From Bacteroidia bacterium (GTDB taxonomy: Bacteria > Bacteroidota > Bacteroidia > UKL13-3), in assembly GCA_041675505.1 (NCBI GenBank), contig JBAYTR010000004.1, forward strand, positions 52,036 to 116,035: 64,000 nucleotides of DNA, read 5' to 3'. The position numbers and the translations under genes were made by a program. Shown here piece after piece: positions 1-64,000 of this stretch; within the stretch, counting starts at the first letter, position 1; every line of letters begins with the position of its first letter. The notes below the pieces were generated by a model, which was given only the letters and a program-made list of their open reading frames with translations, did no database searches and was not told the origin of the DNA.

Positions 1-1185
1 GTCAGCTTTGATGAACCCGTCAATGCGGGCATATACGTTGAAATGAAAATAGTCAAACAATCTTACGCACTCTTGCCGAATGCGGGTAATGTCGGCCTCC
101 GGTAAATCAATAGGTGTAATCTTGCGCGAGAGGCCAGGTAAATATTTCGAACGGTAATCAAATACTTCTTTACCTTTTACAATCTCGGTAGGCGGCAACG
201 CCACGGCTTGTCCTGATTCATTCTGAATCACAATACACGAGAACTCGCGGCCTTCAATAAACTCTTCAATAAGCACCTCACTCTCGCCCGATAATCCTTC
301 AATGGTAACTACTTCATGTTGCTTAAATTCCTGTTCAATGGAATGCAACAACTCATCGGCATTAAATATTTTTTGACCACCCACCAGAGCAGGTAGCCCA
401 ACTCCTTCGCGTATATCGGCCAAACGTAAAACCTCTTTTGCTTTTACATCAGCCGTTAGTGCTGCCCATTCGTTCCTGTGTAAAACGTGTCTGAAAAAAC
501 TCTGTTCTATGGCTTGCTGAAATGCATCAAAATGCAACTCGCGAAATACACTCACCCCTATTGACGAACCCTGATTGGCGGGTTTCATTACAAAGGGCAA
601 AGTCATGTGCTGCGACACCTCTTCAAAAATTGCTTTCCTATCGCCCCTGAACCAGTGATTACGTGCGATGGAAAACACCTTGGGCGATGCAAAACCTGCA
701 GCCTGTTGCCACTGTTTTTGTACTTTTTTATTGATGCCTATCGCAGAAGGCAATATACCGGAACCTGAATACGGAATTCCGGCCCACTCCAGTAAACCCT
801 GAATGGTACCGTCTTCGCCATAAGCCCCGTGTAAAGCTAAAAAGGCAAAATCTATCAGTTCTTTGAGTTCTTCCGGTTGCACTTTGCGACCTATTTTCTC
901 AATTAGTGCAATTTGTTGTGCCGGGGTTAACTCGCCCAGGTTCTCTGCATAAAATTGAAACTCCAGTTGTGTGGCAGGTAAAGCAGATACAGGCGGATAA
1001 AAATCACGTATGCTGCCTTTGTAAATAAACTGCCAGTTGAGCAGAATGATGTTATTAAAACTGTCTACAAACAAAGGAACAGCCTCAAACAGGTCTTTGT
1101 TCAGGTTATCATACACGGTGCGGCCACCGGCAAAAGACACTTCCCGCTCGCGCGAAGAACCGCCAAAAATGATTCCAATTCTCAT
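1..1185 (-). CDS. ddl: D-alanine--D-alanine ligase (N-terminal 395 codons; C-terminus lies beyond the window start)
   Basis: Absent from the ORF track because it runs off the window edge. My minus-strand translation from ATG 1185..1183 gives MRIGIIFGGSSREREVSFAGGRTVYDNL ... LHGAYGEDGTIQGLLEWAGIPYSGSG ... MKPANQGSSIGVS, which are classic Ddl N-terminal and ATP-grasp signatures. The frame stays open to base 1. Confidence 0.85.
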   Translation of the reverse strand, partial: MRIGIIFGGSSREREVSFAGGRTVYDNLNKDLFEAVPLFVDSFNNIILLNWQFIYKGSIRDFYPPVSALPATQLEFQFYAENLGELTPAQQIALIEKIGRKVQPEELKELIDFAFLALHGAYGEDGTIQGLLEWAGIPYSGSGILPSAIGINKKVQKQWQQAAGFASPKVFSIARNHWFRGDRKAIFEEVSQHMTLPFVMKPANQGSSIGVSVFRELHFDAFQQAIEQSFFRHVLHRNEWAALTADVKAKEVLRLADIREGVGLPALVGGQKIFNADELLHSIEQEFKQHEVVTIEGLSGESEVLIEEFIEGREFSCIVIQNESGQAVALPPTEIVKGKEVFDYRSKYLPGLSRKITPIDLPEADITRIRQECVRLFDYFHFNVYARIDGFIKAD

Positions 1186-1363
1186 GCAGCACAAATATAA
1201 GCGTATGCCCGTATTTCAAACAGGTAGTTTATAACCTCATTTGTGGAAAACCCTGAACACTGCTTAAGAACGGCAACAGCAGGGAATGTCCCGTAAACCC
1301 GAAAGCTGTTGTGGTATTTGTGGTGCAATTGTTGTAAAATCGTAGCTGTAAATTACAGATAAC

Positions 1364-1858
1364 ATGAGAAAAGTTGCCCTTACTTTAATGTGCCTCACCT
1401 TTGTGAGTGTATTTGCACAAAACACCCAATCATTACCTGATTTGGTTCTGAAAGACTTAAACGGAAAAAACAAAAACGTGAGTGATTACGCCAAAAGCGG
1501 AAAAATCACCATCATCTCTTTCTGGGCTACCTGGTGCTCTCCTTGCGTAAAAGAATTATCCAACATACAAGGCCTCATTGACGACTGGCGCAACAACTAC
1601 GATGTGCAACTGGTGGCAGTTACCATTGACAATGCGAAAAACTCACTCAAGGTAAAACCTTTTGTGGAAGGCAAAGGCTGGGACTACGATGTGTTGTTTG
1701 ACATTAATGAAGACCTGAAACGCGCCCTCAATGCACCTTCTGTTCCCTACACCATTCTGCTGGACAAAACCGGAAACATTGTGTATACCCACAACGGCTA
1801 CGTAGAAGGTGACGAGTTTGAACTGGAAAAGAAAATTAAAGAAATCGCCAAGAAGTAA
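1364..1858 (+). CDS. TlpA/ResA-like periplasmic thiol:disulfide oxidoreductase (thioredoxin fold)
   Basis: Signal peptide (MRKVALTLMCLTFVSVFAQ) and a WCSPC redox motif in the FWATWCSPCVKEL context. Confidence 0.8.
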   Translation: MRKVALTLMCLTFVSVFAQNTQSLPDLVLKDLNGKNKNVSDYAKSGKITIISFWATWCSPCVKELSNIQGLIDDWRNNYDVQLVAVTIDNAKNSLKVKPFVEGKGWDYDVLFDINEDLKRALNAPSVPYTILLDKTGNIVYTHNGYVEGDEFELEKKIKEIAKK

Positions 1859-1880
1859 TTCTTACCACTCCCATAACTGA

Positions 1881-1914
1881 AAAAGGCAACCCTCGGGTTG
1901 CCTTTTCTTTTTTT
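1881..1914. terminator. Bidirectional rho-independent terminator between convergent genes
   Basis: GC-rich stem aaggcaac(cc)/(gg)gttgcctt, preceded by an A-run and followed by ttcttttttt. Confidence 0.75.
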
Positions 1915-1926
1915 AATTAATGCTGT

Positions 1927-2211
1927 TTATAAACTCACGCGGTGAATGGCATTCACCGGAATACTTACTCCGCCTTTTAAGCTTATTTCTGTATCAGATG
2001 CGGCCCATACTGTTGTTTCTACAGCCTTTACACCGTCAGTTGTTTCAAAAGTAATGCGCATTTTGCCATGCTCTGCATTGCCCAGTACCATCGCTCGCTC
2101 CAGGTCCTGTCTTCTTTGAATAATTTCATCTTTGGTGCGCAGTACCTCGTGCTTGGGAAATTTCAGGTTAACAATTTCCTCTTTTTCAATAATGGTGGCT
2201 GAATTGTTCAT
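1927..2211 (-). CDS. Hypothetical protein (94 aa)
   Basis: An ORF with host-like composition that fills the gap between the terminator and the peptidase gene. No motif recognised. Confidence 0.55.
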   Translation of the reverse strand: MNNSATIIEKEEIVNLKFPKHEVLRTKDEIIQRRQDLERAMVLGNAEHGKMRITFETTDGVKAVETTVWAASDTEISLKGGVSIPVNAIHRVSL

Positions 2212-2262
2212 AAGTTCAGTGTTTATTTAGACTATCGAAATTACACATTTTTCTGAAAACTG

Positions 2263-4422
2263 CTATAAATTTTCCTTAAAATATTGTGTAATTTTTTTCA
2301 TCAGGTGCACCCTATCCGGTCCCAATACGTTGTGTTTGTGCCCGGGATATACAAAATAGTCCACCAACACGCCTTGTTTTACGCACTCCTCCAAAAACTT
2401 AAGACTGTGCTGCCACACCACCACATCATCAGAGGTGCCGTGTATCATCAACAATTTGCCTTTGAGTTTACCGGCATGGTTAAGCAGGTTCGACTCATCA
2501 AAACCTTTTTTGTTTTCCTGCGGAGTGCTCATGTACCGCTCAGTGTACATCACCTCGTACATGCTCCAGTCAATCACCGGACCACCGGCCACAGCAGCTT
2601 TGAACACTCCTGCATTTCGGGTCATCAGTGAGGTGGTCATAAAACCGCCAAAACTCCAGCCGTAAACTCCCATGCGTGTAGTGTCGACAAACGATTGATT
2701 TTTGAGGTAATTCACACCCTGCAACTGGTCGCTCATTTCTACGGTGCCCAATTGTAAATGTGTGGCCTGTTCAAAGTCGCGGCCACGGTTGAGTGAGCCA
2801 CGGTTATCTAATGTAAATACCACGTAGCCTTGCTGCGCCATGTACACCAGCCACAAATCGGCACCACCCATAAAGGTGTTGTTCACCAACTGCAGGTGCG
2901 GACCACCATACAAATACACCAGCACAGGATATTTTTTGGTGGCATCAAAGTTTAAAGGCTTAAACATGCGGCAGTGTAAATCGGTTGTGCCGTCAGCGGT
3001 TTTTAAGGTAAACATACTCATCTCCGGCAAGCGGTAATCTGCCAGCGGATTGGCTGCGGTTAAGAGGTTACGCACCGGCTTTCCGTCTGAACTGATTACA
3101 TCTATGTTACGCGGCACATTAACGGAAGTATAATTGTCAATAAAATGAGTGAAGCTGCTATTGAACTGAGCAGTATGTGTGGCAGAAACGCCTGCACTTA
3201 TTTTGGTGAGTTTACCCGATGAAATTTGTACGGCATAAATGTGACGCTCCAAAGGGCTTTCTTTGGTAGCCTGAATGTACACGTACTCCCCTTTGCTGTC
3301 AAAACCCAACACATCGGTAACTACCCAGGCGCCTTTGGTTAACTGACGAATCAATTTACCCTGGCGGTTGTAGAGGTACAAATGATTGTATCCGTCACGC
3401 TCACTTTGCCAGATAAATAAATCAGGTTGGCCGGTTACAAACTGCACCGGATGTTCGGGCTCTACGTACTTGGTTGATTTCTCTTCAAAAAGTGTTTTTA
3501 TAAAATCTCCGGTAAAGGCTGAATATTGATTCAACTGCATGTGGTTCTGTTCGCGGTTTAAAACGGCTACGTAAACCATTTCTTCATTCGGATCCCAGGC
3601 AATGTTGGTGAGGTACTGGTCGGAAGGGAAACCTGTTTTCAGTTCAATAACTGATTTAGACGAGGCTTCAAAAATGCCCACCTTTACCTGATGACTGGCT
3701 TTGCCGGCCATGGGGTAACGAATCATATCGGGTGTGGCAGGTTTTTTATTCAAATCCATTATCGGATACTCATCTACCATACTTTCATCCATGCGGTAGT
3801 AGGCCATGTACTTGCCTTTGGGCGACCAAAAAGTACCTTTGCTAATACCAAACTCATTGCGGTGAACAGTTTGTCCACTAACCATACCCTTCATGCTGTA
3901 TGATGTAACCTGTGCCACACTTTCACCAAAACTCACATACAGGTTATTCTCCAAGGTATAAGCCGCTGCATTGCTGGTGGGTTCAAAGTCTACATTTTCG
4001 GCTCTGTTGATTAAGCGGTTGATGACAAAACATTTTTTATTCTCCAAGTTGTAGAGGTAAAACGTGGTGCCATGGTAAAAACGAAACGACTTATCCGATA
4101 CCCAGCTTATGCCCGGGAAACGTGCCAAAGGCGAGGCTTTATCGTCTGCTGCTTTTACGGCTGCGGCCAGTTCATCTATGCTGAGGATGGTATCGTTTAC
4201 AGCCTGTTCTGCACTTGTAAGAATCAACACATCTTTCTCTGCTCGTTTACCAATAAAGGAAATTTTAGTAGTGCCCGTTACCCAGTTCAGTTGGTTTAAA
4301 CGTGCGGGGGCCAGCGTACTGCGCCCTTTCATCACCGCATCTTCTATGGTGAGTAACTTGTTTTGAGCAAAACCACTCAGGCTCAGCAACAGCACAATGG
4401 CTGCAAATACTATTCTTTTCAT
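2263..4422 (-). CDS. Dipeptidyl-peptidase IV-like S9B serine peptidase
   Basis: 719 aa with a signal peptide and a long beta-propeller-like N-region. The C-terminal alpha/beta hydrolase carries the GWSFGG nucleophile elbow, plus GTSDDVV (Asp) and YPGHKHNV (His). Confidence 0.85.
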   Translation of the reverse strand: MKRIVFAAIVLLLSLSGFAQNKLLTIEDAVMKGRSTLAPARLNQLNWVTGTTKISFIGKRAEKDVLILTSAEQAVNDTILSIDELAAAVKAADDKASPLARFPGISWVSDKSFRFYHGTTFYLYNLENKKCFVINRLINRAENVDFEPTSNAAAYTLENNLYVSFGESVAQVTSYSMKGMVSGQTVHRNEFGISKGTFWSPKGKYMAYYRMDESMVDEYPIMDLNKKPATPDMIRYPMAGKASHQVKVGIFEASSKSVIELKTGFPSDQYLTNIAWDPNEEMVYVAVLNREQNHMQLNQYSAFTGDFIKTLFEEKSTKYVEPEHPVQFVTGQPDLFIWQSERDGYNHLYLYNRQGKLIRQLTKGAWVVTDVLGFDSKGEYVYIQATKESPLERHIYAVQISSGKLTKISAGVSATHTAQFNSSFTHFIDNYTSVNVPRNIDVISSDGKPVRNLLTAANPLADYRLPEMSMFTLKTADGTTDLHCRMFKPLNFDATKKYPVLVYLYGGPHLQLVNNTFMGGADLWLVYMAQQGYVVFTLDNRGSLNRGRDFEQATHLQLGTVEMSDQLQGVNYLKNQSFVDTTRMGVYGWSFGGFMTTSLMTRNAGVFKAAVAGGPVIDWSMYEVMYTERYMSTPQENKKGFDESNLLNHAGKLKGKLLMIHGTSDDVVVWQHSLKFLEECVKQGVLVDYFVYPGHKHNVLGPDRVHLMKKITQYFKENL

Positions 4423-4488
4423 CCCTTGTATATTTTTATTCGTCTAATTTTTGTGTTCAACGGCACAAGTACACTTATTTTGCAGCAA

Positions 4489-4959
4489 ATGTCAACTAAA
4501 ATACGATTAGCTTATAGTTTTTTACTACTAACGGCCATCTCCTTAAGCAGCTGTGAAACGCACCCGCCATTGGAGAACCCCGACCCCTACATAGGACCAA
4601 CGGTGGCAGAGAACATTGTGCTCACCCTAACCAACGACTCCAACAAAACCTGGCGACCCGTTTACCGTATAATTGATAACGTTATAGAACCGCTGGACGA
4701 TTGCGAAAAAGACGACCTGTGGACGTTTAAGAAAAACGGGGATTTGTTTAAGCAGCACTTTACCACCTTTTGTTTTGTAAACGAACCCGAACAGGAAACC
4801 CTCAATTGGGGCAAAGAACCCGCAGGAGCATTCATTAAAATAGGCAACCTCACCTACCCTGTAAAACACCTGACCGATACAGAACTGATGCTCAAATACC
4901 AGGTATATAAAAACGGCATTCCCGTTAATGCATTACTGGCGTTTATAGTGGTGAGGTAA
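4489..4959 (+). CDS. Lipoprotein, possibly lipocalin-like
   Basis: The internal ATG at 4489 gives MSTKIRLAYSFLLLTAISLSSC, a signal peptide plus lipobox Cys. The upstream part of track ORF 4363.. overlaps the peptidase gene and is unlikely to be real. Confidence 0.65.
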   Translation: MSTKIRLAYSFLLLTAISLSSCETHPPLENPDPYIGPTVAENIVLTLTNDSNKTWRPVYRIIDNVIEPLDDCEKDDLWTFKKNGDLFKQHFTTFCFVNEPEQETLNWGKEPAGAFIKIGNLTYPVKHLTDTELMLKYQVYKNGIPVNALLAFIVVR

Positions 4960-4996
4960 CTCTTAGGAGAAGATTCAATTTGCTTTTGAAATATTG

Positions 4997-5028
4997 TCGT
5001 TATGAAGAATGAACATTCTTAATGACGA
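4997..5028. terminator. Imperfect 15-bp inverted repeat between convergent genes
   Basis: tcgttatgaagaatg / cattcttaatgacga, with 13 of 15 positions complementary. It lies directly between the stops at 4959 (+) and 5031 (-). Confidence 0.4.
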
Positions 5029-5030
5029 TA

Positions 5031-5357
5031 TCACTTATGAAAATTCCGGCTAAGAATATTACCTGTTTCTATATCAACAGCATATTGCGAACCATCCCAA
5101 TTTATAACCAAAATATCACCATTACCGGATTCCATTATATTAACAAATGGGCTGTTTTCATATAGATAATCTAGCTTACTAATCTGCCAGATAGTATTAC
5201 CATTTAACCCAACACAATATACATTCTCATTAAAAATAACTTTTGGGGGAATATTCAAAAGAACTAAAACTCTATTCTGAGAAACAATACATTTTGTAAT
5301 AGGAAATGGAAACTTTACCTCTTCATTTAACAATAACTTATTGCCTTCTATCTTCAT
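5031..5357 (-). CDS. Hypothetical small protein (108 aa), AT-rich island
   Basis: ORF 5031..5405 trimmed to the ATG at 5357 (MKIEGNKLLL), which removes the 35-nt overlap with the upstream gene. No recognised motif. Confidence 0.5.
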   Translation of the reverse strand: MKIEGNKLLLNEEVKFPFPITKCIVSQNRVLVLLNIPPKVIFNENVYCVGLNGNTIWQISKLDYLYENSPFVNIMESGNGDILVINWDGSQYAVDIETGNILSRNFHK

Positions 5358-5370
5358 GTGATTTAGACTT

Positions 5371-5817
5371 TTATTCTTCAGTTCTATCTGAAACCTTTTT
5401 AGCAAAATAAAGTATTAATACTTGGTATAAAAACATCCCTAGGGTATGCAAAGTTATTTCTGTTGTGGCAGTATGTCCAACAGTATATTGCAGAGCTTTT
5501 TGTGCCATATTAAAAATCAAAGAAAAGTTAGTTGTTATTCCTAACAATATATCAGCATGTTTAAAATCATATTCTGGAATGATTAAACATAATTTCCATG
5601 TAAGCGAAAACAAAGGGAACCAAAGGAAAGATTTTTCTATAAATAGCGAAAATAAGAACAAAAAGAGGCAGTAAACGAATGGTAAGCTAAATATATATTC
5701 AAAATAAACACCCTTAAAACCAATATCATCAACCACATTAATTATGAGATAGCACAATAAATTAATCATGCTAAAAATAAAGAATGAAACTATCGAAAAT
5801 TTAATTTTCTTTTTCAT
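5371..5817 (-). CDS. Hypothetical multi-pass membrane protein (148 aa), AT-rich island
   Basis: Four to five hydrophobic segments (IVSFFIFSMINLLCYLIINVV, FVYCLFLFLFSLFI and others). No recognised family. Confidence 0.55.
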   Translation of the reverse strand: MKKKIKFSIVSFFIFSMINLLCYLIINVVDDIGFKGVYFEYIFSLPFVYCLFLFLFSLFIEKSFLWFPLFSLTWKLCLIIPEYDFKHADILLGITTNFSLIFNMAQKALQYTVGHTATTEITLHTLGMFLYQVLILYFAKKVSDRTEE

Positions 5818-5828
5818 TTTCTTTTTCA

Positions 5829-5854
5829 GTGCTGTCAGTTGCTACAACTGACAG
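5829..5854. repeat. 26-bp palindromic intergenic element, copy 1 (inverted relative to copies 2 and 3)
   Basis: gtgCTGTCAGTTGctaCAACTGACAG: a perfect 10-bp stem with a 3-nt loop, 12 nt upstream of the start codon at 5817. Confidence 0.85.
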
Positions 5855-5884
5855 GCAATATTATCAGTTAATTCTATCATTTCC

Positions 5885-6304
5885 TTACCCTTCCAGCATC
5901 AAAACAAAAAATAGAAAAAATAAAATACTCACTACAATAATGCCTATGAAACCTAAAAATCCGTATTTCATGTATTGCCAGGCTTCCTTGTATTTTCTCG
6001 TATATCCGTTTGATTTAAACGTACTGGCTACTGACCAAGGAATAACACCCCAAAAGAATACTATAAACAACGCTCTTTGTATCGCATCCAGCGGTTCATT
6101 TTCCTTTTGCAGGTGTGTTACCTCTTTAATTTGTATATCGTCCTGTGCATTTTTCATCTGCACATCAGATAAATTCCTTTTCTGAATTTCCATCTCGGCT
6201 GCTAGAACTGCCTCCGGTTGATAGTCTCCCCTAAGTTTTGTAACTATCTCCAGTAAGTCACTATCCGACCGTTTAGACATTACTGCTGCAAATTCGTTTT
6301 TCAT
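5885..6304 (-). CDS. Hypothetical membrane protein (139 aa), AT-rich island
   Basis: Soluble helical N-domain (SDSDLLEIVTKLRGDYQPEAVLAAEMEIQKRN) followed by two hydrophobic segments. Confidence 0.6.
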   Translation of the reverse strand: MKNEFAAVMSKRSDSDLLEIVTKLRGDYQPEAVLAAEMEIQKRNLSDVQMKNAQDDIQIKEVTHLQKENEPLDAIQRALFIVFFWGVIPWSVASTFKSNGYTRKYKEAWQYMKYGFLGFIGIIVVSILFFLFFVLMLEG

Positions 6305-6322
6305 ATTATTACTATTACTGCT

Positions 6323-6348
6323 CTGTCAGTTGTAGCAACTGACAGCAC
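6323..6348. repeat. 26-bp palindromic intergenic element, copy 2
   Basis: CTGTCAGTTGtagCAACTGACAGcac: a perfect 10-bp stem, 19 nt upstream of the start codon at 6304. Confidence 0.85.
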
Positions 6349-6372
6349 GCTAGGTTACTTTGTTTTGTACAT

Positions 6373-7398
6373 TTAATCGCAAACTACGTAGCATAAACTA
6401 TCACTTACCTTTACCTGAGAAATTTTAGCTCCCATTTCAATAGTATCTATTAGCCTGATTGCACCCTTGTCCAATACTGATAGATAAAGTTTAGTGCTAT
6501 CTGATACAAGTAAGCTGTTCCCTAGTCTCAAAATTTGTTTTGGATTAGAAACCTTAAAATCAGCGTTGATATACGTTGATGAATTCTTCTTGTGCTGAAT
6601 CAAACTGAAATTTCCCCACTGATTGATTGTAATAATGGAGTCGTTAGAATAAAAACAGTAATCAAGTATAGGATTATCAAGCTGATTAAATGAGTGTAGC
6701 GTGTCTTCTTTGAAAATATTCGTTACAGTTAGATTTTGTCGGCTGTCCATTACACCAATCCAGTTGTCGTCAGGAGATATTCGTAAACTATGAAAAGACC
6801 ATTTCACTTCAAGAAAATGCATACTTATAATTCTTTCAAGTATTTCAATTGTATTATCGTTTTTCTTTCCTTTCCTAAGCTTGTACTCTTTATTTAATTT
6901 TCGATGTGGCAAAATGGTATGCAAAATCAAAGTTGATCCGCAGCTATCGCAGTTATCGTAATAGTCTGCCAAAAAAGCCATGTACTTTAAATTACTGGCA
7001 AACTCAAGCTCCTTTAAAAATAACGGATAAATAGCTGACATATAATTTCTGTCTTCCTCTGTGTTATACTCCTCTAAAGTGCCTTGTTTGAATATATAAC
7101 CAACATTTGTAGTGCGAGGTCTTATTCTTGCAGCTGCTGTAATATTTGGCAACTTTCGTTCGCGAAGAAGTACCTTATCTCTGAATTTACCGTCAATTGA
7201 TCTTAGCGAACCAACTCCTGAACTATCAACTGTCAGATAAAGTTTACCTCTTGCATCAAAATGCAAAAGTTGGTGTTCTGTTATAGAATCTTTTTTACTG
7301 AGTAAATTTCCATCCAATTCAAAAATGTGAATTTCACTTTTTGTCTGTCCATTAGTAAACAGCGGGAAAAAGAAGAGTAATATTTGCAGTAGTTTCAT
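6373..7398 (-). CDS. Hypothetical secreted protein (341 aa), AT-rich island
   Basis: N-terminal signal peptide (MKLLQILLFFFPLFTNGQ). Appears beta-rich; no recognised motif. Confidence 0.6.
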   Translation of the reverse strand: MKLLQILLFFFPLFTNGQTKSEIHIFELDGNLLSKKDSITEHQLLHFDARGKLYLTVDSSGVGSLRSIDGKFRDKVLLRERKLPNITAAARIRPRTTNVGYIFKQGTLEEYNTEEDRNYMSAIYPLFLKELEFASNLKYMAFLADYYDNCDSCGSTLILHTILPHRKLNKEYKLRKGKKNDNTIEILERIISMHFLEVKWSFHSLRISPDDNWIGVMDSRQNLTVTNIFKEDTLHSFNQLDNPILDYCFYSNDSIITINQWGNFSLIQHKKNSSTYINADFKVSNPKQILRLGNSLLVSDSTKLYLSVLDKGAIRLIDTIEMGAKISQVKVSDSLCYVVCD

Positions 7399-7411
7399 TT
7401 AGTTTTTACTA

Positions 7412-7436
7412 TGTCAGTTGTAGCGGCTGACAGCAC
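7412..7436. repeat. Palindromic intergenic element, copy 3 (degenerate)
   Basis: TGTCAGttgtagcggCTGACAGcac shares both arms and the trailing gcac with copy 2. It lies 14 nt upstream of the start codon at 7398. Confidence 0.75.
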
Positions 7437-7507
7437 TTTACCAATGCAATATACACTGTTTTTTAAATATGCTGGGAGGTTGAATACTCTCCCTTACCAC
7501 AAAACAA

Positions 7508-8509
7508 TTACCCGTTGAACCGTGCAGAGGGGGATACTGTTTGATCAGCAAAATCATTCGCGAGGTACTTAAAATATGCGGCCATAGCAATCATACCTGC
7601 ATTATCGGTACAGTATTGAAACGCGGGGATGTAAACCGTCCAGCCCATAGTGTTGCCTTCATCTTGTAAAGCCTTGCGCAAACCGCTGTTGGCCGATACA
7701 CCACCGGCAATGGCCACGTGTGTGATGCCCGTATCTTTTACTGCTTTCTTCAACTTTAACATCAGTTGTTTGATGATGGTGTATTGCACCGAGGCACACA
7801 AATCGGCCAGGTGTTGTGCAATAAAACCCTCCGGCTGCTTTTGCAAAAAGTACAGCACCGCAGTTTTTAAACCGCTAAAACTGTAATCGTACTCCGGCAT
7901 ACGCGAAACCGGAAACTCAAAAGCCAGCGGGTTGCCGTGTTGTGCGTGTTGATCAATCAACGGTCCGCCCGGGTAAGGCAGTCCCATCACTTTGGCAATT
8001 TTATCAAAGGCCTCTCCCGCTGCATCGTCAATGGTTTCGCCCAGCACCTGCATATCAGTTGCTGAGTTTACCCGCACAATTTGGGTATGACCGCCTGATA
8101 CCGTAAGACACAGGTAAGGAAAAGGCGGAACGGGTTCATCAATAAAATGGGCCAGCACGTGTGCCTGCATGTGGTGTACTTCAATCAACGGAATGTTTAA
8201 AGCCAGTGCCATAGCTTTGGCAAAAGACACCCCTACCAGCAAAGAGCCCAATAAACCGGGGCCACGGGTAAAGGCAATGGCACTTAATTGCGATTTTTGA
8301 ATACCTGCTTTTTGCAGGGCCACATCTACTACGGGCACTATGTTTTGCTGGTGTGCACGCGAGGCCAGCTCGGGTACTACGCCACCATACAGGCGGTGCA
8401 CTTCTTGTCCGGCTACCACGTTGGCAAGTATTTTGCCATTGTGCAGCACGGCCGCTGCTGTGTCGTCACACGAAGACTCTATCGCTAAAATGTATACCTC
8501 TTTATGCAA
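7508..8509 (-). CDS. tsaD: tRNA N6-adenosine threonylcarbamoyltransferase
   Basis: ILAIESSCDDTAAAV N-terminus plus the HHMQAH metal motif, GGVSAN and the overall Kae1/Gcp pattern. Confidence 0.9.
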   Translation of the reverse strand: MHKEVYILAIESSCDDTAAAVLHNGKILANVVAGQEVHRLYGGVVPELASRAHQQNIVPVVDVALQKAGIQKSQLSAIAFTRGPGLLGSLLVGVSFAKAMALALNIPLIEVHHMQAHVLAHFIDEPVPPFPYLCLTVSGGHTQIVRVNSATDMQVLGETIDDAAGEAFDKIAKVMGLPYPGGPLIDQHAQHGNPLAFEFPVSRMPEYDYSFSGLKTAVLYFLQKQPEGFIAQHLADLCASVQYTIIKQLMLKLKKAVKDTGITHVAIAGGVSANSGLRKALQDEGNTMGWTVYIPAFQYCTDNAGMIAMAAYFKYLANDFADQTVSPSARFNG

Positions 8510-8559
8510 AACTTTCGTTTTTTAATGGCCTGTTACTGTAGTATTTTTGGAACGTCCCC

Positions 8560-11500
8560 TTGAGTTGGAAAAAAACCATATTAAAAAGTACTGTATTCAT
8601 CGGCATGTTGCTGTTGTTTACCACCATGCTGTTGCTAATACTGCTTAACAGTGCCCCTTTCCAAAACTGGGCGGTGGACAAAGTTACCAAATATCTCTCA
8701 GAGCAACTGAATACTCCCGTAAGTATAGGACGTATAAAGTTCAAACTGTTCAATACCCTGCAATTAGAAAACGTGCTGGTGTGCGATGAAAAGCAGGATA
8801 CACTGCTCTACACCCAAAAACTAAAAGCCAACATCAAAGAATTTAACCTGGAGAAAAACCTGTTGGTATTGCAGCGGGTAGAACTGGACTCGCTCAACTT
8901 TGCCCTAATTAAGCACAAGGGCAGTAGCAGCATGAACCTCAACTACATCATCAAATTTTTTCAATCAAAAGATACGGTACGCACTCCGGGCAGAAGTCCG
9001 TTTACGCTGGATGTACGTGAGGTAAAAATCAACAACTCCCGTTTTTCATACACTGATTTTAACATCACTCCCAAGGAAGATCGGTTTGATGAGGCCCACA
9101 TGGATCTGAAGGAGCTGAACATACAGGTGAATGATTTAAAAATTATTAACGACTCCATTGTTTTTAACCTCAAGCACCTGGGCACCATTGACCGTTGCGG
9201 CATGCGCATTGAGCACCTGCGCGGGCACATTACCATCTCTTCTTCCTTGCTGGGTTTTGAGGATCTGTTGCTCAAAACGGAACACAGCGAACTGCACCAC
9301 TCTTTTGCTATGGAATATAAAGCCTGGACCGATTTCAGCGACTTTAAAAACAGCGTAAAAATGGTGGGCGATTTAGAAGACTCTTACATTAACCTGAAAG
9401 AGATTGGCTACTTTGCTCCTGAACTGAAAGACTACGATGTAAGACTAAAACTGAACGGAAGAGTAAACGGTCCGCTCAGTCGTTTAAGAGGTAAAGGATT
9501 AAATATTGCCTTTGGTAAAAACAGTGAGTTTGACGGTGACCTCAACATGCGCGGGTTACCCAACATCAAAGAAACCTTTATTGATTTAAAGGCCAATAAT
9601 GTGCAAAGCAATGAGGCCGACCTGGCCCTGCTGATGCGTAAAGTAAAACTGCCCAAGGAAATTTCACGCCTGGGGCAAACCTCCTTCAAAGGCCGCTTTA
9701 CAGGTTTTGTCAACGACTTTGTGGCCTCAGGAACCTTGTCATCCGAACTGGGAAAAGTAGTGTCTGACATTAACATGAAACTGGGTGATAACCTTTCGAA
9801 AAGTGAATATTCAGGCGAAATAGAGTTGCAAGTTTTTAACGTGGGCCGGTTGGTGAATAATACCAAAACCATAGGCGTGGTATCGCTTAAGGGCAATGTA
9901 AAAGGAAAAGGATTAACACTACAATCGGTTCATGCTGATTTAACCACCAAAATTTCAGAACTGCGTTTGTACCAATACACCTACCACGCAGTAAACGTAA
10001 AAGGCAATATTGAAAACAGTTTCTTTACCGGAAAAATTGTGGCCAATGACCCCAACCTCCGCTTTGATTTTGACGGTACGGTTGACTTCAGGCCAAAATT
10101 AAACAAATACAATTTTACGCTCGACCTCTATCATGCCAACCTGAAACCTTTAGGATTTGACACCAATGAAACCATGGTAACCGCCAATGCCACCATGAAA
10201 GCAACGGCTGATGATAAGTTTTACAACAACAACGGTTCGCTCTACATCAACAACATTTGCATTACCCGAAACGGTACAGATATTCCTTTTGAAAACATAA
10301 AAATAGATGCCGCACAAAAAGACAATATCTCAAGACTAAATGTAACCTCAGGTATACTTGACCTTGACATGAGCGGGGTTTACAACTTTAACTACCTGCC
10401 CAAATCCATCAACAACTTTTTACATACGCAGGCCCCTTACCTGTTCCCGAAAGTTTACCCCAACTTACCCGAGCAACATTGCGATATTCAACTTACGCTT
10501 AAAACCTCTGAGCCCTTCTTCCCTCTTTTTTACCCTGATTTAAGTTTTAATCACGGAATTATACAGGCAGAGTACAACAGCCGAAGCGCCAACCTGAACA
10601 TGAAAGCTACAGTAGATAGTTTTGCCTTTCAGCATTGGTCGGCCAAACAACTGCATATGAATGCAAGCAAGTTTAATTCACCCGACATACGCTATACCGT
10701 AAATGCCGCGCATGTAACCATGAAGGACAAAAAGATGGCCGATAAGGCATCGTGCGAAGGATTGTTTAAGCCCAACCAAATCAACAACCGGTTCTACTTT
10801 ATTGAAAACACCTTAAAGAATGAAGTGGACCTCACCTCATCCATTGTGATGCAGGAACACTCAGCCGACATTACCTTTTTGCCCTCCAAGCTGATGTTTA
10901 AAAACAAATCGTTTAACCTGAAGAAGGACGGCAGCATCAGCATTACCGATTCTGGCATTGTGTTCAACAACCTGTTGCTGGCTGAAAGTAGCCAAAGCGT
11001 GAAACTGAACGGTATTTATGCTAACAATAACAAAGAAAACCTGATGATTGAGGTAAACAACCTGGGACTTGATTTAATCAGTTATTTTATAAACGACAGC
11101 AATTACCATTTTAACGGAGTAGCCAATGGAAATGCCAACCTGAGATACATGAACAGTAGGCAGGTTTTTCTTTCCAACCTCAATATAAAAAATGCCGTTT
11201 TTCTGGATGATACTTTAGGCGAAATTAACCTGAGCAGCACCTATGAAAGTGTGCTCAACAGAATGATGGTAGATGCCAGCATTGATAACGGACGGATAAG
11301 AGAAATGAAAGCCAAAGGATACATCAACCTATCCGGAGAACAGGAAATTGATATTGATGTGAGCATAGGCTCCTTTCACCTCAACATTATTAAAGAAAAA
11401 CTGAAAGCAGTGTTCAGTGATATGGGGGGCAAAATAAGTGCGGAACTCAACATTGGCGGAACACTGAAAAAGCCGGTGCTGACAGGTTTGGCAAAAATAA

Positions 11501-13074
11501 AAAACACCGGGGTAAAGGTTGGGTACTTGCAATCCATTTTTTACATTGTTGATGCTGAGGTAGAGATTAAAGAAAATATCTTCATTCTGAAAAGTTTCCA
11601 GATGCTGGATGAACGGGCATTAAAAGCAAAATACTGTGTGGTATCGGGCTGGATGAAGCATGATTATTTTACCAACTTCAGTTATAAATTTAACTTTAGG
11701 GAACTAAAAGATTTTTGGGCAATGAACACCGAGTACAAAGACAATGAGCTCTTTTTCGGTAAAGGATATGCCACCGGAGAAGCCACTATTACCGGCACAT
11801 TCGAGGCAGTAAATATTGATGCGCGTTTAAAAACAGGTACCGGCACAAAAATAATGATGCCACTGAGTAATGCCGAAGAGGCAGAGAAATCTGATTTTGT
11901 GCGTTTCATTACTTATGAGAACTGGAAACTGACCAAAAAAACAGAAGTATTTAAAGCCAAAACCTCAGGCATCACCATGACGTTTAATCTGGAAATTACT
12001 CCCGATGCTGAGTTTCAACTGGTGTTCAATTCCCAAACTGGTGACGTGATTCGTGGGAAAGGAAAAGCCAACCTGAGGTTAGAACTCACCAAACAAGGCG
12101 ACTTTCTGATGTACGGGCAATATACCGTAGTGGAAGGCGCCTACCTGTTTACTGCACTCAACATCATCAACAAAAAGTTTGTAATTGAAAACGGAGGCAC
12201 CATTAACTGGAACGGAGATGCGTTAAAAGCGCAAATGAACATGACAGCCGTATACAAAGTGCGAACACCCTTACCTCCGCTTATAACCACAACAGATGAA
12301 ACCACGGCCAAACGAAGAATACCGGTTGATTGTAAACTAATGCTGAGCGGATTGCTGCTGCAACCCGATATTAAATTTGACCTGAATTTCCCTGAACTCA
12401 ATACCATGGGTGGCAACTCCACAGCTCAGGCCACACAAGCCATTCAACGCTTGAAAGGAAATCAGGATGAGATGAACAAACAGTTTTTCAGTTTGCTCAT
12501 GACCGGTTCGTTTACGCAACCTGATAACATCGGACAAATAAGCTCCAGTGGAAACAGTGCTGTCCATTTTGGAAGTGCGGCCTACCAAAGTGCCGGTGAT
12601 TTGCTCTCTAACCAGTTGAGTAATCTGCTTTCTCAGATAGACCCTAACTGGGATATTGGCTTAAACTACCAGTTTCAGGATGAAAGCAAACAGCGGGAAA
12701 TGATTATTTCTTTGTCGAGACGATTTTTAGATGACCGCCTGGAAGTACAAACAAGTTCTGATGTTTTGCGCACCGACCTGAACATAAACTTTCAGGCCAA
12801 ATATGATTTAACTGATGACGGGCGTTTGAAGCTGAAAGCTTTCAGTACCAATAACTCTAACCTGTTTAACACACAAAACGTACAAACGCAAGGTATGGGC
12901 TTGTACTACAGCCGGCAGTTCAATAAAATCGGAGAGATTTTCAGGCGCAGTGAAAAAAAGAAAAAGAAAAAAACTGACGCTAAAAAGGTGGAAGACAACA
13001 ACATTTACCTGCCTACCGATTCCACTACTACTGCCCCTGTTGATTCAATGTTGTTAGATAACCGCGGAGATTAG
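8560..13074 (+). CDS. tamB: TamB-like translocation/assembly module protein (1504 aa)
   Basis: Single N-terminal TM anchor, a very long beta-rich body and a DUF490-like C-region, divergent from tsaD. A TTG start at 8560 is needed to retain the TM anchor. The C-terminal tail is Lys-rich. Confidence 0.7.
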   Translation: MSWKKTILKSTVFIGMLLLFTTMLLLILLNSAPFQNWAVDKVTKYLSEQLNTPVSIGRIKFKLFNTLQLENVLVCDEKQDTLLYTQKLKANIKEFNLEKNLLVLQRVELDSLNFALIKHKGSSSMNLNYIIKFFQSKDTVRTPGRSPFTLDVREVKINNSRFSYTDFNITPKEDRFDEAHMDLKELNIQVNDLKIINDSIVFNLKHLGTIDRCGMRIEHLRGHITISSSLLGFEDLLLKTEHSELHHSFAMEYKAWTDFSDFKNSVKMVGDLEDSYINLKEIGYFAPELKDYDVRLKLNGRVNGPLSRLRGKGLNIAFGKNSEFDGDLNMRGLPNIKETFIDLKANNVQSNEADLALLMRKVKLPKEISRLGQTSFKGRFTGFVNDFVASGTLSSELGKVVSDINMKLGDNLSKSEYSGEIELQVFNVGRLVNNTKTIGVVSLKGNVKGKGLTLQSVHADLTTKISELRLYQYTYHAVNVKGNIENSFFTGKIVANDPNLRFDFDGTVDFRPKLNKYNFTLDLYHANLKPLGFDTNETMVTANATMKATADDKFYNNNGSLYINNICITRNGTDIPFENIKIDAAQKDNISRLNVTSGILDLDMSGVYNFNYLPKSINNFLHTQAPYLFPKVYPNLPEQHCDIQLTLKTSEPFFPLFYPDLSFNHGIIQAEYNSRSANLNMKATVDSFAFQHWSAKQLHMNASKFNSPDIRYTVNAAHVTMKDKKMADKASCEGLFKPNQINNRFYFIENTLKNEVDLTSSIVMQEHSADITFLPSKLMFKNKSFNLKKDGSISITDSGIVFNNLLLAESSQSVKLNGIYANNNKENLMIEVNNLGLDLISYFINDSNYHFNGVANGNANLRYMNSRQVFLSNLNIKNAVFLDDTLGEINLSSTYESVLNRMMVDASIDNGRIREMKAKGYINLSGEQEIDIDVSIGSFHLNIIKEKLKAVFSDMGGKISAELNIGGTLKKPVLTGLAKIKNTGVKVGYLQSIFYIVDAEVEIKENIFILKSFQMLDERALKAKYCVVSGWMKHDYFTNFSYKFNFRELKDFWAMNTEYKDNELFFGKGYATGEATITGTFEAVNIDARLKTGTGTKIMMPLSNAEEAEKSDFVRFITYENWKLTKKTEVFKAKTSGITMTFNLEITPDAEFQLVFNSQTGDVIRGKGKANLRLELTKQGDFLMYGQYTVVEGAYLFTALNIINKKFVIENGGTINWNGDALKAQMNMTAVYKVRTPLPPLITTTDETTAKRRIPVDCKLMLSGLLLQPDIKFDLNFPELNTMGGNSTAQATQAIQRLKGNQDEMNKQFFSLLMTGSFTQPDNIGQISSSGNSAVHFGSAAYQSAGDLLSNQLSNLLSQIDPNWDIGLNYQFQDESKQREMIISLSRRFLDDRLEVQTSSDVLRTDLNINFQAKYDLTDDGRLKLKAFSTNNSNLFNTQNVQTQGMGLYYSRQFNKIGEIFRRSEKKKKKKTDAKKVEDNNIYLPTDSTTTAPVDSMLLDNRGD

Positions 13075-13130
13075 TTTAGTATTCGTATAAACTTTCCTAT
13101 TTTGCACACTCAAATTTTGACAACATAAAT

Positions 13131-13952
13131 ATGGCTTACAATCTTTTGAAAGGTAAACGCGGCATCATCTTCGGTGCGTTAGACTCTAACTCTATAGCTT
13201 GGAAAGTAGCTCAACGCTGCCATGCTGAAGGCGCAACATTTACATTGACCAACGCTCCTATTGCTATGCGTATGGGAGCCATTAATGATCTGGCTGCTCA
13301 ATGCAATGCACAAATTATTCCTGCTGATGTTACCAGTGATGCCGATATGGAAAACCTTATCGACAAATCAATGGAAATACTGGGTGGCAAAATTGACTTT
13401 GTACTGCACTCTGTGGGCATGTCGCTCAACATTCGTAAAGGTAAACATTACACTGATCTGGATTACGAGTTCATGAAAAAAACACTCGACATTTCAGCCA
13501 TATCACTTCACCGTCTACTAAAAATTTGTTACCAAAAAGATGCTATTTCTGAATGGGGGTCTGCAGTAGCTTTAACCTACATAGCCGCACAACGCGTATT
13601 TCCTGATTACAGTGAAATGGCCGATGCCAAATCATTGCTGGAATCCATTACCCGCAGTTGGGGTTTCCACTACGGTAAAGCTAAAAAAGTACGTGTAAAC
13701 ACCATCTCTCAATCACCTACAAAAACTACTGCTGGTTCAGGAGTAAAAGGTTTTGATGCCTTCCATGAATATGCAGAAGCGATGTCACCACTGGGCAATG
13801 CATCAGCCGATAGTTGTGCTGATTATGTTACCCTCATGTTCTCTGATTACTCCCGAATGGTCACCATGCAGAACTTGTTCCATGACGGAGGATTCTCCTT
13901 TACCGGAGTGAGCCAGGAACTGGTAGAAAGACTTACACCTAAAGAAGGATAA
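13131..13952 (+). CDS. fabI: Enoyl-[acyl-carrier-protein] reductase (NADH)
   Basis: LKGKRGIIFGALDSNSIAW dinucleotide-binding N-terminus, SDR-type length, and Tyr/Lys region (YIAAQRV...AK). Confidence 0.85.
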   Translation: MAYNLLKGKRGIIFGALDSNSIAWKVAQRCHAEGATFTLTNAPIAMRMGAINDLAAQCNAQIIPADVTSDADMENLIDKSMEILGGKIDFVLHSVGMSLNIRKGKHYTDLDYEFMKKTLDISAISLHRLLKICYQKDAISEWGSAVALTYIAAQRVFPDYSEMADAKSLLESITRSWGFHYGKAKKVRVNTISQSPTKTTAGSGVKGFDAFHEYAEAMSPLGNASADSCADYVTLMFSDYSRMVTMQNLFHDGGFSFTGVSQELVERLTPKEG

Positions 13953-13957
13953 TTATT

Positions 13958-14662
13958 ATGGATATTCACCTGCACCACTCGCATGAAGAAAAGCATTTTA
14001 AAGGCTCTGAAATTGTGCGCGATGTGGTGATTGGTATGAGTGACGGATTAACTGTACCCTTTGCACTGGCAGCAGGATTAAGCGGTGCAGTTGATTCCAA
14101 TGCCATCATCATTACAGCAGGTACCGCAGAGATTATTGCGGGTTCAATTGCTATGGGTTTAGGTGGTTACCTGGCCGGCAAAACCGAACTGGAACATTAC
14201 GATGCTGAACTCAAACGCGAGTACTTCGAAGTAGACAAGTTTCCTGAAAAAGAAAAACAGGAAGTACGTGATGTGTTTGTGGAATTTGGTATCAGTAAAA
14301 AGATACAGGATGAAGTAGCTGAAGATTTGGCTACCGATAAAAAACGCTGGGTTGATTTTATGATGAAGTTTGAACTGGGCCTCGAAAAACCCAGTTTAAA
14401 CCGTGCCAGGCAAAGTGCTTTAACCATCGGCACCTCATACGTTGTTGGCGGATTCATTCCCTTACTGGCTTACATTTTTACAGATTTGCCTGAAGCGGGT
14501 TTGTTGTATTCCAGCATTATCACTTTGGTGTGTTTGTTCATTTTCGGTTACGTTAAAAGCAAACTTATTGGTCAGCATCCGTTAAAAGGTGGCCTGCGCA
14601 TTATGGCCATCGGAGCTTTAGCAGCAGGTGCGGCCTTTTTTGTGGCCAAGATGCTGGGCTGA
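13958..14662 (+). CDS. VIT1/CCC1-family iron/manganese transporter
   Basis: VVIGMSDGLTVPFALAAGLSG motif, a central acidic cytoplasmic helix region and C-terminal TM bundle. Confidence 0.8.
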   Translation: MDIHLHHSHEEKHFKGSEIVRDVVIGMSDGLTVPFALAAGLSGAVDSNAIIITAGTAEIIAGSIAMGLGGYLAGKTELEHYDAELKREYFEVDKFPEKEKQEVRDVFVEFGISKKIQDEVAEDLATDKKRWVDFMMKFELGLEKPSLNRARQSALTIGTSYVVGGFIPLLAYIFTDLPEAGLLYSSIITLVCLFIFGYVKSKLIGQHPLKGGLRIMAIGALAAGAAFFVAKMLG

Positions 14663-15069
14663 TGAACAAATTTCAGAACGTAAGTTTTGCTGATGTACAG
14701 GAATGCCTCGATTATTTACCTGAACAGGAACGTGCCATGGTCAATCGTTTGCGCGGACTAATTTTCGACTGTATCCCCCACGTTACTGAACGACTGAACT
14801 ACAACGCCCCTTTTTATTTTAAGAACAAACGCCTGTGCTACATCTGGCCGGGTTCTATTCCCTGGGGCGGCACACGCGAGGGAGTATCGCTGGGTTTTGC
14901 TAACGGACAACAATTGCATGACGAGTGGAACTTTTTGAATAAGGATAAAAAGAAAGTAATCGCCACGCGCATGTTTTATTCCCTGAAAGAAATTAACGAA
15001 CACGAAGAAATCATCCGCACACTTTTATTTGAAGCAGCAGAGTTGGATGAAATGAAAAGCAAAAAATGA
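14662..15069 (+). CDS. DUF1801 (YdhG-like) domain protein
   Basis: The start overlaps the preceding stop (TGATG). The length and NYNAPFYFKNKRLCYIW pattern are typical of DUF1801. Confidence 0.65.
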   Translation: MNKFQNVSFADVQECLDYLPEQERAMVNRLRGLIFDCIPHVTERLNYNAPFYFKNKRLCYIWPGSIPWGGTREGVSLGFANGQQLHDEWNFLNKDKKKVIATRMFYSLKEINEHEEIIRTLLFEAAELDEMKSKK

Positions 15070-16922
15070 AAACCATACTCTCCTTTGTTTTTTTGCTACA
15101 CTGCAGCTTATGTGCGGCCCAAAACACGCTACCGTTATGGAACTTCGACTCTCTTGATTTTAAAGGCGGGTACAACAAATTTGAACGCGATCCCTCCTCG
15201 TCAAAAATCTATTTAACAGACAGCGTCTATCATGGTGCCGGTGGCAAAAGTTTAAAAGTGATTGCCTGCAAACAAACAGAAGGATATTGCGGAGCCTGGA
15301 TAAACTTTTTCTTTACCAAACGCAATCAGGTGCGTTACATTCATGCTGCTGAGTTCAACTTCCTGTCGTTTTATATCAAAGGTGCTCAAGGTGGTGAACA
15401 GGTGCAGATACAATTGTCTGATAAAAGCCTCAGTGAGCGCGAAGACTCACGTCCGGCCAAACCTTTATCCACTTACCTCTCGAAAGGTATTACCAGCACA
15501 TGGCAGGAAGTATTAATTCCGCTAAAAGATTTGGAACGTTTTGATCCATCTCAACTGGCAGGACTCACGTTCAACTTCACCTCAACGGGATGTTATGAAA
15601 TTTTTGTAGATGATATTTGTTTGAAAAAAACGGCAAACGACCCCACCCCAATTACCACTCAGCCCAACATTCAACGACTGAACAAAGAATTACAAAATGC
15701 CATGTGGGTATGGCAAACCAACAAACTGTTTAACAACCTGACTTACCGCGAAAAGTTTTTCGACTACTGCAAGCGGTTAAATATTCAGCACGTTTACCTG
15801 CAACTGTTTTATGACGATAACCTCACCACCCTTCTGTTTGCCGATTCTTTAAAAGCACTTACATCGTTGTGTTACGACAAGGGAATTAAAATTTACGGAC
15901 TGGATGGCTCACCTGAATGGGGACTTTATGAAAAGCATGAAGTACCTTTAAGTATTGTTAACCTCATTGCTGAGTACAATACATCAGCCTCGGTTAAAGA
16001 AAAACTGGCCGGTGCTCACTTTGATATTGAACCTTATCTTCTACTCGGGTTCAATGACCCCTCATTAAAAAAACAAATTATCTACGAAAACCTCGACCTG
16101 AAAAAGAAACTGGCAGAATTATGCCGGCAAAAAAATCTCATCTTGGGTCTGGATATTCCTTTTTGGTATGAAGATCAGGACAGCACCGGGTTGGCCGCCA
16201 CATATACCTTGTTCAACAACAAAGAACAGGCCGCCAGTTACCACATGATTGATATGGCCCAGCACATTGACATTATGGGCTACCGCAATTTCACTTACGG
16301 TTCAGACGGTATGATTAATAAGGACCTGAACGAAATTATTTATGCTTCGGGCATTCCGGGTAAATCCATATGGGCCGGTGTAGAAACTATTACAGAAACT
16401 CCGGGAGGTTATACCTTGTTTACCTGTTTTGGAAAAGATGAACTCAGCGATTTTTTGAAACAAAACGAAAAGGTGATTAGCAGAAGCAGCAGGTACAAAG
16501 GATTTCGTTTGATGCTGTTTGAATACAACGGCTACATATTTATGGGCATAGAGCAGCCTCAAAAAGTCAAAAGAAAATTGCGCAAACAAAATAAGATGGC
16601 CATTGTTGAGTTTCAGAACCTGTTGGCTCAATGGCAGGTGAAGGCTGACAAAGAACATATGGCAGTAATGTTAAATGAATATTTGAACCGCAATTCTTCA
16701 GAATGGCAGGTAATCAAAAAGAAAGTAAACAATGGTATAAGCTCCGTACGGGTTATTTATCAACCTTCAGAAACCAATACAAAACTCAGTTTTCAGGGTA
16801 AAAGTTTGCAGCGCATGCTCGAAGAAGTTTACACAGCAGCTCCGGTATTTTTAGCTTATCCTTCTTTCAAGGGATTTGCCTTTCATTGCTTCGAAAGCCT
16901 GCTGTTGTTACCCTCAGAATAA
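15066..16922 (+). CDS. Hypothetical secreted protein, CBM-like N-domain plus possible TIM-barrel-like domain
   Basis: ATGA overlap with the upstream gene and a signal peptide. The N-terminal ~170 aa resemble a beta-sandwich carbohydrate-binding module (low-confidence reading). Confidence 0.65.
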   Translation: MKTILSFVFLLHCSLCAAQNTLPLWNFDSLDFKGGYNKFERDPSSSKIYLTDSVYHGAGGKSLKVIACKQTEGYCGAWINFFFTKRNQVRYIHAAEFNFLSFYIKGAQGGEQVQIQLSDKSLSEREDSRPAKPLSTYLSKGITSTWQEVLIPLKDLERFDPSQLAGLTFNFTSTGCYEIFVDDICLKKTANDPTPITTQPNIQRLNKELQNAMWVWQTNKLFNNLTYREKFFDYCKRLNIQHVYLQLFYDDNLTTLLFADSLKALTSLCYDKGIKIYGLDGSPEWGLYEKHEVPLSIVNLIAEYNTSASVKEKLAGAHFDIEPYLLLGFNDPSLKKQIIYENLDLKKKLAELCRQKNLILGLDIPFWYEDQDSTGLAATYTLFNNKEQAASYHMIDMAQHIDIMGYRNFTYGSDGMINKDLNEIIYASGIPGKSIWAGVETITETPGGYTLFTCFGKDELSDFLKQNEKVISRSSRYKGFRLMLFEYNGYIFMGIEQPQKVKRKLRKQNKMAIVEFQNLLAQWQVKADKEHMAVMLNEYLNRNSSEWQVIKKKVNNGISSVRVIYQPSETNTKLSFQGKSLQRMLEEVYTAAPVFLAYPSFKGFAFHCFESLLLLPSE

Positions 16923-17101
16923 GAAAAATGAAATTTAGAAATAATCCATTCTGCACTATTCTACTCATTTACAGCAGAGAAGCAGTTATTAACATTTAGG
17001 CATGTAAAAATTTAGTAAAAACTCCAAGATTTAATGGCCATACATTGTATTATTGCAGATTGAAACAGTATGCATAACCCTTTAAAACCCATACAGGCAC
17101 T

Positions 17102-18622
17102 ATGATTTCACACTTTTCAGGAAGCTTGAAACTGGTTAAAAAGCTCTCCCTATTAACGGCAATTTTTGCGTTAACATTTTCAGCCTCAGCACAAAGTGCC
17201 GAAGAAGGCAAAAAATTATTTGACGCGAATTGCGTTTCCTGCCACGCCATAAAAGAGCAAGTGGTTGGTCCGGCTTTGAAAGACGTTCACAAGCGTAAAG
17301 ACGAAGCCTGGCTTATTAAGTGGATTAAAAATTCACAAGCCGTTGTAAAAAGCGGAGATGCTTATGCTGTTGAGTTATACAACAAGTATAACCAATCTGT
17401 TATGACCTCTTTTGAGGGCTTATCAGATGCACAGGTTAAAAGCATTCTGGCTTATGTGAAGCAAGAAAGCGAAGCTGCTCCCGCAGCTGTTGCAGCTTCA
17501 GGAACTGAGTCAGCCTCTTCCACAGCTGCTGCTCCTGCAGCCGGTGCAAACAAACAAACTAAATCGCGCATTCACTGGTTGCTTGTTATTATTGTTGGTT
17601 TATTGGCCGTAGTAATTACGCAGGTATTCAGCATTTTGGATACCGTTGGCAAAATACAAGGACGCGAGGTAATTAACTGGAACAAGGTTAACGCTACCCT
17701 GATGTTAGTATTTGGAATCGCAGGATTGGCATTCACCGTATGGGAATTTGTAGTACATGGTAAATTAACCGTTAACGCCAACACTGCTGCTTCAGAACAC
17801 GGTGTGGGTATTGATAAAATGTTTAACATCACCTTACTCTTCACAGGTATTGTGTTTGTTATTACACAGGTAGCCCTGTTTTACTTTGCTTTCAAATACA
17901 AAAAGAGAAAGAACGAGAAAGCGTTCTTCTATTCACACAACGATAAATTGGAATACATCTGGACCATTATCCCGGCCATCGTTCTAACCGTATTGGTTAT
18001 TAACGGCTTGAAATACTGGAACAAGATATTTGCAAAACCTGCTGAAGGCACACCTAAAATTGAGGTGTTTGCTTACCAGTTCGGCTGGACAGCCCGCTAC
18101 CCCGGTAGTGATAAAGAATTAGGTAGCTATGATTTCCGTCAGATTGGAAAATCAAATGCTTTAGGTGTACTTACCGATGACCCTAAATCAGCAGATGACT
18201 TCACCAGCAGCGAAATTCACTTGCCGGTAAATAAGCCGGTAACGTTGAAGTTCAGAGCTAAAGATGTTATACATAGTGCTTACCTGCCGCATTTCCGTGT
18301 ACAAATGAACTGCGTACCGGGCCTGCCTACTGAGTTTACCTTTACTCCTACCATCACAACTGCCGATAAACAAGCCGAATTAGGTGACCCTACCTTTGAT
18401 TACGCGCTGTTGTGTAACAAGATATGCGGAAGTGCACACTACCGCATGAAAGTTAAAGTTGTCATTGACACAGAAGAAAACTACAAGAAATGGGTAGCTG
18501 AACAAAAACCTGCATTTGCCAAAAAAGCAGAAGAAGTTCCCGCTGCTGCTCCTGCAGAAGTAAATGCAGTTCAGGCGTCAAAAGATAAAACCACTAAAAA
18601 GGCTTTAGCTTCAGTTAAATAA
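17102..18622 (+). CDS. ctaC: Cytochrome c oxidase subunit II with an N-terminal mono-haem cytochrome c domain
   Basis: CVSCH haem-binding motif (17231..17245), Ala/Ser/Pro linker, two TM helices and a cupredoxin domain. The CuA site is DVIHSAYLPHF ... CNKICGSAHYRM (Cx3Cx3Hx2M). Confidence 0.85.
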   Translation: MISHFSGSLKLVKKLSLLTAIFALTFSASAQSAEEGKKLFDANCVSCHAIKEQVVGPALKDVHKRKDEAWLIKWIKNSQAVVKSGDAYAVELYNKYNQSVMTSFEGLSDAQVKSILAYVKQESEAAPAAVAASGTESASSTAAAPAAGANKQTKSRIHWLLVIIVGLLAVVITQVFSILDTVGKIQGREVINWNKVNATLMLVFGIAGLAFTVWEFVVHGKLTVNANTAASEHGVGIDKMFNITLLFTGIVFVITQVALFYFAFKYKKRKNEKAFFYSHNDKLEYIWTIIPAIVLTVLVINGLKYWNKIFAKPAEGTPKIEVFAYQFGWTARYPGSDKELGSYDFRQIGKSNALGVLTDDPKSADDFTSSEIHLPVNKPVTLKFRAKDVIHSAYLPHFRVQMNCVPGLPTEFTFTPTITTADKQAELGDPTFDYALLCNKICGSAHYRMKVKVVIDTEENYKKWVAEQKPAFAKKAEEVPAAAPAEVNAVQASKDKTTKKALASVK

Positions 18623-18658
18623 TTTCTCTTAACCGCAAAAAATCGAAAGAATTCAAAT

Positions 18659-20596
18659 ATGAGTCATCACGATCACAGTCACGATGCACATGGTCACGCT
18701 CATGAGCATCACCATGAAGAAACATTCATCAGCAAGTATGTTTTCAGTCAGGACCACAAAATGATTGCTAAACAGTTCCTCATTACAGGTATTATAATGG
18801 GGGTACTGGGTATGCTTATGTCAATGGTATTCCGTCTTCAGTTGGGATACCCTGATATGGACATGGCTTTCCTGAAACCATTCTTAGGTAAATGGATAAG
18901 TGTAGATGAAGCTACAGGGTTTGGTAAACTTGACCCTAACTTTTATCTGGCCCTTATTACCATTCACGGTACCATCATGGTATTCTTTGTACTAACAGCC
19001 GGATTGAGCGGAACGTTCAGTAACCTGCTTATTCCATTGCAGGTAGGTGCACGCGATATGGCATCTCCTTTCATGAATATGCTGTCATACTGGTTCTTCT
19101 TCCTCTCCTCCTTCGTAATGTTCGCCTCCTTGTTTGTAGATGACGGACCGGCTTCAGCAGGTTGGACAGTTTATCCTCCGCTGAGTGCGCTGCCTAAAGC
19201 CATACCGGGCTCAGGAACAGGAATGACACTGTGGCTCGTTTCCATGATATTCTTCATTGTATCAGCACTGTTAGGTGGTATCAACTACATTACTACTGTG
19301 TTAAATATGCGTACCAACGGTATGAAAATGTCCCGTCTTCCTTTAACTATTTGGGCATTCTTAATTACTGCAGTATTAGGTCTTTTATCTTTCCCTGTAT
19401 TGTTGGGAGGTTCTTTACTTCTGGTAATGGACCGCAGCTTCGAAACAAGTTTCTACCTGTCAGATATTCCGGTTGATTTAACCGGTGGAGTAGAAAGAAC
19501 AGGTGGTAGCCCTATCCTGTTCCAGCACTTGTTCTGGTTCCTGGGTCATCCCGAGGTATACATTATCTTGTTACCTGCGTTAGGTATCACTTCTGAAGTT
19601 ATTGCCACCAACTCACGCAAACCAATTTTCGGATACCGTGCAATGATTATTTCTATTCTCGCTATCGCGGTGCTTTCATTTATTGTGTGGGCGCATCACA
19701 TGTTTATTACCGGTATGAATCCTTTCCTCGGTTCAGTATTCATGGTAACCACATTGATTATTGCCGTTCCTTCAGCTGTAAAAACATTTAACTACCTGGC
19801 CACCATGTGGAGAGGTAATATTCACTTTACTCCGGCTATGATGTTTGCCATCGGATTGGTGTCCTTCTTTATCTCAGGCGGATTAACGGGTATCTTCTTA
19901 GGAAATGCTGCCTTGGATATTAACCTGCACGATACCTATTTCGTAGTGGCTCACTTCCACATTGTAATGGGTAGCGCGGCTATATTTGGTATGTTCTCCG
20001 GTATTTACCACTGGTTCCCTAAAATGTTCAGACGCCACATGAGCAAGTCTGCGGGTTACCTGCACTTCTGGCTTACCTTCATTTCAGCTTACGGAGTATT
20101 CTTCCCTATGCACTTTATAGGTTTAGCCGGTGTACCGCGCAGATATTATGCAAACACTGCGTACGACCAGTTTAATATTTGGGTTGACGTAAACGAATTT
20201 ATCACTGTTTGTGCCCTGTTGGGTGGTTTAGCCCAGTTAATTTTCCTGGTTAACTTCTTCTACAGCATTTTCAAAGGCAAAAAGACAGAACAAAACCCTT
20301 GGAGATCAAATACACTCGAATGGACTGCTCCTATTGAACATATTCACGGTAACTGGCCTGGAGAAATTCCGTCTGTTTACCGCTGGCCATATGATTACAG
20401 CAATCCGAACTATGTAGAAGATTTCATGCCTCAGAATGTTCCTCACGAAGGACAAACGGATGTGGACCAGGAGTTCGAACATCCGCACCCTGAATTGAGC
20501 AGTAATAAAAATACACATGCCCCGGCTGCTTCTTTTACGCCAACTAACAACATGATGTTTGGCGGATTACTGAAGTTTTTGGGTTTAAGCAAATAG
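18659..20596 (+). CDS. ctaD: Cytochrome c oxidase subunit I
   Basis: Haem-copper oxidase signatures (GHPEVYILLLPALG, WAHHMF, HFHIVMG) across 12+ TM helices. The N-terminal tail is His-rich. Confidence 0.95.
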   Translation: MSHHDHSHDAHGHAHEHHHEETFISKYVFSQDHKMIAKQFLITGIIMGVLGMLMSMVFRLQLGYPDMDMAFLKPFLGKWISVDEATGFGKLDPNFYLALITIHGTIMVFFVLTAGLSGTFSNLLIPLQVGARDMASPFMNMLSYWFFFLSSFVMFASLFVDDGPASAGWTVYPPLSALPKAIPGSGTGMTLWLVSMIFFIVSALLGGINYITTVLNMRTNGMKMSRLPLTIWAFLITAVLGLLSFPVLLGGSLLLVMDRSFETSFYLSDIPVDLTGGVERTGGSPILFQHLFWFLGHPEVYIILLPALGITSEVIATNSRKPIFGYRAMIISILAIAVLSFIVWAHHMFITGMNPFLGSVFMVTTLIIAVPSAVKTFNYLATMWRGNIHFTPAMMFAIGLVSFFISGGLTGIFLGNAALDINLHDTYFVVAHFHIVMGSAAIFGMFSGIYHWFPKMFRRHMSKSAGYLHFWLTFISAYGVFFPMHFIGLAGVPRRYYANTAYDQFNIWVDVNEFITVCALLGGLAQLIFLVNFFYSIFKGKKTEQNPWRSNTLEWTAPIEHIHGNWPGEIPSVYRWPYDYSNPNYVEDFMPQNVPHEGQTDVDQEFEHPHPELSSNKNTHAPAASFTPTNNMMFGGLLKFLGLSK

Positions 20597-20600
20597 TTCA

Positions 20601-21581
20601 TTGATAAATGAAGATGCAGCAGTAAAACGTTTAAGCAAATTTGGTTGGTTAACCATATATGCTGTTTTTCTGCTGATATTTATTGGAGGAGTTGTAAGAG
20701 GAACCGGAGCCGGAATGGGCTGTCCTGATTGGCCCAAATGTTTCGGACAATGGGTACCTCCTACAGATGTGAGTGAGTTACCGGCAAACTACCAGGAGGT
20801 TTATAAAGACCACGGGTATGCAAGTATGGAGTTTAATGTTTTGAGAACATGGACCGAATACCTCAATCGTTTGTCGGGTGTGTTGATTGGGTTCTTTATT
20901 TTTTTGACCGTTGTATTTTCTTTTCCCTATTTGAAAAGAGATGCAGCCATCTTCTGGTTAAACCTGCTTGCTTTTTTGCTGGTTGGTTTGCAGGGATGGA
21001 TAGGTGCCAAAGTGGTGGATACCAATTTGGCCCACTGGATGGTGACTATACATATGTTGCTGGCGCTGGTAATTGTAGGTTTATTAATTTACAGCATTAC
21101 CCGTTCACAGCAGTTTGTGATAGAGTCAACAGCCATAGAAAAGAAAAAGAGTTCTTTGAAAATAATTACGATAACAGGCCTGTTGCTGGCACTTGCTCAA
21201 GTAGTAATTGGCACACAGGTAAGAGAAGAAGTTGATTTGATGCAGCTGGCTTACCAAAACAGCTCGCGTGAATTGTGGCTGGGACAATCGGGTGCAATAT
21301 TCGGTTGGCACAAAGTTTTTTCACTGGCTTTGGTTGTAGCTAATGTGTGGCTCATGAGCACCATTTACCAACAGTTCAGTAACACGCAACTCAACAAAGC
21401 AGCCAACTGGCTCATCATGTCGCTGGGTGCTCAATTGCTGGGAGGTATTTTGCTGGAGAAGTTAGACATCCCTCCTATTCTCCAAATGTTTCACCTGTTT
21501 ATCGGAAGTATTTCCATAGGAATTCAGTTGTATATTTATATACTGGTATTTACAAAAACCCGCTACAGCAGCGGTAACTAA
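20601..21581 (+). CDS. ctaA: Haem A synthase (COX15/CtaA family)
   Basis: GAGMGCPDWPKCFG motif and 8 TM segments with conserved His. A TTG start is needed to keep TM1. Confidence 0.8.
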   Translation: MINEDAAVKRLSKFGWLTIYAVFLLIFIGGVVRGTGAGMGCPDWPKCFGQWVPPTDVSELPANYQEVYKDHGYASMEFNVLRTWTEYLNRLSGVLIGFFIFLTVVFSFPYLKRDAAIFWLNLLAFLLVGLQGWIGAKVVDTNLAHWMVTIHMLLALVIVGLLIYSITRSQQFVIESTAIEKKKSSLKIITITGLLLALAQVVIGTQVREEVDLMQLAYQNSSRELWLGQSGAIFGWHKVFSLALVVANVWLMSTIYQQFSNTQLNKAANWLIMSLGAQLLGGILLEKLDIPPILQMFHLFIGSISIGIQLYIYILVFTKTRYSSGN

Positions 21582-21587
21582 AATAAA

Positions 21588-22484
21588 ATGATTGCGGAAA
21601 AAGCAACACTTGTTCAGTCGGTAAGTTGGTCGCAAAAAATGCGCGATTACAATGAGTTGGTGAAGATGCGCCTGAATTTACTGGTGGTGTTTTCATCTGT
21701 CATCAGTTTTGCCATGGCCTCCTCCGGTAACATCAACTGGATGCAAATGGCCATGCTGTCATTGGGCGGTTTTCTGGTAGTGGGTGCATCCAACGGCCTG
21801 AATCAGATTATTGAGAAAGATTTTGACAAGCTCATGATTCGCACAGCCAACAGACCCGTGGCCACTCATCGCATGAGTGTTACTGAGGCAGCTATTGCCT
21901 CCACCTTAATGGGTATAGCAGGTGTGGTTATTTTGGGGATTTTCCTCAACCAGGTAAGTGCAATGCTGGCCTTGTTTGCTTTACTCTCGTATGCCTTCGT
22001 GTATACCCCCATGAAAAGGGTTTCACCAATAAGTGTATTTGTAGGTGCCTTCCCCGGTGCAATTGCGCCCATGTTGGGTTGGGTAGCCGTAACCGGACAT
22101 ATTTCTATTGAAGCCGTTATTCTTTTCCTGATACAGTTCTTTTGGCAGTTCCCACATTTCTGGTCCATTGCCTGGGTACTGGACGATGATTACAAAAGAG
22201 CCGGATTCAAAATGTTACCTTCTAAAGATGGTCGGGATAAAAAAAGTGCACTACAGAACCTTTCTTTTACCTTGGTGCTTATACCTCTATCCTTTATTCC
22301 GGCTATGTACAACATGACCGGAACCATTTCAGCTTTTGTGTTGCTGGCCAGTGGCTTGTGGTTGTTGTTTTTATCTTACCGCCTGTACAGAACCTGCGAA
22401 ATAAGTGATGCTAAAAAACTGATGTTCGCCTCTTTTCTGTATTTACCTATTGTACAACTAGCTTTATTCTTTGATAAAATATGA
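21588..22484 (+). CDS. ctaB: Protohaem IX farnesyltransferase (haem O synthase)
   Basis: UbiA-type prenyltransferase pattern (NQIIEKDFDKLMIRTANRP, AFPGAIAPMLGW). Confidence 0.9.
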   Translation: MIAEKATLVQSVSWSQKMRDYNELVKMRLNLLVVFSSVISFAMASSGNINWMQMAMLSLGGFLVVGASNGLNQIIEKDFDKLMIRTANRPVATHRMSVTEAAIASTLMGIAGVVILGIFLNQVSAMLALFALLSYAFVYTPMKRVSPISVFVGAFPGAIAPMLGWVAVTGHISIEAVILFLIQFFWQFPHFWSIAWVLDDDYKRAGFKMLPSKDGRDKKSALQNLSFTLVLIPLSFIPAMYNMTGTISAFVLLASGLWLLFLSYRLYRTCEISDAKKLMFASFLYLPIVQLALFFDKI

Positions 22485-23071
22485 GTAGTGTGACTGCACA
22501 AAATATCAAACAAAATAACGATTCGCAATACGCTGTAAACCCTACAAGGTTTGTGTTATGGTTGCTGATTGTTGCCAGCATAATGCTCTTTGCCGGATTT
22601 ACCAGTGCATACATTGTACGCAGAGCTGAAGGAAACTGGATGCAATTTGCATTACCCGCCAGTTTATGGATAAGTACTTTTACTATTTTACTGAGCAGTG
22701 TAAGTATGGTTTGGGCTTACCGCGCAGCAAAAAAAGACAGCATTAATCAGGTAAAATACGGATTGATTACTACACTTGTTCTGGGCTTTATATTCCTGTA
22801 CAGCCAGTACAATGCTTTTTTTGATCTGGTAGAAATGGGTGTATATCTTTCCGGTTCCAACGTGGCCGGTTCTTTTCTGATTATTATTGCCGGAGTACAT
22901 TTCGCTCATATTTTGGGCGGGTTACTTTGGTTAACCATTGTTTTATACCAAAGCTTTAATTTTAAAGTGCACAAAAAGAACATACTCAACATCAGCCTGT
23001 GTAATACTTACTGGCATTTCATAGGTTTGCTGTGGGTATATTTGTTTGTATTTTTTATGTTGTACCGATAA
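22481..23071 (+). CDS. Cytochrome c oxidase subunit III-family protein (short, 196 aa)
   Basis: 5 TM helices with the C-terminal WHFIGLLWVYLFVFF motif typical of subunit III. ATGA overlap with ctaB. Confidence 0.75.
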   Translation: MSSVTAQNIKQNNDSQYAVNPTRFVLWLLIVASIMLFAGFTSAYIVRRAEGNWMQFALPASLWISTFTILLSSVSMVWAYRAAKKDSINQVKYGLITTLVLGFIFLYSQYNAFFDLVEMGVYLSGSNVAGSFLIIIAGVHFAHILGGLLWLTIVLYQSFNFKVHKKNILNISLCNTYWHFIGLLWVYLFVFFMLYR

Positions 23072-23094
23072 TATAATTTTTGAAGATAACTGAT

Positions 23095-23883
23095 ATGTCA
23101 ACAGAAACAACTACCTTAAAGAAACGTTCCATTTGGGCCGGAGGCTTCTCTCCTTTCAATGTGAGCTACGGAAAGCTAATGATGTGGATTTTCCTGCTAT
23201 CGGATGCTTTCTCCTTTTCATCTTTACTGATCAGCTATGGAACAGTAAGGTATGCCCACCCTTCACCTCCGCACGGTAACCCTGTTATTCACGGAGCAGA
23301 AGTAAGACCACTGGGGCACGTTCCCGATAACTTTGTGGAACTTTTAGGAGAAACCAAAGCCGCTAACGGTGATTTCTTTTTCTCCAAAACACACTGGCCT
23401 TCACCGGATTTGGTTTTTAACCACTTCCCTTTCCTGCATGGTCTTCACCTGCCTTTGTTTTTTGTGAGTTTGATGACATTCATTCTGATTTTCAGTTCTG
23501 TTACTATGGTACTGGCGGTAGAAGCAGGTCACCGGATGGATAAACAGAGTGTGGCCAAGTATATGTTTTATACCATCTTAGGCGGAGCAGCCTTCTTAGG
23601 TTGTCAGGCTTGGGAATGGACCCAGTTCATTACCGCAGGTGCATCCTTACAAGGTAACCCGTTTGGCCCTACAGCTTTTGCGGCCTTGTTCTTTATTGTA
23701 ACGGGCTTCCACGGTTTCCACGTATTCAGCGGTGTGGTGATTAACGTAATCATTTACCTGAATGTATTAAACGGCACATACGACAAACGCGGACACTATG
23801 AGATGATTGAGAAAGTTGGTTTGTATTGGCACTTTGTAGATTTGGTTTGGGTATTCGTATTTACCTTCTTCTACCTCATCTGA
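23095..23883 (+). CDS. Cytochrome c oxidase subunit III-family protein (second copy)
   Basis: FHGFHVFSGV and YWHFVDLVWVFVFTFFY subunit III motifs. The ATG at 23095 is preferred over the TTG at 23080. Confidence 0.8.
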   Translation: MSTETTTLKKRSIWAGGFSPFNVSYGKLMMWIFLLSDAFSFSSLLISYGTVRYAHPSPPHGNPVIHGAEVRPLGHVPDNFVELLGETKAANGDFFFSKTHWPSPDLVFNHFPFLHGLHLPLFFVSLMTFILIFSSVTMVLAVEAGHRMDKQSVAKYMFYTILGGAAFLGCQAWEWTQFITAGASLQGNPFGPTAFAALFFIVTGFHGFHVFSGVVINVIIYLNVLNGTYDKRGHYEMIEKVGLYWHFVDLVWVFVFTFFYLI

Positions 23884-23919
23884 TTTTATTTATTGTTAAA
23901 CTACTAAGATTAAAAGTAT

Positions 23920-24273
23920 ATGAGCGCATCACACGATCAACATATCAACGCAATAGAAGGTGCAGGTATCAACCCTGATCAACCTCATGGTACAAAGGAC
24001 ATTTGGAAAACATTCTGGATTCTCTTTGTCTTAACTATTGTTGACATTGCTTTCTATTTCGCAGTTTCTCCCAGCATGTTCCGCAACTGGGTATTCATAT
24101 TTTTGGGTATTGTAAAAGCTTACTTTATTGTGGGTGTTTTTATGCACATGAAATATGAAAGAAAGAACCTCATTCAAACTATCATTCTCCCGGTTTTATT
24201 CATATTGGGCTTAATCGCCACCTGCATATATGAAGGTAATTTCTGGGACAGCATCAACATTAACTTAGATTAA
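23920..24273 (+). CDS. Cytochrome c oxidase subunit IV-like small membrane protein
   Basis: 117 aa with three TM helices, at the subunit-IV position in the cluster. Confidence 0.7.
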   Translation: MSASHDQHINAIEGAGINPDQPHGTKDIWKTFWILFVLTIVDIAFYFAVSPSMFRNWVFIFLGIVKAYFIVGVFMHMKYERKNLIQTIILPVLFILGLIATCIYEGNFWDSININLD

Positions 24274-24932
24274 TGAAAAAATACAAAGAGGCGCTCCTGA
24301 TATTAGTAATAGTAGGAGCGCCTGTTCTTTTTTATTTACTCATCAAAACAGGAAGACAGAACTATTATTTTCTTCCTGTTTACGGAGAGCGGTTTTATGA
24401 TGAGCAAATAAAAGACACCGTTTTTCACACCATTCCCGATTTTAACTTTACCAACCAGGCCAATAAATCTGTATCATTGGCTGATTTTGATACCAGCATT
24501 ATTGTAGCTGACTTTTTCTTCGCCTCCTGCCCTGATATTTGTCCTAAACTCAACCGTAACCTGAGTAAAGTGGTGGAGAAAACAGCAGCCATGCCCAATG
24601 TGAAGTATATCTCCCACACAGTAGATCCTGAAAATGACTCAGTGCCTGTATTGGCCGAGTATGCTGCTCGCTTTAAAGCCGACCCGGCCCGTTGGCATTT
24701 TGTAACCGGCAGCAAACAATCACTGTATGAAATAGCTGAAAAAGGCTATCTGGTTCCCGTAACTGCTGAAGACACCACCATTGACCATACCCAAAACCTT
24801 ATTTTAATAGACCCCTGGAGAAGAATCCGTGGATATTACGATGGACTCAACCCTAAGGAAGTAGAAAAACTTATTGACGAGATTAAGGTTTTACAGGTAG
24901 AAATTCATGAACGAAATACACCAAAAAAATAA
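24273..24932 (+). CDS. SCO1/SenC-family copper chaperone
   Basis: Thioredoxin fold with the CPDICP copper-binding motif, a downstream His and an N-terminal TM anchor. Confidence 0.85.
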   Translation: MKKYKEALLILVIVGAPVLFYLLIKTGRQNYYFLPVYGERFYDEQIKDTVFHTIPDFNFTNQANKSVSLADFDTSIIVADFFFASCPDICPKLNRNLSKVVEKTAAMPNVKYISHTVDPENDSVPVLAEYAARFKADPARWHFVTGSKQSLYEIAEKGYLVPVTAEDTTIDHTQNLILIDPWRRIRGYYDGLNPKEVEKLIDEIKVLQVEIHERNTPKK

Positions 24933-25458
24933 CGATAAACTGGTCTTCAGATTTGTACTGGGGATTTCCATTGCAGTTTTTGCCTTAGTAGTTAGCTTGA
25001 ATCAAAAATTCATCCCCGCTCCTGAAACCACTCCTGAATTTGTGAAATTACTGCCCCTGTTTAACGCTTGTATAAACGGTACTTGCAGTGTTTTGCTGTT
25101 GCTTTCCCTGTATTATATCAAGAAGAAACGTATTGACATTCACAAACGCATCAACCTTACTGCTTTTGTACTCTCTTCTCTGTTTCTGGTGTCGTATGTA
25201 TTGTTTCACTTCTTCGCAAAAGAAACCAAGTTCCCGGCTGACAATCCGGTGAGACCGGTGTATTTAATCATACTCATATCCCACATTATATTGGCGGCTT
25301 TGGTTCTTCCGTTGGTATTGCTTAGTTTTTACCACGGTTTGCAAAACAATGTAGCCACTCACCGTAAACTGGTGCGTTTCAGTTACCCCATCTGGTTGTA
25401 TGTAACTATTACCGGAGTGATAGTTTACCTTATGATTTCTCCGTATTACCAATTTTAA
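24907..25458 (+). CDS. DUF420 membrane protein (CtaM-like oxidase accessory factor)
   Basis: Four TM helices. Size and position after sco are typical of DUF420. Confidence 0.65.
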   Translation: MNEIHQKNNDKLVFRFVLGISIAVFALVVSLNQKFIPAPETTPEFVKLLPLFNACINGTCSVLLLLSLYYIKKKRIDIHKRINLTAFVLSSLFLVSYVLFHFFAKETKFPADNPVRPVYLIILISHIILAALVLPLVLLSFYHGLQNNVATHRKLVRFSYPIWLYVTITGVIVYLMISPYYQF

Positions 25459-25473
25459 ACATAACTTTGCGCC

Positions 25474-25716
25474 ATGAAATACAAAGTGGCTTTCCTCTTC
25501 CTGTTTCTGATGCAAACTTTGTCTTCACTTGCCCAGTGTCCCATGTGTCGGACAGCCGTGGAAACAGCCCGAAAGGGTTCAGATAGCAAGGTGGGTGCAG
25601 GATTAAATGACGGAATACTGTATTTACTGGTTTTGCCTTACCTGTTGGTGAGTATCATCGGGTACATGTGGTACAAAAAGTCAAAGGCACACAAATCAAA
25701 ATCTCAACAAGCATAA
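25474..25716 (+). CDS. Small exported CxxC protein with a C-terminal TM anchor (80 aa)
   Basis: Signal peptide, then QCPMCRT directly at the predicted mature N-terminus, one TM (ILYLLVLPYLLVSIIGYMWY) and a basic tail. It lies in the cox cluster. Confidence 0.55.
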   Translation: MKYKVAFLFLFLMQTLSSLAQCPMCRTAVETARKGSDSKVGAGLNDGILYLLVLPYLLVSIIGYMWYKKSKAHKSKSQQA

Positions 25717-25718
25717 AA

Positions 25719-26123
25719 ATGGGCAATCAACTTACTGAAAATAAATTACAGGCTATTGTACAATGCAAATGCCCCAGGTGCCGGAGCGGAAAAATGTTTT
25801 CTCACCCCGTTACTGATTTAAGGAACTTCACTAACATGAACAAAAGTTGTGAGGTGTGCGGGTTAGAATTTGAGATTGAACCCGGCTTTTTTTGGGGTGC
25901 CATGTATGTAAGTTATGCTATATCGGTTGCAACGGCTATTACATCTGCTGTTGCGCTATATATATTACTCAATGACCCGGATACATGGGTATACATCACT
26001 ACTATTGTGAGTATAATTGTGTTGCTCTCTCCCTTCTCTTACCGCTACTCCAGGGTACTGATGATTTACAACTTCTCTCCCATCAGGTTCGATAAGTCCA
26101 AAGCGAATGTGGCAAAAAAATAA
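25719..26123 (+). CDS. DUF983-family membrane zinc-ribbon protein
   Basis: CPRC...CEVC four-Cys ribbon followed by two TM helices. The ATG at 25719 avoids overlap with the preceding ORF. Confidence 0.65.
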   Translation: MGNQLTENKLQAIVQCKCPRCRSGKMFSHPVTDLRNFTNMNKSCEVCGLEFEIEPGFFWGAMYVSYAISVATAITSAVALYILLNDPDTWVYITTIVSIIVLLSPFSYRYSRVLMIYNFSPIRFDKSKANVAKK

Positions 26124-26150
26124 TGCCTCCCGAAAATTCAGAAGGCATTA
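26114..26150 (-). terminator. recA rho-independent terminator
   Basis: 8-bp stem taatgcct/aggcatta with a 14-nt loop. On the minus strand it is followed by a T7 run (plus-strand aaaaaaa at 26114..26120). Confidence 0.6.
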
Positions 26151-26175
26151 TCATCTGTATTAACTGCTTTTAGTT

Positions 26176-27201
26176 TTATTCCGCTTCTACCTTAGCACGG
26201 TGTCCTCCGGCTGTCATGGCTTTTTCACGTATTTTCAACTCTATTTCATCCGCCATTTCAGGGTTGTCATGCAGCATCTGTTTTACAGCATCTCGTCCCT
26301 GACCGATTTTGGTTTCGTTGTAGCTGAACCATGAACCTGATTTTTTAATGATTTCAAAATCAACTCCTAAGTCTACAATCTCACCAACCTTAGAGATTCC
26401 TTCTCCGTACATGATGTCAAACTCTACCACGCGGAATGGAGGAGCCACTTTATTTTTAGCCACCTTAACTTTGGTACGGTTACCCACCATGTCGTTACCG
26501 TCTTTTAACTGACCAATTCTGCGAATGTCCAAACGAACAGAAGCATAGAACTTGAGTGCGTTACCACCGGTAGTAGTTTCAGGGTTACCAAACATTACGC
26601 CTATTTTTTCACGTAACTGGTTGATGAAAATACAAACACAATTGGTTTTGTTAATGGTACCCGTAAGCTTACGCAATGCCTGAGACATTAAACGTGCCTG
26701 CAAACCCATTTTAGAATCGCCCATGTCGCCTTCAATTTCGGCTTTTGGTACCAAGGCAGCAACAGAGTCAATTACAATGATATCAATAGCTCCGGAGCGA
26801 ATGAGGTTATCGGCAATTTCCAGTGCCTGTTCCCCGTCATCCGGCTGGGCAATAAGCAGGTTTTCGGTATCTACTCCTAATTTTTCTGCGTAGTTTTTAT
26901 CAAAGGCGTGTTCTGCATCAATAAAGGCGGCCATGCCTCCGTTTTTTTGAGCCTGTGCAATAGCGTGAATGGCCAGGGTAGTTTTACCTGATGACTCCGG
27001 ACCGTATATTTCTATGATACGGCCTTTGGGAAACCCTCCTATGCCTAATGCAATATCCAGACTCAATGAACCCGTAGAAGAAGCTTCCACACCCTCTACT
27101 TTACTGTCACTCATGCGCATTACTACGCCTTTTCCATAAGACTTCTCCAGCTTCTCAACGGTTAGCTGTAGTGCTTTAAGTTTTTCTTTATTATCGCTCA
27201 T
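26176..27201 (-). CDS. recA: Recombinase A
   Basis: [11 protein letters not shown] Walker [11 protein letters not shown], and the [37 protein letters not shown] signature. Confidence 0.97.
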
Positions 27202-27224
27202 AACTTCTGTAATTAAATAATGTT

Positions 27225-27232
27225 CAAATTTA
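27225..27232 (-). promoter_or_regulatory. Candidate Bacteroidota -7 promoter box for recA
   Basis: The minus strand reads TAAATTTG, a perfect TAnnTTTG, 23 nt upstream of the recA ATG. Confidence 0.45.
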
Positions 27233-27314
27233 AAGAGGTCACTACGCCAAAACGTTACGTAGTGATTTCTTTTTTAGTATACTTTTCCACAACCGTTCTC
27301 ATTCGCTACAAAAA

Positions 27315-27740
27315 CTACTTCACCAGTTTGCCGCTCATGTTAAAGTAGAGTGTCATTCGATCCTTACCATTTTCCAAATGTATAAGGTAAAACTTGCCCT
27401 CATTGTTCAGTTCCATACCTGTTTTGGCTATCTGAAATGTTTTGTAAATGGTGGTTACCTGGTTGGTAATTTGTACAGGCAGATCGGTTTCTTTTATCGC
27501 GTTGTAGGTGCGCAGCCATTGACCTTCGGAGGTATAAAATGTTTCGTAGGTTATTCCATTCTCCACATAAGTGGCTTTGTAAACAATAATCTCCTGCTTT
27601 TCCCAGTTGGCTTGCTTAACGGCAGAATAGTTCATTTCAAATGACTTTTTTACTGTTTCAGGAACAGTAACAGTTTGTGCATTCGCTTTCCAGGTAATGA
27701 GTAATAAGCCGATGGCCATAAGGGTTGTAATCTTTTTCAT
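27315..27740 (-). CDS. PepSY-like periplasmic protein
   Basis: Signal peptide and repeated beta-hairpin pattern (VKKSFEMNYSAVKQANWEK ... YKATYVENG). Confidence 0.6.
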   Translation of the reverse strand: MKKITTLMAIGLLLITWKANAQTVTVPETVKKSFEMNYSAVKQANWEKQEIIVYKATYVENGITYETFYTSEGQWLRTYNAIKETDLPVQITNQVTTIYKTFQIAKTGMELNNEGKFYLIHLENGKDRMTLYFNMSGKLVK

Positions 27741-27791
27741 GTGCGTAATAAATTTTCAGGTAAATTAGAAAAAGAAAACCGGTAAGGCAAG

Positions 27792-28451
27792 CTATTTTAC
27801 AGTTACCTTTTTAAGAAATTTTTTCTCAAAATACTGGCACATATCTTTTAGCCCGCATTCCTCACATTTAGGATTACGGGCCACACACACATAACGACCG
27901 TGCAAAATGAGCCAATGGTGCGCCCGTGCAATGTATTCTTCAGGAATGTATTTTACCAGCTGTTTCTCTGTTTCCAACGGGGTTTTGGCGCGTTGTGTGA
28001 GTCCTAAGCGTGCAGATACACGAAACACATGAGTATCCACCGCCATAGCGGGCATATTGTAAATGACTGAAGCAATTACATTAGCCGTCTTGCGCCCCAC
28101 TCCCGGTAATTTTATCAACTCTTCTATGGTAGATGGTACTTCGCTGTTAAAGTCACTCACCAGCATTTGTACCATGCCAATAAGGTGTTTGGTTTTGTTG
28201 TTGGGGTAACTTACCGTTTTGATATAAGGAAACAGGGTATCAAAATCAGTAGCTGCCAAACTTTGTGGTGTGGGAAAATCTTCAAAAATAGCGGGAGTAA
28301 CCAGATTAATACGTTTATCCGTACACTGTGCCGAAAGTATCACCGCAATCAACAACTGAAAAGGATTACCGTAATGTAATTCCGTTTCTGCCTGAGGGTG
28401 ATTTTTGAGTTGATAAGCTATAAACTGCTCGAAGCGTTCTTTACGGGTCAT
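27792..28451 (-). CDS. nth: Endonuclease III
   Basis: HhH-GPD motif LPGVGRKTANV and a C-terminal 4Fe-4S cluster, C-x6-C-x2-C-x5-C (CVARNPKCEECGLKDMC). Confidence 0.92.
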   Translation of the reverse strand: MTRKERFEQFIAYQLKNHPQAETELHYGNPFQLLIAVILSAQCTDKRINLVTPAIFEDFPTPQSLAATDFDTLFPYIKTVSYPNNKTKHLIGMVQMLVSDFNSEVPSTIEELIKLPGVGRKTANVIASVIYNMPAMAVDTHVFRVSARLGLTQRAKTPLETEKQLVKYIPEEYIARAHHWLILHGRYVCVARNPKCEECGLKDMCQYFEKKFLKKVTVK

Positions 28452-28523
28452 GGTTCGTTAACAAAAGTAGATAGAATTTGTTGGATGCTAAAGCAACTAA
28501 CAAACCTTCTGCTTTGAGGGAAC

Positions 28524-28760
28524 TTAATGTACCGTTTTTTCGTTGAGCGATGCCGAGTATTCCATAATTATACTCAGGCTGGTGGGGTGAGGTTCCATCG
28601 GCTTCTCGTCCAAAGCCGTTACCGTTTTAACCATCTTGCGGTATTCTTGCAGAAAAGACTCATCAGAAGTAAGTTGCTCCATAATGCCTCTTTCCTCATT
28701 CTCAGAAGTTTCGTGGTAAATAAAACGGATTAAATCGTCAGTTGTGTATACTTTGCGCAT
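28524..28760 (-). CDS. Small conserved hypothetical protein downstream of the ECF sigma (possible anti-sigma partner)
   Basis: Trimmed to the ATG at 28760 (MRKVYTTDDLIRFIYHETSENE). Co-oriented, 52 nt after the sigma factor stop. Confidence 0.5.
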   Translation of the reverse strand: MRKVYTTDDLIRFIYHETSENEERGIMEQLTSDESFLQEYRKMVKTVTALDEKPMEPHPTSLSIIMEYSASLNEKTVH

Positions 28761-28812
28761 AGGCTGTTTTTGAATTTTACAACCTAATAACGCCAGCATA
28801 TCCGGGTTTATT

Positions 28813-29394
28813 TTACCTCAGCACAATTTCTTTTTCTTCAATCATTTTACGCAGGTTATTCAAGGCATAACGCATACGCCCCAAAGCTGTATTGATGCTT
28901 ACTCCGGTGGTATCGGCTATCTCTTTAAAGCTCATGTCTCCGTAGTGGCGCATCAACAATACCTCGCGTTGTTCTTCAGGCAACAGCTTCACCAATTCAC
29001 GTACGGTTCTTTCACTTTCCTTGCGCATCATCACATCTTCCCTTGATTCATCGGCCAACTGGATGTAAGATAAAATGTCGTTTCCGGCTGTATCGGTAAT
29101 TACGGGGGTGCGTTTGGTTTTGCGGAAATGGTCAATGGCCATGTTGCGGGCTATACGCAACACCCAAGGTAAAAACTTACCTTCCTCATTGTACTTATCG
29201 TTTTTAAACGTGTGTACTACTTTAATAAAGGTTTCCTGAAACAAGTCCTCAGCCATGTAGCGGTCGAGCACAATGTGGTAAATGGTGGTGTACACCTTTG
29301 ATTTGTGACGTTTGATTAAAGTTTCGAGGCAGGCTTCATTTCCCGCAAGATACAAGTCAATCAACTCCTGATCACTAATTTTTGCCCTGTTCAT
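28813..29394 (-). CDS. ECF (sigma-70 group 4) RNA polymerase sigma factor
   Basis: Region 2 (DLFQETFIKV ... WVLRIARNMAIDHFRK) and region 4 HTH (SFKEIADTTGVSINTALGRMRYA). Confidence 0.88.
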   Translation of the reverse strand: MNRAKISDQELIDLYLAGNEACLETLIKRHKSKVYTTIYHIVLDRYMAEDLFQETFIKVVHTFKNDKYNEEGKFLPWVLRIARNMAIDHFRKTKRTPVITDTAGNDILSYIQLADESREDVMMRKESERTVRELVKLLPEEQREVLLMRHYGDMSFKEIADTTGVSINTALGRMRYALNNLRKMIEEKEIVLR

Positions 29395-29627
29395 AGGTAG
29401 GTAATTAAAGGGTTAAACAAAAAATAAATTAGTGTAGAAGTTTATTCGATATGCTTGTTCCTGTTTTTAGTTAATTGATTGCGGTTAATGTTATTTGATG
29501 TTGTAAAATTAATATAAAAAACGGAAAAAACAATACCTGATAAAAAAGATGAAAACTTTTTTCAGAATGAACTTTTTTCATCTCTGCCCCTTTATGTTTT
29601 ATTCCGACATTTGCGCAACTCAATACT

Positions 29628-32513
29628 ATGGTAGCAAAATCAATGGCAAAAGCCAACAATACAATTCCTTCAGTAACTCCTGCAAGCAACAGAAATATTT
29701 TGATCAAAGGGGCACGCATGCACAACCTCAAAAATGTGGATGTAAGTATTCCCCGTAATAAGTTGGTGGTGGTTACAGGTGTTTCGGGTTCAGGTAAATC
29801 ATCGCTGGTGTTTGATACCCTGTATGCCGAAGGGCAACGCAGGTACGTAGAAAGTCTATCCGCCTACGCACGTCAATTTATGGGACGCATGAACAAGCCC
29901 GATGTGGATTTCATTAAAGGTATTGCCCCGGCCATTGCCATTGAACAAAAAGTAAACACGCGTAATCCGCGAAGTACAGTAGCCACCACTACGGAGATTT
30001 ACGACTACATGAAACTGCTGTTTGCACGGGCTGGTCGCACCTATTCGCCTGAATCAGGTATGGAGGTAAAAAGCCACTCGGTTGAAGATGTGGTGAACTA
30101 TATCAACCAACATGCGGATGATACCAAGGTGTTTCTGATGGTGGCCCTGCATCACCTCAAGGATAAAAAAGAACTGAAAAAGGAACTCGAGATTCTGTTG
30201 CAAAAAGGTTTCTCCCGAATGAATGCCAATGGCGATGTAGTGCGTTTGGAAGAATTTATTGCTGACGGAATGGATGCCTGGCTCAAACAAAAAGGCGATA
30301 AAACCTTGTTTCTGCTGGTTGACCGTTTTACCGTAAACAAAACGGATGAGGACCACAACAACCGTATTGCTGATTCGGTACAAACTACTTTTCAGGAAGG
30401 CAACGGAGAATGTTTGGTTGAAACCGTTGACGAAAAAGATAAACGCCAATTGCACCAATTCTCCAACAAGTTTGAACTAGACGGACAACTTTTTGAGCGA
30501 CCTACCGTTAATTTTTTCAGCTTTAATAATCCTTACGGAGCATGCAAAACCTGCGAAGGTTTTGGTTCTGTTATAGGCATTGATGAAGACCTGGTGGTGC
30601 CCGATAAAAGTTTATCTGTTTATGAAGATGCCATTGCCCCCTGGAAAGGCGAAAAGATGAGCGAGTGGAAAGACCACTTTATCAAATATGCCCGCAAAGC
30701 TGATTTCCCTATACACCGCCCCTATTATGAGCTTAACAAAACACAGAAAGATATTTTGTGGCGGGGTAACAAGGAATGGGAAGGTATAAACGGTTTCTTT
30801 AAATTTTTAGAAGGACAAACCTACAAAATTCAGTACCGTGTAATGCTGGCCCGCTACCGGGGCAAAACTACCTGCCCTGATTGTGTGGGTACGCGCTTAA
30901 GAACCGATGCCAACTACGTTAAACTTGCTGACACACGTTTTAAGAAAAGCGATGACTACCGCTGCCTGAGCGAACTGATGCTGATGAGTGTGAGTGATGC
31001 TCGTGTGTTTTTCAATGAACTGAAATTGAACCAACACGACCAAAGCATTGCTGAACGGATATTGACCGAAATACGCAACCGCCTCAATTACCTCGAGCAT
31101 GTGGGGCTGGGTTATTTAAGTCTGAACCGCTTGAGCAACTCCCTCTCGGGTGGTGAAACACAACGCATCAACTTAGCCACCTCTTTAGGAAGTAGCTTAG
31201 TTGGTTCCATGTATATACTGGATGAGCCCAGCATTGGCCTGCACAGTCGCGATACACAAAAACTCATCACAGTTTTAAAACAACTGCGCGATGTGGGCAA
31301 TACCGTAATTGTGGTAGAACACGATGAAGAAATTATGCAAGTGGCTGATCACATCATTGATATTGGTCCGCTGGCCGGCATACACGGAGGGGAGATTATT
31401 GCTGAAGGCACACTGGATGAACTGAAGAAAGATAAAAACAGTTTAACGGGGCAATACCTTTCGCAACGCATGGAAATTCCTGTACCAACCAAACGCAGAA
31501 AATGGAACGAGTTTGTGGAGCTTACCGGAGCACGCCAGAACAACCTGAAAAATGTAAGTGTGAAATTCCCTCTACACGTAATGACGGTGGTAACCGGTGT
31601 AAGCGGAAGCGGTAAAACCACTCTGGTAAAAAACATCCTCTACCCTGCCCTGCAAAAACACACAGGCAACTATGCCGGTGAAAAAACAGGAGCGTTTGAT
31701 AAACTACAAGGCCAACTTAAAAACATTAAACAGGTAGAACTGGTGGACCAAAACCCCATTGGTAAAAGTTCGCGCAGTAACCCTGTTACTTACATTAAAG
31801 CATACGACAGCATACGCGATTTATTCTCCCAGCAACCGCTCTCCAAAAACCGGGCTTTTAAACCGCAGCATTTTAGTTTTAACGTAGAAGGGGGCCGTTG
31901 TGAAACCTGCCAGGGCGAAGGCGAGGTAACCGTTGAAATGCAGTTTATGGCCGATATTCATTTGTTGTGCGAAGACTGTAAAGGGCAACGTTTTAAAGAC
32001 GAGGTACTGGAAGTGAAATACCACAACAAAAACATCAGCGAGGTATTGCGGTTGAGTGTGGAAGAAGCACTGGAATTTTTTAAAGATGAAAAAAGTATTG
32101 TCAATAAAATAAAACCACTGAACGATGTAGGTTTGGGTTACGTGCAACTTGGACAAAGCAGCAGCACCTTAAGCGGTGGTGAGGCGCAACGCATTAAACT
32201 GGCTTCTTTCTTAGGCAAAAGCAGCAACAGCGGCAAGGAACACATTCTCTTCATTTTTGATGAACCCACCACCGGACTACACTTTCACGATATTCAAAAA
32301 CTGATGCTTTCGTTTAATGCGTTGATTGAACAAGGCAACAGCGTATTGATTATTGAGCACAACATGGAGGTAATTAAATGTGCCGACTGGATTATTGACC
32401 TGGGCCCCGAAGGTGGCGATGCGGGCGGACAATTGGTGTTTGCCGGCTTACCGGAAGACTTAGTGAAAGAGAAAAAAAGCTATACGGGAAAGTATTTGAA
32501 GGAGAAACTCTAG
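29628..32513 (+). CDS. uvrA: Excinuclease ABC subunit A
   Basis: [57 protein letters not shown], a second Walker [11 protein letters not shown], two LSGGE signatures and zinc modules. The start could instead be the ATG at 29643. Confidence 0.97.
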
Positions 32514-32707
32514 GGTACCTTAGAGGATTGGGTATTGGTTGATTGGATATTAGTTATTGGTTACGGAGAATTTCCGTTGTGGTTCGTGTCACGAACCATG
32601 GCAAAGAATTCTTTTGTGAAAATCTGTGCAATCTGTGGCAGTATAAATTCGGCTTTAATAACTAATGTATCTGATTTATGTCCCGAATACACAAATGCCT
32701 TAACCTC

Positions 32708-33091
32708 TCATTCCTCATAAAACTCCCTCAGGGCACCAAAGTACATACCTGTCCAGCCATCCTGAATATTTTGAAAGTCTTCATCAGGAATATTGGTTTG
32801 GTGCAGCTCAATTGAGGTTTGCCCGTTATCTGTTTTATGCAACTTAAGGGTAACAATGGATTGCTCCGGACGGTCGCCAAAATACCACTCCTGCACTATC
32901 TTTTTGCTTTCTTCAAACTCCAGGTTTTTGCCGCAGATATTGCCACCCCAAAGAGAAAACTCCGAACCCGGCTCTGTGCTCATTTCCGCTTCTTCTCCTG
33001 TCCACAGGTAAATGGTGAGCGGGTTGGTTAATGCCAGATACACCTCTTCCGGTGGTGCGGGTATGGCAAAGTAGCGTTTAAAATCTTTCAT
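32708..33091 (-). CDS. SRPBCC/AHSA1-like domain protein
   Basis: 127 aa with the pattern IPAPPEEVYLALTNP...WTG...GG.I.G. typical of Aha1/START-like proteins. Confidence 0.65.
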   Translation of the reverse strand: MKDFKRYFAIPAPPEEVYLALTNPLTIYLWTGEEAEMSTEPGSEFSLWGGNICGKNLEFEESKKIVQEWYFGDRPEQSIVTLKLHKTDNGQTSIELHQTNIPDEDFQNIQDGWTGMYFGALREFYEE

Positions 33092-33093
33092 AC

Positions 33094-34089
33094 TTACTCG
33101 TTGATGTATTGTATTAACTCATCCACTTTTTTGAACATGGATTTAAAAAACTGGTTGCGCAATTTCTCCGCCACACCACTCAACATCGTTGATTTGGAAA
33201 TGAGGTTATTCATCCAGCGTTCATTTTGTTCATTAAAAAACCGGTTGGTGGTGCGCATGCTGTTAAAAGAATTGTAACTGATAAAACTGCTGATTTTATC
33301 ATCGGCTTTAATGAGCACACAGTTGTTCCCAAACATCAGGTCGCTAAGGTAGAAGGTATAATCCACAGCCGTCATGGTGCCTTCCGCAGTAAACTTTTTA
33401 CCTGTCTCTACCTGACGTTGTACTTGTTTTAACATTTCCCTGAAATCCTCTATCACCAATAAAGCATCTTCACGCGTAGTGAAAAATCCTGCATCCCAAT
33501 AAAAACGAATATGCTTCAGGTTGCTCATAATGGTTTCTTCGGTCCATATTTCAGTAGACGGAACACGGCTATAAGCCAATCCCGCTTGCTTTGCGGTTTC
33601 TAACAACGCTGCATCAATGTGGTTGAGGTGGTAATGTTTGTTTTGCAGGGAGGCCACATTGAGTATGGATTTCATCCAATACGTGAGCTTAAATGCAGAT
33701 AGGTGCGGATACGAAAAATGGTGAAAAACGGGTACGTCTTCCGCAGCGAAAAAAATGCGTTTGTTTTCAAATTTTTGAAGTCCGTTTAACTCTTGGTACA
33801 AGCCTTTAAGGTAAGCATGGAAACTTTCCTCATCATCCAGTACAGGTGTAAACTTAAAAGTAACCACACCGGGTAATTGGTCGTTAAGTGCTTCGAGCGG
33901 AACATCAAAATGGTGACAGAGTTTCACTACCTCGTTAATGGTTAATTCCGTTTCACCTCTAAGTCTGCGGTAAGTACTGTCCATGCTGATGTTGAGTACC
34001 GAGGCTATCTCATTGGCCAGCGAAACATTGCCCGGTACCAACTCTTTAAGAATATGGATAAACTGTTCCTGGTAAGTTAAAGTCGGCAT
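33094..34089 (-). CDS. Helix-turn-helix transcriptional regulator with a large C-terminal domain
   Basis: N-terminal HTH (SLANEIASVLNISMDSTYRRLRGETELTINEV). Its stop is 3 nt upstream of the SRPBCC gene start, suggesting a likely operon. Confidence 0.7.
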   Translation of the reverse strand: MPTLTYQEQFIHILKELVPGNVSLANEIASVLNISMDSTYRRLRGETELTINEVVKLCHHFDVPLEALNDQLPGVVTFKFTPVLDDEESFHAYLKGLYQELNGLQKFENKRIFFAAEDVPVFHHFSYPHLSAFKLTYWMKSILNVASLQNKHYHLNHIDAALLETAKQAGLAYSRVPSTEIWTEETIMSNLKHIRFYWDAGFFTTREDALLVIEDFREMLKQVQRQVETGKKFTAEGTMTAVDYTFYLSDLMFGNNCVLIKADDKISSFISYNSFNSMRTTNRFFNEQNERWMNNLISKSTMLSGVAEKLRNQFFKSMFKKVDELIQYINE

Positions 34090-34093
34090 TATT

Positions 34094-34146
34094 ATTTACG
34101 GTTTTGCATTTCAAAGCTATAAAAATATTTGCACAAAACCGTAAAT
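34094..34146. promoter_or_regulatory. 13-bp perfect inverted repeat bracketing a TAnnTTTG box (candidate operator and promoter of the HTH regulator)
   Basis: atttacggttttg (34094..34106) and caaaaccgtaaat (34134..34146). On the minus strand the 27-nt spacer contains TAGCTTTG (34119..34112), 22 nt upstream of the ATG at 34089. Confidence 0.55.
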
Positions 34147-34306
34147 GCTGTTCCCGGGTAATCTTTATACGCAAAAATGTAGCATAGATTAGTGATTGAA
34201 CATTGAAATATATGCACTATACGGCAACATCAACTTCTACAGGCACTATCCCGTTTTATTGCCCCGATGGAACACGCTTGCTTTGTAACATAAAAAAACA
34301 CCAACC

Positions 34307-35440
34307 ATGAACACAAAAAATCTTTTCTTCACCAGCCTGCTCATTTTTACATCAGCTGTAAAATTGATGGCAGCCGGACCTGAAAATCCGAGTATCGCTT
34401 TTATTGACATAGACACCAGAAACAGCAGGGTAAGCACTCCCTCCAATCCGGTTACAGCTATGACCCGTGTGGAGCTTGAAAAACTGAAACGGTTTCAGTT
34501 GCTCGATAAATATGATTTGGAGTACCTCACTTCCAAAGACTCCATTAAAATCAACAATTGTTACAGCCGATTATGCCTTACTGAGCTGGGCAAAAAATTG
34601 AAAGTAGAAAAAATGTTTACCGGCTCAGTAGAAGAAATGTCGGACCAGATTATTGTGACCTTTAAAATACTGGATGTACAAAACGGGCAGTTTGAAAAAG
34701 TACAAGTGAATGAATTCCTCAACATTCCTGCTGAAATAAAAAGCATGATTAAAGTAACCATGAACGATATGTTCGGGATACAGAACGAAGCCGACTTGGT
34801 ATCGAAACTTACACGCAAAGATGATTACGACAATGCGGTGAACAACCCGTATGAACTACGTTTGCGCAGTGATGGTCCGCGGATGGGATTCACCTACTTT
34901 ACAGGAAACGATGCCGCTGTACTAAAAGCACCCAGTAACACTGGCGGCTTTAATGCACACCCGGTAATGTTTCAGTTCGGCTACCAGTTTGAGCGGCAAT
35001 ACCTCAATGAAGGGAATTTTCAGGCTTTGTTTGAATTTGTGCCCATGCTCACAGGCTTAGACCAAGGCTTACTTATTCCCAGCTTCACCTTTATGAACGG
35101 GCTGCGCAGCAACAAAAGCGGGTGGGAATTTGCCTTTGGACCAACGGTAGCGTTTGCTAAAAAAGCAGAAGGCTTTTATGACCGTAACAACAACTGGCAC
35201 CTGAAAAACGATACTACGGAACAATCACAACCCCGCAATATGGAAACACGTATTGACAGCAGAGGAGATGTTACCTTACATACTAATTTTGTATTTGCTT
35301 TTGGTAAAACATTTAAATCAGGCAAGTTGAATATTCCGGTAAACGGCTACATCATCCCCAGTAAAAACGGCACCCGAGTTGGAGTATCCTTCGGATTTAA
35401 TGCCAAAGAAAGGTACACGTTCAACGGCAAAGTAAAATAA
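34307..35440 (+). CDS. Hypothetical secreted protein, possible C-terminal beta-barrel
   Basis: Signal peptide. The C-terminal half alternates hydrophobic residues and ends in an aromatic-rich strand. No family recognised. Confidence 0.6.
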   Translation: MNTKNLFFTSLLIFTSAVKLMAAGPENPSIAFIDIDTRNSRVSTPSNPVTAMTRVELEKLKRFQLLDKYDLEYLTSKDSIKINNCYSRLCLTELGKKLKVEKMFTGSVEEMSDQIIVTFKILDVQNGQFEKVQVNEFLNIPAEIKSMIKVTMNDMFGIQNEADLVSKLTRKDDYDNAVNNPYELRLRSDGPRMGFTYFTGNDAAVLKAPSNTGGFNAHPVMFQFGYQFERQYLNEGNFQALFEFVPMLTGLDQGLLIPSFTFMNGLRSNKSGWEFAFGPTVAFAKKAEGFYDRNNNWHLKNDTTEQSQPRNMETRIDSRGDVTLHTNFVFAFGKTFKSGKLNIPVNGYIIPSKNGTRVGVSFGFNAKERYTFNGKVK

Positions 35441-35458
35441 CCTTAATACAATACAAAT

Positions 35459-35794
35459 ATGAATTTATTCATCAACATCACCCGCAACATAAACCGTGGC
35501 ATTAGTGTGTTCATTTCTTTGTTTTTACTTGTCATGATTTTTGGCGACCCCATAAAACCTAATTTAGAAGAAGCCGGAGCCATGTTGCTTTTCCCCGGTG
35601 GAGTTATACTGGGCTTTCTGTGGGCATGGAAAAATGAGCGCATTGGTAGTTTAATCTCTTTGGTAAGTCTGGTGCTCTTTTACGTTTACATGTATGTCAG
35701 TCGGGAAGGTTTTTCCGGAGGTCCGTATTTTCTGCTCCTCTCCTTTCCTGCTTTAATTTTTCTTGTTTTATCCTTTGTTTCACCTCAATCTTAA
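35459..35794 (+). CDS. Small membrane protein (111 aa)
   Basis: Four hydrophobic segments, 8 nt upstream of the desaturase start. Confidence 0.5.
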   Translation: MNLFINITRNINRGISVFISLFLLVMIFGDPIKPNLEEAGAMLLFPGGVILGFLWAWKNERIGSLISLVSLVLFYVYMYVSREGFSGGPYFLLLSFPALIFLVLSFVSPQS

Positions 35795-35801
35795 TCCGGC
35801 A

Positions 35802-36401
35802 ATGACCCACTATATTCAGCTTATTTTCGAATGTGCACTTACACTATTCGCTATAGATTTTGTATCCGGCTTTGTTCACTGGGCTGAGGATACATTCGGT
35901 ACCGATCAAACTCCCGTGTATGGTAAATGGATTGCCGTACCCAACACCATTCACCATGAACAACCTGCTGCATTCACTCAAAAAAACTGGTGGCAAAGTT
36001 CATGGGATCTTGCTTTATGTTCAGCACTTATTGCTTTGGCTGCGTGGTGGGGCGGTTGGCTTAGCTGGCACGTTTGGCTATTTTGTGTGCTGGGTGCCAA
36101 TGCCAATCAATTACATAAATACACTCATGTGCCCCGAGCTAAAATTCCGTTACCTGTTCGTTGGTTACAAGACTTACGTTTAATTCAATCAGCAAAAGAC
36201 CATGCGTTACACCACAGCGGAAAGAAAAATACCGCCTACTGTGTGATTACCCCTTACCTGAATATGTTGCTGGATAAAATCGGTTTTTGGAGAGGTCTGG
36301 AAAAAATTATCGTTCCGTTTGCAGGTGCACCTCGTAGAGAAGACCTGAATACTCAACCAATCACTTCAACAACTGATTCACCATCGGAACATCATCCGTA
36401 A
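35802..36401 (+). CDS. CarF/PEDS1(TMEM189)-family lipid desaturase
   Basis: DFVSGFVHWAEDTFG, IHHEQP, NQLHKYTH, LQDLRLIQSAKDHALHH and YCVITPYLNMLLDKIGFWRGLE closely follow the histidine-box layout I recall for PEDS1/CarF. ATG at 35802. Confidence 0.75.
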   Translation: MTHYIQLIFECALTLFAIDFVSGFVHWAEDTFGTDQTPVYGKWIAVPNTIHHEQPAAFTQKNWWQSSWDLALCSALIALAAWWGGWLSWHVWLFCVLGANANQLHKYTHVPRAKIPLPVRWLQDLRLIQSAKDHALHHSGKKNTAYCVITPYLNMLLDKIGFWRGLEKIIVPFAGAPRREDLNTQPITSTTDSPSEHHP

Positions 36402-37215
36402 GAATGAAGTCGGGAGATTTTTCAATGGCAGATTCGGCATCACTTGTATTCACTACACCAAAGATAGAGACCTTTAATCCGGAAGCGTGAGCCGCAGCAA
36501 CACTCTCATTGGTGCAGGAGTTATTCCCCGTCATAATACCGGTGTAGCTGTTGGTATTAGCAATCTGAAAACGTTCCGTCACACTTCCGTTTATCATCAG
36601 GTTAAATCTGGAGTCCCTTTGTTGCATTAAATCAAAAAAAACATCGAAGTTGGACTCCAGATATACTTGTTCATATACCTGAAAACGGTCAATAAGTTGA
36701 GTGATACTTTGTACGTAAAGATAAATGTAATCAAGATACTCATCACTTGAACTGATATTGCAGGGCAGGTCAAGTTTATTATCCAACATGATAAACGGGA
36801 TAAAATCAAGTGAGGAGCAATACTGGAAAAGTTCTTCTAAGGAAAGCAAATAACTGTCGGAATTTTTGTATTTGCATGCCCGAAGTTCCTCTGCAGTGTA
36901 TTGGTAAATGCAACCCGATAAATTGGTTTGCGTTTCGAGGTAATCATCGTGATATAAAAACAGTACTCCGTCACGACTCATTTGCACATCCACCTCCACA
37001 CCTGATGCAGCATAAAGCTCCAACGCCTTCTGCACTGAGGCCATACTGTTTTCAGGAGTAGGGTTAGCTGCAGTTCTCGGTCCGCATCCTCTGTGCCCTA
37101 TTACAGCAATTTTGTCCCCGTTCAGGTTATTGATTTCCGGAGTTTCATCACGGCAGGCACTCATCAACCAAAAGGTTAAACAAAACAAAAGAAACTTGAG
37201 TGTTCTAAAAATCAT
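36361..37215 (-). CDS. Glycerophosphodiester phosphodiesterase-family lipoprotein
   Basis: Lipobox LMSAC. GDPD motifs VIGHRGCG and GVEVDVQMSRDGVLFLYHD. Confidence 0.8.
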   Translation of the reverse strand: MIFRTLKFLLFCLTFWLMSACRDETPEINNLNGDKIAVIGHRGCGPRTAANPTPENSMASVQKALELYAASGVEVDVQMSRDGVLFLYHDDYLETQTNLSGCIYQYTAEELRACKYKNSDSYLLSLEELFQYCSSLDFIPFIMLDNKLDLPCNISSSDEYLDYIYLYVQSITQLIDRFQVYEQVYLESNFDVFFDLMQQRDSRFNLMINGSVTERFQIANTNSYTGIMTGNNSCTNESVAAAHASGLKVSIFGVVNTSDAESAIEKSPDFILTDDVPMVNQLLK

Positions 37216-37789
37216 ATCCTATCCACAACTTTACCTGCGCTCCGTGTCCGTGCAATTTCAAATCTCCTGATGAGTAAAAATTGGTTTGTGTTTCAGTATA
37301 AGTGCCGTACCCGAATGTGTTAGCAATGGAGAGTCGTTGGGTGCGCCACATCCAGCCGTAGTTCAGGTATACTTCATGCAGTTGATACAAACCTTTCCTG
37401 TCGTCAACGGGCGAGTGCGTTCCATAAAGCAGGTTGCCATAAGAAAGGTCCACCACCATGCGGGTGTTTTTAATGTTCAGCGGAAATAATTTTCTGAAAC
37501 TGATTTGCCCACCTGTTCCACCGTAAGTCAGTTTGGCCACATTGATTAAAGGTGCGCGCAATGCAACAGCCACTTCATATTCAGGTCGGCAATAAGCATA
37601 TCCCACGCCTGTCAATATTCCATTAAATGTGTATTGAGAAGTAAGCTCCACCCGGTGTTTCAGGTTGTTTGCAGAGGAAGTCACCACAGTATCTGCGGAT
37701 GCTTCGCCTTTAAACACTTCTGCAAATACATGGAGCAGCGAAAAAAGTAAAATAAGGGTGGTGAACCAATGTTTCATTTGCGGGTACAA
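37205..37789 (-). CDS. Hypothetical small outer-membrane beta-barrel protein
   Basis: Signal peptide, alternating beta-strand pattern and C-terminal ...WIGYDF. It overlaps the GDPD gene start by 11 nt. Confidence 0.6.
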   Translation of the reverse strand: MYPQMKHWFTTLILLFSLLHVFAEVFKGEASADTVVTSSANNLKHRVELTSQYTFNGILTGVGYAYCRPEYEVAVALRAPLINVAKLTYGGTGGQISFRKLFPLNIKNTRMVVDLSYGNLLYGTHSPVDDRKGLYQLHEVYLNYGWMWRTQRLSIANTFGYGTYTETQTNFYSSGDLKLHGHGAQVKLWIGYDF

Positions 37790-37873
37790 TTTAAGTGTAA
37801 ACCAACACAGTTACTACTAATATGTGATTGCTAATCTGTATCACATGCGCTAATATTGAAAAAATAATTATCC

Positions 37874-38944
37874 ATGAAACAACAATTACTTTCTTTATTT
37901 GCTATTTCGATTGTTCCGGCAATCTCCTTTGCACAGGTAAGTTTTACAGTAGCCAATGCGCCTGTAAACAATACCATGTTTACGTACCATGATGCCAATG
38001 AGCCCAATCCTCCGTTTGTGTTCAGCAAAAGCGGCACAACTAATACATGGAACTTCACCAATGTTCCCGCAGTAACCGGTGCCGATGACACATCTTATGT
38101 GCGCACGCCTTCGCAGGTAAACGGCAACAGCAACTTCCCGGGAGCAACTCATGTAATGTGGGAAGTAGGTGACAATTCACAAAAATTTGCAAAGATTGAC
38201 GCCACCGGAGCTTATCTTATAGGTATGTATGGTGACGTTTTCGGTACAGGTACCGATGTAGCACTTAAATTTCCTGCTCCCCTTAAAGTATACTCTTTCC
38301 CGGTACAATACGGCAGCATCAACAACACCAATCCTGTTATTGAGTACAAAGCCTCCGGTGCATCTGTAGGGCAACCTGGCATTGATTCACTTTGGTACAA
38401 ATCAACGCACAATGATTCAAAAGAAATTATTGCTGAAGGAAGCATGGTTGTGCCAATGGGTACCTTCCCTGCCTTACTGGAAGTTAGCAGAGAAAATGTA
38501 ATTGACAGCCTTTTTATCAAAACCAGCGCAACAGCCGGACAGTGGGTACTTGCTCCCGGATTTCCGAAAGTAACACATGATTCTACTTTTTACTGGTACG
38601 GCAACCAATACCTGCATCAATATGCCCACGTTATTTACAAAAACGGATTGGTAACAGACGTAAACTACATCAAATCTGTTACGGTTAGTCAGGTGAGCAG
38701 TACACCGGAAGTTGCAGCCAACGTGGTTTCACTTTATCCTAATCCTGCGCAATCAACCTTACACTTCAACAACAGCAGTGAAATTGAACAACTCCTTATC
38801 CGCGATGTTACCGGTGCCACATTACTCACCCAAACAGGCAACTGTGACGAAATTGATATTCAGCAATTGGCTAAAGGCATTTACTTCATTCAGGTGAACC
38901 AACACAACAACCGTTCACAAACATTGAAGTTCGTAAAACTGTAA
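37874..38944 (+). CDS. T9SS-sorted secreted protein
   Basis: Signal peptide and a C-terminal T9SS type-A sorting domain (LYPNPAQSTLHF ... GIYFIQV ... LKFVKL). Confidence 0.8.
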   Translation: MKQQLLSLFAISIVPAISFAQVSFTVANAPVNNTMFTYHDANEPNPPFVFSKSGTTNTWNFTNVPAVTGADDTSYVRTPSQVNGNSNFPGATHVMWEVGDNSQKFAKIDATGAYLIGMYGDVFGTGTDVALKFPAPLKVYSFPVQYGSINNTNPVIEYKASGASVGQPGIDSLWYKSTHNDSKEIIAEGSMVVPMGTFPALLEVSRENVIDSLFIKTSATAGQWVLAPGFPKVTHDSTFYWYGNQYLHQYAHVIYKNGLVTDVNYIKSVTVSQVSSTPEVAANVVSLYPNPAQSTLHFNNSSEIEQLLIRDVTGATLLTQTGNCDEIDIQQLAKGIYFIQVNQHNNRSQTLKFVKL

Positions 38945-38962
38945 CCTTTTTTATTTTACCTG

Positions 38963-38991
38963 AAAGGCCCGCTTTGTCGGGCCTTTTTTTA
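38963..38991 (+). terminator. Rho-independent terminator
   Basis: aggcccg-ctttgt-cgggcct stem-loop followed by a T7 run. Confidence 0.75.
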
Positions 38992-39113
38992 TGATTATCA
39001 ATCATCTATACAACTTTTGCGCATATGTTGAAAAGAAGTGAACTGTTTTGTGCGCTTCTTTATTCAATTTCGGTAAAGTTCCACACCATTAATTTCACCT
39101 TATAAACCTGCGA

Positions 39114-40457
39114 ATGGCGCTAAAGAAAAAAGAGAAAAAAGAAAAGAAGGCTTTTGTTCTCGACACCTCCGTAATACTCTACGATCATAACGCTGTAAAA
39201 AACTTTGACGAGCATGATGTAGCCATCCCCATTACTGTTTTAGAAGAGCTGGATAATTTTAAAAAGGGCAACGATATTATCAATTTTGAAGCCCGCGAAT
39301 TCATCCGCTTTTTAGATAAACTTTCGGGCGAGTATACCCTCAACAATTGGATACCATTGAATGGCCCTACCAAAGGAAAATTCAGGGTACTGATGAATGA
39401 AAAAAGTTTGCAGGATGCAGAAAAAATATTCGGGGAACGAAAGGCCGACCACCGCATCTTAAATGCAGCTCTGGCGCTTCAGAAAGAAATGCCCGACCGC
39501 AAAGTGGTGCTGGTAACCAAAGACGTTAACCTGCGTTTAAAGGCCAAGTCGCTCAGCCTCCCTGCGGAGGATTATGAAACCGGAAAAATAAAGGACCTCG
39601 AAGGGCTTTACACCGGCCGTTCCATTATAGAAGGCGTAAAACCTGAAGTGATTGACACCCTTTACCACGAAGGTTTTATTGAATGGAAAAAAGTTTTCAA
39701 AAACAAGCCTTTTGCCAATCACTACTACATTCTTAAAAACAGCAAAACTTCTGTACTTTCTTTTTACAATCCGATAGAAGACCGACTGGACAAAGTAGAA
39801 AAGAAAGGTTGTTACGGAATAAAACCCCGCAATGCAGAACAGGCCTTTGCTTTACATGCTATACTGAACACCAACATTCCTTTGGTAACTATACAAGGTG
39901 TGGCAGGAACAGGTAAAACCCTGCTTGCATTGGCTGCTGCTATGGAGCAGAAAAGTAATTTCAGGCAGATATACCTCGCTCGCCCTATTGTACCCTTGAG
40001 TAATAAAGACATCGGGTATTTGCCGGGTGACGTGAAATCAAAAATAAACCCCTACATGGAACCCCTGTGGGATAACCTGAAACTGATACAAAATCAGTTT
40101 GATGAGAAGGATAAAGAACACCATAAAATTACGGACATGGTGAATCAGGAAAAGTTGGTGGTTACACCACTGGCCTACATTCGCGGACGCAGTTTATCCA
40201 ACATTATTTTCATAGTAGATGAGGCGCAAAACCTTACTCCGCATGAGGTAAAAACCATTATTACACGTGCCGGAGAGAAATCTAAAATTGTATTTACCGG
40301 AGATATTTACCAGATTGACACCCCTTACCTGGATTCACAATCAAACGGTTTATCGTACATGATTGATAAGGTAAAAAATCATCCGCTTTATGCCCACATT
40401 ACCTTAGAAAAAGGAGAACGCTCTGAACTGGCTAACTTAGCCAACGAGTTGCTATAA
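39114..40457 (+). CDS. PIN-domain/PhoH-like ATPase
   Basis: N-terminal PIN (FVLDTSVIL...), Walker A GVAGTGKT and Walker B IIFIVDEAQN. Confidence 0.88.
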   Translation: MALKKKEKKEKKAFVLDTSVILYDHNAVKNFDEHDVAIPITVLEELDNFKKGNDIINFEAREFIRFLDKLSGEYTLNNWIPLNGPTKGKFRVLMNEKSLQDAEKIFGERKADHRILNAALALQKEMPDRKVVLVTKDVNLRLKAKSLSLPAEDYETGKIKDLEGLYTGRSIIEGVKPEVIDTLYHEGFIEWKKVFKNKPFANHYYILKNSKTSVLSFYNPIEDRLDKVEKKGCYGIKPRNAEQAFALHAILNTNIPLVTIQGVAGTGKTLLALAAAMEQKSNFRQIYLARPIVPLSNKDIGYLPGDVKSKINPYMEPLWDNLKLIQNQFDEKDKEHHKITDMVNQEKLVVTPLAYIRGRSLSNIIFIVDEAQNLTPHEVKTIITRAGEKSKIVFTGDIYQIDTPYLDSQSNGLSYMIDKVKNHPLYAHITLEKGERSELANLANELL

Positions 40458-40461
40458 AATT

Positions 40462-41460
40462 TTGACCGATACTGACCAAAAGGAATTCCGGCTGCAGTCA
40501 CGCGCATTAAAATGGGTGGTTGTTACAGGTGTGTTGGTAATGGGCATGAAATTTTTTGCCTATTTCCTCACTAAATCAGATGCTATTTTCAGTGATGCCT
40601 TAGAGTCCATTATCAATGTGGCTGCCGGGGCATTTGCTATTTTCAGTTTGTATTATGCGGCACAACCCAAAGATGAAAATCATCCTTACGGGCACGGTAA
40701 AATAGAATTTTTCTCAGCCGGATTTGAAGGAGCCATGATTTTGGTGGCAGGTGTTTCCATTATTGTGAAGGCCATATTTTCACTAATGGCCCAAAAACAA
40801 TTAGAGCATTTGGGCCCGGGCTTGTTAATTACAGGCGCCTCAGGTATTATCAATTTTGTGATGGGCAATGTGCTGGTAAAATATGGAAAAAAATTTCGTA
40901 GTCTTACTTTGGTGGCTGATGGCAAACACCTGCTCAGCGATACCTATTCCAGCATAGGTCTTTTTGCAGGCTTAGTACTCATTTACTTTACGGGAATTAA
41001 CTGGTTAGATGCGGCACTGGCTATCGTTTTCGGAGTGGTGATTATTTTAACCGGTTACAAACTGGTACGAAAAAGTCTGGCCGGTTTGATGGATGAAGTA
41101 GATGAAGAAGTATTGCAGGAAATTGAAACCATTATCAACGAGTACCGGCAGAAGGAATGGATAGACATTCACAACTTCAGGATTCTGAAGTACGGCAACT
41201 CCTACCACATTGATTGCCACATGACCCTGCCCTGGTATTGGAACCTCGATCGCGCACATCAGGGAGTGCAATCTTTGGAAGATGTTTTTCGAAAGCAATT
41301 TCCCGATAAAGTAGAACTCTTTATTCATGCCGATCCGTGCCTTCCTGTCTCTTGTCACATATGTCAGATAGAAGAGTGTAAAGAACGAAAACATCCTTTC
41401 CGCCAAACTGTGGAATGGAAAATAAACCGACTAATTAAGAACGAAAAGCACCAACTATAA
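40462..41460 (+). CDS. Cation diffusion facilitator family transporter
   Basis: Six TM helices with SDALESIINV and HLLSDTYSS metal-site motifs, and a C-terminal cytoplasmic domain. TTG start. Confidence 0.85.
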   Translation: MTDTDQKEFRLQSRALKWVVVTGVLVMGMKFFAYFLTKSDAIFSDALESIINVAAGAFAIFSLYYAAQPKDENHPYGHGKIEFFSAGFEGAMILVAGVSIIVKAIFSLMAQKQLEHLGPGLLITGASGIINFVMGNVLVKYGKKFRSLTLVADGKHLLSDTYSSIGLFAGLVLIYFTGINWLDAALAIVFGVVIILTGYKLVRKSLAGLMDEVDEEVLQEIETIINEYRQKEWIDIHNFRILKYGNSYHIDCHMTLPWYWNLDRAHQGVQSLEDVFRKQFPDKVELFIHADPCLPVSCHICQIEECKERKHPFRQTVEWKINRLIKNEKHQL

Positions 41461-41521
41461 TCGGTAGTGGAGTTTTCATTTATTCCTATAACTTTGTTTT
41501 TACTATATACTCACTTTACAC

Positions 41522-43399
41522 ATGAAAAAAATATGCTTTTTACTGATTGCCACTATGGCCTTCAGTATTTCAAACGCACAAATAACCATCAGCTCATCAG
41601 ATATGCCGGTGGCAGGTGACACGGTGCGTTACAGCATTTCCTCGTCTGTGGTTTCATCAGGCCTGCTTAACCAAACCGGCACCAACCAAACCTGGGATTT
41701 CAGTTTTCTTACTCCAACCAATCAGGATATTGCAGCTTTCAAAACACCTGCATCCATCAACATTGCTTACCTGCTCTCGTTCGGTTCATCCAGCTACGGA
41801 AAATATGATGGTGACATGACCATTGGCGTTGTACAAGCAACCGATGTTTACACCTTCTACAAAAACAGTTCAGGCTCTTTTGTAGCCGATGGCAGAGGCT
41901 TTACAGCAAGTGCGTCTCCGCTTCCGCTGACACAAACCTACACGGGCAAAGACATTATCTATAAATTTCCGCTCAATTACGGTAATGCTGATACCAACAG
42001 TTACTCTTCATCCGAAGCCAATGCCATAGTTGCTCAGATAGCCTCATCGGGTAGAAGAATCAACACCGTTGATGGTTGGGGTAGTATCACCACACCTTAC
42101 GGAACATTCAACTGCATACGTGTAAAAAGTGTGGTACGGCACACCGACACGCTCAAAACACAATTTATTAACCTGCCCGTAACCAAAAATTTTACTGAGT
42201 ACAAATGGCTCGCAGCCGGGCAAAAAATACCGGTTCTGGAAATTGTGGTGACCACAGGCATTGGCGGTTCTACGGTTATACGTTACCGCGATGTTTACCG
42301 TGCTTCTGTATTTGTAAACAAAGCCCGCTTTACTGCATCACGAACAAAAGCCACCGTTACTGATACAATAACCTTTACTGACCAAAGTCTAGTTACTCCG
42401 GCTGCTCCTACCGCATGGCAATGGACCATTACACCCAATACGTTCCAATACGTTGGTGGCACAAATGCCTCTTCACAAAACCCCAAAGTACTCTTTAGCG
42501 ATACCGGATTTTATTCTGTAAAACTCAGAGCCGCTTATGCAGCAGGTAGTGACGATACCTTGCGCAGTAATTACATACAAATCGGCTCAACACCGGTAGT
42601 TGCTTTCGGAGTTGATAAACAAGTAACCACGCCTTCCATATCTGTCAACTTTACCGATAGCTCAACCAATGCACCCACTGCTTGGCTGTGGAGCTTCTCT
42701 CCCAATACCATCAGTTACATTGGCGGAACAAGTCAGACTTCACAAAACCCTAAAGTAATTTTTAATGATACCGGTTATTACCATGTAACTCTTCGGGCCA
42801 CGAATGCCTTTGGAAATAAATCGTTGCAAAAAACTTCTTACATTCATGTGGTGAATCAACTTTCTCCACCACCGGTAGCAGGTTTTAGTGCCGATAACCT
42901 GTACCCTACACTTAGCACAGTGGTAAGTTTTACAGACTCTTCCTCAAACAATCCCACATCGTGGTTGTGGACCTTTGCACCTAACACCGTAAGTTATGTT
43001 GGCAGTTCCTCCGCTTCACAAAATCCTAAGGTAGTATTCTCAGCAACCGGTTTCTATTCCGTTACCCTTAAAGCTAGCAATGCTTTTGGTTTTGATGAAG
43101 AGATACAAACCAATTATATACGGGTAATAGGCACAGGAATAAATACGATAGAAGAAGTATTCCATTTCTCTGTATTCCCAAATCCGGCAAAAGCACAAGC
43201 CATGATTAGCTGGAGCAGCAGAGGAGAAAATGCAACAGGTCGTTTAACGGATGTAACAGGCAAAAGCATACAAACCTTCACCATACCGGCACAAAACAAC
43301 ACATACGTTTTGCCTCTATCATCGTTGGCAGCGGGCATATATTTCATTCAATTGCAAACAACGGAGGGAACATTCACTCAAAAACTAATCATTGAATAA
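41522..43399 (+). CDS. T9SS-sorted protein with three tandem PKD domains
   Basis: The N-domain is paralogous to 37874..38944. Three ~90-aa PKD repeats (FTD.S...P..W.W.F.PNT...G......QNPKV.F...G.Y.V.L.A.N) span about nt 42323..43132. T9SS CTD reads FPNPAKAQA...GIYFIQL. Confidence 0.85.
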   Translation: MKKICFLLIATMAFSISNAQITISSSDMPVAGDTVRYSISSSVVSSGLLNQTGTNQTWDFSFLTPTNQDIAAFKTPASINIAYLLSFGSSSYGKYDGDMTIGVVQATDVYTFYKNSSGSFVADGRGFTASASPLPLTQTYTGKDIIYKFPLNYGNADTNSYSSSEANAIVAQIASSGRRINTVDGWGSITTPYGTFNCIRVKSVVRHTDTLKTQFINLPVTKNFTEYKWLAAGQKIPVLEIVVTTGIGGSTVIRYRDVYRASVFVNKARFTASRTKATVTDTITFTDQSLVTPAAPTAWQWTITPNTFQYVGGTNASSQNPKVLFSDTGFYSVKLRAAYAAGSDDTLRSNYIQIGSTPVVAFGVDKQVTTPSISVNFTDSSTNAPTAWLWSFSPNTISYIGGTSQTSQNPKVIFNDTGYYHVTLRATNAFGNKSLQKTSYIHVVNQLSPPPVAGFSADNLYPTLSTVVSFTDSSSNNPTSWLWTFAPNTVSYVGSSSASQNPKVVFSATGFYSVTLKASNAFGFDEEIQTNYIRVIGTGINTIEEVFHFSVFPNPAKAQAMISWSSRGENATGRLTDVTGKSIQTFTIPAQNNTYVLPLSSLAAGIYFIQLQTTEGTFTQKLIIE

Positions 43400-43402
43400 A
43401 GT

Positions 43403-43753
43403 ATGTCAGAACGTTTATACGACCTTGCTACATTAAAAGATATTGGCGGAGATGACCCCGCTTTTATGAAAGAGATGGTAGAAATGTTTGCCACCATTAC
43501 ACCCGATACCTTAATCGACATTAAACAAGCCATTCAAACGGAGAACTGGCAGCAGGTAGGCAGCATTGCCCATTCATTAAAGGCCAACCTGATCAGCTAT
43601 GGGATTTCAGGGATGAAAGAAATCATTCTTCAACTGGAAAGTTGTAGTTCCAATGAGCATCCCCGAGCTTTTGCCTTAGATAACTTTGCTATATTGGAGG
43701 ACGTTTGTTCACGAGCCATACAGCAGATGCTCGAAGATTATATGCTGAAATAA
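43403..43753 (+). CDS. Hpt (histidine phosphotransfer) domain protein
   Basis: 116 aa, helical, with the phospho-accepting motif IAHSLKAN. Confidence 0.7.
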   Translation: MSERLYDLATLKDIGGDDPAFMKEMVEMFATITPDTLIDIKQAIQTENWQQVGSIAHSLKANLISYGISGMKEIILQLESCSSNEHPRAFALDNFAILEDVCSRAIQQMLEDYMLK

Positions 43754-43790
43754 TTAGCCCATTTCGGGACAAAGTACTATAATTGTAAAC

Positions 43791-44420
43791 ATGTCCCGAA
43801 AACATTTACTCCTCTGCTTTAGTGCCATAGGTCTGCTGACCATGTTTGCTGCCTGCAAAAAATATCCGGTTGACGAAGAACCTCCGGTAGTTATTGTCAC
43901 ACCTGTTGATTCAACAACATTGGTTCAGTTTACCGGTTTGATAGGTGTGGATTCCATCAAATTATATGAGAATGTAAATAACTATTTCAACACACAAATC
44001 AATCAGCGGTTTACTGCTACACCGCCCGATTCGTCCAGCATTTCTTTTAACTCCACGCTCAAACAAACCAACTCCAATACCGCCATTTTTTCGGTTAATA
44101 AATCTACCCTCCTCTTTACTGGTTCCAACCCGAGTGAAAGTGATTTTGAAAACTTTTTTCAACCGGGCAGTGTGCCTTTTGCCACATTACTTACACCCAA
44201 CGGCATCACCATAGAATGGGTTGACAAAACAGGAACAGTGTGGACCAGCAACGGAGACCAGACCGGTAGCAATTTCAACATTATTACTTCCGGAAAAAGA
44301 TTAGTCTCAGGTACTGCCTTAATGGATGTAAAGTGTTTGTTCAACTGCAAACTTTACCACACCTCAGGCCCCACGCTCAACATATCCGGCCGATTCAACG
44401 GCTCGTTTAAAAACAACTAA
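43791..44420 (+). CDS. Hypothetical lipoprotein
   Basis: Signal peptide with lipobox FAAC. Confidence 0.6.
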   Translation: MSRKHLLLCFSAIGLLTMFAACKKYPVDEEPPVVIVTPVDSTTLVQFTGLIGVDSIKLYENVNNYFNTQINQRFTATPPDSSSISFNSTLKQTNSNTAIFSVNKSTLLFTGSNPSESDFENFFQPGSVPFATLLTPNGITIEWVDKTGTVWTSNGDQTGSNFNIITSGKRLVSGTALMDVKCLFNCKLYHTSGPTLNISGRFNGSFKNN

Positions 44421-44436
44421 CCCACCAACCCAACCA

Positions 44437-45795
44437 ATGGACAAAGACAACCAACTGTTGCGAATTTTTATGGTAGAAGATGATCCGGTGTATAGCCGTA
44501 TGCTTCGCTATATACTGGAACTAAACCCCGAACATGAAGTACATGCTTTCAGCAGCGGAAAAGAATGTGTAGATAACCTGCACAAAAAACCGGATGTTAT
44601 CACGCTTGACTATTCACTCACGGATATGACCGGTGCTGACGTATTAAAGAAAATCAAAAATTTTGACCCGGACATAAACGTTATCATTCTCTCAGGCCAA
44701 ACAGACATTTCTACTGCGATTAACCTGTTGAAAGAAGGCGCTTACGATTACATTACCAAAGACAACGACACCAAAACCAGGCTGCTCAACACGCTCAACA
44801 ACATCCGCACCAAGAGTGAGTTGAAACTGGAACTGGATACCCTTAAAGAAGAACTCGAAAAAACCTATGATTTCCATAAAAGCATTGTAGGAAACAGTGA
44901 CGTGATGAAAGGCATTTTCCGTTTGCTGGAAAAAGCCCTTAAAACAGACATTACCGTTTCCATTTACGGTGAAACAGGAACAGGTAAGGAAGTGGTGGCC
45001 AAAGCCATTCACTACAACTCCATCAGAAAAAAAGAACCTTTTGTGGCAATTAACGTAACGGCCATTCCAAGGGAGTTAATTGAAAGTGAATTATTCGGGC
45101 ATGAAAAAGGAGCCTTTACAGGAGCCACAGGCCGCAAAATTGGTCGCTTTGAAGCTGCCGGAAAAGGAACCATTTTTTTGGATGAAATAGGTGAAATGTC
45201 GCTTGACATGCAAGCCAAATTGTTGCGCGTGTTGCAGGAGAAAGAAATGATTCGTGTAGGAGGAAATGAAAACGTTCCGCTCAAAGCGCGCATTGTGGTG
45301 GCCACTCACCGTAACCTGCTGGAGGAAGTAGAAAAAGGAAATTTCCGTCAGGATTTGTATTACCGTTTACTGGGTTTGCCTATTCATTTACCGCCATTGC
45401 GCGAGCGGGGCAACGACATTATTTTATTGGCCAAACATTTCTTGGATGACTTCTCACGTCAGAATAAATTAGCCAAATACTCTTTTTCAAAAGAAGCCGT
45501 TGATGTATTGCAGCGTTACCACTATCCGGGTAATGTGCGTGAACTAAAAGCCGTGGTAGAATTGGCTGCTGTTATGGCTGCCGGCCAATCCATCAAAGCG
45601 GAAGATATTCAGTTTACACGTGGCACTAAAGTAAATGAGTTGATGAATGAAGAACTTTCGCTTCGCGAATACGAAATCAGGATTCTGAAACATTTTCTCG
45701 ACAAGTACAACCACAACGTTTTGTTGGTGGCCCGCAAACTGGATATCGGTAAGTCTACCATTTACCGCCTGATGAAGGAGTACAATATAGAGTAG
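44437..45795 (+). CDS. Sigma-54-dependent response regulator (NtrC family)
   Basis: Receiver domain (phospho-accepting Asp in VITLDYSL), AAA+ GETGTGKE, the GAFTGA loop (EKGAFTGAT) and a C-terminal Fis-type HTH. Confidence 0.92.
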   Translation: MDKDNQLLRIFMVEDDPVYSRMLRYILELNPEHEVHAFSSGKECVDNLHKKPDVITLDYSLTDMTGADVLKKIKNFDPDINVIILSGQTDISTAINLLKEGAYDYITKDNDTKTRLLNTLNNIRTKSELKLELDTLKEELEKTYDFHKSIVGNSDVMKGIFRLLEKALKTDITVSIYGETGTGKEVVAKAIHYNSIRKKEPFVAINVTAIPRELIESELFGHEKGAFTGATGRKIGRFEAAGKGTIFLDEIGEMSLDMQAKLLRVLQEKEMIRVGGNENVPLKARIVVATHRNLLEEVEKGNFRQDLYYRLLGLPIHLPPLRERGNDIILLAKHFLDDFSRQNKLAKYSFSKEAVDVLQRYHYPGNVRELKAVVELAAVMAAGQSIKAEDIQFTRGTKVNELMNEELSLREYEIRILKHFLDKYNHNVLLVARKLDIGKSTIYRLMKEYNIE

Positions 45796-45821
45796 TGAAA
45801 ATATTTCCAACAACCGATAAA

Positions 45822-46394
45822 CTACTCCAACAACACCCTGCGGGTTCTTACGTAACGCAGTCGGTAATAATGCGCTTCTAAATAATCTATACGAATACCG
45901 CCCGAGGTAGAAGAGTGTATGAACCTAACAGGTTGTCCGCGTTCAGAGATTACTATGCCCACATGGCCTATGCTTCTTTTGCGGGTATTGGCTCCTTTAA
46001 AAAAAATGAGGTCGCCTTTGGTAATTTTATCTTTGGGCACTTCAATGCCGTAAAAGGATTGTCCGGCTGAGGTATGGGGCAGCTTCACTCCGAAATTTCG
46101 AAAAACATACGAGGTAAAGCCCGAACAATCGAATCCTTTATCTGTGCTTCCTCCCCTGCGGTAGCGTAAACCCATATAATTGGTAGCAAATTTTACCACC
46201 TCTTCCCGCTTGGGTTTTGGCCGGTTGCCGGGAAAATAATAGGGTTCATCCTCTTCATACGTAGCAGAAAGAGAATCAGCAATAATCATGGAATCTATAA
46301 CGTGTTTGTACCTCTCCTCGCTCATTTTCTGAGCTTTAGCACCCAAAAAGGCACTTAGCGCAAGTAGCAGTAAAACACGTAATCGAAGTAACAT
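45822..46394 (-). CDS. NlpC/P60 (C40) family peptidase
   Basis: Signal peptide. Catalytic Cys context GFDCSGF and a downstream His (IGHVGIV). Confidence 0.85.
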   Translation of the reverse strand: MLLRLRVLLLLALSAFLGAKAQKMSEERYKHVIDSMIIADSLSATYEEDEPYYFPGNRPKPKREEVVKFATNYMGLRYRRGGSTDKGFDCSGFTSYVFRNFGVKLPHTSAGQSFYGIEVPKDKITKGDLIFFKGANTRKRSIGHVGIVISERGQPVRFIHSSTSGGIRIDYLEAHYYRLRYVRTRRVLLE

Positions 46395-46498
46395 AGGCCC
46401 GTCAATTTACAAAAATTGTACCTTAAGCCAAGGGCAAAGCTGACGATGATTGTGTGTCAGCTAATTAAAAAACTCTTTCCATTGGGCAATAAATCCCT

Positions 46499-46506
46499 TA
46501 TTTTTG
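46499..46506 (+). promoter_or_regulatory. Candidate -7 promoter box for bamD
   Basis: TATTTTTG matches TAnnTTTG, 14 nt upstream of the GTG at 46521. A TTG lies at 46482..46484. Confidence 0.4.
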
Positions 46507-46520
46507 CGGTTTATTGCATC

Positions 46521-47333
46521 GTGCGCCTTTACGTAATTTACATATTTTCAGCCCTTATTCTGCTGTTCAGTTCCTGCAGCAAGTACAACCGTGTGCTTAA
46601 GAACCCCGACTACGCGGAGAAACTGAAAGCAGCAGAAAAGTACTATGCCAAGAAAGACTATTTCAGAGCTTTAACGCTTTATGAGCAACTGCAGGACTAC
46701 TACAGCGGCACAGCCAAAGCAGAGGAAATGATGTATTACAACGCTTACTGTAATTACAACCTTCGCCAGTACACCATAGCCGGTTACCTCTTTAAAACTT
46801 ACGTAGAAAGTTACCCCGCAGCCAAACATACCGAAGAGTGTTATTACATGTATGCCAACTGCATTATGGAAGAAACGTACTCATCAGAACTGGACCAGAG
46901 CAACACACTCAAAGCTATTGAAGAGTATAAAATATTTGCCACACTTTTCCCTGAGAGCAAACACATTGAGCAATGCAACGCCAACATTGATAAAATGCGG
47001 GCAAAGCTGGCTGAAAAGACTTACAGAGGCGCAAAGCTTTATTACCGTGTGGAAGATTATAAGGCCGCCATTGTTGCGCTGAAGAATGCTATTAAAGACT
47101 TCCCCGATTTGCCTCAACGCGAAGAAGTGGAATTCCTGATTGTAAAATCATATTTTCTGCTGGCCAAAAACAGCGTAGAAGAAAAAAAGCAGGAACGCCT
47201 GGAGGCCACCGTAAAAGCCTACAACAGTTTTATTGAAAGTTACCCTACGGGCAAGTACCGTAAAGAAGCAGATTACCTTATCTTGCAAACCAACAGTCTC
47301 CTTAAAAAATATTCATCCGAAAATAAATCTTAA
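46521..47333 (+). CDS. bamD: Outer membrane protein assembly factor BamD (TPR lipoprotein)
   Basis: A GTG at 46521 yields a signal peptide ending in the lipobox LFSSC. The body is TPR-like (YYAKKDYFRALTLYEQL...) and lies directly upstream of rpoZ, as is usual in Bacteroidota. Track ORF start 46416 is less likely. Confidence 0.75.
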   Translation: MRLYVIYIFSALILLFSSCSKYNRVLKNPDYAEKLKAAEKYYAKKDYFRALTLYEQLQDYYSGTAKAEEMMYYNAYCNYNLRQYTIAGYLFKTYVESYPAAKHTEECYYMYANCIMEETYSSELDQSNTLKAIEEYKIFATLFPESKHIEQCNANIDKMRAKLAEKTYRGAKLYYRVEDYKAAIVALKNAIKDFPDLPQREEVEFLIVKSYFLLAKNSVEEKKQERLEATVKAYNSFIESYPTGKYRKEADYLILQTNSLLKKYSSENKS

Positions 47334-47337
47334 GATT

Positions 47338-47673
47338 ATGGCTAATATCACACAGTACCAAAATGTACCTACATCAACTATTCCACGCGACTTAACCAAG
47401 CTGGAAGACAAAACAGGTAACATTTATGAGTCTATCTCTATCATCTCCAAACGCGCTAACCAAATCTCAGCCCAGTTGAAAGAAGAGTTAACTTCTAAAC
47501 TGAATGAGTTTGCTTCAGACAGCGATACTTTGGAAGAAGTATTTGAAAACCGTGAACAGATTGAAATCTCTGCTTTCTACGAGCGTTTACCAAAGCCCGT
47601 TATGATTGCTACTGAAGAGTTCATGGCCGACAAGGTTTACTTCCGCAATCCTGCCAGAGAGAACCAGAAATAA
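47338..47673 (+). CDS. rpoZ: DNA-directed RNA polymerase subunit omega (Bacteroidota type)
   Basis: TGNIYESISIISKRANQI ... EEVFENREQIEIS.FYERLPKP is the pattern I recall for Bacteroidota omega. The ATG at 47338 removes the overlap with bamD. Confidence 0.75.
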   Translation: MANITQYQNVPTSTIPRDLTKLEDKTGNIYESISIISKRANQISAQLKEELTSKLNEFASDSDTLEEVFENREQIEISAFYERLPKPVMIATEEFMADKVYFRNPARENQK

Positions 47674-47676
47674 TTC

Positions 47677-48882
47677 ATGCTGGCCGGCAAAAAAATTCTG
47701 CTGGGTGTAACCGGTAGTATTGCTGCCTACAAAGCAGCTTTCCTTGTGCGTCTGTTGGTTAAAAACGGTGCCGAGGTAAAGGTAATCATGACGCCTGATG
47801 CTACGGAGTTTATTACCCCGCTTACACTGGCCACGCTATCTAAAAATGCAGTACATACCCAATTTGCCAATCGCGAAAGTGGGGAGTGGACCAACCACGT
47901 AGAGTTGGGCCTGTGGGCCGACATTATGGTGATTGCTCCGGCAACAGCCAACACACTGGCTAAAATGGCCACCGGCATTTGCGACAATATTTTACTTGCC
48001 ACTTACCTTTCCGCCCGCTGCAAGGTAATGTTTGCCCCCGCAATGGATTTAGATATGTACAGCCACCCTGCTACACGCAGTAATGTAGAAATGTTGCAGG
48101 CGTATGGCAACATGCTTATTCCCGCTGCAAAAGGCGAATTGGCCAGCGGTTTAAACGGTGAGGGCCGTATGGCTGAACCGGAAGAAATTCTTTACTCCAT
48201 ACATGCCCGCTTGGCTGATGATACCCGCTTTAAAGGCGAAAAAATCCTTATCACAGCCGGACCTACTTACGAGAATATTGACCCGGTGCGCTTTATAGGC
48301 AACCACTCCAGCGGTAAAATGGGTTTTGCTTTAGCCGAAGACTTTGCCGCTCACGGTGCCGAAGTTATACTGGTTACCGGCCCGACAGATGAAAAACATC
48401 ATCACCCCAATATTCAACGAATGGATGTGGTATCGGCTGAAGAGATGTACAACACCGTAACCAAGGAATTTAAAAAATGTTCCATCGCGGTAATGTCGGC
48501 AGCAGTGGCTGATTTTACCCCGCAAAAAGTGGAGATTCAAAAAATCAAAAAGAACGGTGACGGTCTTACCCTTAAGCTCAAAAAAACCAAAGATATATTG
48601 GCTGAGCTAGGTAAAACAAAAACCCGCAAACAATTGCTGGTAGGCTTTGCGCTCGAAACCAACAACGAAGTAGAAAACGCCAAAAAGAAACTCAATACCA
48701 AAAACCTCGACTTTATCGTTTTGAACTCACTTCGCACCAAAGGTGCCGGATTTGGTGGCCATACCAATCAGGTGGTTTTTATTGACCGCAACATGGATGT
48801 CACCAGATTTCCGCTAAAATCAAAACAGGAAGTTGCCCGTGATATCGTTAACAAAATACTTGCCCTACGTAATGAAGCGTAA
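47677..48882 (+). CDS. coaBC: Bifunctional phosphopantothenoylcysteine decarboxylase / phosphopantothenate-cysteine ligase
   Basis: Flavoprotein N-domain GKKILLGVTGSIAAYK and a CoaB domain ITAGPTYENIDPVRFIGNHSSGKMG. Confidence 0.92.
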   Translation: MLAGKKILLGVTGSIAAYKAAFLVRLLVKNGAEVKVIMTPDATEFITPLTLATLSKNAVHTQFANRESGEWTNHVELGLWADIMVIAPATANTLAKMATGICDNILLATYLSARCKVMFAPAMDLDMYSHPATRSNVEMLQAYGNMLIPAAKGELASGLNGEGRMAEPEEILYSIHARLADDTRFKGEKILITAGPTYENIDPVRFIGNHSSGKMGFALAEDFAAHGAEVILVTGPTDEKHHHPNIQRMDVVSAEEMYNTVTKEFKKCSIAVMSAAVADFTPQKVEIQKIKKNGDGLTLKLKKTKDILAELGKTKTRKQLLVGFALETNNEVENAKKKLNTKNLDFIVLNSLRTKGAGFGGHTNQVVFIDRNMDVTRFPLKSKQEVARDIVNKILALRNEA

Positions 48883-49780
48883 TCTCTGTTTATTTCTGCT
48901 GGCTGTTTGCACCTTTTTTCACGCTCAGGCTCAGGACCTGCGTTGCAACATACAAATCAATGCCGATCAGATTCAGCTCTCGGATAAAACCATTTTTCGC
49001 AAACTTGAAAATGCCTTGCGTGAGTTTATGAATAACCGTAAATGGACTAATGACAAGGTGCAGGACAACGAGCGTATTGACTGCAATATTCTCATTACCG
49101 TAAATGAATTTGCGCTGCCCGGTACGTTTAAAGCCAATGCCCAGATACAATCCCGCAGAACCACTTTTAACTCCAACTATTCCACCCAGGTGCTCAACTT
49201 CAATGATGAGAACTGGTACTTTGTATACAGCGAGTTTCAACCACTGGAGTATTCTGAAGGACAAAACATCAGCAACCTTACCAGTCTTTTGGCCTATTAC
49301 GCCTACGTTATTATAGGTATGGATTACGACACGTATGCATTGGAAGGCGGCACACCACATTTTACTAAAGCACAAAACATTGTGAACATTTGCCAGGCAG
49401 CCAATGAGCCGGGTTGGAAATCAAATGAAACCAAAGGCTCCCGCAACCGATTTGCTTTAATGGAAAATATTTTCAGTCCGCGGTTTGCACCCATGCGCAA
49501 GGCCATGTACACCTACCACCGCAACGGGCTCGACCTGATGCACAAAAATGTGGAAGAGGGCCGCGACAACATTTCCAAATCGCTTATTGAGGTACAAAAA
49601 GTATTTAAAATTGCACCCAACTCTATTTTTCTCAAGGCCTTTTTTGATGCCAAAGCCGATGAGTTAATTAACATTTACAAGGGACTCCCCTCTCAGCCTG
49701 AAAAACAAAAGATGGTGGAATTTCTTTCTTCCATTGATATTGCGAACATTAACCGATATCAGAATATTCTCAAAAACTGA
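48872..49780 (+). CDS. DUF4835-like secreted protein
   Basis: The ATG at 48872 gives the signal peptide MKRNLCLFLLAVCTFFHAQAQ. Its conserved position between coaBC and recN supports the call. Confidence 0.65.
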   Translation: MKRNLCLFLLAVCTFFHAQAQDLRCNIQINADQIQLSDKTIFRKLENALREFMNNRKWTNDKVQDNERIDCNILITVNEFALPGTFKANAQIQSRRTTFNSNYSTQVLNFNDENWYFVYSEFQPLEYSEGQNISNLTSLLAYYAYVIIGMDYDTYALEGGTPHFTKAQNIVNICQAANEPGWKSNETKGSRNRFALMENIFSPRFAPMRKAMYTYHRNGLDLMHKNVEEGRDNISKSLIEVQKVFKIAPNSIFLKAFFDAKADELINIYKGLPSQPEKQKMVEFLSSIDIANINRYQNILKN

Positions 49781-49828
49781 TTGCTGAAATGTTTTAGATT
49801 TGCTCTGTACATTTGAAGAGCATATCCC

Positions 49829-51487
49829 GTGATTACCCACTTACGCATACAAAACTACGCCATCATCCGCTCGCTTGATATTGAGCTGAAGAACAATCTG
49901 AGCGCTGTTACCGGAGAAACCGGTGCCGGTAAATCTATTGTAATGGGTGCGCTGGGCCTTATACTGGGTGAACGTGCCGACAGCAGCGTGTTGTGGAACA
50001 AAAACGAGAAGTGCATTGTGGAAGGAACCTTTAACATTGCGCCCTACTCCCTTAAAAAATTCTTTGAACTCAACGACCTCGACTACGATGAAGAAACAAT
50101 CATCAGGCGCGAGATCAGCGAAGCCGGAAAATCAAGAGCCTTTATTAACGATACGCCAGTCACCCTTACTTTAGTTAAAGAACTGGGCGAGCGTTTGGTG
50201 GATATTCACTCGCAGCATGAAACACTGGAACTCAACAACCGTGAATTTCAACTGGAAATTGTAGACGTGTTCAGCAAAGTGCAGGAAGAAGTTACCGCTT
50301 ACCGTGCCTCGTTTAACCACTACCAGCAACTGCAAAAACAGCTTGCCCAACTGGAAGAACAGGATGCTGCCGCTACAAGGGATAAAGACTTCAAACAGTT
50401 TTTGCTCAATGAACTGTTGGAAGCCAACCTGCAACCCGGTGAGCAGGAACAAACCGAAACCGAACTCAACACTCTCAACAATGCAGAAGATATACAACTG
50501 GCTTTGAATACCGGAGTGCAGTTGCTGCGCGAACAGGAAAATGCCGCCATCAGTATGTTGCAGGAAGTGCGCACACAGTTTCAACGCGTGGCCAAATTTA
50601 ATCCCCGCATTGATGATTTATTTATGCGCTTAGACAGTTCGCTCATTGAATTGAAGGATATTGCCAACGAGGCGGAAGACATTGCACAAGACATTAGCTC
50701 AGATAAACAGCGGCAGGAAGTTTTAACCACCCGTTTAGACCTGATGTATTCCCTGCAAAAGAAACACCGCTGTAACACGTTGGAAGAACTACACAGCATA
50801 CAACAACAACTGAGCACGGAGTTGGAAAACATTGACTCCTTAGAAGCCAAGATTGAGCAACTAAAAAAAGAACAAAACGAGTTGCACACTACCCTGCTCA
50901 AAACCGCCAAACAAATTTCAGATAAGCGCAAAAAACATATTCCTGCACTGGAGAAAAGTATCAATGTATTGCTGCAGCAGGTGGGCATGCCCAATGCCGG
51001 CATACAAATGAAACAGGATATTTTACCTGATGCGCAACTGAACCTGAACGGAGTAGATCAACTCACCTTTCTGTTTGCCTCCAACAAAGGCAGCGCCTTT
51101 CAACCGCTCAACAAAATTGCCTCAGGCGGTGAACTCTCGCGGTTGATGTTGTGCATTAAAACCGTAGTGGCCCATTTAACCCAACTGCCCACGCTTATCT
51201 TTGATGAAATAGACACTGGCATCTCAGGCGAAACGGCCCGGCAGGTGGGCGATGTAATGAAAAAACTGGCTGAGAAACACCAGGTAATTTGTATTACCCA
51301 CTTACCCCAAATTGCCGGTAAAGCGCACCAGCATTATTTTGTTTACAAAGAAAGCGACAGCAAAACCACCCACAGCAACATGCGCCTGCTAAACAGCAAT
51401 GAGCGCATTGAAGAAATTGCCAAAATGCTCAGTGGCTCCAAACCAACAGAAAGTGCCTTGGCTAATGCCAGGGAATTGGTGGGGTGA
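49829..51487 (+). CDS. recN: DNA repair protein RecN
   Basis: GTG start. Walker A GETGAGKS, a long coiled coil, and C-terminal ASGGELSRLML plus LIFDEIDTGISG. Confidence 0.93.
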   Translation: MITHLRIQNYAIIRSLDIELKNNLSAVTGETGAGKSIVMGALGLILGERADSSVLWNKNEKCIVEGTFNIAPYSLKKFFELNDLDYDEETIIRREISEAGKSRAFINDTPVTLTLVKELGERLVDIHSQHETLELNNREFQLEIVDVFSKVQEEVTAYRASFNHYQQLQKQLAQLEEQDAAATRDKDFKQFLLNELLEANLQPGEQEQTETELNTLNNAEDIQLALNTGVQLLREQENAAISMLQEVRTQFQRVAKFNPRIDDLFMRLDSSLIELKDIANEAEDIAQDISSDKQRQEVLTTRLDLMYSLQKKHRCNTLEELHSIQQQLSTELENIDSLEAKIEQLKKEQNELHTTLLKTAKQISDKRKKHIPALEKSINVLLQQVGMPNAGIQMKQDILPDAQLNLNGVDQLTFLFASNKGSAFQPLNKIASGGELSRLMLCIKTVVAHLTQLPTLIFDEIDTGISGETARQVGDVMKKLAEKHQVICITHLPQIAGKAHQHYFVYKESDSKTTHSNMRLLNSNERIEEIAKMLSGSKPTESALANARELVG

Positions 51488-51685
51488 AGTAGATTGAAAT
51501 TGAACTTTGTTCAAGATGATTTACTTTTTGTTGATGGTGATTCAAATTTGTATAAATTTACAGAATAAAATATGCATTTTAATTTCAAGAATCATATGGT
51601 TATATTTTGCTTAAACAAAGACTAATCATATTTATTTGAAAAAAAATTTAAGCCTTGTATAAGAATTATTTATTGATAAATAAGA

Positions 51686-54487
51686 ATGATAATAAGCAAT
51701 AGACGAGATGCAGGTTACACGATAATCAGTCGATTTGAAGAAAACTTCAGAGGCTTCCTAGAAACATCTTTAACAATGAAGTATTCAAATTTTTTTGAAC
51801 ACATACCTCAAGGTGTATTGATAAAGGCTAATGAACGAAATAATAATTTAACCTATGAAAATTACTCTGACTTCTTTGAGAACATTGACTTTCCAGACTT
51901 GAAAGAAATTTCTCTTTTCAAGGACCATTTTTCAGAAATCCTAAAATCCTTTACTGACAAGAACGAATTTTCAAAAGCAATGGACGAATTATATTCATTG
52001 CGTTGCAAAATTGCTCATATAAAAGGCTACTTTACAAGTGTTGACTTAGATAAATTAGTTGAGCAAACTGATTTAATTGCAAAGGGATTACAATTCAATA
52101 CTTTCAACGAACTTCTTAATAAAATAAAGACTGACCCAAGTTCAGTTATTATCAAAATACCATCTGACTTTGTTGAAGACTTCTTAAATACTAGTGGAAT
52201 TATAAACAATCTACCAATTCCTGATTATGAGTACGAAGGTGGATTTGTTGGTAGAGAAGAAGACAGAAAGAAAATAATACAGCTTATAAAAAGCGAAAAA
52301 TTCCCTGTTGTAACTTTAACTGGCTCTGGCGGAGTTGGCAAAACTGCACTGGCATTAAAAGTAATTCAAGACATAACAGAAAACCCTGAGAATAAATTTT
52401 TTGATGCAATTGTATGGCTAAGTGCTAAAGAGAATAAACTTTCTGACTTAGGCATTGAGGATATTGAACCTTCTTTGAAAAGTTATGAAGAATTATTGGA
52501 CACAATCATTGACCTTTTCGGATTCAGGAGTGAATTGACATCAACAGATACAACAGAAAAAGAAAAATTAGTTAATTCAGTTATTGAGCTTTCAAATAGA
52601 ATTCTAATAGCTATTGACAACCTAGAAACAATTACAGACCAACGAATAATCAACTTTATATTTGATGCCCCTATAAGTATAAAATTTCTTATCACTTCAA
52701 GAAAAGGTATCGGACAAGTTGAAAGACGACATGAGTTAAAAGAGCTAAAAGCTAAAGAAGCTGTTTATCTCTTTAGGCAACTTGCAAGAGATAAACAGCT
52801 ACCTTCTCTTGCTTCGTTGCCTGACGAAATAATTAAAACATATACCGCAAAAGTTTCATTCTATCCCCTTGCAATTAAGTGGGTAATTGGGCAAGTTGCA
52901 AGAGGTAAAAATATCAATACTGTTATTGATTCAATCCACACAACAGATAGTGATATTTCAAGATTCTGCTATGAACAAATCTTCTCCACACTTTCGGACA
53001 ACTGTAAAAAAATCCTTTATGCTTTAAGTTTACTTGATGCTTCATCAAACTCGAGTGTTCTTGAATATGTTGTTGAGTTAGACGAACAAACTTTTGATGA
53101 CACTATAGAAGATTTAATACTTGTTTCATTAGTAATACCTGAACAATTTCAGAATGAGAGAAAGGAAATTTCTACAAGATACTCTTTATTGACGCTTACC
53201 AAAGGTTATACAAGAATTCAACTTAATAAGAATATTGATCTCAGGGAATATTTAAAAAATAAAATAAATCAAGTTGAAAGTACTATTTCTACAACTGAGA
53301 AGGCAAAGAAAGAATACAAGCACAGTTTATATAACTTTGGAGCCAAATCTGACGAAGAAAAAATTGCAACAATAATTGCTCAAACTGCTTTCCAAAAATA
53401 TCAATCGGGACACTACGTTGCGGCAGTTGAAGAATATAAAAGGGCTGTAAAAATGGCTCCAGGTTTTGCACCAGTTTATAGAAATTGGGCAATAATGGAA
53501 GCGTATGAAAATCACTTAACAGAAGCGGAACAATTGATGGAGAAAGCCGCAAAAATTGACCAATCTGACCCACAAATATTTCTAATTTGGGGTAATATTT
53601 ATCGTAAAAGTCGTAAACATACTGAAGCACACAAAAAATATCTTATTGCACACAGTCTAGCACCAGAAGACCCAATAATACTAAATGCATTAGGGCAAGC
53701 TAAGGGTTGGTTAAGTGAATTTCCTGAGGCAAATTCACTCTTAACAAAAGCACTAAATTCAAAATTTGATTCTGTTAAACATGAAATTATTTGTAGAACA
53801 AGTTTGGCTGAAAATCTTATAAATTGGGGAGATTTTTTAGTAAAAGATAGGAACTATATAGAAGCAGAAAAAAAATATCATTCAGCCGTAAATCAATGTA
53901 TGGCGATGCTTGGCACAAATTCAAGAGATGCAAAAGTTTTTAATGCGCTAACGAAAGCTAATTTAAGACGAGGACAGCTTTTTCTAAAAAATAAACAAAA
54001 CAAAAAAGCACTCTCTGCTCTCAACAGTGTTTGTAATTCAATTGCATTAAGCTTTAAACAAGGACAATACAAACTTGAAGCTCTTCTGCTTATTGGAGAA
54101 TATTACATGAAAGAACATAACACTGCAGAATTGAAAAAAATACTGTTCCGATTTGGTGAATTTAAAAACTCAGAAATAATTAAACAAAATCCGAATTACG
54201 TTGACCGAATAGCTTTGCTTCACCAGTATGCAAATCCTGAAAATTTGAAAAAAGGAATAATTTATAATGTAAACTCTGAAAGAGGCTTTGTAATAATAAA
54301 AGAAGACGGTACAGATGATACTTACCTAGGTCATAAAGTAAAATTTATCCCTTCACTTGATACCGTCTCATTTTCACTAAAAAACTTACAAGTTACTTTT
54401 ACGGCATCGGTTTCAAATCCAAGTGCCGATGGTATTATACGAAAACAGGCTAAAGATATCAGAATAATCAATACACGTGTATTGTAA
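51686..54487 (+). CDS. STAND NTPase: Swt1-like HEPN (Rx4H), NB-ARC P-loop, TPR array and a C-terminal cold-shock-like OB fold
   Basis: The gene is AT-rich. R106-CKIA-H111 lies at 52001..52018. FVGRE plus Walker A GSGGVGKT lies at 52322..52345, Walker B ILIAIDNLE at 52601..52627, then KFLITSR. TPR-like units cover aa ~565-690 and the CSD-like tail GIIYNVNSERGFVIIKEDGTDDTYLGHKV covers aa ~855-930. Confidence 0.75.
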   Translation: MIISNRRDAGYTIISRFEENFRGFLETSLTMKYSNFFEHIPQGVLIKANERNNNLTYENYSDFFENIDFPDLKEISLFKDHFSEILKSFTDKNEFSKAMDELYSLRCKIAHIKGYFTSVDLDKLVEQTDLIAKGLQFNTFNELLNKIKTDPSSVIIKIPSDFVEDFLNTSGIINNLPIPDYEYEGGFVGREEDRKKIIQLIKSEKFPVVTLTGSGGVGKTALALKVIQDITENPENKFFDAIVWLSAKENKLSDLGIEDIEPSLKSYEELLDTIIDLFGFRSELTSTDTTEKEKLVNSVIELSNRILIAIDNLETITDQRIINFIFDAPISIKFLITSRKGIGQVERRHELKELKAKEAVYLFRQLARDKQLPSLASLPDEIIKTYTAKVSFYPLAIKWVIGQVARGKNINTVIDSIHTTDSDISRFCYEQIFSTLSDNCKKILYALSLLDASSNSSVLEYVVELDEQTFDDTIEDLILVSLVIPEQFQNERKEISTRYSLLTLTKGYTRIQLNKNIDLREYLKNKINQVESTISTTEKAKKEYKHSLYNFGAKSDEEKIATIIAQTAFQKYQSGHYVAAVEEYKRAVKMAPGFAPVYRNWAIMEAYENHLTEAEQLMEKAAKIDQSDPQIFLIWGNIYRKSRKHTEAHKKYLIAHSLAPEDPIILNALGQAKGWLSEFPEANSLLTKALNSKFDSVKHEIICRTSLAENLINWGDFLVKDRNYIEAEKKYHSAVNQCMAMLGTNSRDAKVFNALTKANLRRGQLFLKNKQNKKALSALNSVCNSIALSFKQGQYKLEALLLIGEYYMKEHNTAELKKILFRFGEFKNSEIIKQNPNYVDRIALLHQYANPENLKKGIIYNVNSERGFVIIKEDGTDDTYLGHKVKFIPSLDTVSFSLKNLQVTFTASVSNPSADGIIRKQAKDIRIINTRVL

Positions 54488-54803
54488 ATCCGCAAACTAA
54501 CCGATTAGAAGTGTTTCTTAGAATACTTACTCTTATGTTCGTCTCCCCACGAAACAAATCGTAGTGTCAAAACATTACCGCCTCATCAGGAGATTACTTC
54601 GTCACCCCCGCACACAAGGCTTTGCGCTCCTCGTAATGACGGTGTGTTGGAAAATTAGTTTTCATCAAAAAACAGAAAGAAACGTCACTGCCAGCTATGC
54701 GTTGGGTTGTGCAGGGTGCGTGGCAGTCCCCCAAAGGTGAGCAGATTCTCCTCTCTCCCACCTCGGTTTGTTTCTTCTCCCCGCTGCTTTAACTTTGTTA
54801 CTT

Positions 54804-55163
54804 ATGGAGAAAGTAAATGTGCATCAAAAATTAGCCTTGTTTTCAGAACACTGGAGCCCCAAGATAGTGGGTGAATTAAACGGGCAACAAGTAAAGCTGG
54901 CAAAATTTAAAGGGGCGTTTACCTGGCACCAACACGAGGCAGAAGACGAGTTATTTTTTGTTATCAAAGGTAGCTTCAGAATGGAGTACCGCGATAAAAC
55001 CATCACCGTAAACGAGAATGAATTTCTAATAGTACCCAAAGGAACAGAACACCGCCCCGTTGCTGATGAAGAAGTTTGCGTGATGTTGTTTGAACCTGCC
55101 TCCACACTGAACACCGGCAATACCGTAAACGATTTAACCAAGCCCGTTCTCGACCGTATATAA
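54804..55163 (+). CDS. Cupin domain protein
   Basis: The ATG at 54804 (MEKVNVHQK...). Cupin motifs WHQHEAEDELFFV and PKGTEHRP. Confidence 0.75.
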   Translation: MEKVNVHQKLALFSEHWSPKIVGELNGQQVKLAKFKGAFTWHQHEAEDELFFVIKGSFRMEYRDKTITVNENEFLIVPKGTEHRPVADEEVCVMLFEPASTLNTGNTVNDLTKPVLDRI

Positions 55164-55299
55164 ATCTACACACGTACTGTTTGTTGTTCAACCAATGTTT
55201 TCTCGATGAACAGAAAATTGATTCTACCGTTTACCGAAAGATTATCAACACCTGTCGAGTAGCCGCATCTTACCTTGCAGAAGCACTTACCTTGGCTGT

Positions 55300-56265
55300 A
55301 TGAAAGCCATCATTCATACCCGATACGGCCCGCCTGAAGTAGCGGAGTTAAAAGAAATACCTGTACCGCAGCCTCAGAAAAATGAACTGCTGATAAAAGT
55401 AATGGCCACTACCGTAAACCGCACCGATTGTGGCTTTCGCAGTGCTGAATATTTTGTGAGTCGGTTTTTTAGCGGCTTGTTTCGACCCAAACAACAAACA
55501 TTGGGTTGTGAGTTTGCCGGAATAGTAGAAGCAGTTGGAAGCAACGTTACCTTATTTTCAGTGGGTGATAAAATAGTAGGTTACAACGATGAACATTTTG
55601 GTGCACATGCCCAGTACCTGCTGGTGGCCGAAGATAAAGCCATCACTCACCTGCCGCACAATTTAAGTTTTGAAGAAGCCGCAGCACTTACCGAAGGTGC
55701 ACACTATGCTTTGTGCAACATACGCGCAGCCAAGGTACAAGGCGGGCAAAACGTATTGGTGTACGGTGCCACCGGAGCCATTGGTTCGGCAGCAGTGCAG
55801 TTGCTTAAACATTTCGGAGCAAACGTAACGGCAGTTTGTAATACTCCAAACGTATCACTTGTAAAATCATTGGGCGCTGATGTGGTGATAGATTACACCC
55901 AACAGGATTATACCACTAACCACAACACCTACGATTTTGTATTTGATGCGGTGGGTAAAAGTTCTTTCGGCCAGGCCAAAAAAGTGCTGACCAAAAAAGG
56001 CATATACATCTCCACAGAATTGGGCAAAAACGGGGAGAATATTTACCTCGCGTTGCTCACTCCTTTGCTGGGAGGTAAAAGGTTGTTGTTTCCGCTTCCT
56101 ACCATCAGCAAAAGTGATGTAGAACTGTTGCGTGATTTGGCAGAAGCCGGAAAATTTAAGCCGGTAATTGACCGCACTTATTCCCTGGAACAGATAGTAG
56201 AAGCTTACCGTTACGTGGAAAGCGGACAAAAAATAGGGAATGTTATTGTGACTCCCTGGAGTTAA
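55300..56265 (+). CDS. NAD(P)-dependent medium-chain dehydrogenase/reductase (quinone oxidoreductase-like)
   Basis: GroES-like N-domain and a Rossmann motif VLVYGATGAIGSAAVQL. Confidence 0.8.
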   Translation: MKAIIHTRYGPPEVAELKEIPVPQPQKNELLIKVMATTVNRTDCGFRSAEYFVSRFFSGLFRPKQQTLGCEFAGIVEAVGSNVTLFSVGDKIVGYNDEHFGAHAQYLLVAEDKAITHLPHNLSFEEAAALTEGAHYALCNIRAAKVQGGQNVLVYGATGAIGSAAVQLLKHFGANVTAVCNTPNVSLVKSLGADVVIDYTQQDYTTNHNTYDFVFDAVGKSSFGQAKKVLTKKGIYISTELGKNGENIYLALLTPLLGGKRLLFPLPTISKSDVELLRDLAEAGKFKPVIDRTYSLEQIVEAYRYVESGQKIGNVIVTPWS

Positions 56266-56372
56266 GCGATAGTGCCCGACCCGCACAAACGGACTTTATA
56301 TTAGATTAACTATTTGTTAATACGAAGCAACATTTCTTTCTTTGGTGCTGTCTTTAGGACAAACGCCAACAC

Positions 56373-58625
56373 ATGAAACCACACACCCTACTTTTAACCT
56401 CGTTGCTTATTGCTGTGGGCTTTTCACCCGTTAATGCACAAACTTTTTATCAGGTTGACTCCGTTCAAACTATTGAAATAACCTTTACCCAAAGCAATTG
56501 GGACTACCAGATGGACACTGCCAAAGCCGGATTGGAAGACTACATTGTGGCAGCAGAGTGTAAAGTAAACGGAGTGAGTTTTCAAAATGTAGGCGTGAAA
56601 TACAAAGGCAACAGTTCTTACCGTTCCAACCAAACGAAAAATCCTTTGCACATTGAGTTGGATTACATCAACGACAAACAAAATTATCAGGGATACAAAG
56701 ACATTAAACTGGGCAACGGTTTCAGCGACCCCAGTTTTGTGCGCGAGGTGTTGAGCTATGAAATTCTGCGCAACTACATGAGTGCACCGCTGAGCAATTA
56801 TGCCAAGGTATACATCAACGGCACTTACTACGGATTGTACACCTCCTCACAACACATCGGTAAAGATTTTTGCAAAAAGCATTTTTTGTCGTCACACGGC
56901 ACCTTGGTGAAATGTAACCCCGCATCAGTAATGACCTATGCTTCCGACCTCAAATACCGTGGCACCGATAGTTCACTTTACTCCAACCACTACGAAATAA
57001 AATCTGATAACGGCTGGAAAGATCTGATTGATTTGTGTGACATACTGAATAACAACACCACTGACCTGGAACAGGTAATGGACATGGACAAAGCCATTTG
57101 GATGCTGGCCTTCAACAACCTGTTTGTGAACCTGGACAGTTACAACGGGGGCTTTAAGCAGAACTATTATTTATATAAACCGGATAGCGCACGTTTTGCT
57201 TCCATTGTGTGGGACCTGAACATGAGCTTTGGTTCATTCACCAACGTGGGTACGGGTGGTCAGCAATCGGGTACACAATTGCAGCAATTGAGTCCGTTTG
57301 TAAACAACACCGCCAACTGGCCACTCATTCAAAAAGTAATGGCTAACCCGCAATACAAGCGCAAGTACATTGCCCATATGAAAACTATGTTGGAAGAGCA
57401 GGTAATCACCGGCAACTATTATACCCGTGCACAGCAATTACAAAACATCATCAACTCAGCTGTACAAGCTGATACCTATAAATTTTATACCTCCACACAG
57501 TTCACTCAAAACCTAACTTCCAGTGCAGGTTCAGGACCCGGTGGAGGAATCACCGGCATTAAACCCCTGATGGATGGCAGGGTAACTTACCTGCAAAGTT
57601 TAACTGAAGTTACTGCTACGGCTCCCACCATTAGCAACGTGCAGGTAAATACAGGCACACACCGCATGGGCGATACCGTGTGGATACAAGCATCCGTTAC
57701 TGGTGGCACAACTGTATTGCTTAATTACCGCAATACACGTGTAGCTCCGTTTGTGGCAACTGCCATGTTCGATGATGGTAACCACCGCGATGGTTCAGCC
57801 GGAGACAATGTTTTTGGTGCAGCATTGGTGCTTACCACAGGTTATGGTGATTATTACGTGTATGCTGAAAACAGTACTGCCGGAAAGTTTTCACCTCAAC
57901 GTGCTGAATATGAATTTTACCGTGTCAACATCAGCAACAATCTACCGGCCAATGGTACTGCGGTACTTAATGAACTGATGGCTTCCAACACCAATGGCAC
58001 AACAGATGCCAACTACGATTACGAAGACTGGATTGAACTCTATAACAACAGCAACTCAGCGGTAAGTTTAAGCGGCATGTTTCTTACTGACGATATCAGT
58101 GATTTGCAAAAATGGGCCTTCCCTGCTGATGCGGTTATACCTGCCAACGGTTACACCATAGTATGGTGTGATGAAGACAATGGCGAAAGTGGTTTTCATG
58201 CCAACTTCAAATTGCTCGCTACAGGAGAAACCCTGTGGCTGACAGACGGCACAAATGTGAAAGACAGTGTAACTTTTGGCGCGGTGCAGTCAAATGCAGC
58301 AGTAGCCAGATGTGCAAACGGCACAGGCACATTTAAAAGTGGTTTAGCTCCAAGCTTCAAATCAGAAAATTTTTGTTTTCCTGTAGGTATAACAAAATTG
58401 AGTGATGCCTTTACCCCCGTTGTGTATCCAAATCCTTCAGGCGGTTTGTTCAACATCCGCACTAGCGAGCCATTACACATTCAGGTATATTCACTTTCAG
58501 GACAATTGGTGGCAGAAGTAAACAACGGTACAACTTTTTCACTTCAACATGTGCCAGCAGGTTTATATGTGGTGCGTATGCAAGGGGCTACAGAAGTCTA
58601 TACCTGCAAAGTGCAGAAGTGGTAA
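56373..58625 (+). CDS. CotH-family protein with a lamin-tail domain and T9SS sorting domain
   Basis: CotH-like N-region (KYKGNSSY, NPLHIELDY, DPSFVREVLSYEILRNYM, VYINGTYYGLY), LTD (VLNELMASNTN...DWIELYNNSN...LTDD) and T9SS CTD (VYPNPSGGLFNI...GLYVVRM). Confidence 0.75.
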   Translation: MKPHTLLLTSLLIAVGFSPVNAQTFYQVDSVQTIEITFTQSNWDYQMDTAKAGLEDYIVAAECKVNGVSFQNVGVKYKGNSSYRSNQTKNPLHIELDYINDKQNYQGYKDIKLGNGFSDPSFVREVLSYEILRNYMSAPLSNYAKVYINGTYYGLYTSSQHIGKDFCKKHFLSSHGTLVKCNPASVMTYASDLKYRGTDSSLYSNHYEIKSDNGWKDLIDLCDILNNNTTDLEQVMDMDKAIWMLAFNNLFVNLDSYNGGFKQNYYLYKPDSARFASIVWDLNMSFGSFTNVGTGGQQSGTQLQQLSPFVNNTANWPLIQKVMANPQYKRKYIAHMKTMLEEQVITGNYYTRAQQLQNIINSAVQADTYKFYTSTQFTQNLTSSAGSGPGGGITGIKPLMDGRVTYLQSLTEVTATAPTISNVQVNTGTHRMGDTVWIQASVTGGTTVLLNYRNTRVAPFVATAMFDDGNHRDGSAGDNVFGAALVLTTGYGDYYVYAENSTAGKFSPQRAEYEFYRVNISNNLPANGTAVLNELMASNTNGTTDANYDYEDWIELYNNSNSAVSLSGMFLTDDISDLQKWAFPADAVIPANGYTIVWCDEDNGESGFHANFKLLATGETLWLTDGTNVKDSVTFGAVQSNAAVARCANGTGTFKSGLAPSFKSENFCFPVGITKLSDAFTPVVYPNPSGGLFNIRTSEPLHIQVYSLSGQLVAEVNNGTTFSLQHVPAGLYVVRMQGATEVYTCKVQKW

Positions 58626-58628
58626 ACC

Positions 58629-59096
58629 TTACTTTACAGGTCGGAAGAACTGCACCTTGCCGCTTTTAATATCGTCAAGGTTATATTCATTCAGCATTAC
58701 CCGTTTTACATTGTTAATGTTCTGCTCAGCTAAAACAAGTTGCCGTGAACTGCGTACCTCATACACCACAGCGGTATGTTTAATCATGCTCCAGCGTGTA
58801 GTGCTGCTTCCCTCTTTGTGTTCCATAGTAACACCTGTAAACTGAATGATGTCACCCGGCAGCAAAGAATCTTTTTCAAATTTTAACAGCTTTCCAAACA
58901 ACAGCGGTCGCTCCCATTTAGCTTGTGCATAGGTAAGCGCCTGATTGGCCAAATCCCAACACTCGCCTCTATCTACCTTTTTACCCACCACGGTTTTTAC
59001 ATACTGAATAACCAGTGCATTCATTTCAGGCAGTTCTTTTTGAGAAGGTTGGTTAAAGAAACAAAAGGAAAGTAAAAGTAACACTAAAGATTTCAT
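58629..59096 (-). CDS. CHAP/NlpC-P60-like cysteine peptidase-fold protein
   Basis: Trimmed to the ATG at 59096 (signal peptide MKSLVLLLLSFCFF), because the longer ORF would overlap lhgO. Candidate catalytic Cys in RGECWDLA and His in KHTAVVY. Confidence 0.55.
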   Translation of the reverse strand: MKSLVLLLLSFCFFNQPSQKELPEMNALVIQYVKTVVGKKVDRGECWDLANQALTYAQAKWERPLLFGKLLKFEKDSLLPGDIIQFTGVTMEHKEGSSTTRWSMIKHTAVVYEVRSSRQLVLAEQNINNVKRVMLNEYNLDDIKSGKVQFFRPVK

Positions 59097-59159
59097 GGTA
59101 TAAATATAAGCAATTACAAATGCCGTAATAACGTATTTTCGTGCCAAATTGTACAGCAC

Positions 59160-60356
59160 ATGACTTACGATGTAGTAATTATAGGCGGAGGAATTGTAGG
59201 ATTGGCCACTGCCCTTAAGATAAAAGAACAAAAACCTCAACTATCCGTTGTTTTACTTGAAAAAGAAGCGGGTGTGGCTCGCCACCAAACGGGTCACAAT
59301 AGCGGGGTAATTCACTCCGGTATTTATTACAAACCGGGTAGTCTTAAAGCACAGAATTGTTTGCGCGGTTATCACTACCTGCTTGACTTTTGTAAAAAGA
59401 ACGACATCCGCTTCGATTTGTGCGGGAAAATAATTGTGTCAACCGCTGAGCATGAACTGCAGCCTATGGAAAACGTTTACCAACGCGGATTGCAAAACGG
59501 TTTACAAGGAATGAAAAAATTGAGTGCAGGTGAGTTGAAAGAATATGAACCACATGTAAACGGCATTGCGGGAATTTTTGTACCACAAACAGGCATCATT
59601 GATTACAAAGAAGTATCAGCTAAAATCGCTGAAAATTTTCAGCAATACGGTGGACATGTGCTCACCTCCTCGAAAGTAACAGACATTAAGTACAATGGAA
59701 CACTAAGTGAGGTAATAACCGAAGATAGCACGTATACTGGTCGTTTAGTAATTAACTGTGCCGGCCTCCATTCAGATAAAGTAGCTGCACTTACACGTGA
59801 AAAACTGGATGTGCGCATTATTCCTTTTCGTGGCGAATATTTTCTGCTCAAAAAAGAAAAACAGGGTTTGGTTAAAAACCTCATTTACCCGGTACCTGAT
59901 CCCAACTTCCCCTTCTTGGGAGTACATTTTACCCGCATGATTCACGGTGAAGTGGAAGCCGGCCCCAATGCCGTGTTTGCCTTTAAACGAGAAGGCTACA
60001 AAAAAACCGACATCAACATCAAAGAAACTTTTGAGTCGTTGATGTGGCCGGGATTTCAGAAAGTGATGGCCAAATACTGGAAAACAGGCATGGGTGAGTT
60101 TTACCGTTCCTTCTCCAAAGCAGCCTTTACCAAAGCTTTGCAGCGTTTAATTCCTGAAGTACAGGAAGATGACTTAATTCCGGCAGGAGCAGGAGTACGC
60201 GCACAAGCCTGCGACCGCACAGGTGGTTTAATTGATGATTTCCTGATTCTTGAAGACGAACACGTTATTAATGTGTGCAACGCTCCTTCACCTGCAGCCA
60301 CTTCTTCCCTGTCCATTGGTCATACTTTAGCTGACATGGCCGTGAAAAGATTTTAA
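59160..60356 (+). CDS. lhgO: L-2-hydroxyglutarate oxidase (FAD-dependent)
   Basis: YDVVIIGGGIVGLATA FAD fold and RHQTGHNSGVIHSGIYYKPGSLKA, the characteristic LhgO stretch. Confidence 0.85.
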   Translation: MTYDVVIIGGGIVGLATALKIKEQKPQLSVVLLEKEAGVARHQTGHNSGVIHSGIYYKPGSLKAQNCLRGYHYLLDFCKKNDIRFDLCGKIIVSTAEHELQPMENVYQRGLQNGLQGMKKLSAGELKEYEPHVNGIAGIFVPQTGIIDYKEVSAKIAENFQQYGGHVLTSSKVTDIKYNGTLSEVITEDSTYTGRLVINCAGLHSDKVAALTREKLDVRIIPFRGEYFLLKKEKQGLVKNLIYPVPDPNFPFLGVHFTRMIHGEVEAGPNAVFAFKREGYKKTDINIKETFESLMWPGFQKVMAKYWKTGMGEFYRSFSKAAFTKALQRLIPEVQEDDLIPAGAGVRAQACDRTGGLIDDFLILEDEHVINVCNAPSPAATSSLSIGHTLADMAVKRF

Positions 60357-60556
60357 TGCAACCATTAATTACCCGCTGTTAAATGTCAACCCTGATGTGT
60401 CAATCATCAAGTCAAAACATTTTTCAAAAAAAATCAGATTCAATTTCAGCATGTTAAATAATTATTAAAAAAATATTTAGTCGAAAACTTGCACGGGATT
60501 AATTTCTATGCTTACTTCGTACTCGCAGACAGATAGGTTTTTCATAGTTTCCAAAC

Positions 60557-60586
60557 AGGCCACCCTTCGGGTGGCCTTTTGGTTTT
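60557..60586 (+). terminator. Strong rho-independent terminator 200 nt downstream of the lhgO stop
   Basis: aggccaccc-ttcg-ggtggcct stem-loop (UUCG-type loop) followed by ttttggttttt. Confidence 0.75.
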
Positions 60587-60659
60587 TATACACTTCGGGT
60601 TTTCATCAAACTCATTCTGCTTCTACAAACACTCATATTTTTCCTTATTTTCGTGCTGC

Positions 60660-62699
60660 ATGAATTTTCTTTATCCGCAGTTTTTGTGGGCGCTGCTTGC
60701 GCTGGCCATTCCTGTTATCATTCACCTGTTTCACTTTCGCAGATACAAGACCGTATTCTTCAGCAACCTTCGTTTTCTTAAAAACTTACAGGAACAAACA
60801 CAGCAACAACAAAAACTTAAACACCTGTTAGTGCTCATGAGCAGGTTGCTCGCACTTACCTTTTTGATACTTGCTTTTGCCCAACCGTACTTTAACGAAA
60901 ATAACCCTGAAAAATTAAAGGCCACAAAAGCCATCAGTGTGTTTATTGACAACTCCTTTTCCATGACCAACAATGGCGGAAACGGAGAACTGCTGGAAAA
61001 TGCAAAAGCCAAAGCACGCGAACTGGCACTGGCACATAAGGAGAGCGATAAATTTCAGCTTATCACCAATGATTTTGAAGCCAGGCACCAACGTTTAGTT
61101 ACCCGCAATGATTTTATTCAACTGATTGACGAGGTAAAGCCCACTTTTGCTTCGCGCCAACTGAGTGATGTTTTGGTGAGGCAACAGCAAGCCTTGTCGA
61201 AAGCCGGGGATGCACAACGCAACCTGTATCTTATCAGTGATTTTCAATCGGCACAAACCAATGCCGGGGAATGGAACACAGATACAACTACCCGATTGAA
61301 CCTTATTCCACTTGCACCTGCCTTACTGAGCAATATTTATGTTGACTCCTGCTGGTTTGCTTCTCCTTACATTCAATTGAATCAACCTGCCAAACTATTG
61401 GTAAGACTGCGAAATGCAGGGGAAAATGCGATTAAGAATAATTCTGTAATACTAAAAATTAACGGACAACAAAAAGCTTTGGGAGGCTTTGAAATTCAGG
61501 GCAATTCTTATACTGATGTAACACTTGGCTTTACACTCAACAGTAGCGGAAGTTTTGCCGCAGAAGTTGCTGTTACCGATAATCCCATCACCTTTGATGA
61601 TAAACTGTTTCTGAGCTTTTATGTAAAAAAAGAGGTGAACATATTGCAGGTATACGGTAATCAACCCAACCCATACATCCATGCTGTTTTTGCTTCCGAC
61701 AATTTCTGTAAAGTAACTGCGGTAAGTGAAAAACAAATTGATTACTCCGCCTTCAATATCAACCAACTGGTTGTGCTTGACGGAGTAAGCAACCTGAGCA
61801 GCGGCATGCAAATGGAACTTACCCGTTTGGTAAATAACGGTGGCAGCGTCTTACTCATACCGCCTTCAGCAGATGTGGCAGCGGCCGTTAGTTCTCACAG
61901 TGAATGGCTCAAATCATGGGGAATTAACAGCAGCAACACCATAGTAAACAGCAATGAAGCCATAGAACGCATTAACCTCCAATCGCAGGTACTGGCTGAT
62001 GTATTTGAGAAAACGCCCAAGAATCCTGACCTGCCTAAAATTCTGAAATATTATAATCTGAACGATAACACTTCACGCGGAGTGGAAAAAGTGCTCTCCC
62101 TGCGCAATGATGACGCTATTTGGAGTGTGTACAAAAGAGGCAAAGGGAAAATTTATGTATCAGCCGTGCCGTTCGACAACAAATGGAGCAACCTGCCCGA
62201 GCACGCTTTGTTTGTTCCGCTTATGCTTAAAACGGCTTACCTGAGTGAGGTTCCGGCACGTTTGTATTATACCCTGAATAAAGACGCATTGGCCAACTTA
62301 CCCGTTCAACCTGCCGGAAAAGAAAAAACACTTACACTGGAGCTGGGACAAAACAACAGTATTTTACCTGCTGAGCGTAATGGTGCGCAAACACAACTGT
62401 ACTTTAATGAACAGTTGAAAGAAGCCGGCAATTACCTGCTGAAAGGCAGTTCAGTTAACCCGTATTACCTGGCCATGAACTATAACCGACAAGAATCAGG
62501 AATGACTTTTTTAACTCCTGATGACATACGCGAGCTTAACCCTTCCCTGCGTTTTAATCTGCTCAGTTCCGATGGCAAATCAATAAGTACTTTGCTGAGT
62601 GAACAGGAACGCGGAAGCCGGCTCTGGAAACTTTGTATTGCACTGGCTTTGGTTTTTCTGCTAATAGAGATACTTTTGTTAAAATTCTACCGCCCATGA
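60660..62699 (+). CDS. BatA-type N-terminal double-TM domain protein
   Basis: The ATG at 60660 gives MNFLYPQFLWALLALAIPVIIHLFHFRR, the aerotolerance BatA-N signature. The body is a large extracytoplasmic region with a C-terminal TM. Confidence 0.7.
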   Translation: MNFLYPQFLWALLALAIPVIIHLFHFRRYKTVFFSNLRFLKNLQEQTQQQQKLKHLLVLMSRLLALTFLILAFAQPYFNENNPEKLKATKAISVFIDNSFSMTNNGGNGELLENAKAKARELALAHKESDKFQLITNDFEARHQRLVTRNDFIQLIDEVKPTFASRQLSDVLVRQQQALSKAGDAQRNLYLISDFQSAQTNAGEWNTDTTTRLNLIPLAPALLSNIYVDSCWFASPYIQLNQPAKLLVRLRNAGENAIKNNSVILKINGQQKALGGFEIQGNSYTDVTLGFTLNSSGSFAAEVAVTDNPITFDDKLFLSFYVKKEVNILQVYGNQPNPYIHAVFASDNFCKVTAVSEKQIDYSAFNINQLVVLDGVSNLSSGMQMELTRLVNNGGSVLLIPPSADVAAAVSSHSEWLKSWGINSSNTIVNSNEAIERINLQSQVLADVFEKTPKNPDLPKILKYYNLNDNTSRGVEKVLSLRNDDAIWSVYKRGKGKIYVSAVPFDNKWSNLPEHALFVPLMLKTAYLSEVPARLYYTLNKDALANLPVQPAGKEKTLTLELGQNNSILPAERNGAQTQLYFNEQLKEAGNYLLKGSSVNPYYLAMNYNRQESGMTFLTPDDIRELNPSLRFNLLSSDGKSISTLLSEQERGSRLWKLCIALALVFLLIEILLLKFYRP

Positions 62700-63973
62700 A
62701 GCTCCTGATATCAGAAGCTAAAATACTACAACCCGGCTCGCCACTACATGGCAAAATTTGCGATTTAGTCATTGAAGACGGCTATTTTATCCAGATAAGC
62801 TCCAAACGAATTACTGCTCCCAAAGGGGCCGATGTTATACAAGCTAAGGGCTTATGCATCTCCCCGGGATGGATGGATTTACACGCCTGCTTTCACGACC
62901 CCGGCACTGAGCACAAAGAAGATATCAATAGCGGATGCGCTGCAGCAGCCTTTGGTGGATACACCACTGTAGCAACATCCCCTGCTACTCATCCGGTAAC
63001 CCACAGCAAAAGTGAAGTGGAGTACCAGATAGCCAAAAGCAAAAATGAACTTGTACAGGTATTACCCATTGGAGCCATCAGCCTCCATCTGGAAGGTGAA
63101 CAAATGGCCGAAGTGTTCGACATGAACAACTCAGGCGCAATAGCTTTCAGCAACGGAGAACATTATATACAGAATGCCGGCTTTATGTTGCGTGTACTGC
63201 AATATACCAAAGGTTTTGGCGGAGTGGTTATTTCCCGCCCGCAGGATAGCGGCATCGCCAACTCAGCTCAGGTAAATGAAAGTGTAAATACTACCCTGCT
63301 TGGTTTAAAAGGTATACCTTCCATTGCCGAAGATGTGGCCATTGCCCGCGATATAGAACTGCTGCGCTACACCGGAGGCAGATTACACATTGCCAAAGTG
63401 AGCACTGCCACAGGAGTAGACCTTATTCGCAAAGCCAAAAAAGAAAAACTGAACATTACCTGTGACGTTTCAGTAAACAATTTACTGTTTACTGATGCCG
63501 ATATCAGCTCATACGATACCAACTTAAAAGTTACTCCACCTCTTCGTAATGCAAGTGACCGCAAGGCCTTAATTAAAGGATTGACTGACGGCACCATTGA
63601 CGCCATTTGCAGTGACCACCAGCCACAGGATACAGAAAGCAAACAGGTAGAATTTGAATATGCCCGGTATGGGGCCATTGGTTTACAAACTTGTTTTGCG
63701 GCCCTCAACACCTACCTGAGCAATGAACTTTCTACCGAACTGGTAGTGCAAAAACTTAGCGAAGGAGCACGCAAAGTATTAAACATGGATGTTCCAGCAA
63801 TAGCAGAAAAATCAAGAGCTGAATTCACGCTGTTTGACACTGAAGCCGAATGGAACTTCACTCCTGCCATTAACCAATCCAAATCCAATAATACATCCCT
63901 GTTGCATAAGTCGCTTAAAGGAAAAGCGGTGGCTGTATGCAACAAAGGAAAACTAATGATACTAACCGCATGA
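62696..63973 (+). CDS. Dihydroorotase-like amidohydrolase (HxH motif degenerate)
   Basis: ATGA overlap with the upstream gene. Amidohydrolase layout with PGWMDLHACFHDPG, where DxHxH is expected, and a conserved CSDHQP Asp-His near the C-terminus. Confidence 0.75.
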   Translation: MKLLISEAKILQPGSPLHGKICDLVIEDGYFIQISSKRITAPKGADVIQAKGLCISPGWMDLHACFHDPGTEHKEDINSGCAAAAFGGYTTVATSPATHPVTHSKSEVEYQIAKSKNELVQVLPIGAISLHLEGEQMAEVFDMNNSGAIAFSNGEHYIQNAGFMLRVLQYTKGFGGVVISRPQDSGIANSAQVNESVNTTLLGLKGIPSIAEDVAIARDIELLRYTGGRLHIAKVSTATGVDLIRKAKKEKLNITCDVSVNNLLFTDADISSYDTNLKVTPPLRNASDRKALIKGLTDGTIDAICSDHQPQDTESKQVEFEYARYGAIGLQTCFAALNTYLSNELSTELVVQKLSEGARKVLNMDVPAIAEKSRAEFTLFDTEAEWNFTPAINQSKSNNTSLLHKSLKGKAVAVCNKGKLMILTA

Positions 63974-64000
63974 CACAACATCCTCCAGTACACCTTCACT
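63970..64000 (+). CDS. Start of a further translationally coupled ORF (truncated by the window end)
   Basis: The ATG at 63970 overlaps the preceding TGA (ATGA). Only 10 codons (MTQHPPVHLH) are visible. Confidence 0.3.
   Translation, partial: MTQHPPVHLH

Follow-up and report, generated by a model that had tools for sequence, protein, structure and literature searches.

What is the solitary gene that lies in an AT-rich island between recN and a cupin gene of this Bacteroidia genome, how did it come to be there, and what may its product do in the cell? The ORF was recomputed from the sequence of the window (that is, the whole stretch of 64,000 nt that was analysed) and begins with ATG; its N-terminus, MIISNRRD, can be lined up with the N-termini of the homologues in the alignment, and the start is therefore taken to be correct. 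recN ends at 51487, the ATG of the cupin gene is at 54804, and the gene's own neighbours are housekeeping genes, with bamD/YfiO, coaBC, DUF4835, recN, the cupin and a Zn-ADH-type oxidoreductase verified by Pfam. The original prediction had described a 933-aa ORF with 198 bp between the recN stop and its start and 316 bp between its stop and the cupin gene, set between a bamD-to-recN block and a cupin/oxidoreductase pair; recomputation gave the same values, Pfam bore out the context, and the positions given for the Rx4H, Walker A and Walker B motifs, as well as KFLITSR, were all right. The features are collected in Table 1.

Table 1. Features of the recN–cupin interval and of the encoded protein (window coordinates; a dot marks features without strand).
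Feature	Position	Strand	Basis or remark
AT-rich spacer	51488..51685	.	198 nt, recN stop to ORF; left island edge
933-aa HEPN / NB-ARC STAND / TPR / cold-shock-like protein	51686..54487	+	ORF call, Pfam, homologue alignment
Putative Swt1-like HEPN domain, aa 1–150, all-helical	51686..52135	+	AF2, Pfam, profile search, hhalign
Rx4H motif R106-C-K-I-A-H111	52001..52018	+	R106, K108, I109 and H111 invariant in 39 family members
Conserved linker, aa 151–186, ending NNLPxPDYEYEGG just ahead of FVGRE	52136..52243	+	P177, D180, G185 and G186 invariant
NB-ARC-type STAND NTPase, Pfam match aa 195–410	52268..52915	+	PF00931, E=2.8e-11, 43.6 bits vs cutoff 23.5
Walker A, G-S-G-G-V-G-K-T	52322..52345	+	G213 and G215–K219 invariant
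Walker B, ILIAIDNLE	52601..52627	+	D311, N312, L313, E314 and T315 invariant
T337-S338-R339	52694..52702	+	Invariant in family alignment
Y-P-L-A-I, aa 393–397	52862..52876	+	P394, L395 and I397 invariant
Post-NB-ARC region and helical connector, aa 411–555	52916..53350	+	No separate family match
Conserved TPR block, aa 556–700	53351..53785	+	Pfam, PDB TPR matches
Variable helical-repeat block, aa 701–845, candidate specificity region	53786..54220	+	Weak TPR_12 match, aa 708–764
Predicted cold-shock-domain-like OB fold, aa 846–933 (~89 aa), five strands	54221..54484	+	AF2, Foldseek
3′ flank unique to island	54488..54562	.	Right edge relative to L001
G+C-richer non-coding segment	54563..54766	.	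Common to L001, absent from empty-site contig L008

In terms of base composition, the G+C fraction is 0.27–0.35 over 51500–54500 vs 0.42–0.47 in the flanks, and the gene itself has 32.2% G+C vs 42.4% for the rest of the window, so the AT-richness first estimated by hand holds (32% against 42% around the gene). It is the lowest-G+C 2.8-kb stretch within the 64 kb, about 4.4 sd under the mean, and its GC3 is 22.7% vs 44–53% in the neighbouring genes. Moreover, at 7/7 homologue loci tested the gene was below its upstream flank in G+C, and at 6/7 below both flanks. As for signals around the gene, the Bacteroidota TAnnTTTG element was not found in the 198-nt spacer, sigma-70-like promoter sites in the spacer upstream of the ORF were no commoner than chance, no terminators were found at the locus, and an Rfam scan of 51300–55000 gave no match. 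The segment 54563–54766 is single copy in the window, with no fold signal and no Rfam match.

The first question about the protein concerns its N-terminal domain, for which the AF2 model has a pLDDT of 82 and helices up to aa 149. In the direct Pfam scan, HEPN_Swt1 (PF18731) stayed below threshold (E=0.043, 14.5 bits vs a cutoff of 27.5), the match spanning aa 18–130 and profile positions 7–109 of 115. A profile of the N-domain family (A2), searched against 1.84 billion proteins, gave 474 matches; ten remote ones, at E 1e-9 to 1e-6, were scanned, and nine of them passed the PF18731 cutoff at the matched region, the tenth being narrowly under it (26.3 bits vs 27.5). The hhalign comparison of the family with 24 PF18731-type regions (99.5%, E=2.8e-23, 136 columns) superposed the Rx4H motifs, the E-value being partly circular in that the compared sequences were picked with profile A2, and the independent support being their Pfam assignment. 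In the alignment, the Rx4H motif falls on the R-N-x-I-A-H of genuine Swt1-like HEPN domains, and among the 39 homologues over which residue invariance was scored (44–89% identity), the helix-1 pair E18/R22 is also invariant. A Foldseek search of the N-domain model against the PDB gave no significant match (the HEPN entries 4nqf and PbAbiF came at E=2–7), and PDB sequence and profile searches with this domain returned nothing meaningful. By profile search and hhalign, then, the N-domain is firmly linked to the Swt1-like HEPN domains and reads as a divergent one with a family-invariant Rx4H, as the early HEPN_Swt1-like guess had it. The linker that follows has a low pLDDT in the isolated-domain AF2 model; the protein P0193 (3806 aa), which showed 13 "matches" to it, is low-complexity and Pro/Thr-rich, and was set aside as a composition artefact.

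The central NTPase is, judged by its sequence, an NB-ARC / AP-ATPase-type STAND module with intact Walker A and Walker B, and PF00931 stands above its curated cutoff, in agreement with the earlier NB-ARC/STAND call. We take T337-S338-R339 to match the position of the NB-ARC RNBS-B / sensor-1 "TTR" motif, and Y-P-L-A-I presumably occupies that of the "GLPL" motif. Behind it, TPR_2, TPR_14 and TPR_11 exceed their Pfam gathering scores over aa 569–672, which confirms the TPR units read by eye. Along the chain, the NBD, ARC and TPR-A blocks have mean identities of 0.58–0.63 (the TPR block 0.58, pairwise), vs 0.30–0.31 in the distal helical block (0.30, pairwise) and the cold-shock tail. The two latter are the most divergent parts of the protein, as would be expected of a specificity module.

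The C-terminal tail is modelled by AF2 with five strands and a pLDDT of 86.6. When this model was compared with the PDB by Foldseek, the top ~30 matches were cold-shock domains (probability 1.00, best E=2.5e-4), and against CspA (1mjc) the TM score normalised to the target was 0.81 with an rmsd of 2.4 Å. More generally, superposition of the predicted five-stranded OB barrel with CspA, CspB and YB-1 gives TM 0.56–0.82 (target-normalised) and rmsd 2.3–3.4 Å. Two RNP-like positions, and only those two, keep their aromatics, with an aromatic residue at 868 in 33/34 sequences and at 880 in 34/34 (F/Y868, Y/F880). The tail differs from the CspA family in that it terminates a 930-aa receptor and evolves fast (0.31 mean identity). 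It has no sequence match to Pfam CSD (PF00313), and hhalign against CspA/CspB sequences was not significant (probability ~10%). A uL24/KOW-like identity, raised by weak PDB profile matches (E~0.04), was superseded by the fold search. That is to say, the predicted fold points to a cold-shock-type OB domain; this part of the original prediction stands by AF2 and Foldseek, but the CSD sequence match that it expected is missing.

All four domain calls hold, and the chain joins a predicted RNase head, an ATP switch, a repeat arm and a cold-shock-like tail. The combination with a terminal OB fold had at first been assigned to no named family, but the layout was already catalogued by Anantharaman, Makarova, Burroughs, Koonin and Aravind in 2013, who listed "STAND-ATPase, TPR, S1" fusions within the Swt1-like HEPN family and also mentioned C-terminal cold-shock-like OB folds on HEPN-STAND proteins (PMC3710099). 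In that purely computational work a defence role was predicted for HEPN-STAND-TPR-S1/cold-shock proteins, with examples (Npun_F6454, MED222_16016, Desac_1927) from cyanobacteria and proteobacteria (PMC3710099). Likened by described architecture, the present protein has the same domain order and content (HEPN with an active-type Rx4-6H, STAND, TPR, C-terminal OB fold), while the HEPN of the Bacteroidota family diverges below the Pfam threshold. It is a new, uncharacterised member of this layout, and no experimental study of a HEPN-STAND-TPR-cold-shock protein was found in the literature.

How the gene came to its place can be read from the recN–cupin junction, which occurs in three states among close relatives: with the gene, with other cargo, or empty. 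In one relative (L001), both flanks are 93% identical to the window, the similarity stops at 51489 on the left side, and the junction is filled by 2.3 kb of unrelated DNA that carries two other ORFs; in another (L008) the site is empty, only ~33 nt separating recN from the cupin leader. The proposed comparison of this junction therefore found the gene absent at this site from the two closest genomes, and its nearest homologues (89% and 78% identity) are at unrelated loci. No convincing repeats were found when flanking att sites or target duplications were sought; a 12-nt pair with one mismatch (51500–51511 and 54788–54799) is 1 of 15 similar chance-level families and was rejected. The recN–cupin interval is a variable hot spot, and the gene's composition, the three junction states and the non-syntenic closest homologues support horizontal acquisition, as first proposed.

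The family as a whole has yielded >600 homologues to date, all the named ones being from Bacteroidota. Known defence or mobility genes adjoin at least 7 of 26 family loci. Such neighbours include, at L014, AbiD, a retron-type RT and an integrase; at L018, NsnA/GmrSD, a further HEPN and an integrase; at L016, a patatin and an integrase; at L030, a PLD-helicase-DUF3427 restriction enzyme; and at L036 and L050, type I R-M genes. One homologue is near a DUF4411/ImmA-IrrE (Peptidase_M78) gene pair. At many loci, that of the window included, the neighbours are housekeeping genes only. The 118 nearest ORFs of the 26 loci matched 331 PADLOC models at 1e-10 (among them mREase_IV at 3.9e-228, Old at 8.8e-228, MTase_I, GajA and RT) while 118 housekeeping ORFs used as a control matched 9 generic models, a crude comparison with rough ORF calls and redundant models counted. 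By this crude method the family is linked genomically to defence systems and mobile islands, an association that suggests a candidate defence role. For the protein itself, PADLOC-DB 2.0, a library without Avs7-21, gave 0 families at E<=1, so that the suggested PADLOC check ended with no model covering it, and it does not count as a recognised Avs type. NCBIfam gave only generic TPR and ATPase cross-matches far under the cutoffs, phage records held no family match, IMG/VR one marginal, NBD-only match, and plasmids only remote relatives at ~24% identity.

Sensor-coupled HEPN RNases are familiar from RNase L and Ire1, in which KEN-type HEPN RNases with a repeat-domain sensor are active only on ligand-induced dimerisation or oligomerisation. 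The logic is alike, but these proteins are eukaryotic, belong to the KEN subfamily and have a pseudokinase/kinase middle module in place of the STAND ATPase. Among bacterial STAND proteins the Avs systems are nearest in plan, of which Avs1-4 are reportedly due to Gao et al. 2022. The effectors of characterised Avs proteins are for the most part DNases, SIR2 and similar domains; that of the present protein is a predicted HEPN RNase. It also matches no PADLOC Avs model, and its sensor ends in a cold-shock-like OB fold. Avs1-5 and Avs7-21 are antiviral STAND types, and 589 clades were counted in the census of Lee et al. 2026 (PMC13581612). Like the protein described here, they unite in one polypeptide an effector at the N-terminus, a STAND NTPase in the middle and a TPR-like sensor at the C-terminus, and the same logic would be expected, in which ligand-induced oligomerisation activates the effector (PMC13581612); they are likewise horizontally mobile and defence-island associated. 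In DARNA / PD-T7-3, as in the present protein, the N-terminal domain is a HEPN with Rx4H; infection activates DARNA, HEPN dimerisation forms its catalytic centre, it cleaves tRNA in abortive infection, and single-stranded nucleic acid, in the form of SSB-bound ssDNA, takes part in triggering it (bioRxiv 10.64898/2026.02.22.705581). DARNA differs in being a 55-kDa protein without STAND ATPase, TPR or cold-shock fold and has no PADLOC cross-match; the analogy is of mechanism only.

Taken together, the protein is probably a self-contained NLR/Avs-like immune sensor-effector that arrived horizontally in the recN–cupin hot spot, and its most likely predicted function, by analogy, is that of an Avs-like single-protein abortive-infection system. 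The steps are drawn from established STAND/Avs proteins and HEPN RNases: in an uninfected cell the protein would be a closed, inactive monomer; an invader ligand, such as a phage protein, a single-stranded nucleic acid or a complex of both, would bind the variable distal repeats and the cold-shock-like tail together; nucleotide exchange and ATP-dependent oligomerisation would follow, pairing the N-terminal HEPN domains into a dimer with a composite active site. The active RNase may cut cellular and/or phage RNA (tRNA, rRNA or mRNA), so that translation would stop and the infection be aborted or growth arrested. A more specific version, in which the tail and distal repeats sense nucleic acid directly (phage ssRNA/ssDNA or an SSB-nucleic-acid complex) and the HEPN RNase is switched on by STAND oligomerisation, is offered tentatively, as a minority expectation; if true, such a STAND would be unlike every Avs family with a known trigger.

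A non-immune RNase, whose STAND switch would read an endogenous cue (e.g., stress-unstructured RNA on the tail) and whose HEPN would remodel host RNA pools, is unlikely. Across Bacteroidota, conservation of the N-domain, NBD and proximal TPR block is fairly high (0.47–0.63 mean identity), many loci have housekeeping neighbours, cellular RNA is the usual ligand of cold-shock folds, and non-defence STAND clades are interspersed among the defence clades (PMC13581612). However, a housekeeping regulator is expected to be syntenic and of host-like composition, whereas this gene is missing at the site in the two closest genomes, its closest homologues are non-syntenic, its composition is foreign, and the family recurs beside R-M, Abi and retron genes and integrases.

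A selfish or inter-element conflict module, i.e., toxin-like cargo of integrative elements acting against competing plasmids/ICEs or stabilising its own element rather than opposing phage, is about as unlikely. Several homologues are inside integrase-bearing islands, one is near the DUF4411/ImmA-IrrE pair mentioned above, and HEPN domains are common as toxins (PMC3710099); on the other hand, the single-chain effector-plus-sensor STANDs studied so far are phage sensors (PMC13581612). The gene of the window is, moreover, solitary: the search around it gave no integrase, no partner resembling an antitoxin, no boundaries of an element and no convincing flanking repeats.

It is quite improbable that the HEPN domain is non-catalytic, an RNA-binding or oligomerisation module with which the protein would sequester or scaffold without cleavage, as has been put forward for the Swt1 of eukaryotes. 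In many active HEPN domains the position following the motif Arg is held by a polar N, H or D, and here the residue after R106 is Cys. Swt1 proper is also thought to be inactive, but the bacterial Swt1-like versions, STAND fusions included, are listed as mostly active (PMC3710099), and R106 and H111, like E18/R22, are invariant in 39/39 aligned members. Finally, a GutR/MalT-type STAND transcription activator, suggested by the JGI name "LuxR family glucitol operon activator" on several homologues and by the NB-ARC + TPR core common to GutR-like regulators, is effectively refuted by the domain analysis and is very improbable: neither the whole protein nor its isolated N- and C-terminal parts match an HTH/LuxR family at E<=1, the N-terminal position is taken by a HEPN, and there is no adjacent regulated operon.

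The Avs-like immune sensor-effector, if confirmed, would extend the known repertoire by a single-protein STAND immune receptor armed with an RNase, in a phylum whose defence systems are under-studied. The recN–cupin junction is a clean natural example of a hot spot for cargo, being occupied, filled with something else or empty among close relatives, and the cold-shock-like tail gives a testable handle on whether bacterial NLR-like receptors can read nucleic acids besides proteins.

The 933-aa ORF, located on the forward strand between recN and a cupin gene, was recomputed from the sequence, and its position, its length and the spacers on either side (198 nt after the recN stop codon and 316 nt before the cupin ATG) were exactly as first claimed, as were all the motif coordinates. 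The neighbouring genes were also correctly named in the original prediction, with BamD/YfiO, CoaBC, DUF4835 and RecN encoded upstream and a cupin and a Zn-ADH-type oxidoreductase downstream, the latter side also including a CotH/T9SS protein. The AT-richness first estimated by hand is borne out: the gene has 32.2% G+C against 42.4% in the remainder of the window, and no other 2.8-kb stretch of the 64-kb window has a lower G+C, the value lying about 4.4 standard deviations under the mean. Between 51500 and 54500 the G+C content is 0.27–0.35, with 0.42–0.47 in both flanks, and GC3 is 22.7% compared with 44–53% in recN, coaBC, the oxidoreductase gene and the CotH gene.

Coordinates of the ORF under study, of features at the recN–cupin junction and of features at other loci
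Locus	Feature	Position (nt)	Strand	Length or detail
Window	ORF under study, ATG start	51686-54487	+	933 aa
Window	recN stop	51487
Window	cupin ATG	54804
Window	Direct repeat, left copy	51500-51511		TTGAACTTTGTT
Window	Direct repeat, right copy	54788-54799		TTTAACTTTGTT
Window	G+C-richer non-coding segment	54563-54766		~200 nt; L001 11952-12158
Window	Four ORFs of second AT-rich patch (5000-7400)	5031-5405, 5371-5817, 5885-6304, 6373-7398	-	123-341 aa
L001	Alternative cargo, two ORFs	9941-11176 and 11329-11928		411 and 199 aa
L008	Extra DNA between cupin and oxidoreductase genes	756-1666		~910 nt; missing at window 55175-55229
L011	Small ORF upstream of homologue P0006	7776-7991		71 aa; also L012 2323-2538
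L014	Region noted at homologue P0044 (Sphingobacterium oryzagri)	6611-8001		P0044 has 882 aa
L014	Neighbours: AbiD (1.9e-73), retron-type RT (6.9e-67), resolvase, integrase
L018	Neighbours: integrase, excisionase-like HTH, NsnA/GmrSD (3.7e-55), second HEPN protein
L016	Neighbours: integrase, RadC, patatin
L020	Neighbours: DUF4411 / ImmA-IrrE (Peptidase_M78) pair
L030	Neighbour: PLD-helicase-DUF3427 restriction enzyme
L036, L050	Neighbours: type I R-M genes

The gene region is an island, and its horizontal acquisition, as originally proposed, is supported by the low G+C content, by the varying content of the junction and by the two closest homologues (89% and 78% identity), which lie in unrelated genomic contexts. 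Moreover, homologue G+C is under that of the upstream flank in 7/7 loci examined and under both flanks in 6/7. To compare the junction, one genome per species was scanned with RecN as the anchor, which gave three relevant contigs. In a Bacteroidia MAG (L001), identity is 93% over window 44000-51489 and 92% over 54563-60000, and the recN–cupin interval is taken up by 2290 nt of unrelated sequence containing two different ORFs, neither of which has a Pfam family; both have hydrophobic, signal-peptide-like N-termini. In a further contig (L008) the site is empty, the recN stop being followed by ~33 nt and then the cupin leader. The recN–cupin junction, occupied in the window, is a well-documented hot spot for cargo genes.

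At the window's site, neither an integrase nor a tRNA-type target was found, and no flanking repeat was convincing. Two 12-nt direct copies that differ by one mismatch each lie at most 25 nt from an island edge; the empty site keeps the right-hand copy only, the region contains 15 short repeat families of this sort, and the pair is probably a chance one. The non-coding segment upstream of the cupin gene is kept at ~92% in L001 despite the different cargo and is absent from L008; it is single-copy in the window, gave no Rfam match or fold signal, and could be the remnant of an earlier insertion or a part of the hot spot. L008 also carries extra DNA beside the cupin gene, with a 127-aa and a 116-aa ORF that by eye resemble an HxlR-type winged-helix regulator and a DoxX-like membrane protein, respectively; therefore, the whole neighbourhood is indel-prone. 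Elsewhere in the window, a second AT-rich patch (G+C 0.29–0.36) between a lipocalin-like gene and tsaD contains four ORFs with no Pfam or PADLOC match; this patch, too, may consist of acquired cargo.

A search of a 5.8-billion-protein collection found 632 homologues, among them more than 100 full-length proteins of about 930 aa (44–89% identity, 97–100% coverage). All those with a named organism are from Bacteroidota (Niabella, Flavobacterium, Sphingobacterium, Pontibacter, Marinoscillum and Chitinophagales). The family was not found as phage-carried in phage and IMG/VR records, and its plasmid relatives are remote ones only. In a 39-member alignment, the invariant residues are R106, K108, I109 and H111 of the Rx4H motif, E18 and R22 of the first helix, G213 and G215-K219 of Walker A, the Walker B block D311-T315, T337-S338-R339, and P394, L395 and I397. 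Variability is highest, by a wide margin, in the distal repeats (aa 701-845) and the cold-shock tail, with a mean pairwise identity of 0.30–0.31; the figure for the NBD, ARC and proximal TPR blocks is 0.58–0.63. Two single members may be mentioned here. A 71-aa ORF with no Pfam family ends 10 nt upstream of P0006, a 74%-identical homologue; since the recN-side spacer of the window has no counterpart, a conserved partnership is improbable. In P0044, the first ~50 HEPN residues are apparently missing and an ISL3 transposase lies directly upstream; truncation of this homologue by an IS element is a possibility.

The top Pfam match of the N-terminal domain alone is HEPN_Swt1, at only E=0.043, and AF2 predicts it with confidence to consist of helices throughout (pLDDT 82), although this model has no significant structural neighbour in the PDB. 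The decisive result was obtained when its alignment was used as a profile against 1.84 billion representative proteins: there were 474 matches at E<=1e-3, and the remote ones (1e-9 to 1e-6) place the domain within other architectures. In 9/10 remote proteins scanned, precisely the region matched scored above the cutoff of Pfam PF18731, an assignment that is independent of this profile; the ten included a BrxL/Lon fusion and a 773-aa HEPN_Swt1-NB-ARC-TPR protein. Local hhalign against 24 such regions gave a probability of 99.5% over 136 columns, a value that is partly circular because this profile had also picked out the sequences compared; it superposed the family's L-R-C-K-I-A-H on I-R-N-x-I-A-H, and R-F-E-E-x-F-R on the helix-1 E-x3-R, of Swt1-like HEPN regions. 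It is concluded from these sequence comparisons that the N-terminal domain is a predicted divergent Swt1-like HEPN with its catalytic motif intact, in keeping with the first HEPN call. P0225 (835 aa) is a BREX BrxL Lon-like protease with a C-terminal Swt1-like HEPN related to this domain.

The NB-ARC (aa 195-410, E=2.8e-11) and TPR (three families, aa 569-672) assignments both exceed Pfam curated cutoffs, as anticipated. The C-terminal 89 residues gave no Pfam match, and the cold-shock-like tail first suggested is upheld by its predicted fold: from a 34-sequence alignment, five strands are predicted (pLDDT 86.6), and the top 30 Foldseek matches in the PDB are almost only cold-shock domains (probability 1.00, best E 2.5e-4), with a TM of 0.81 (normalised to target) and an rmsd of 2.4 Å to CspA 1mjc. 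Aromatic residues occupy position 868 in 33/34 and position 880 in 34/34 sequences, with His at 883 in half of them; in our reading, these sites match two or three positions of the CspA RNP motifs. Among 47 remote full-length representatives, only 15 gave a match to the tail profile. Either the tail evolves fast or it can be replaced. One remote member, P0139 (1008 aa), has two apparent tandem tail copies (aa 855-932 and 934-1008), which match the profile weakly (E=0.014 and 0.0014).

The window's own neighbours of the gene are housekeeping genes; at the homologue loci listed with neighbours in the table, family members are immediately adjacent to known defence or mobility genes. In a crude systematic test of the three nearest ORFs per side (26 loci, 118 ORFs, cutoff 1e-10), the neighbours matched 331 PADLOC models, including mREase_IV (3.9e-228), Old (8.8e-228), type I MTases, GajA and RTs. 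In the control, 118 ORFs called in the same way from the window minus the 933-aa gene and from RecN loci matched 9 models, each of them a generic cross-match to ATPases of the RecN-like or sigma-54-activator type. The gene may also be read as a selfish or inter-element toxin, against which it stands alone in the window. A non-catalytic HEPN is unlikely, the R and H of Rx4H being invariant. The conserved protein core would suit a stress-regulated housekeeping RNase, but the presence/absence pattern, the composition and the gene neighbourhoods are all at odds with this reading. The source names of the homologues are only "NB-ARC domain-containing", "TPR repeat protein" and "LuxR family glucitol operon activator"; the LuxR/GutR activator reading fails, because Pfam scans found no HTH domain in the protein.

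The reading as a defence RNase, to which we give moderately better than even weight, starts from a protein in which the HEPN motif and the STAND switch are both intact. STAND/Avs proteins oligomerise upon ligand binding (PMC13581612), and HEPN RNases require dimerisation for a composite active site (PMC3710099; bioRxiv 10.64898/2026.02.22.705581). On these grounds, a ligand would bind the variable C-terminal module, that is, the distal repeats and the cold-shock tail, and license ATP-dependent oligomerisation; the HEPN domains would thereby be paired and RNA cleavage unleashed, leading to translation arrest and abortive infection. By analogy, a phage protein could serve as the ligand; to our knowledge, this is the trigger in all Avs families for which one is known. 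The cold-shock fold makes a single-stranded nucleic acid another possible ligand; we regard such a nucleic-acid sensor as a rather unlikely variant. Its precedent is DARNA/PD-T7-3, a HEPN defence RNase that can be switched on by SSB-bound ssDNA (bioRxiv 10.64898/2026.02.22.705581).

What the original prediction observed is confirmed and its interpretation supported, except that it could not place the combination with a terminal OB fold; the architecture is not new, since Anantharaman et al. (PMC3710099) list fusions to a STAND ATPase, TPR and S1 within the Swt1-like HEPN family and also mention HEPN-STAND proteins with C-terminal cold-shock-like OB folds. In the literature searched, no experimental work on a HEPN-STAND-TPR-cold-shock protein was found, and no PADLOC 2.0 model matches the 933-aa protein. 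Avs7-21 are named, with effectors of other types, in the available part of the 2026 STAND census, where HEPN is referred to only in passing (PMC13581612). The gene is a well-supported candidate for a kind of single-protein STAND defence gene already known from computational work. Its architecture would not surprise a specialist; the family is a good, tractable candidate, and its cold-shock tail raises a real question.
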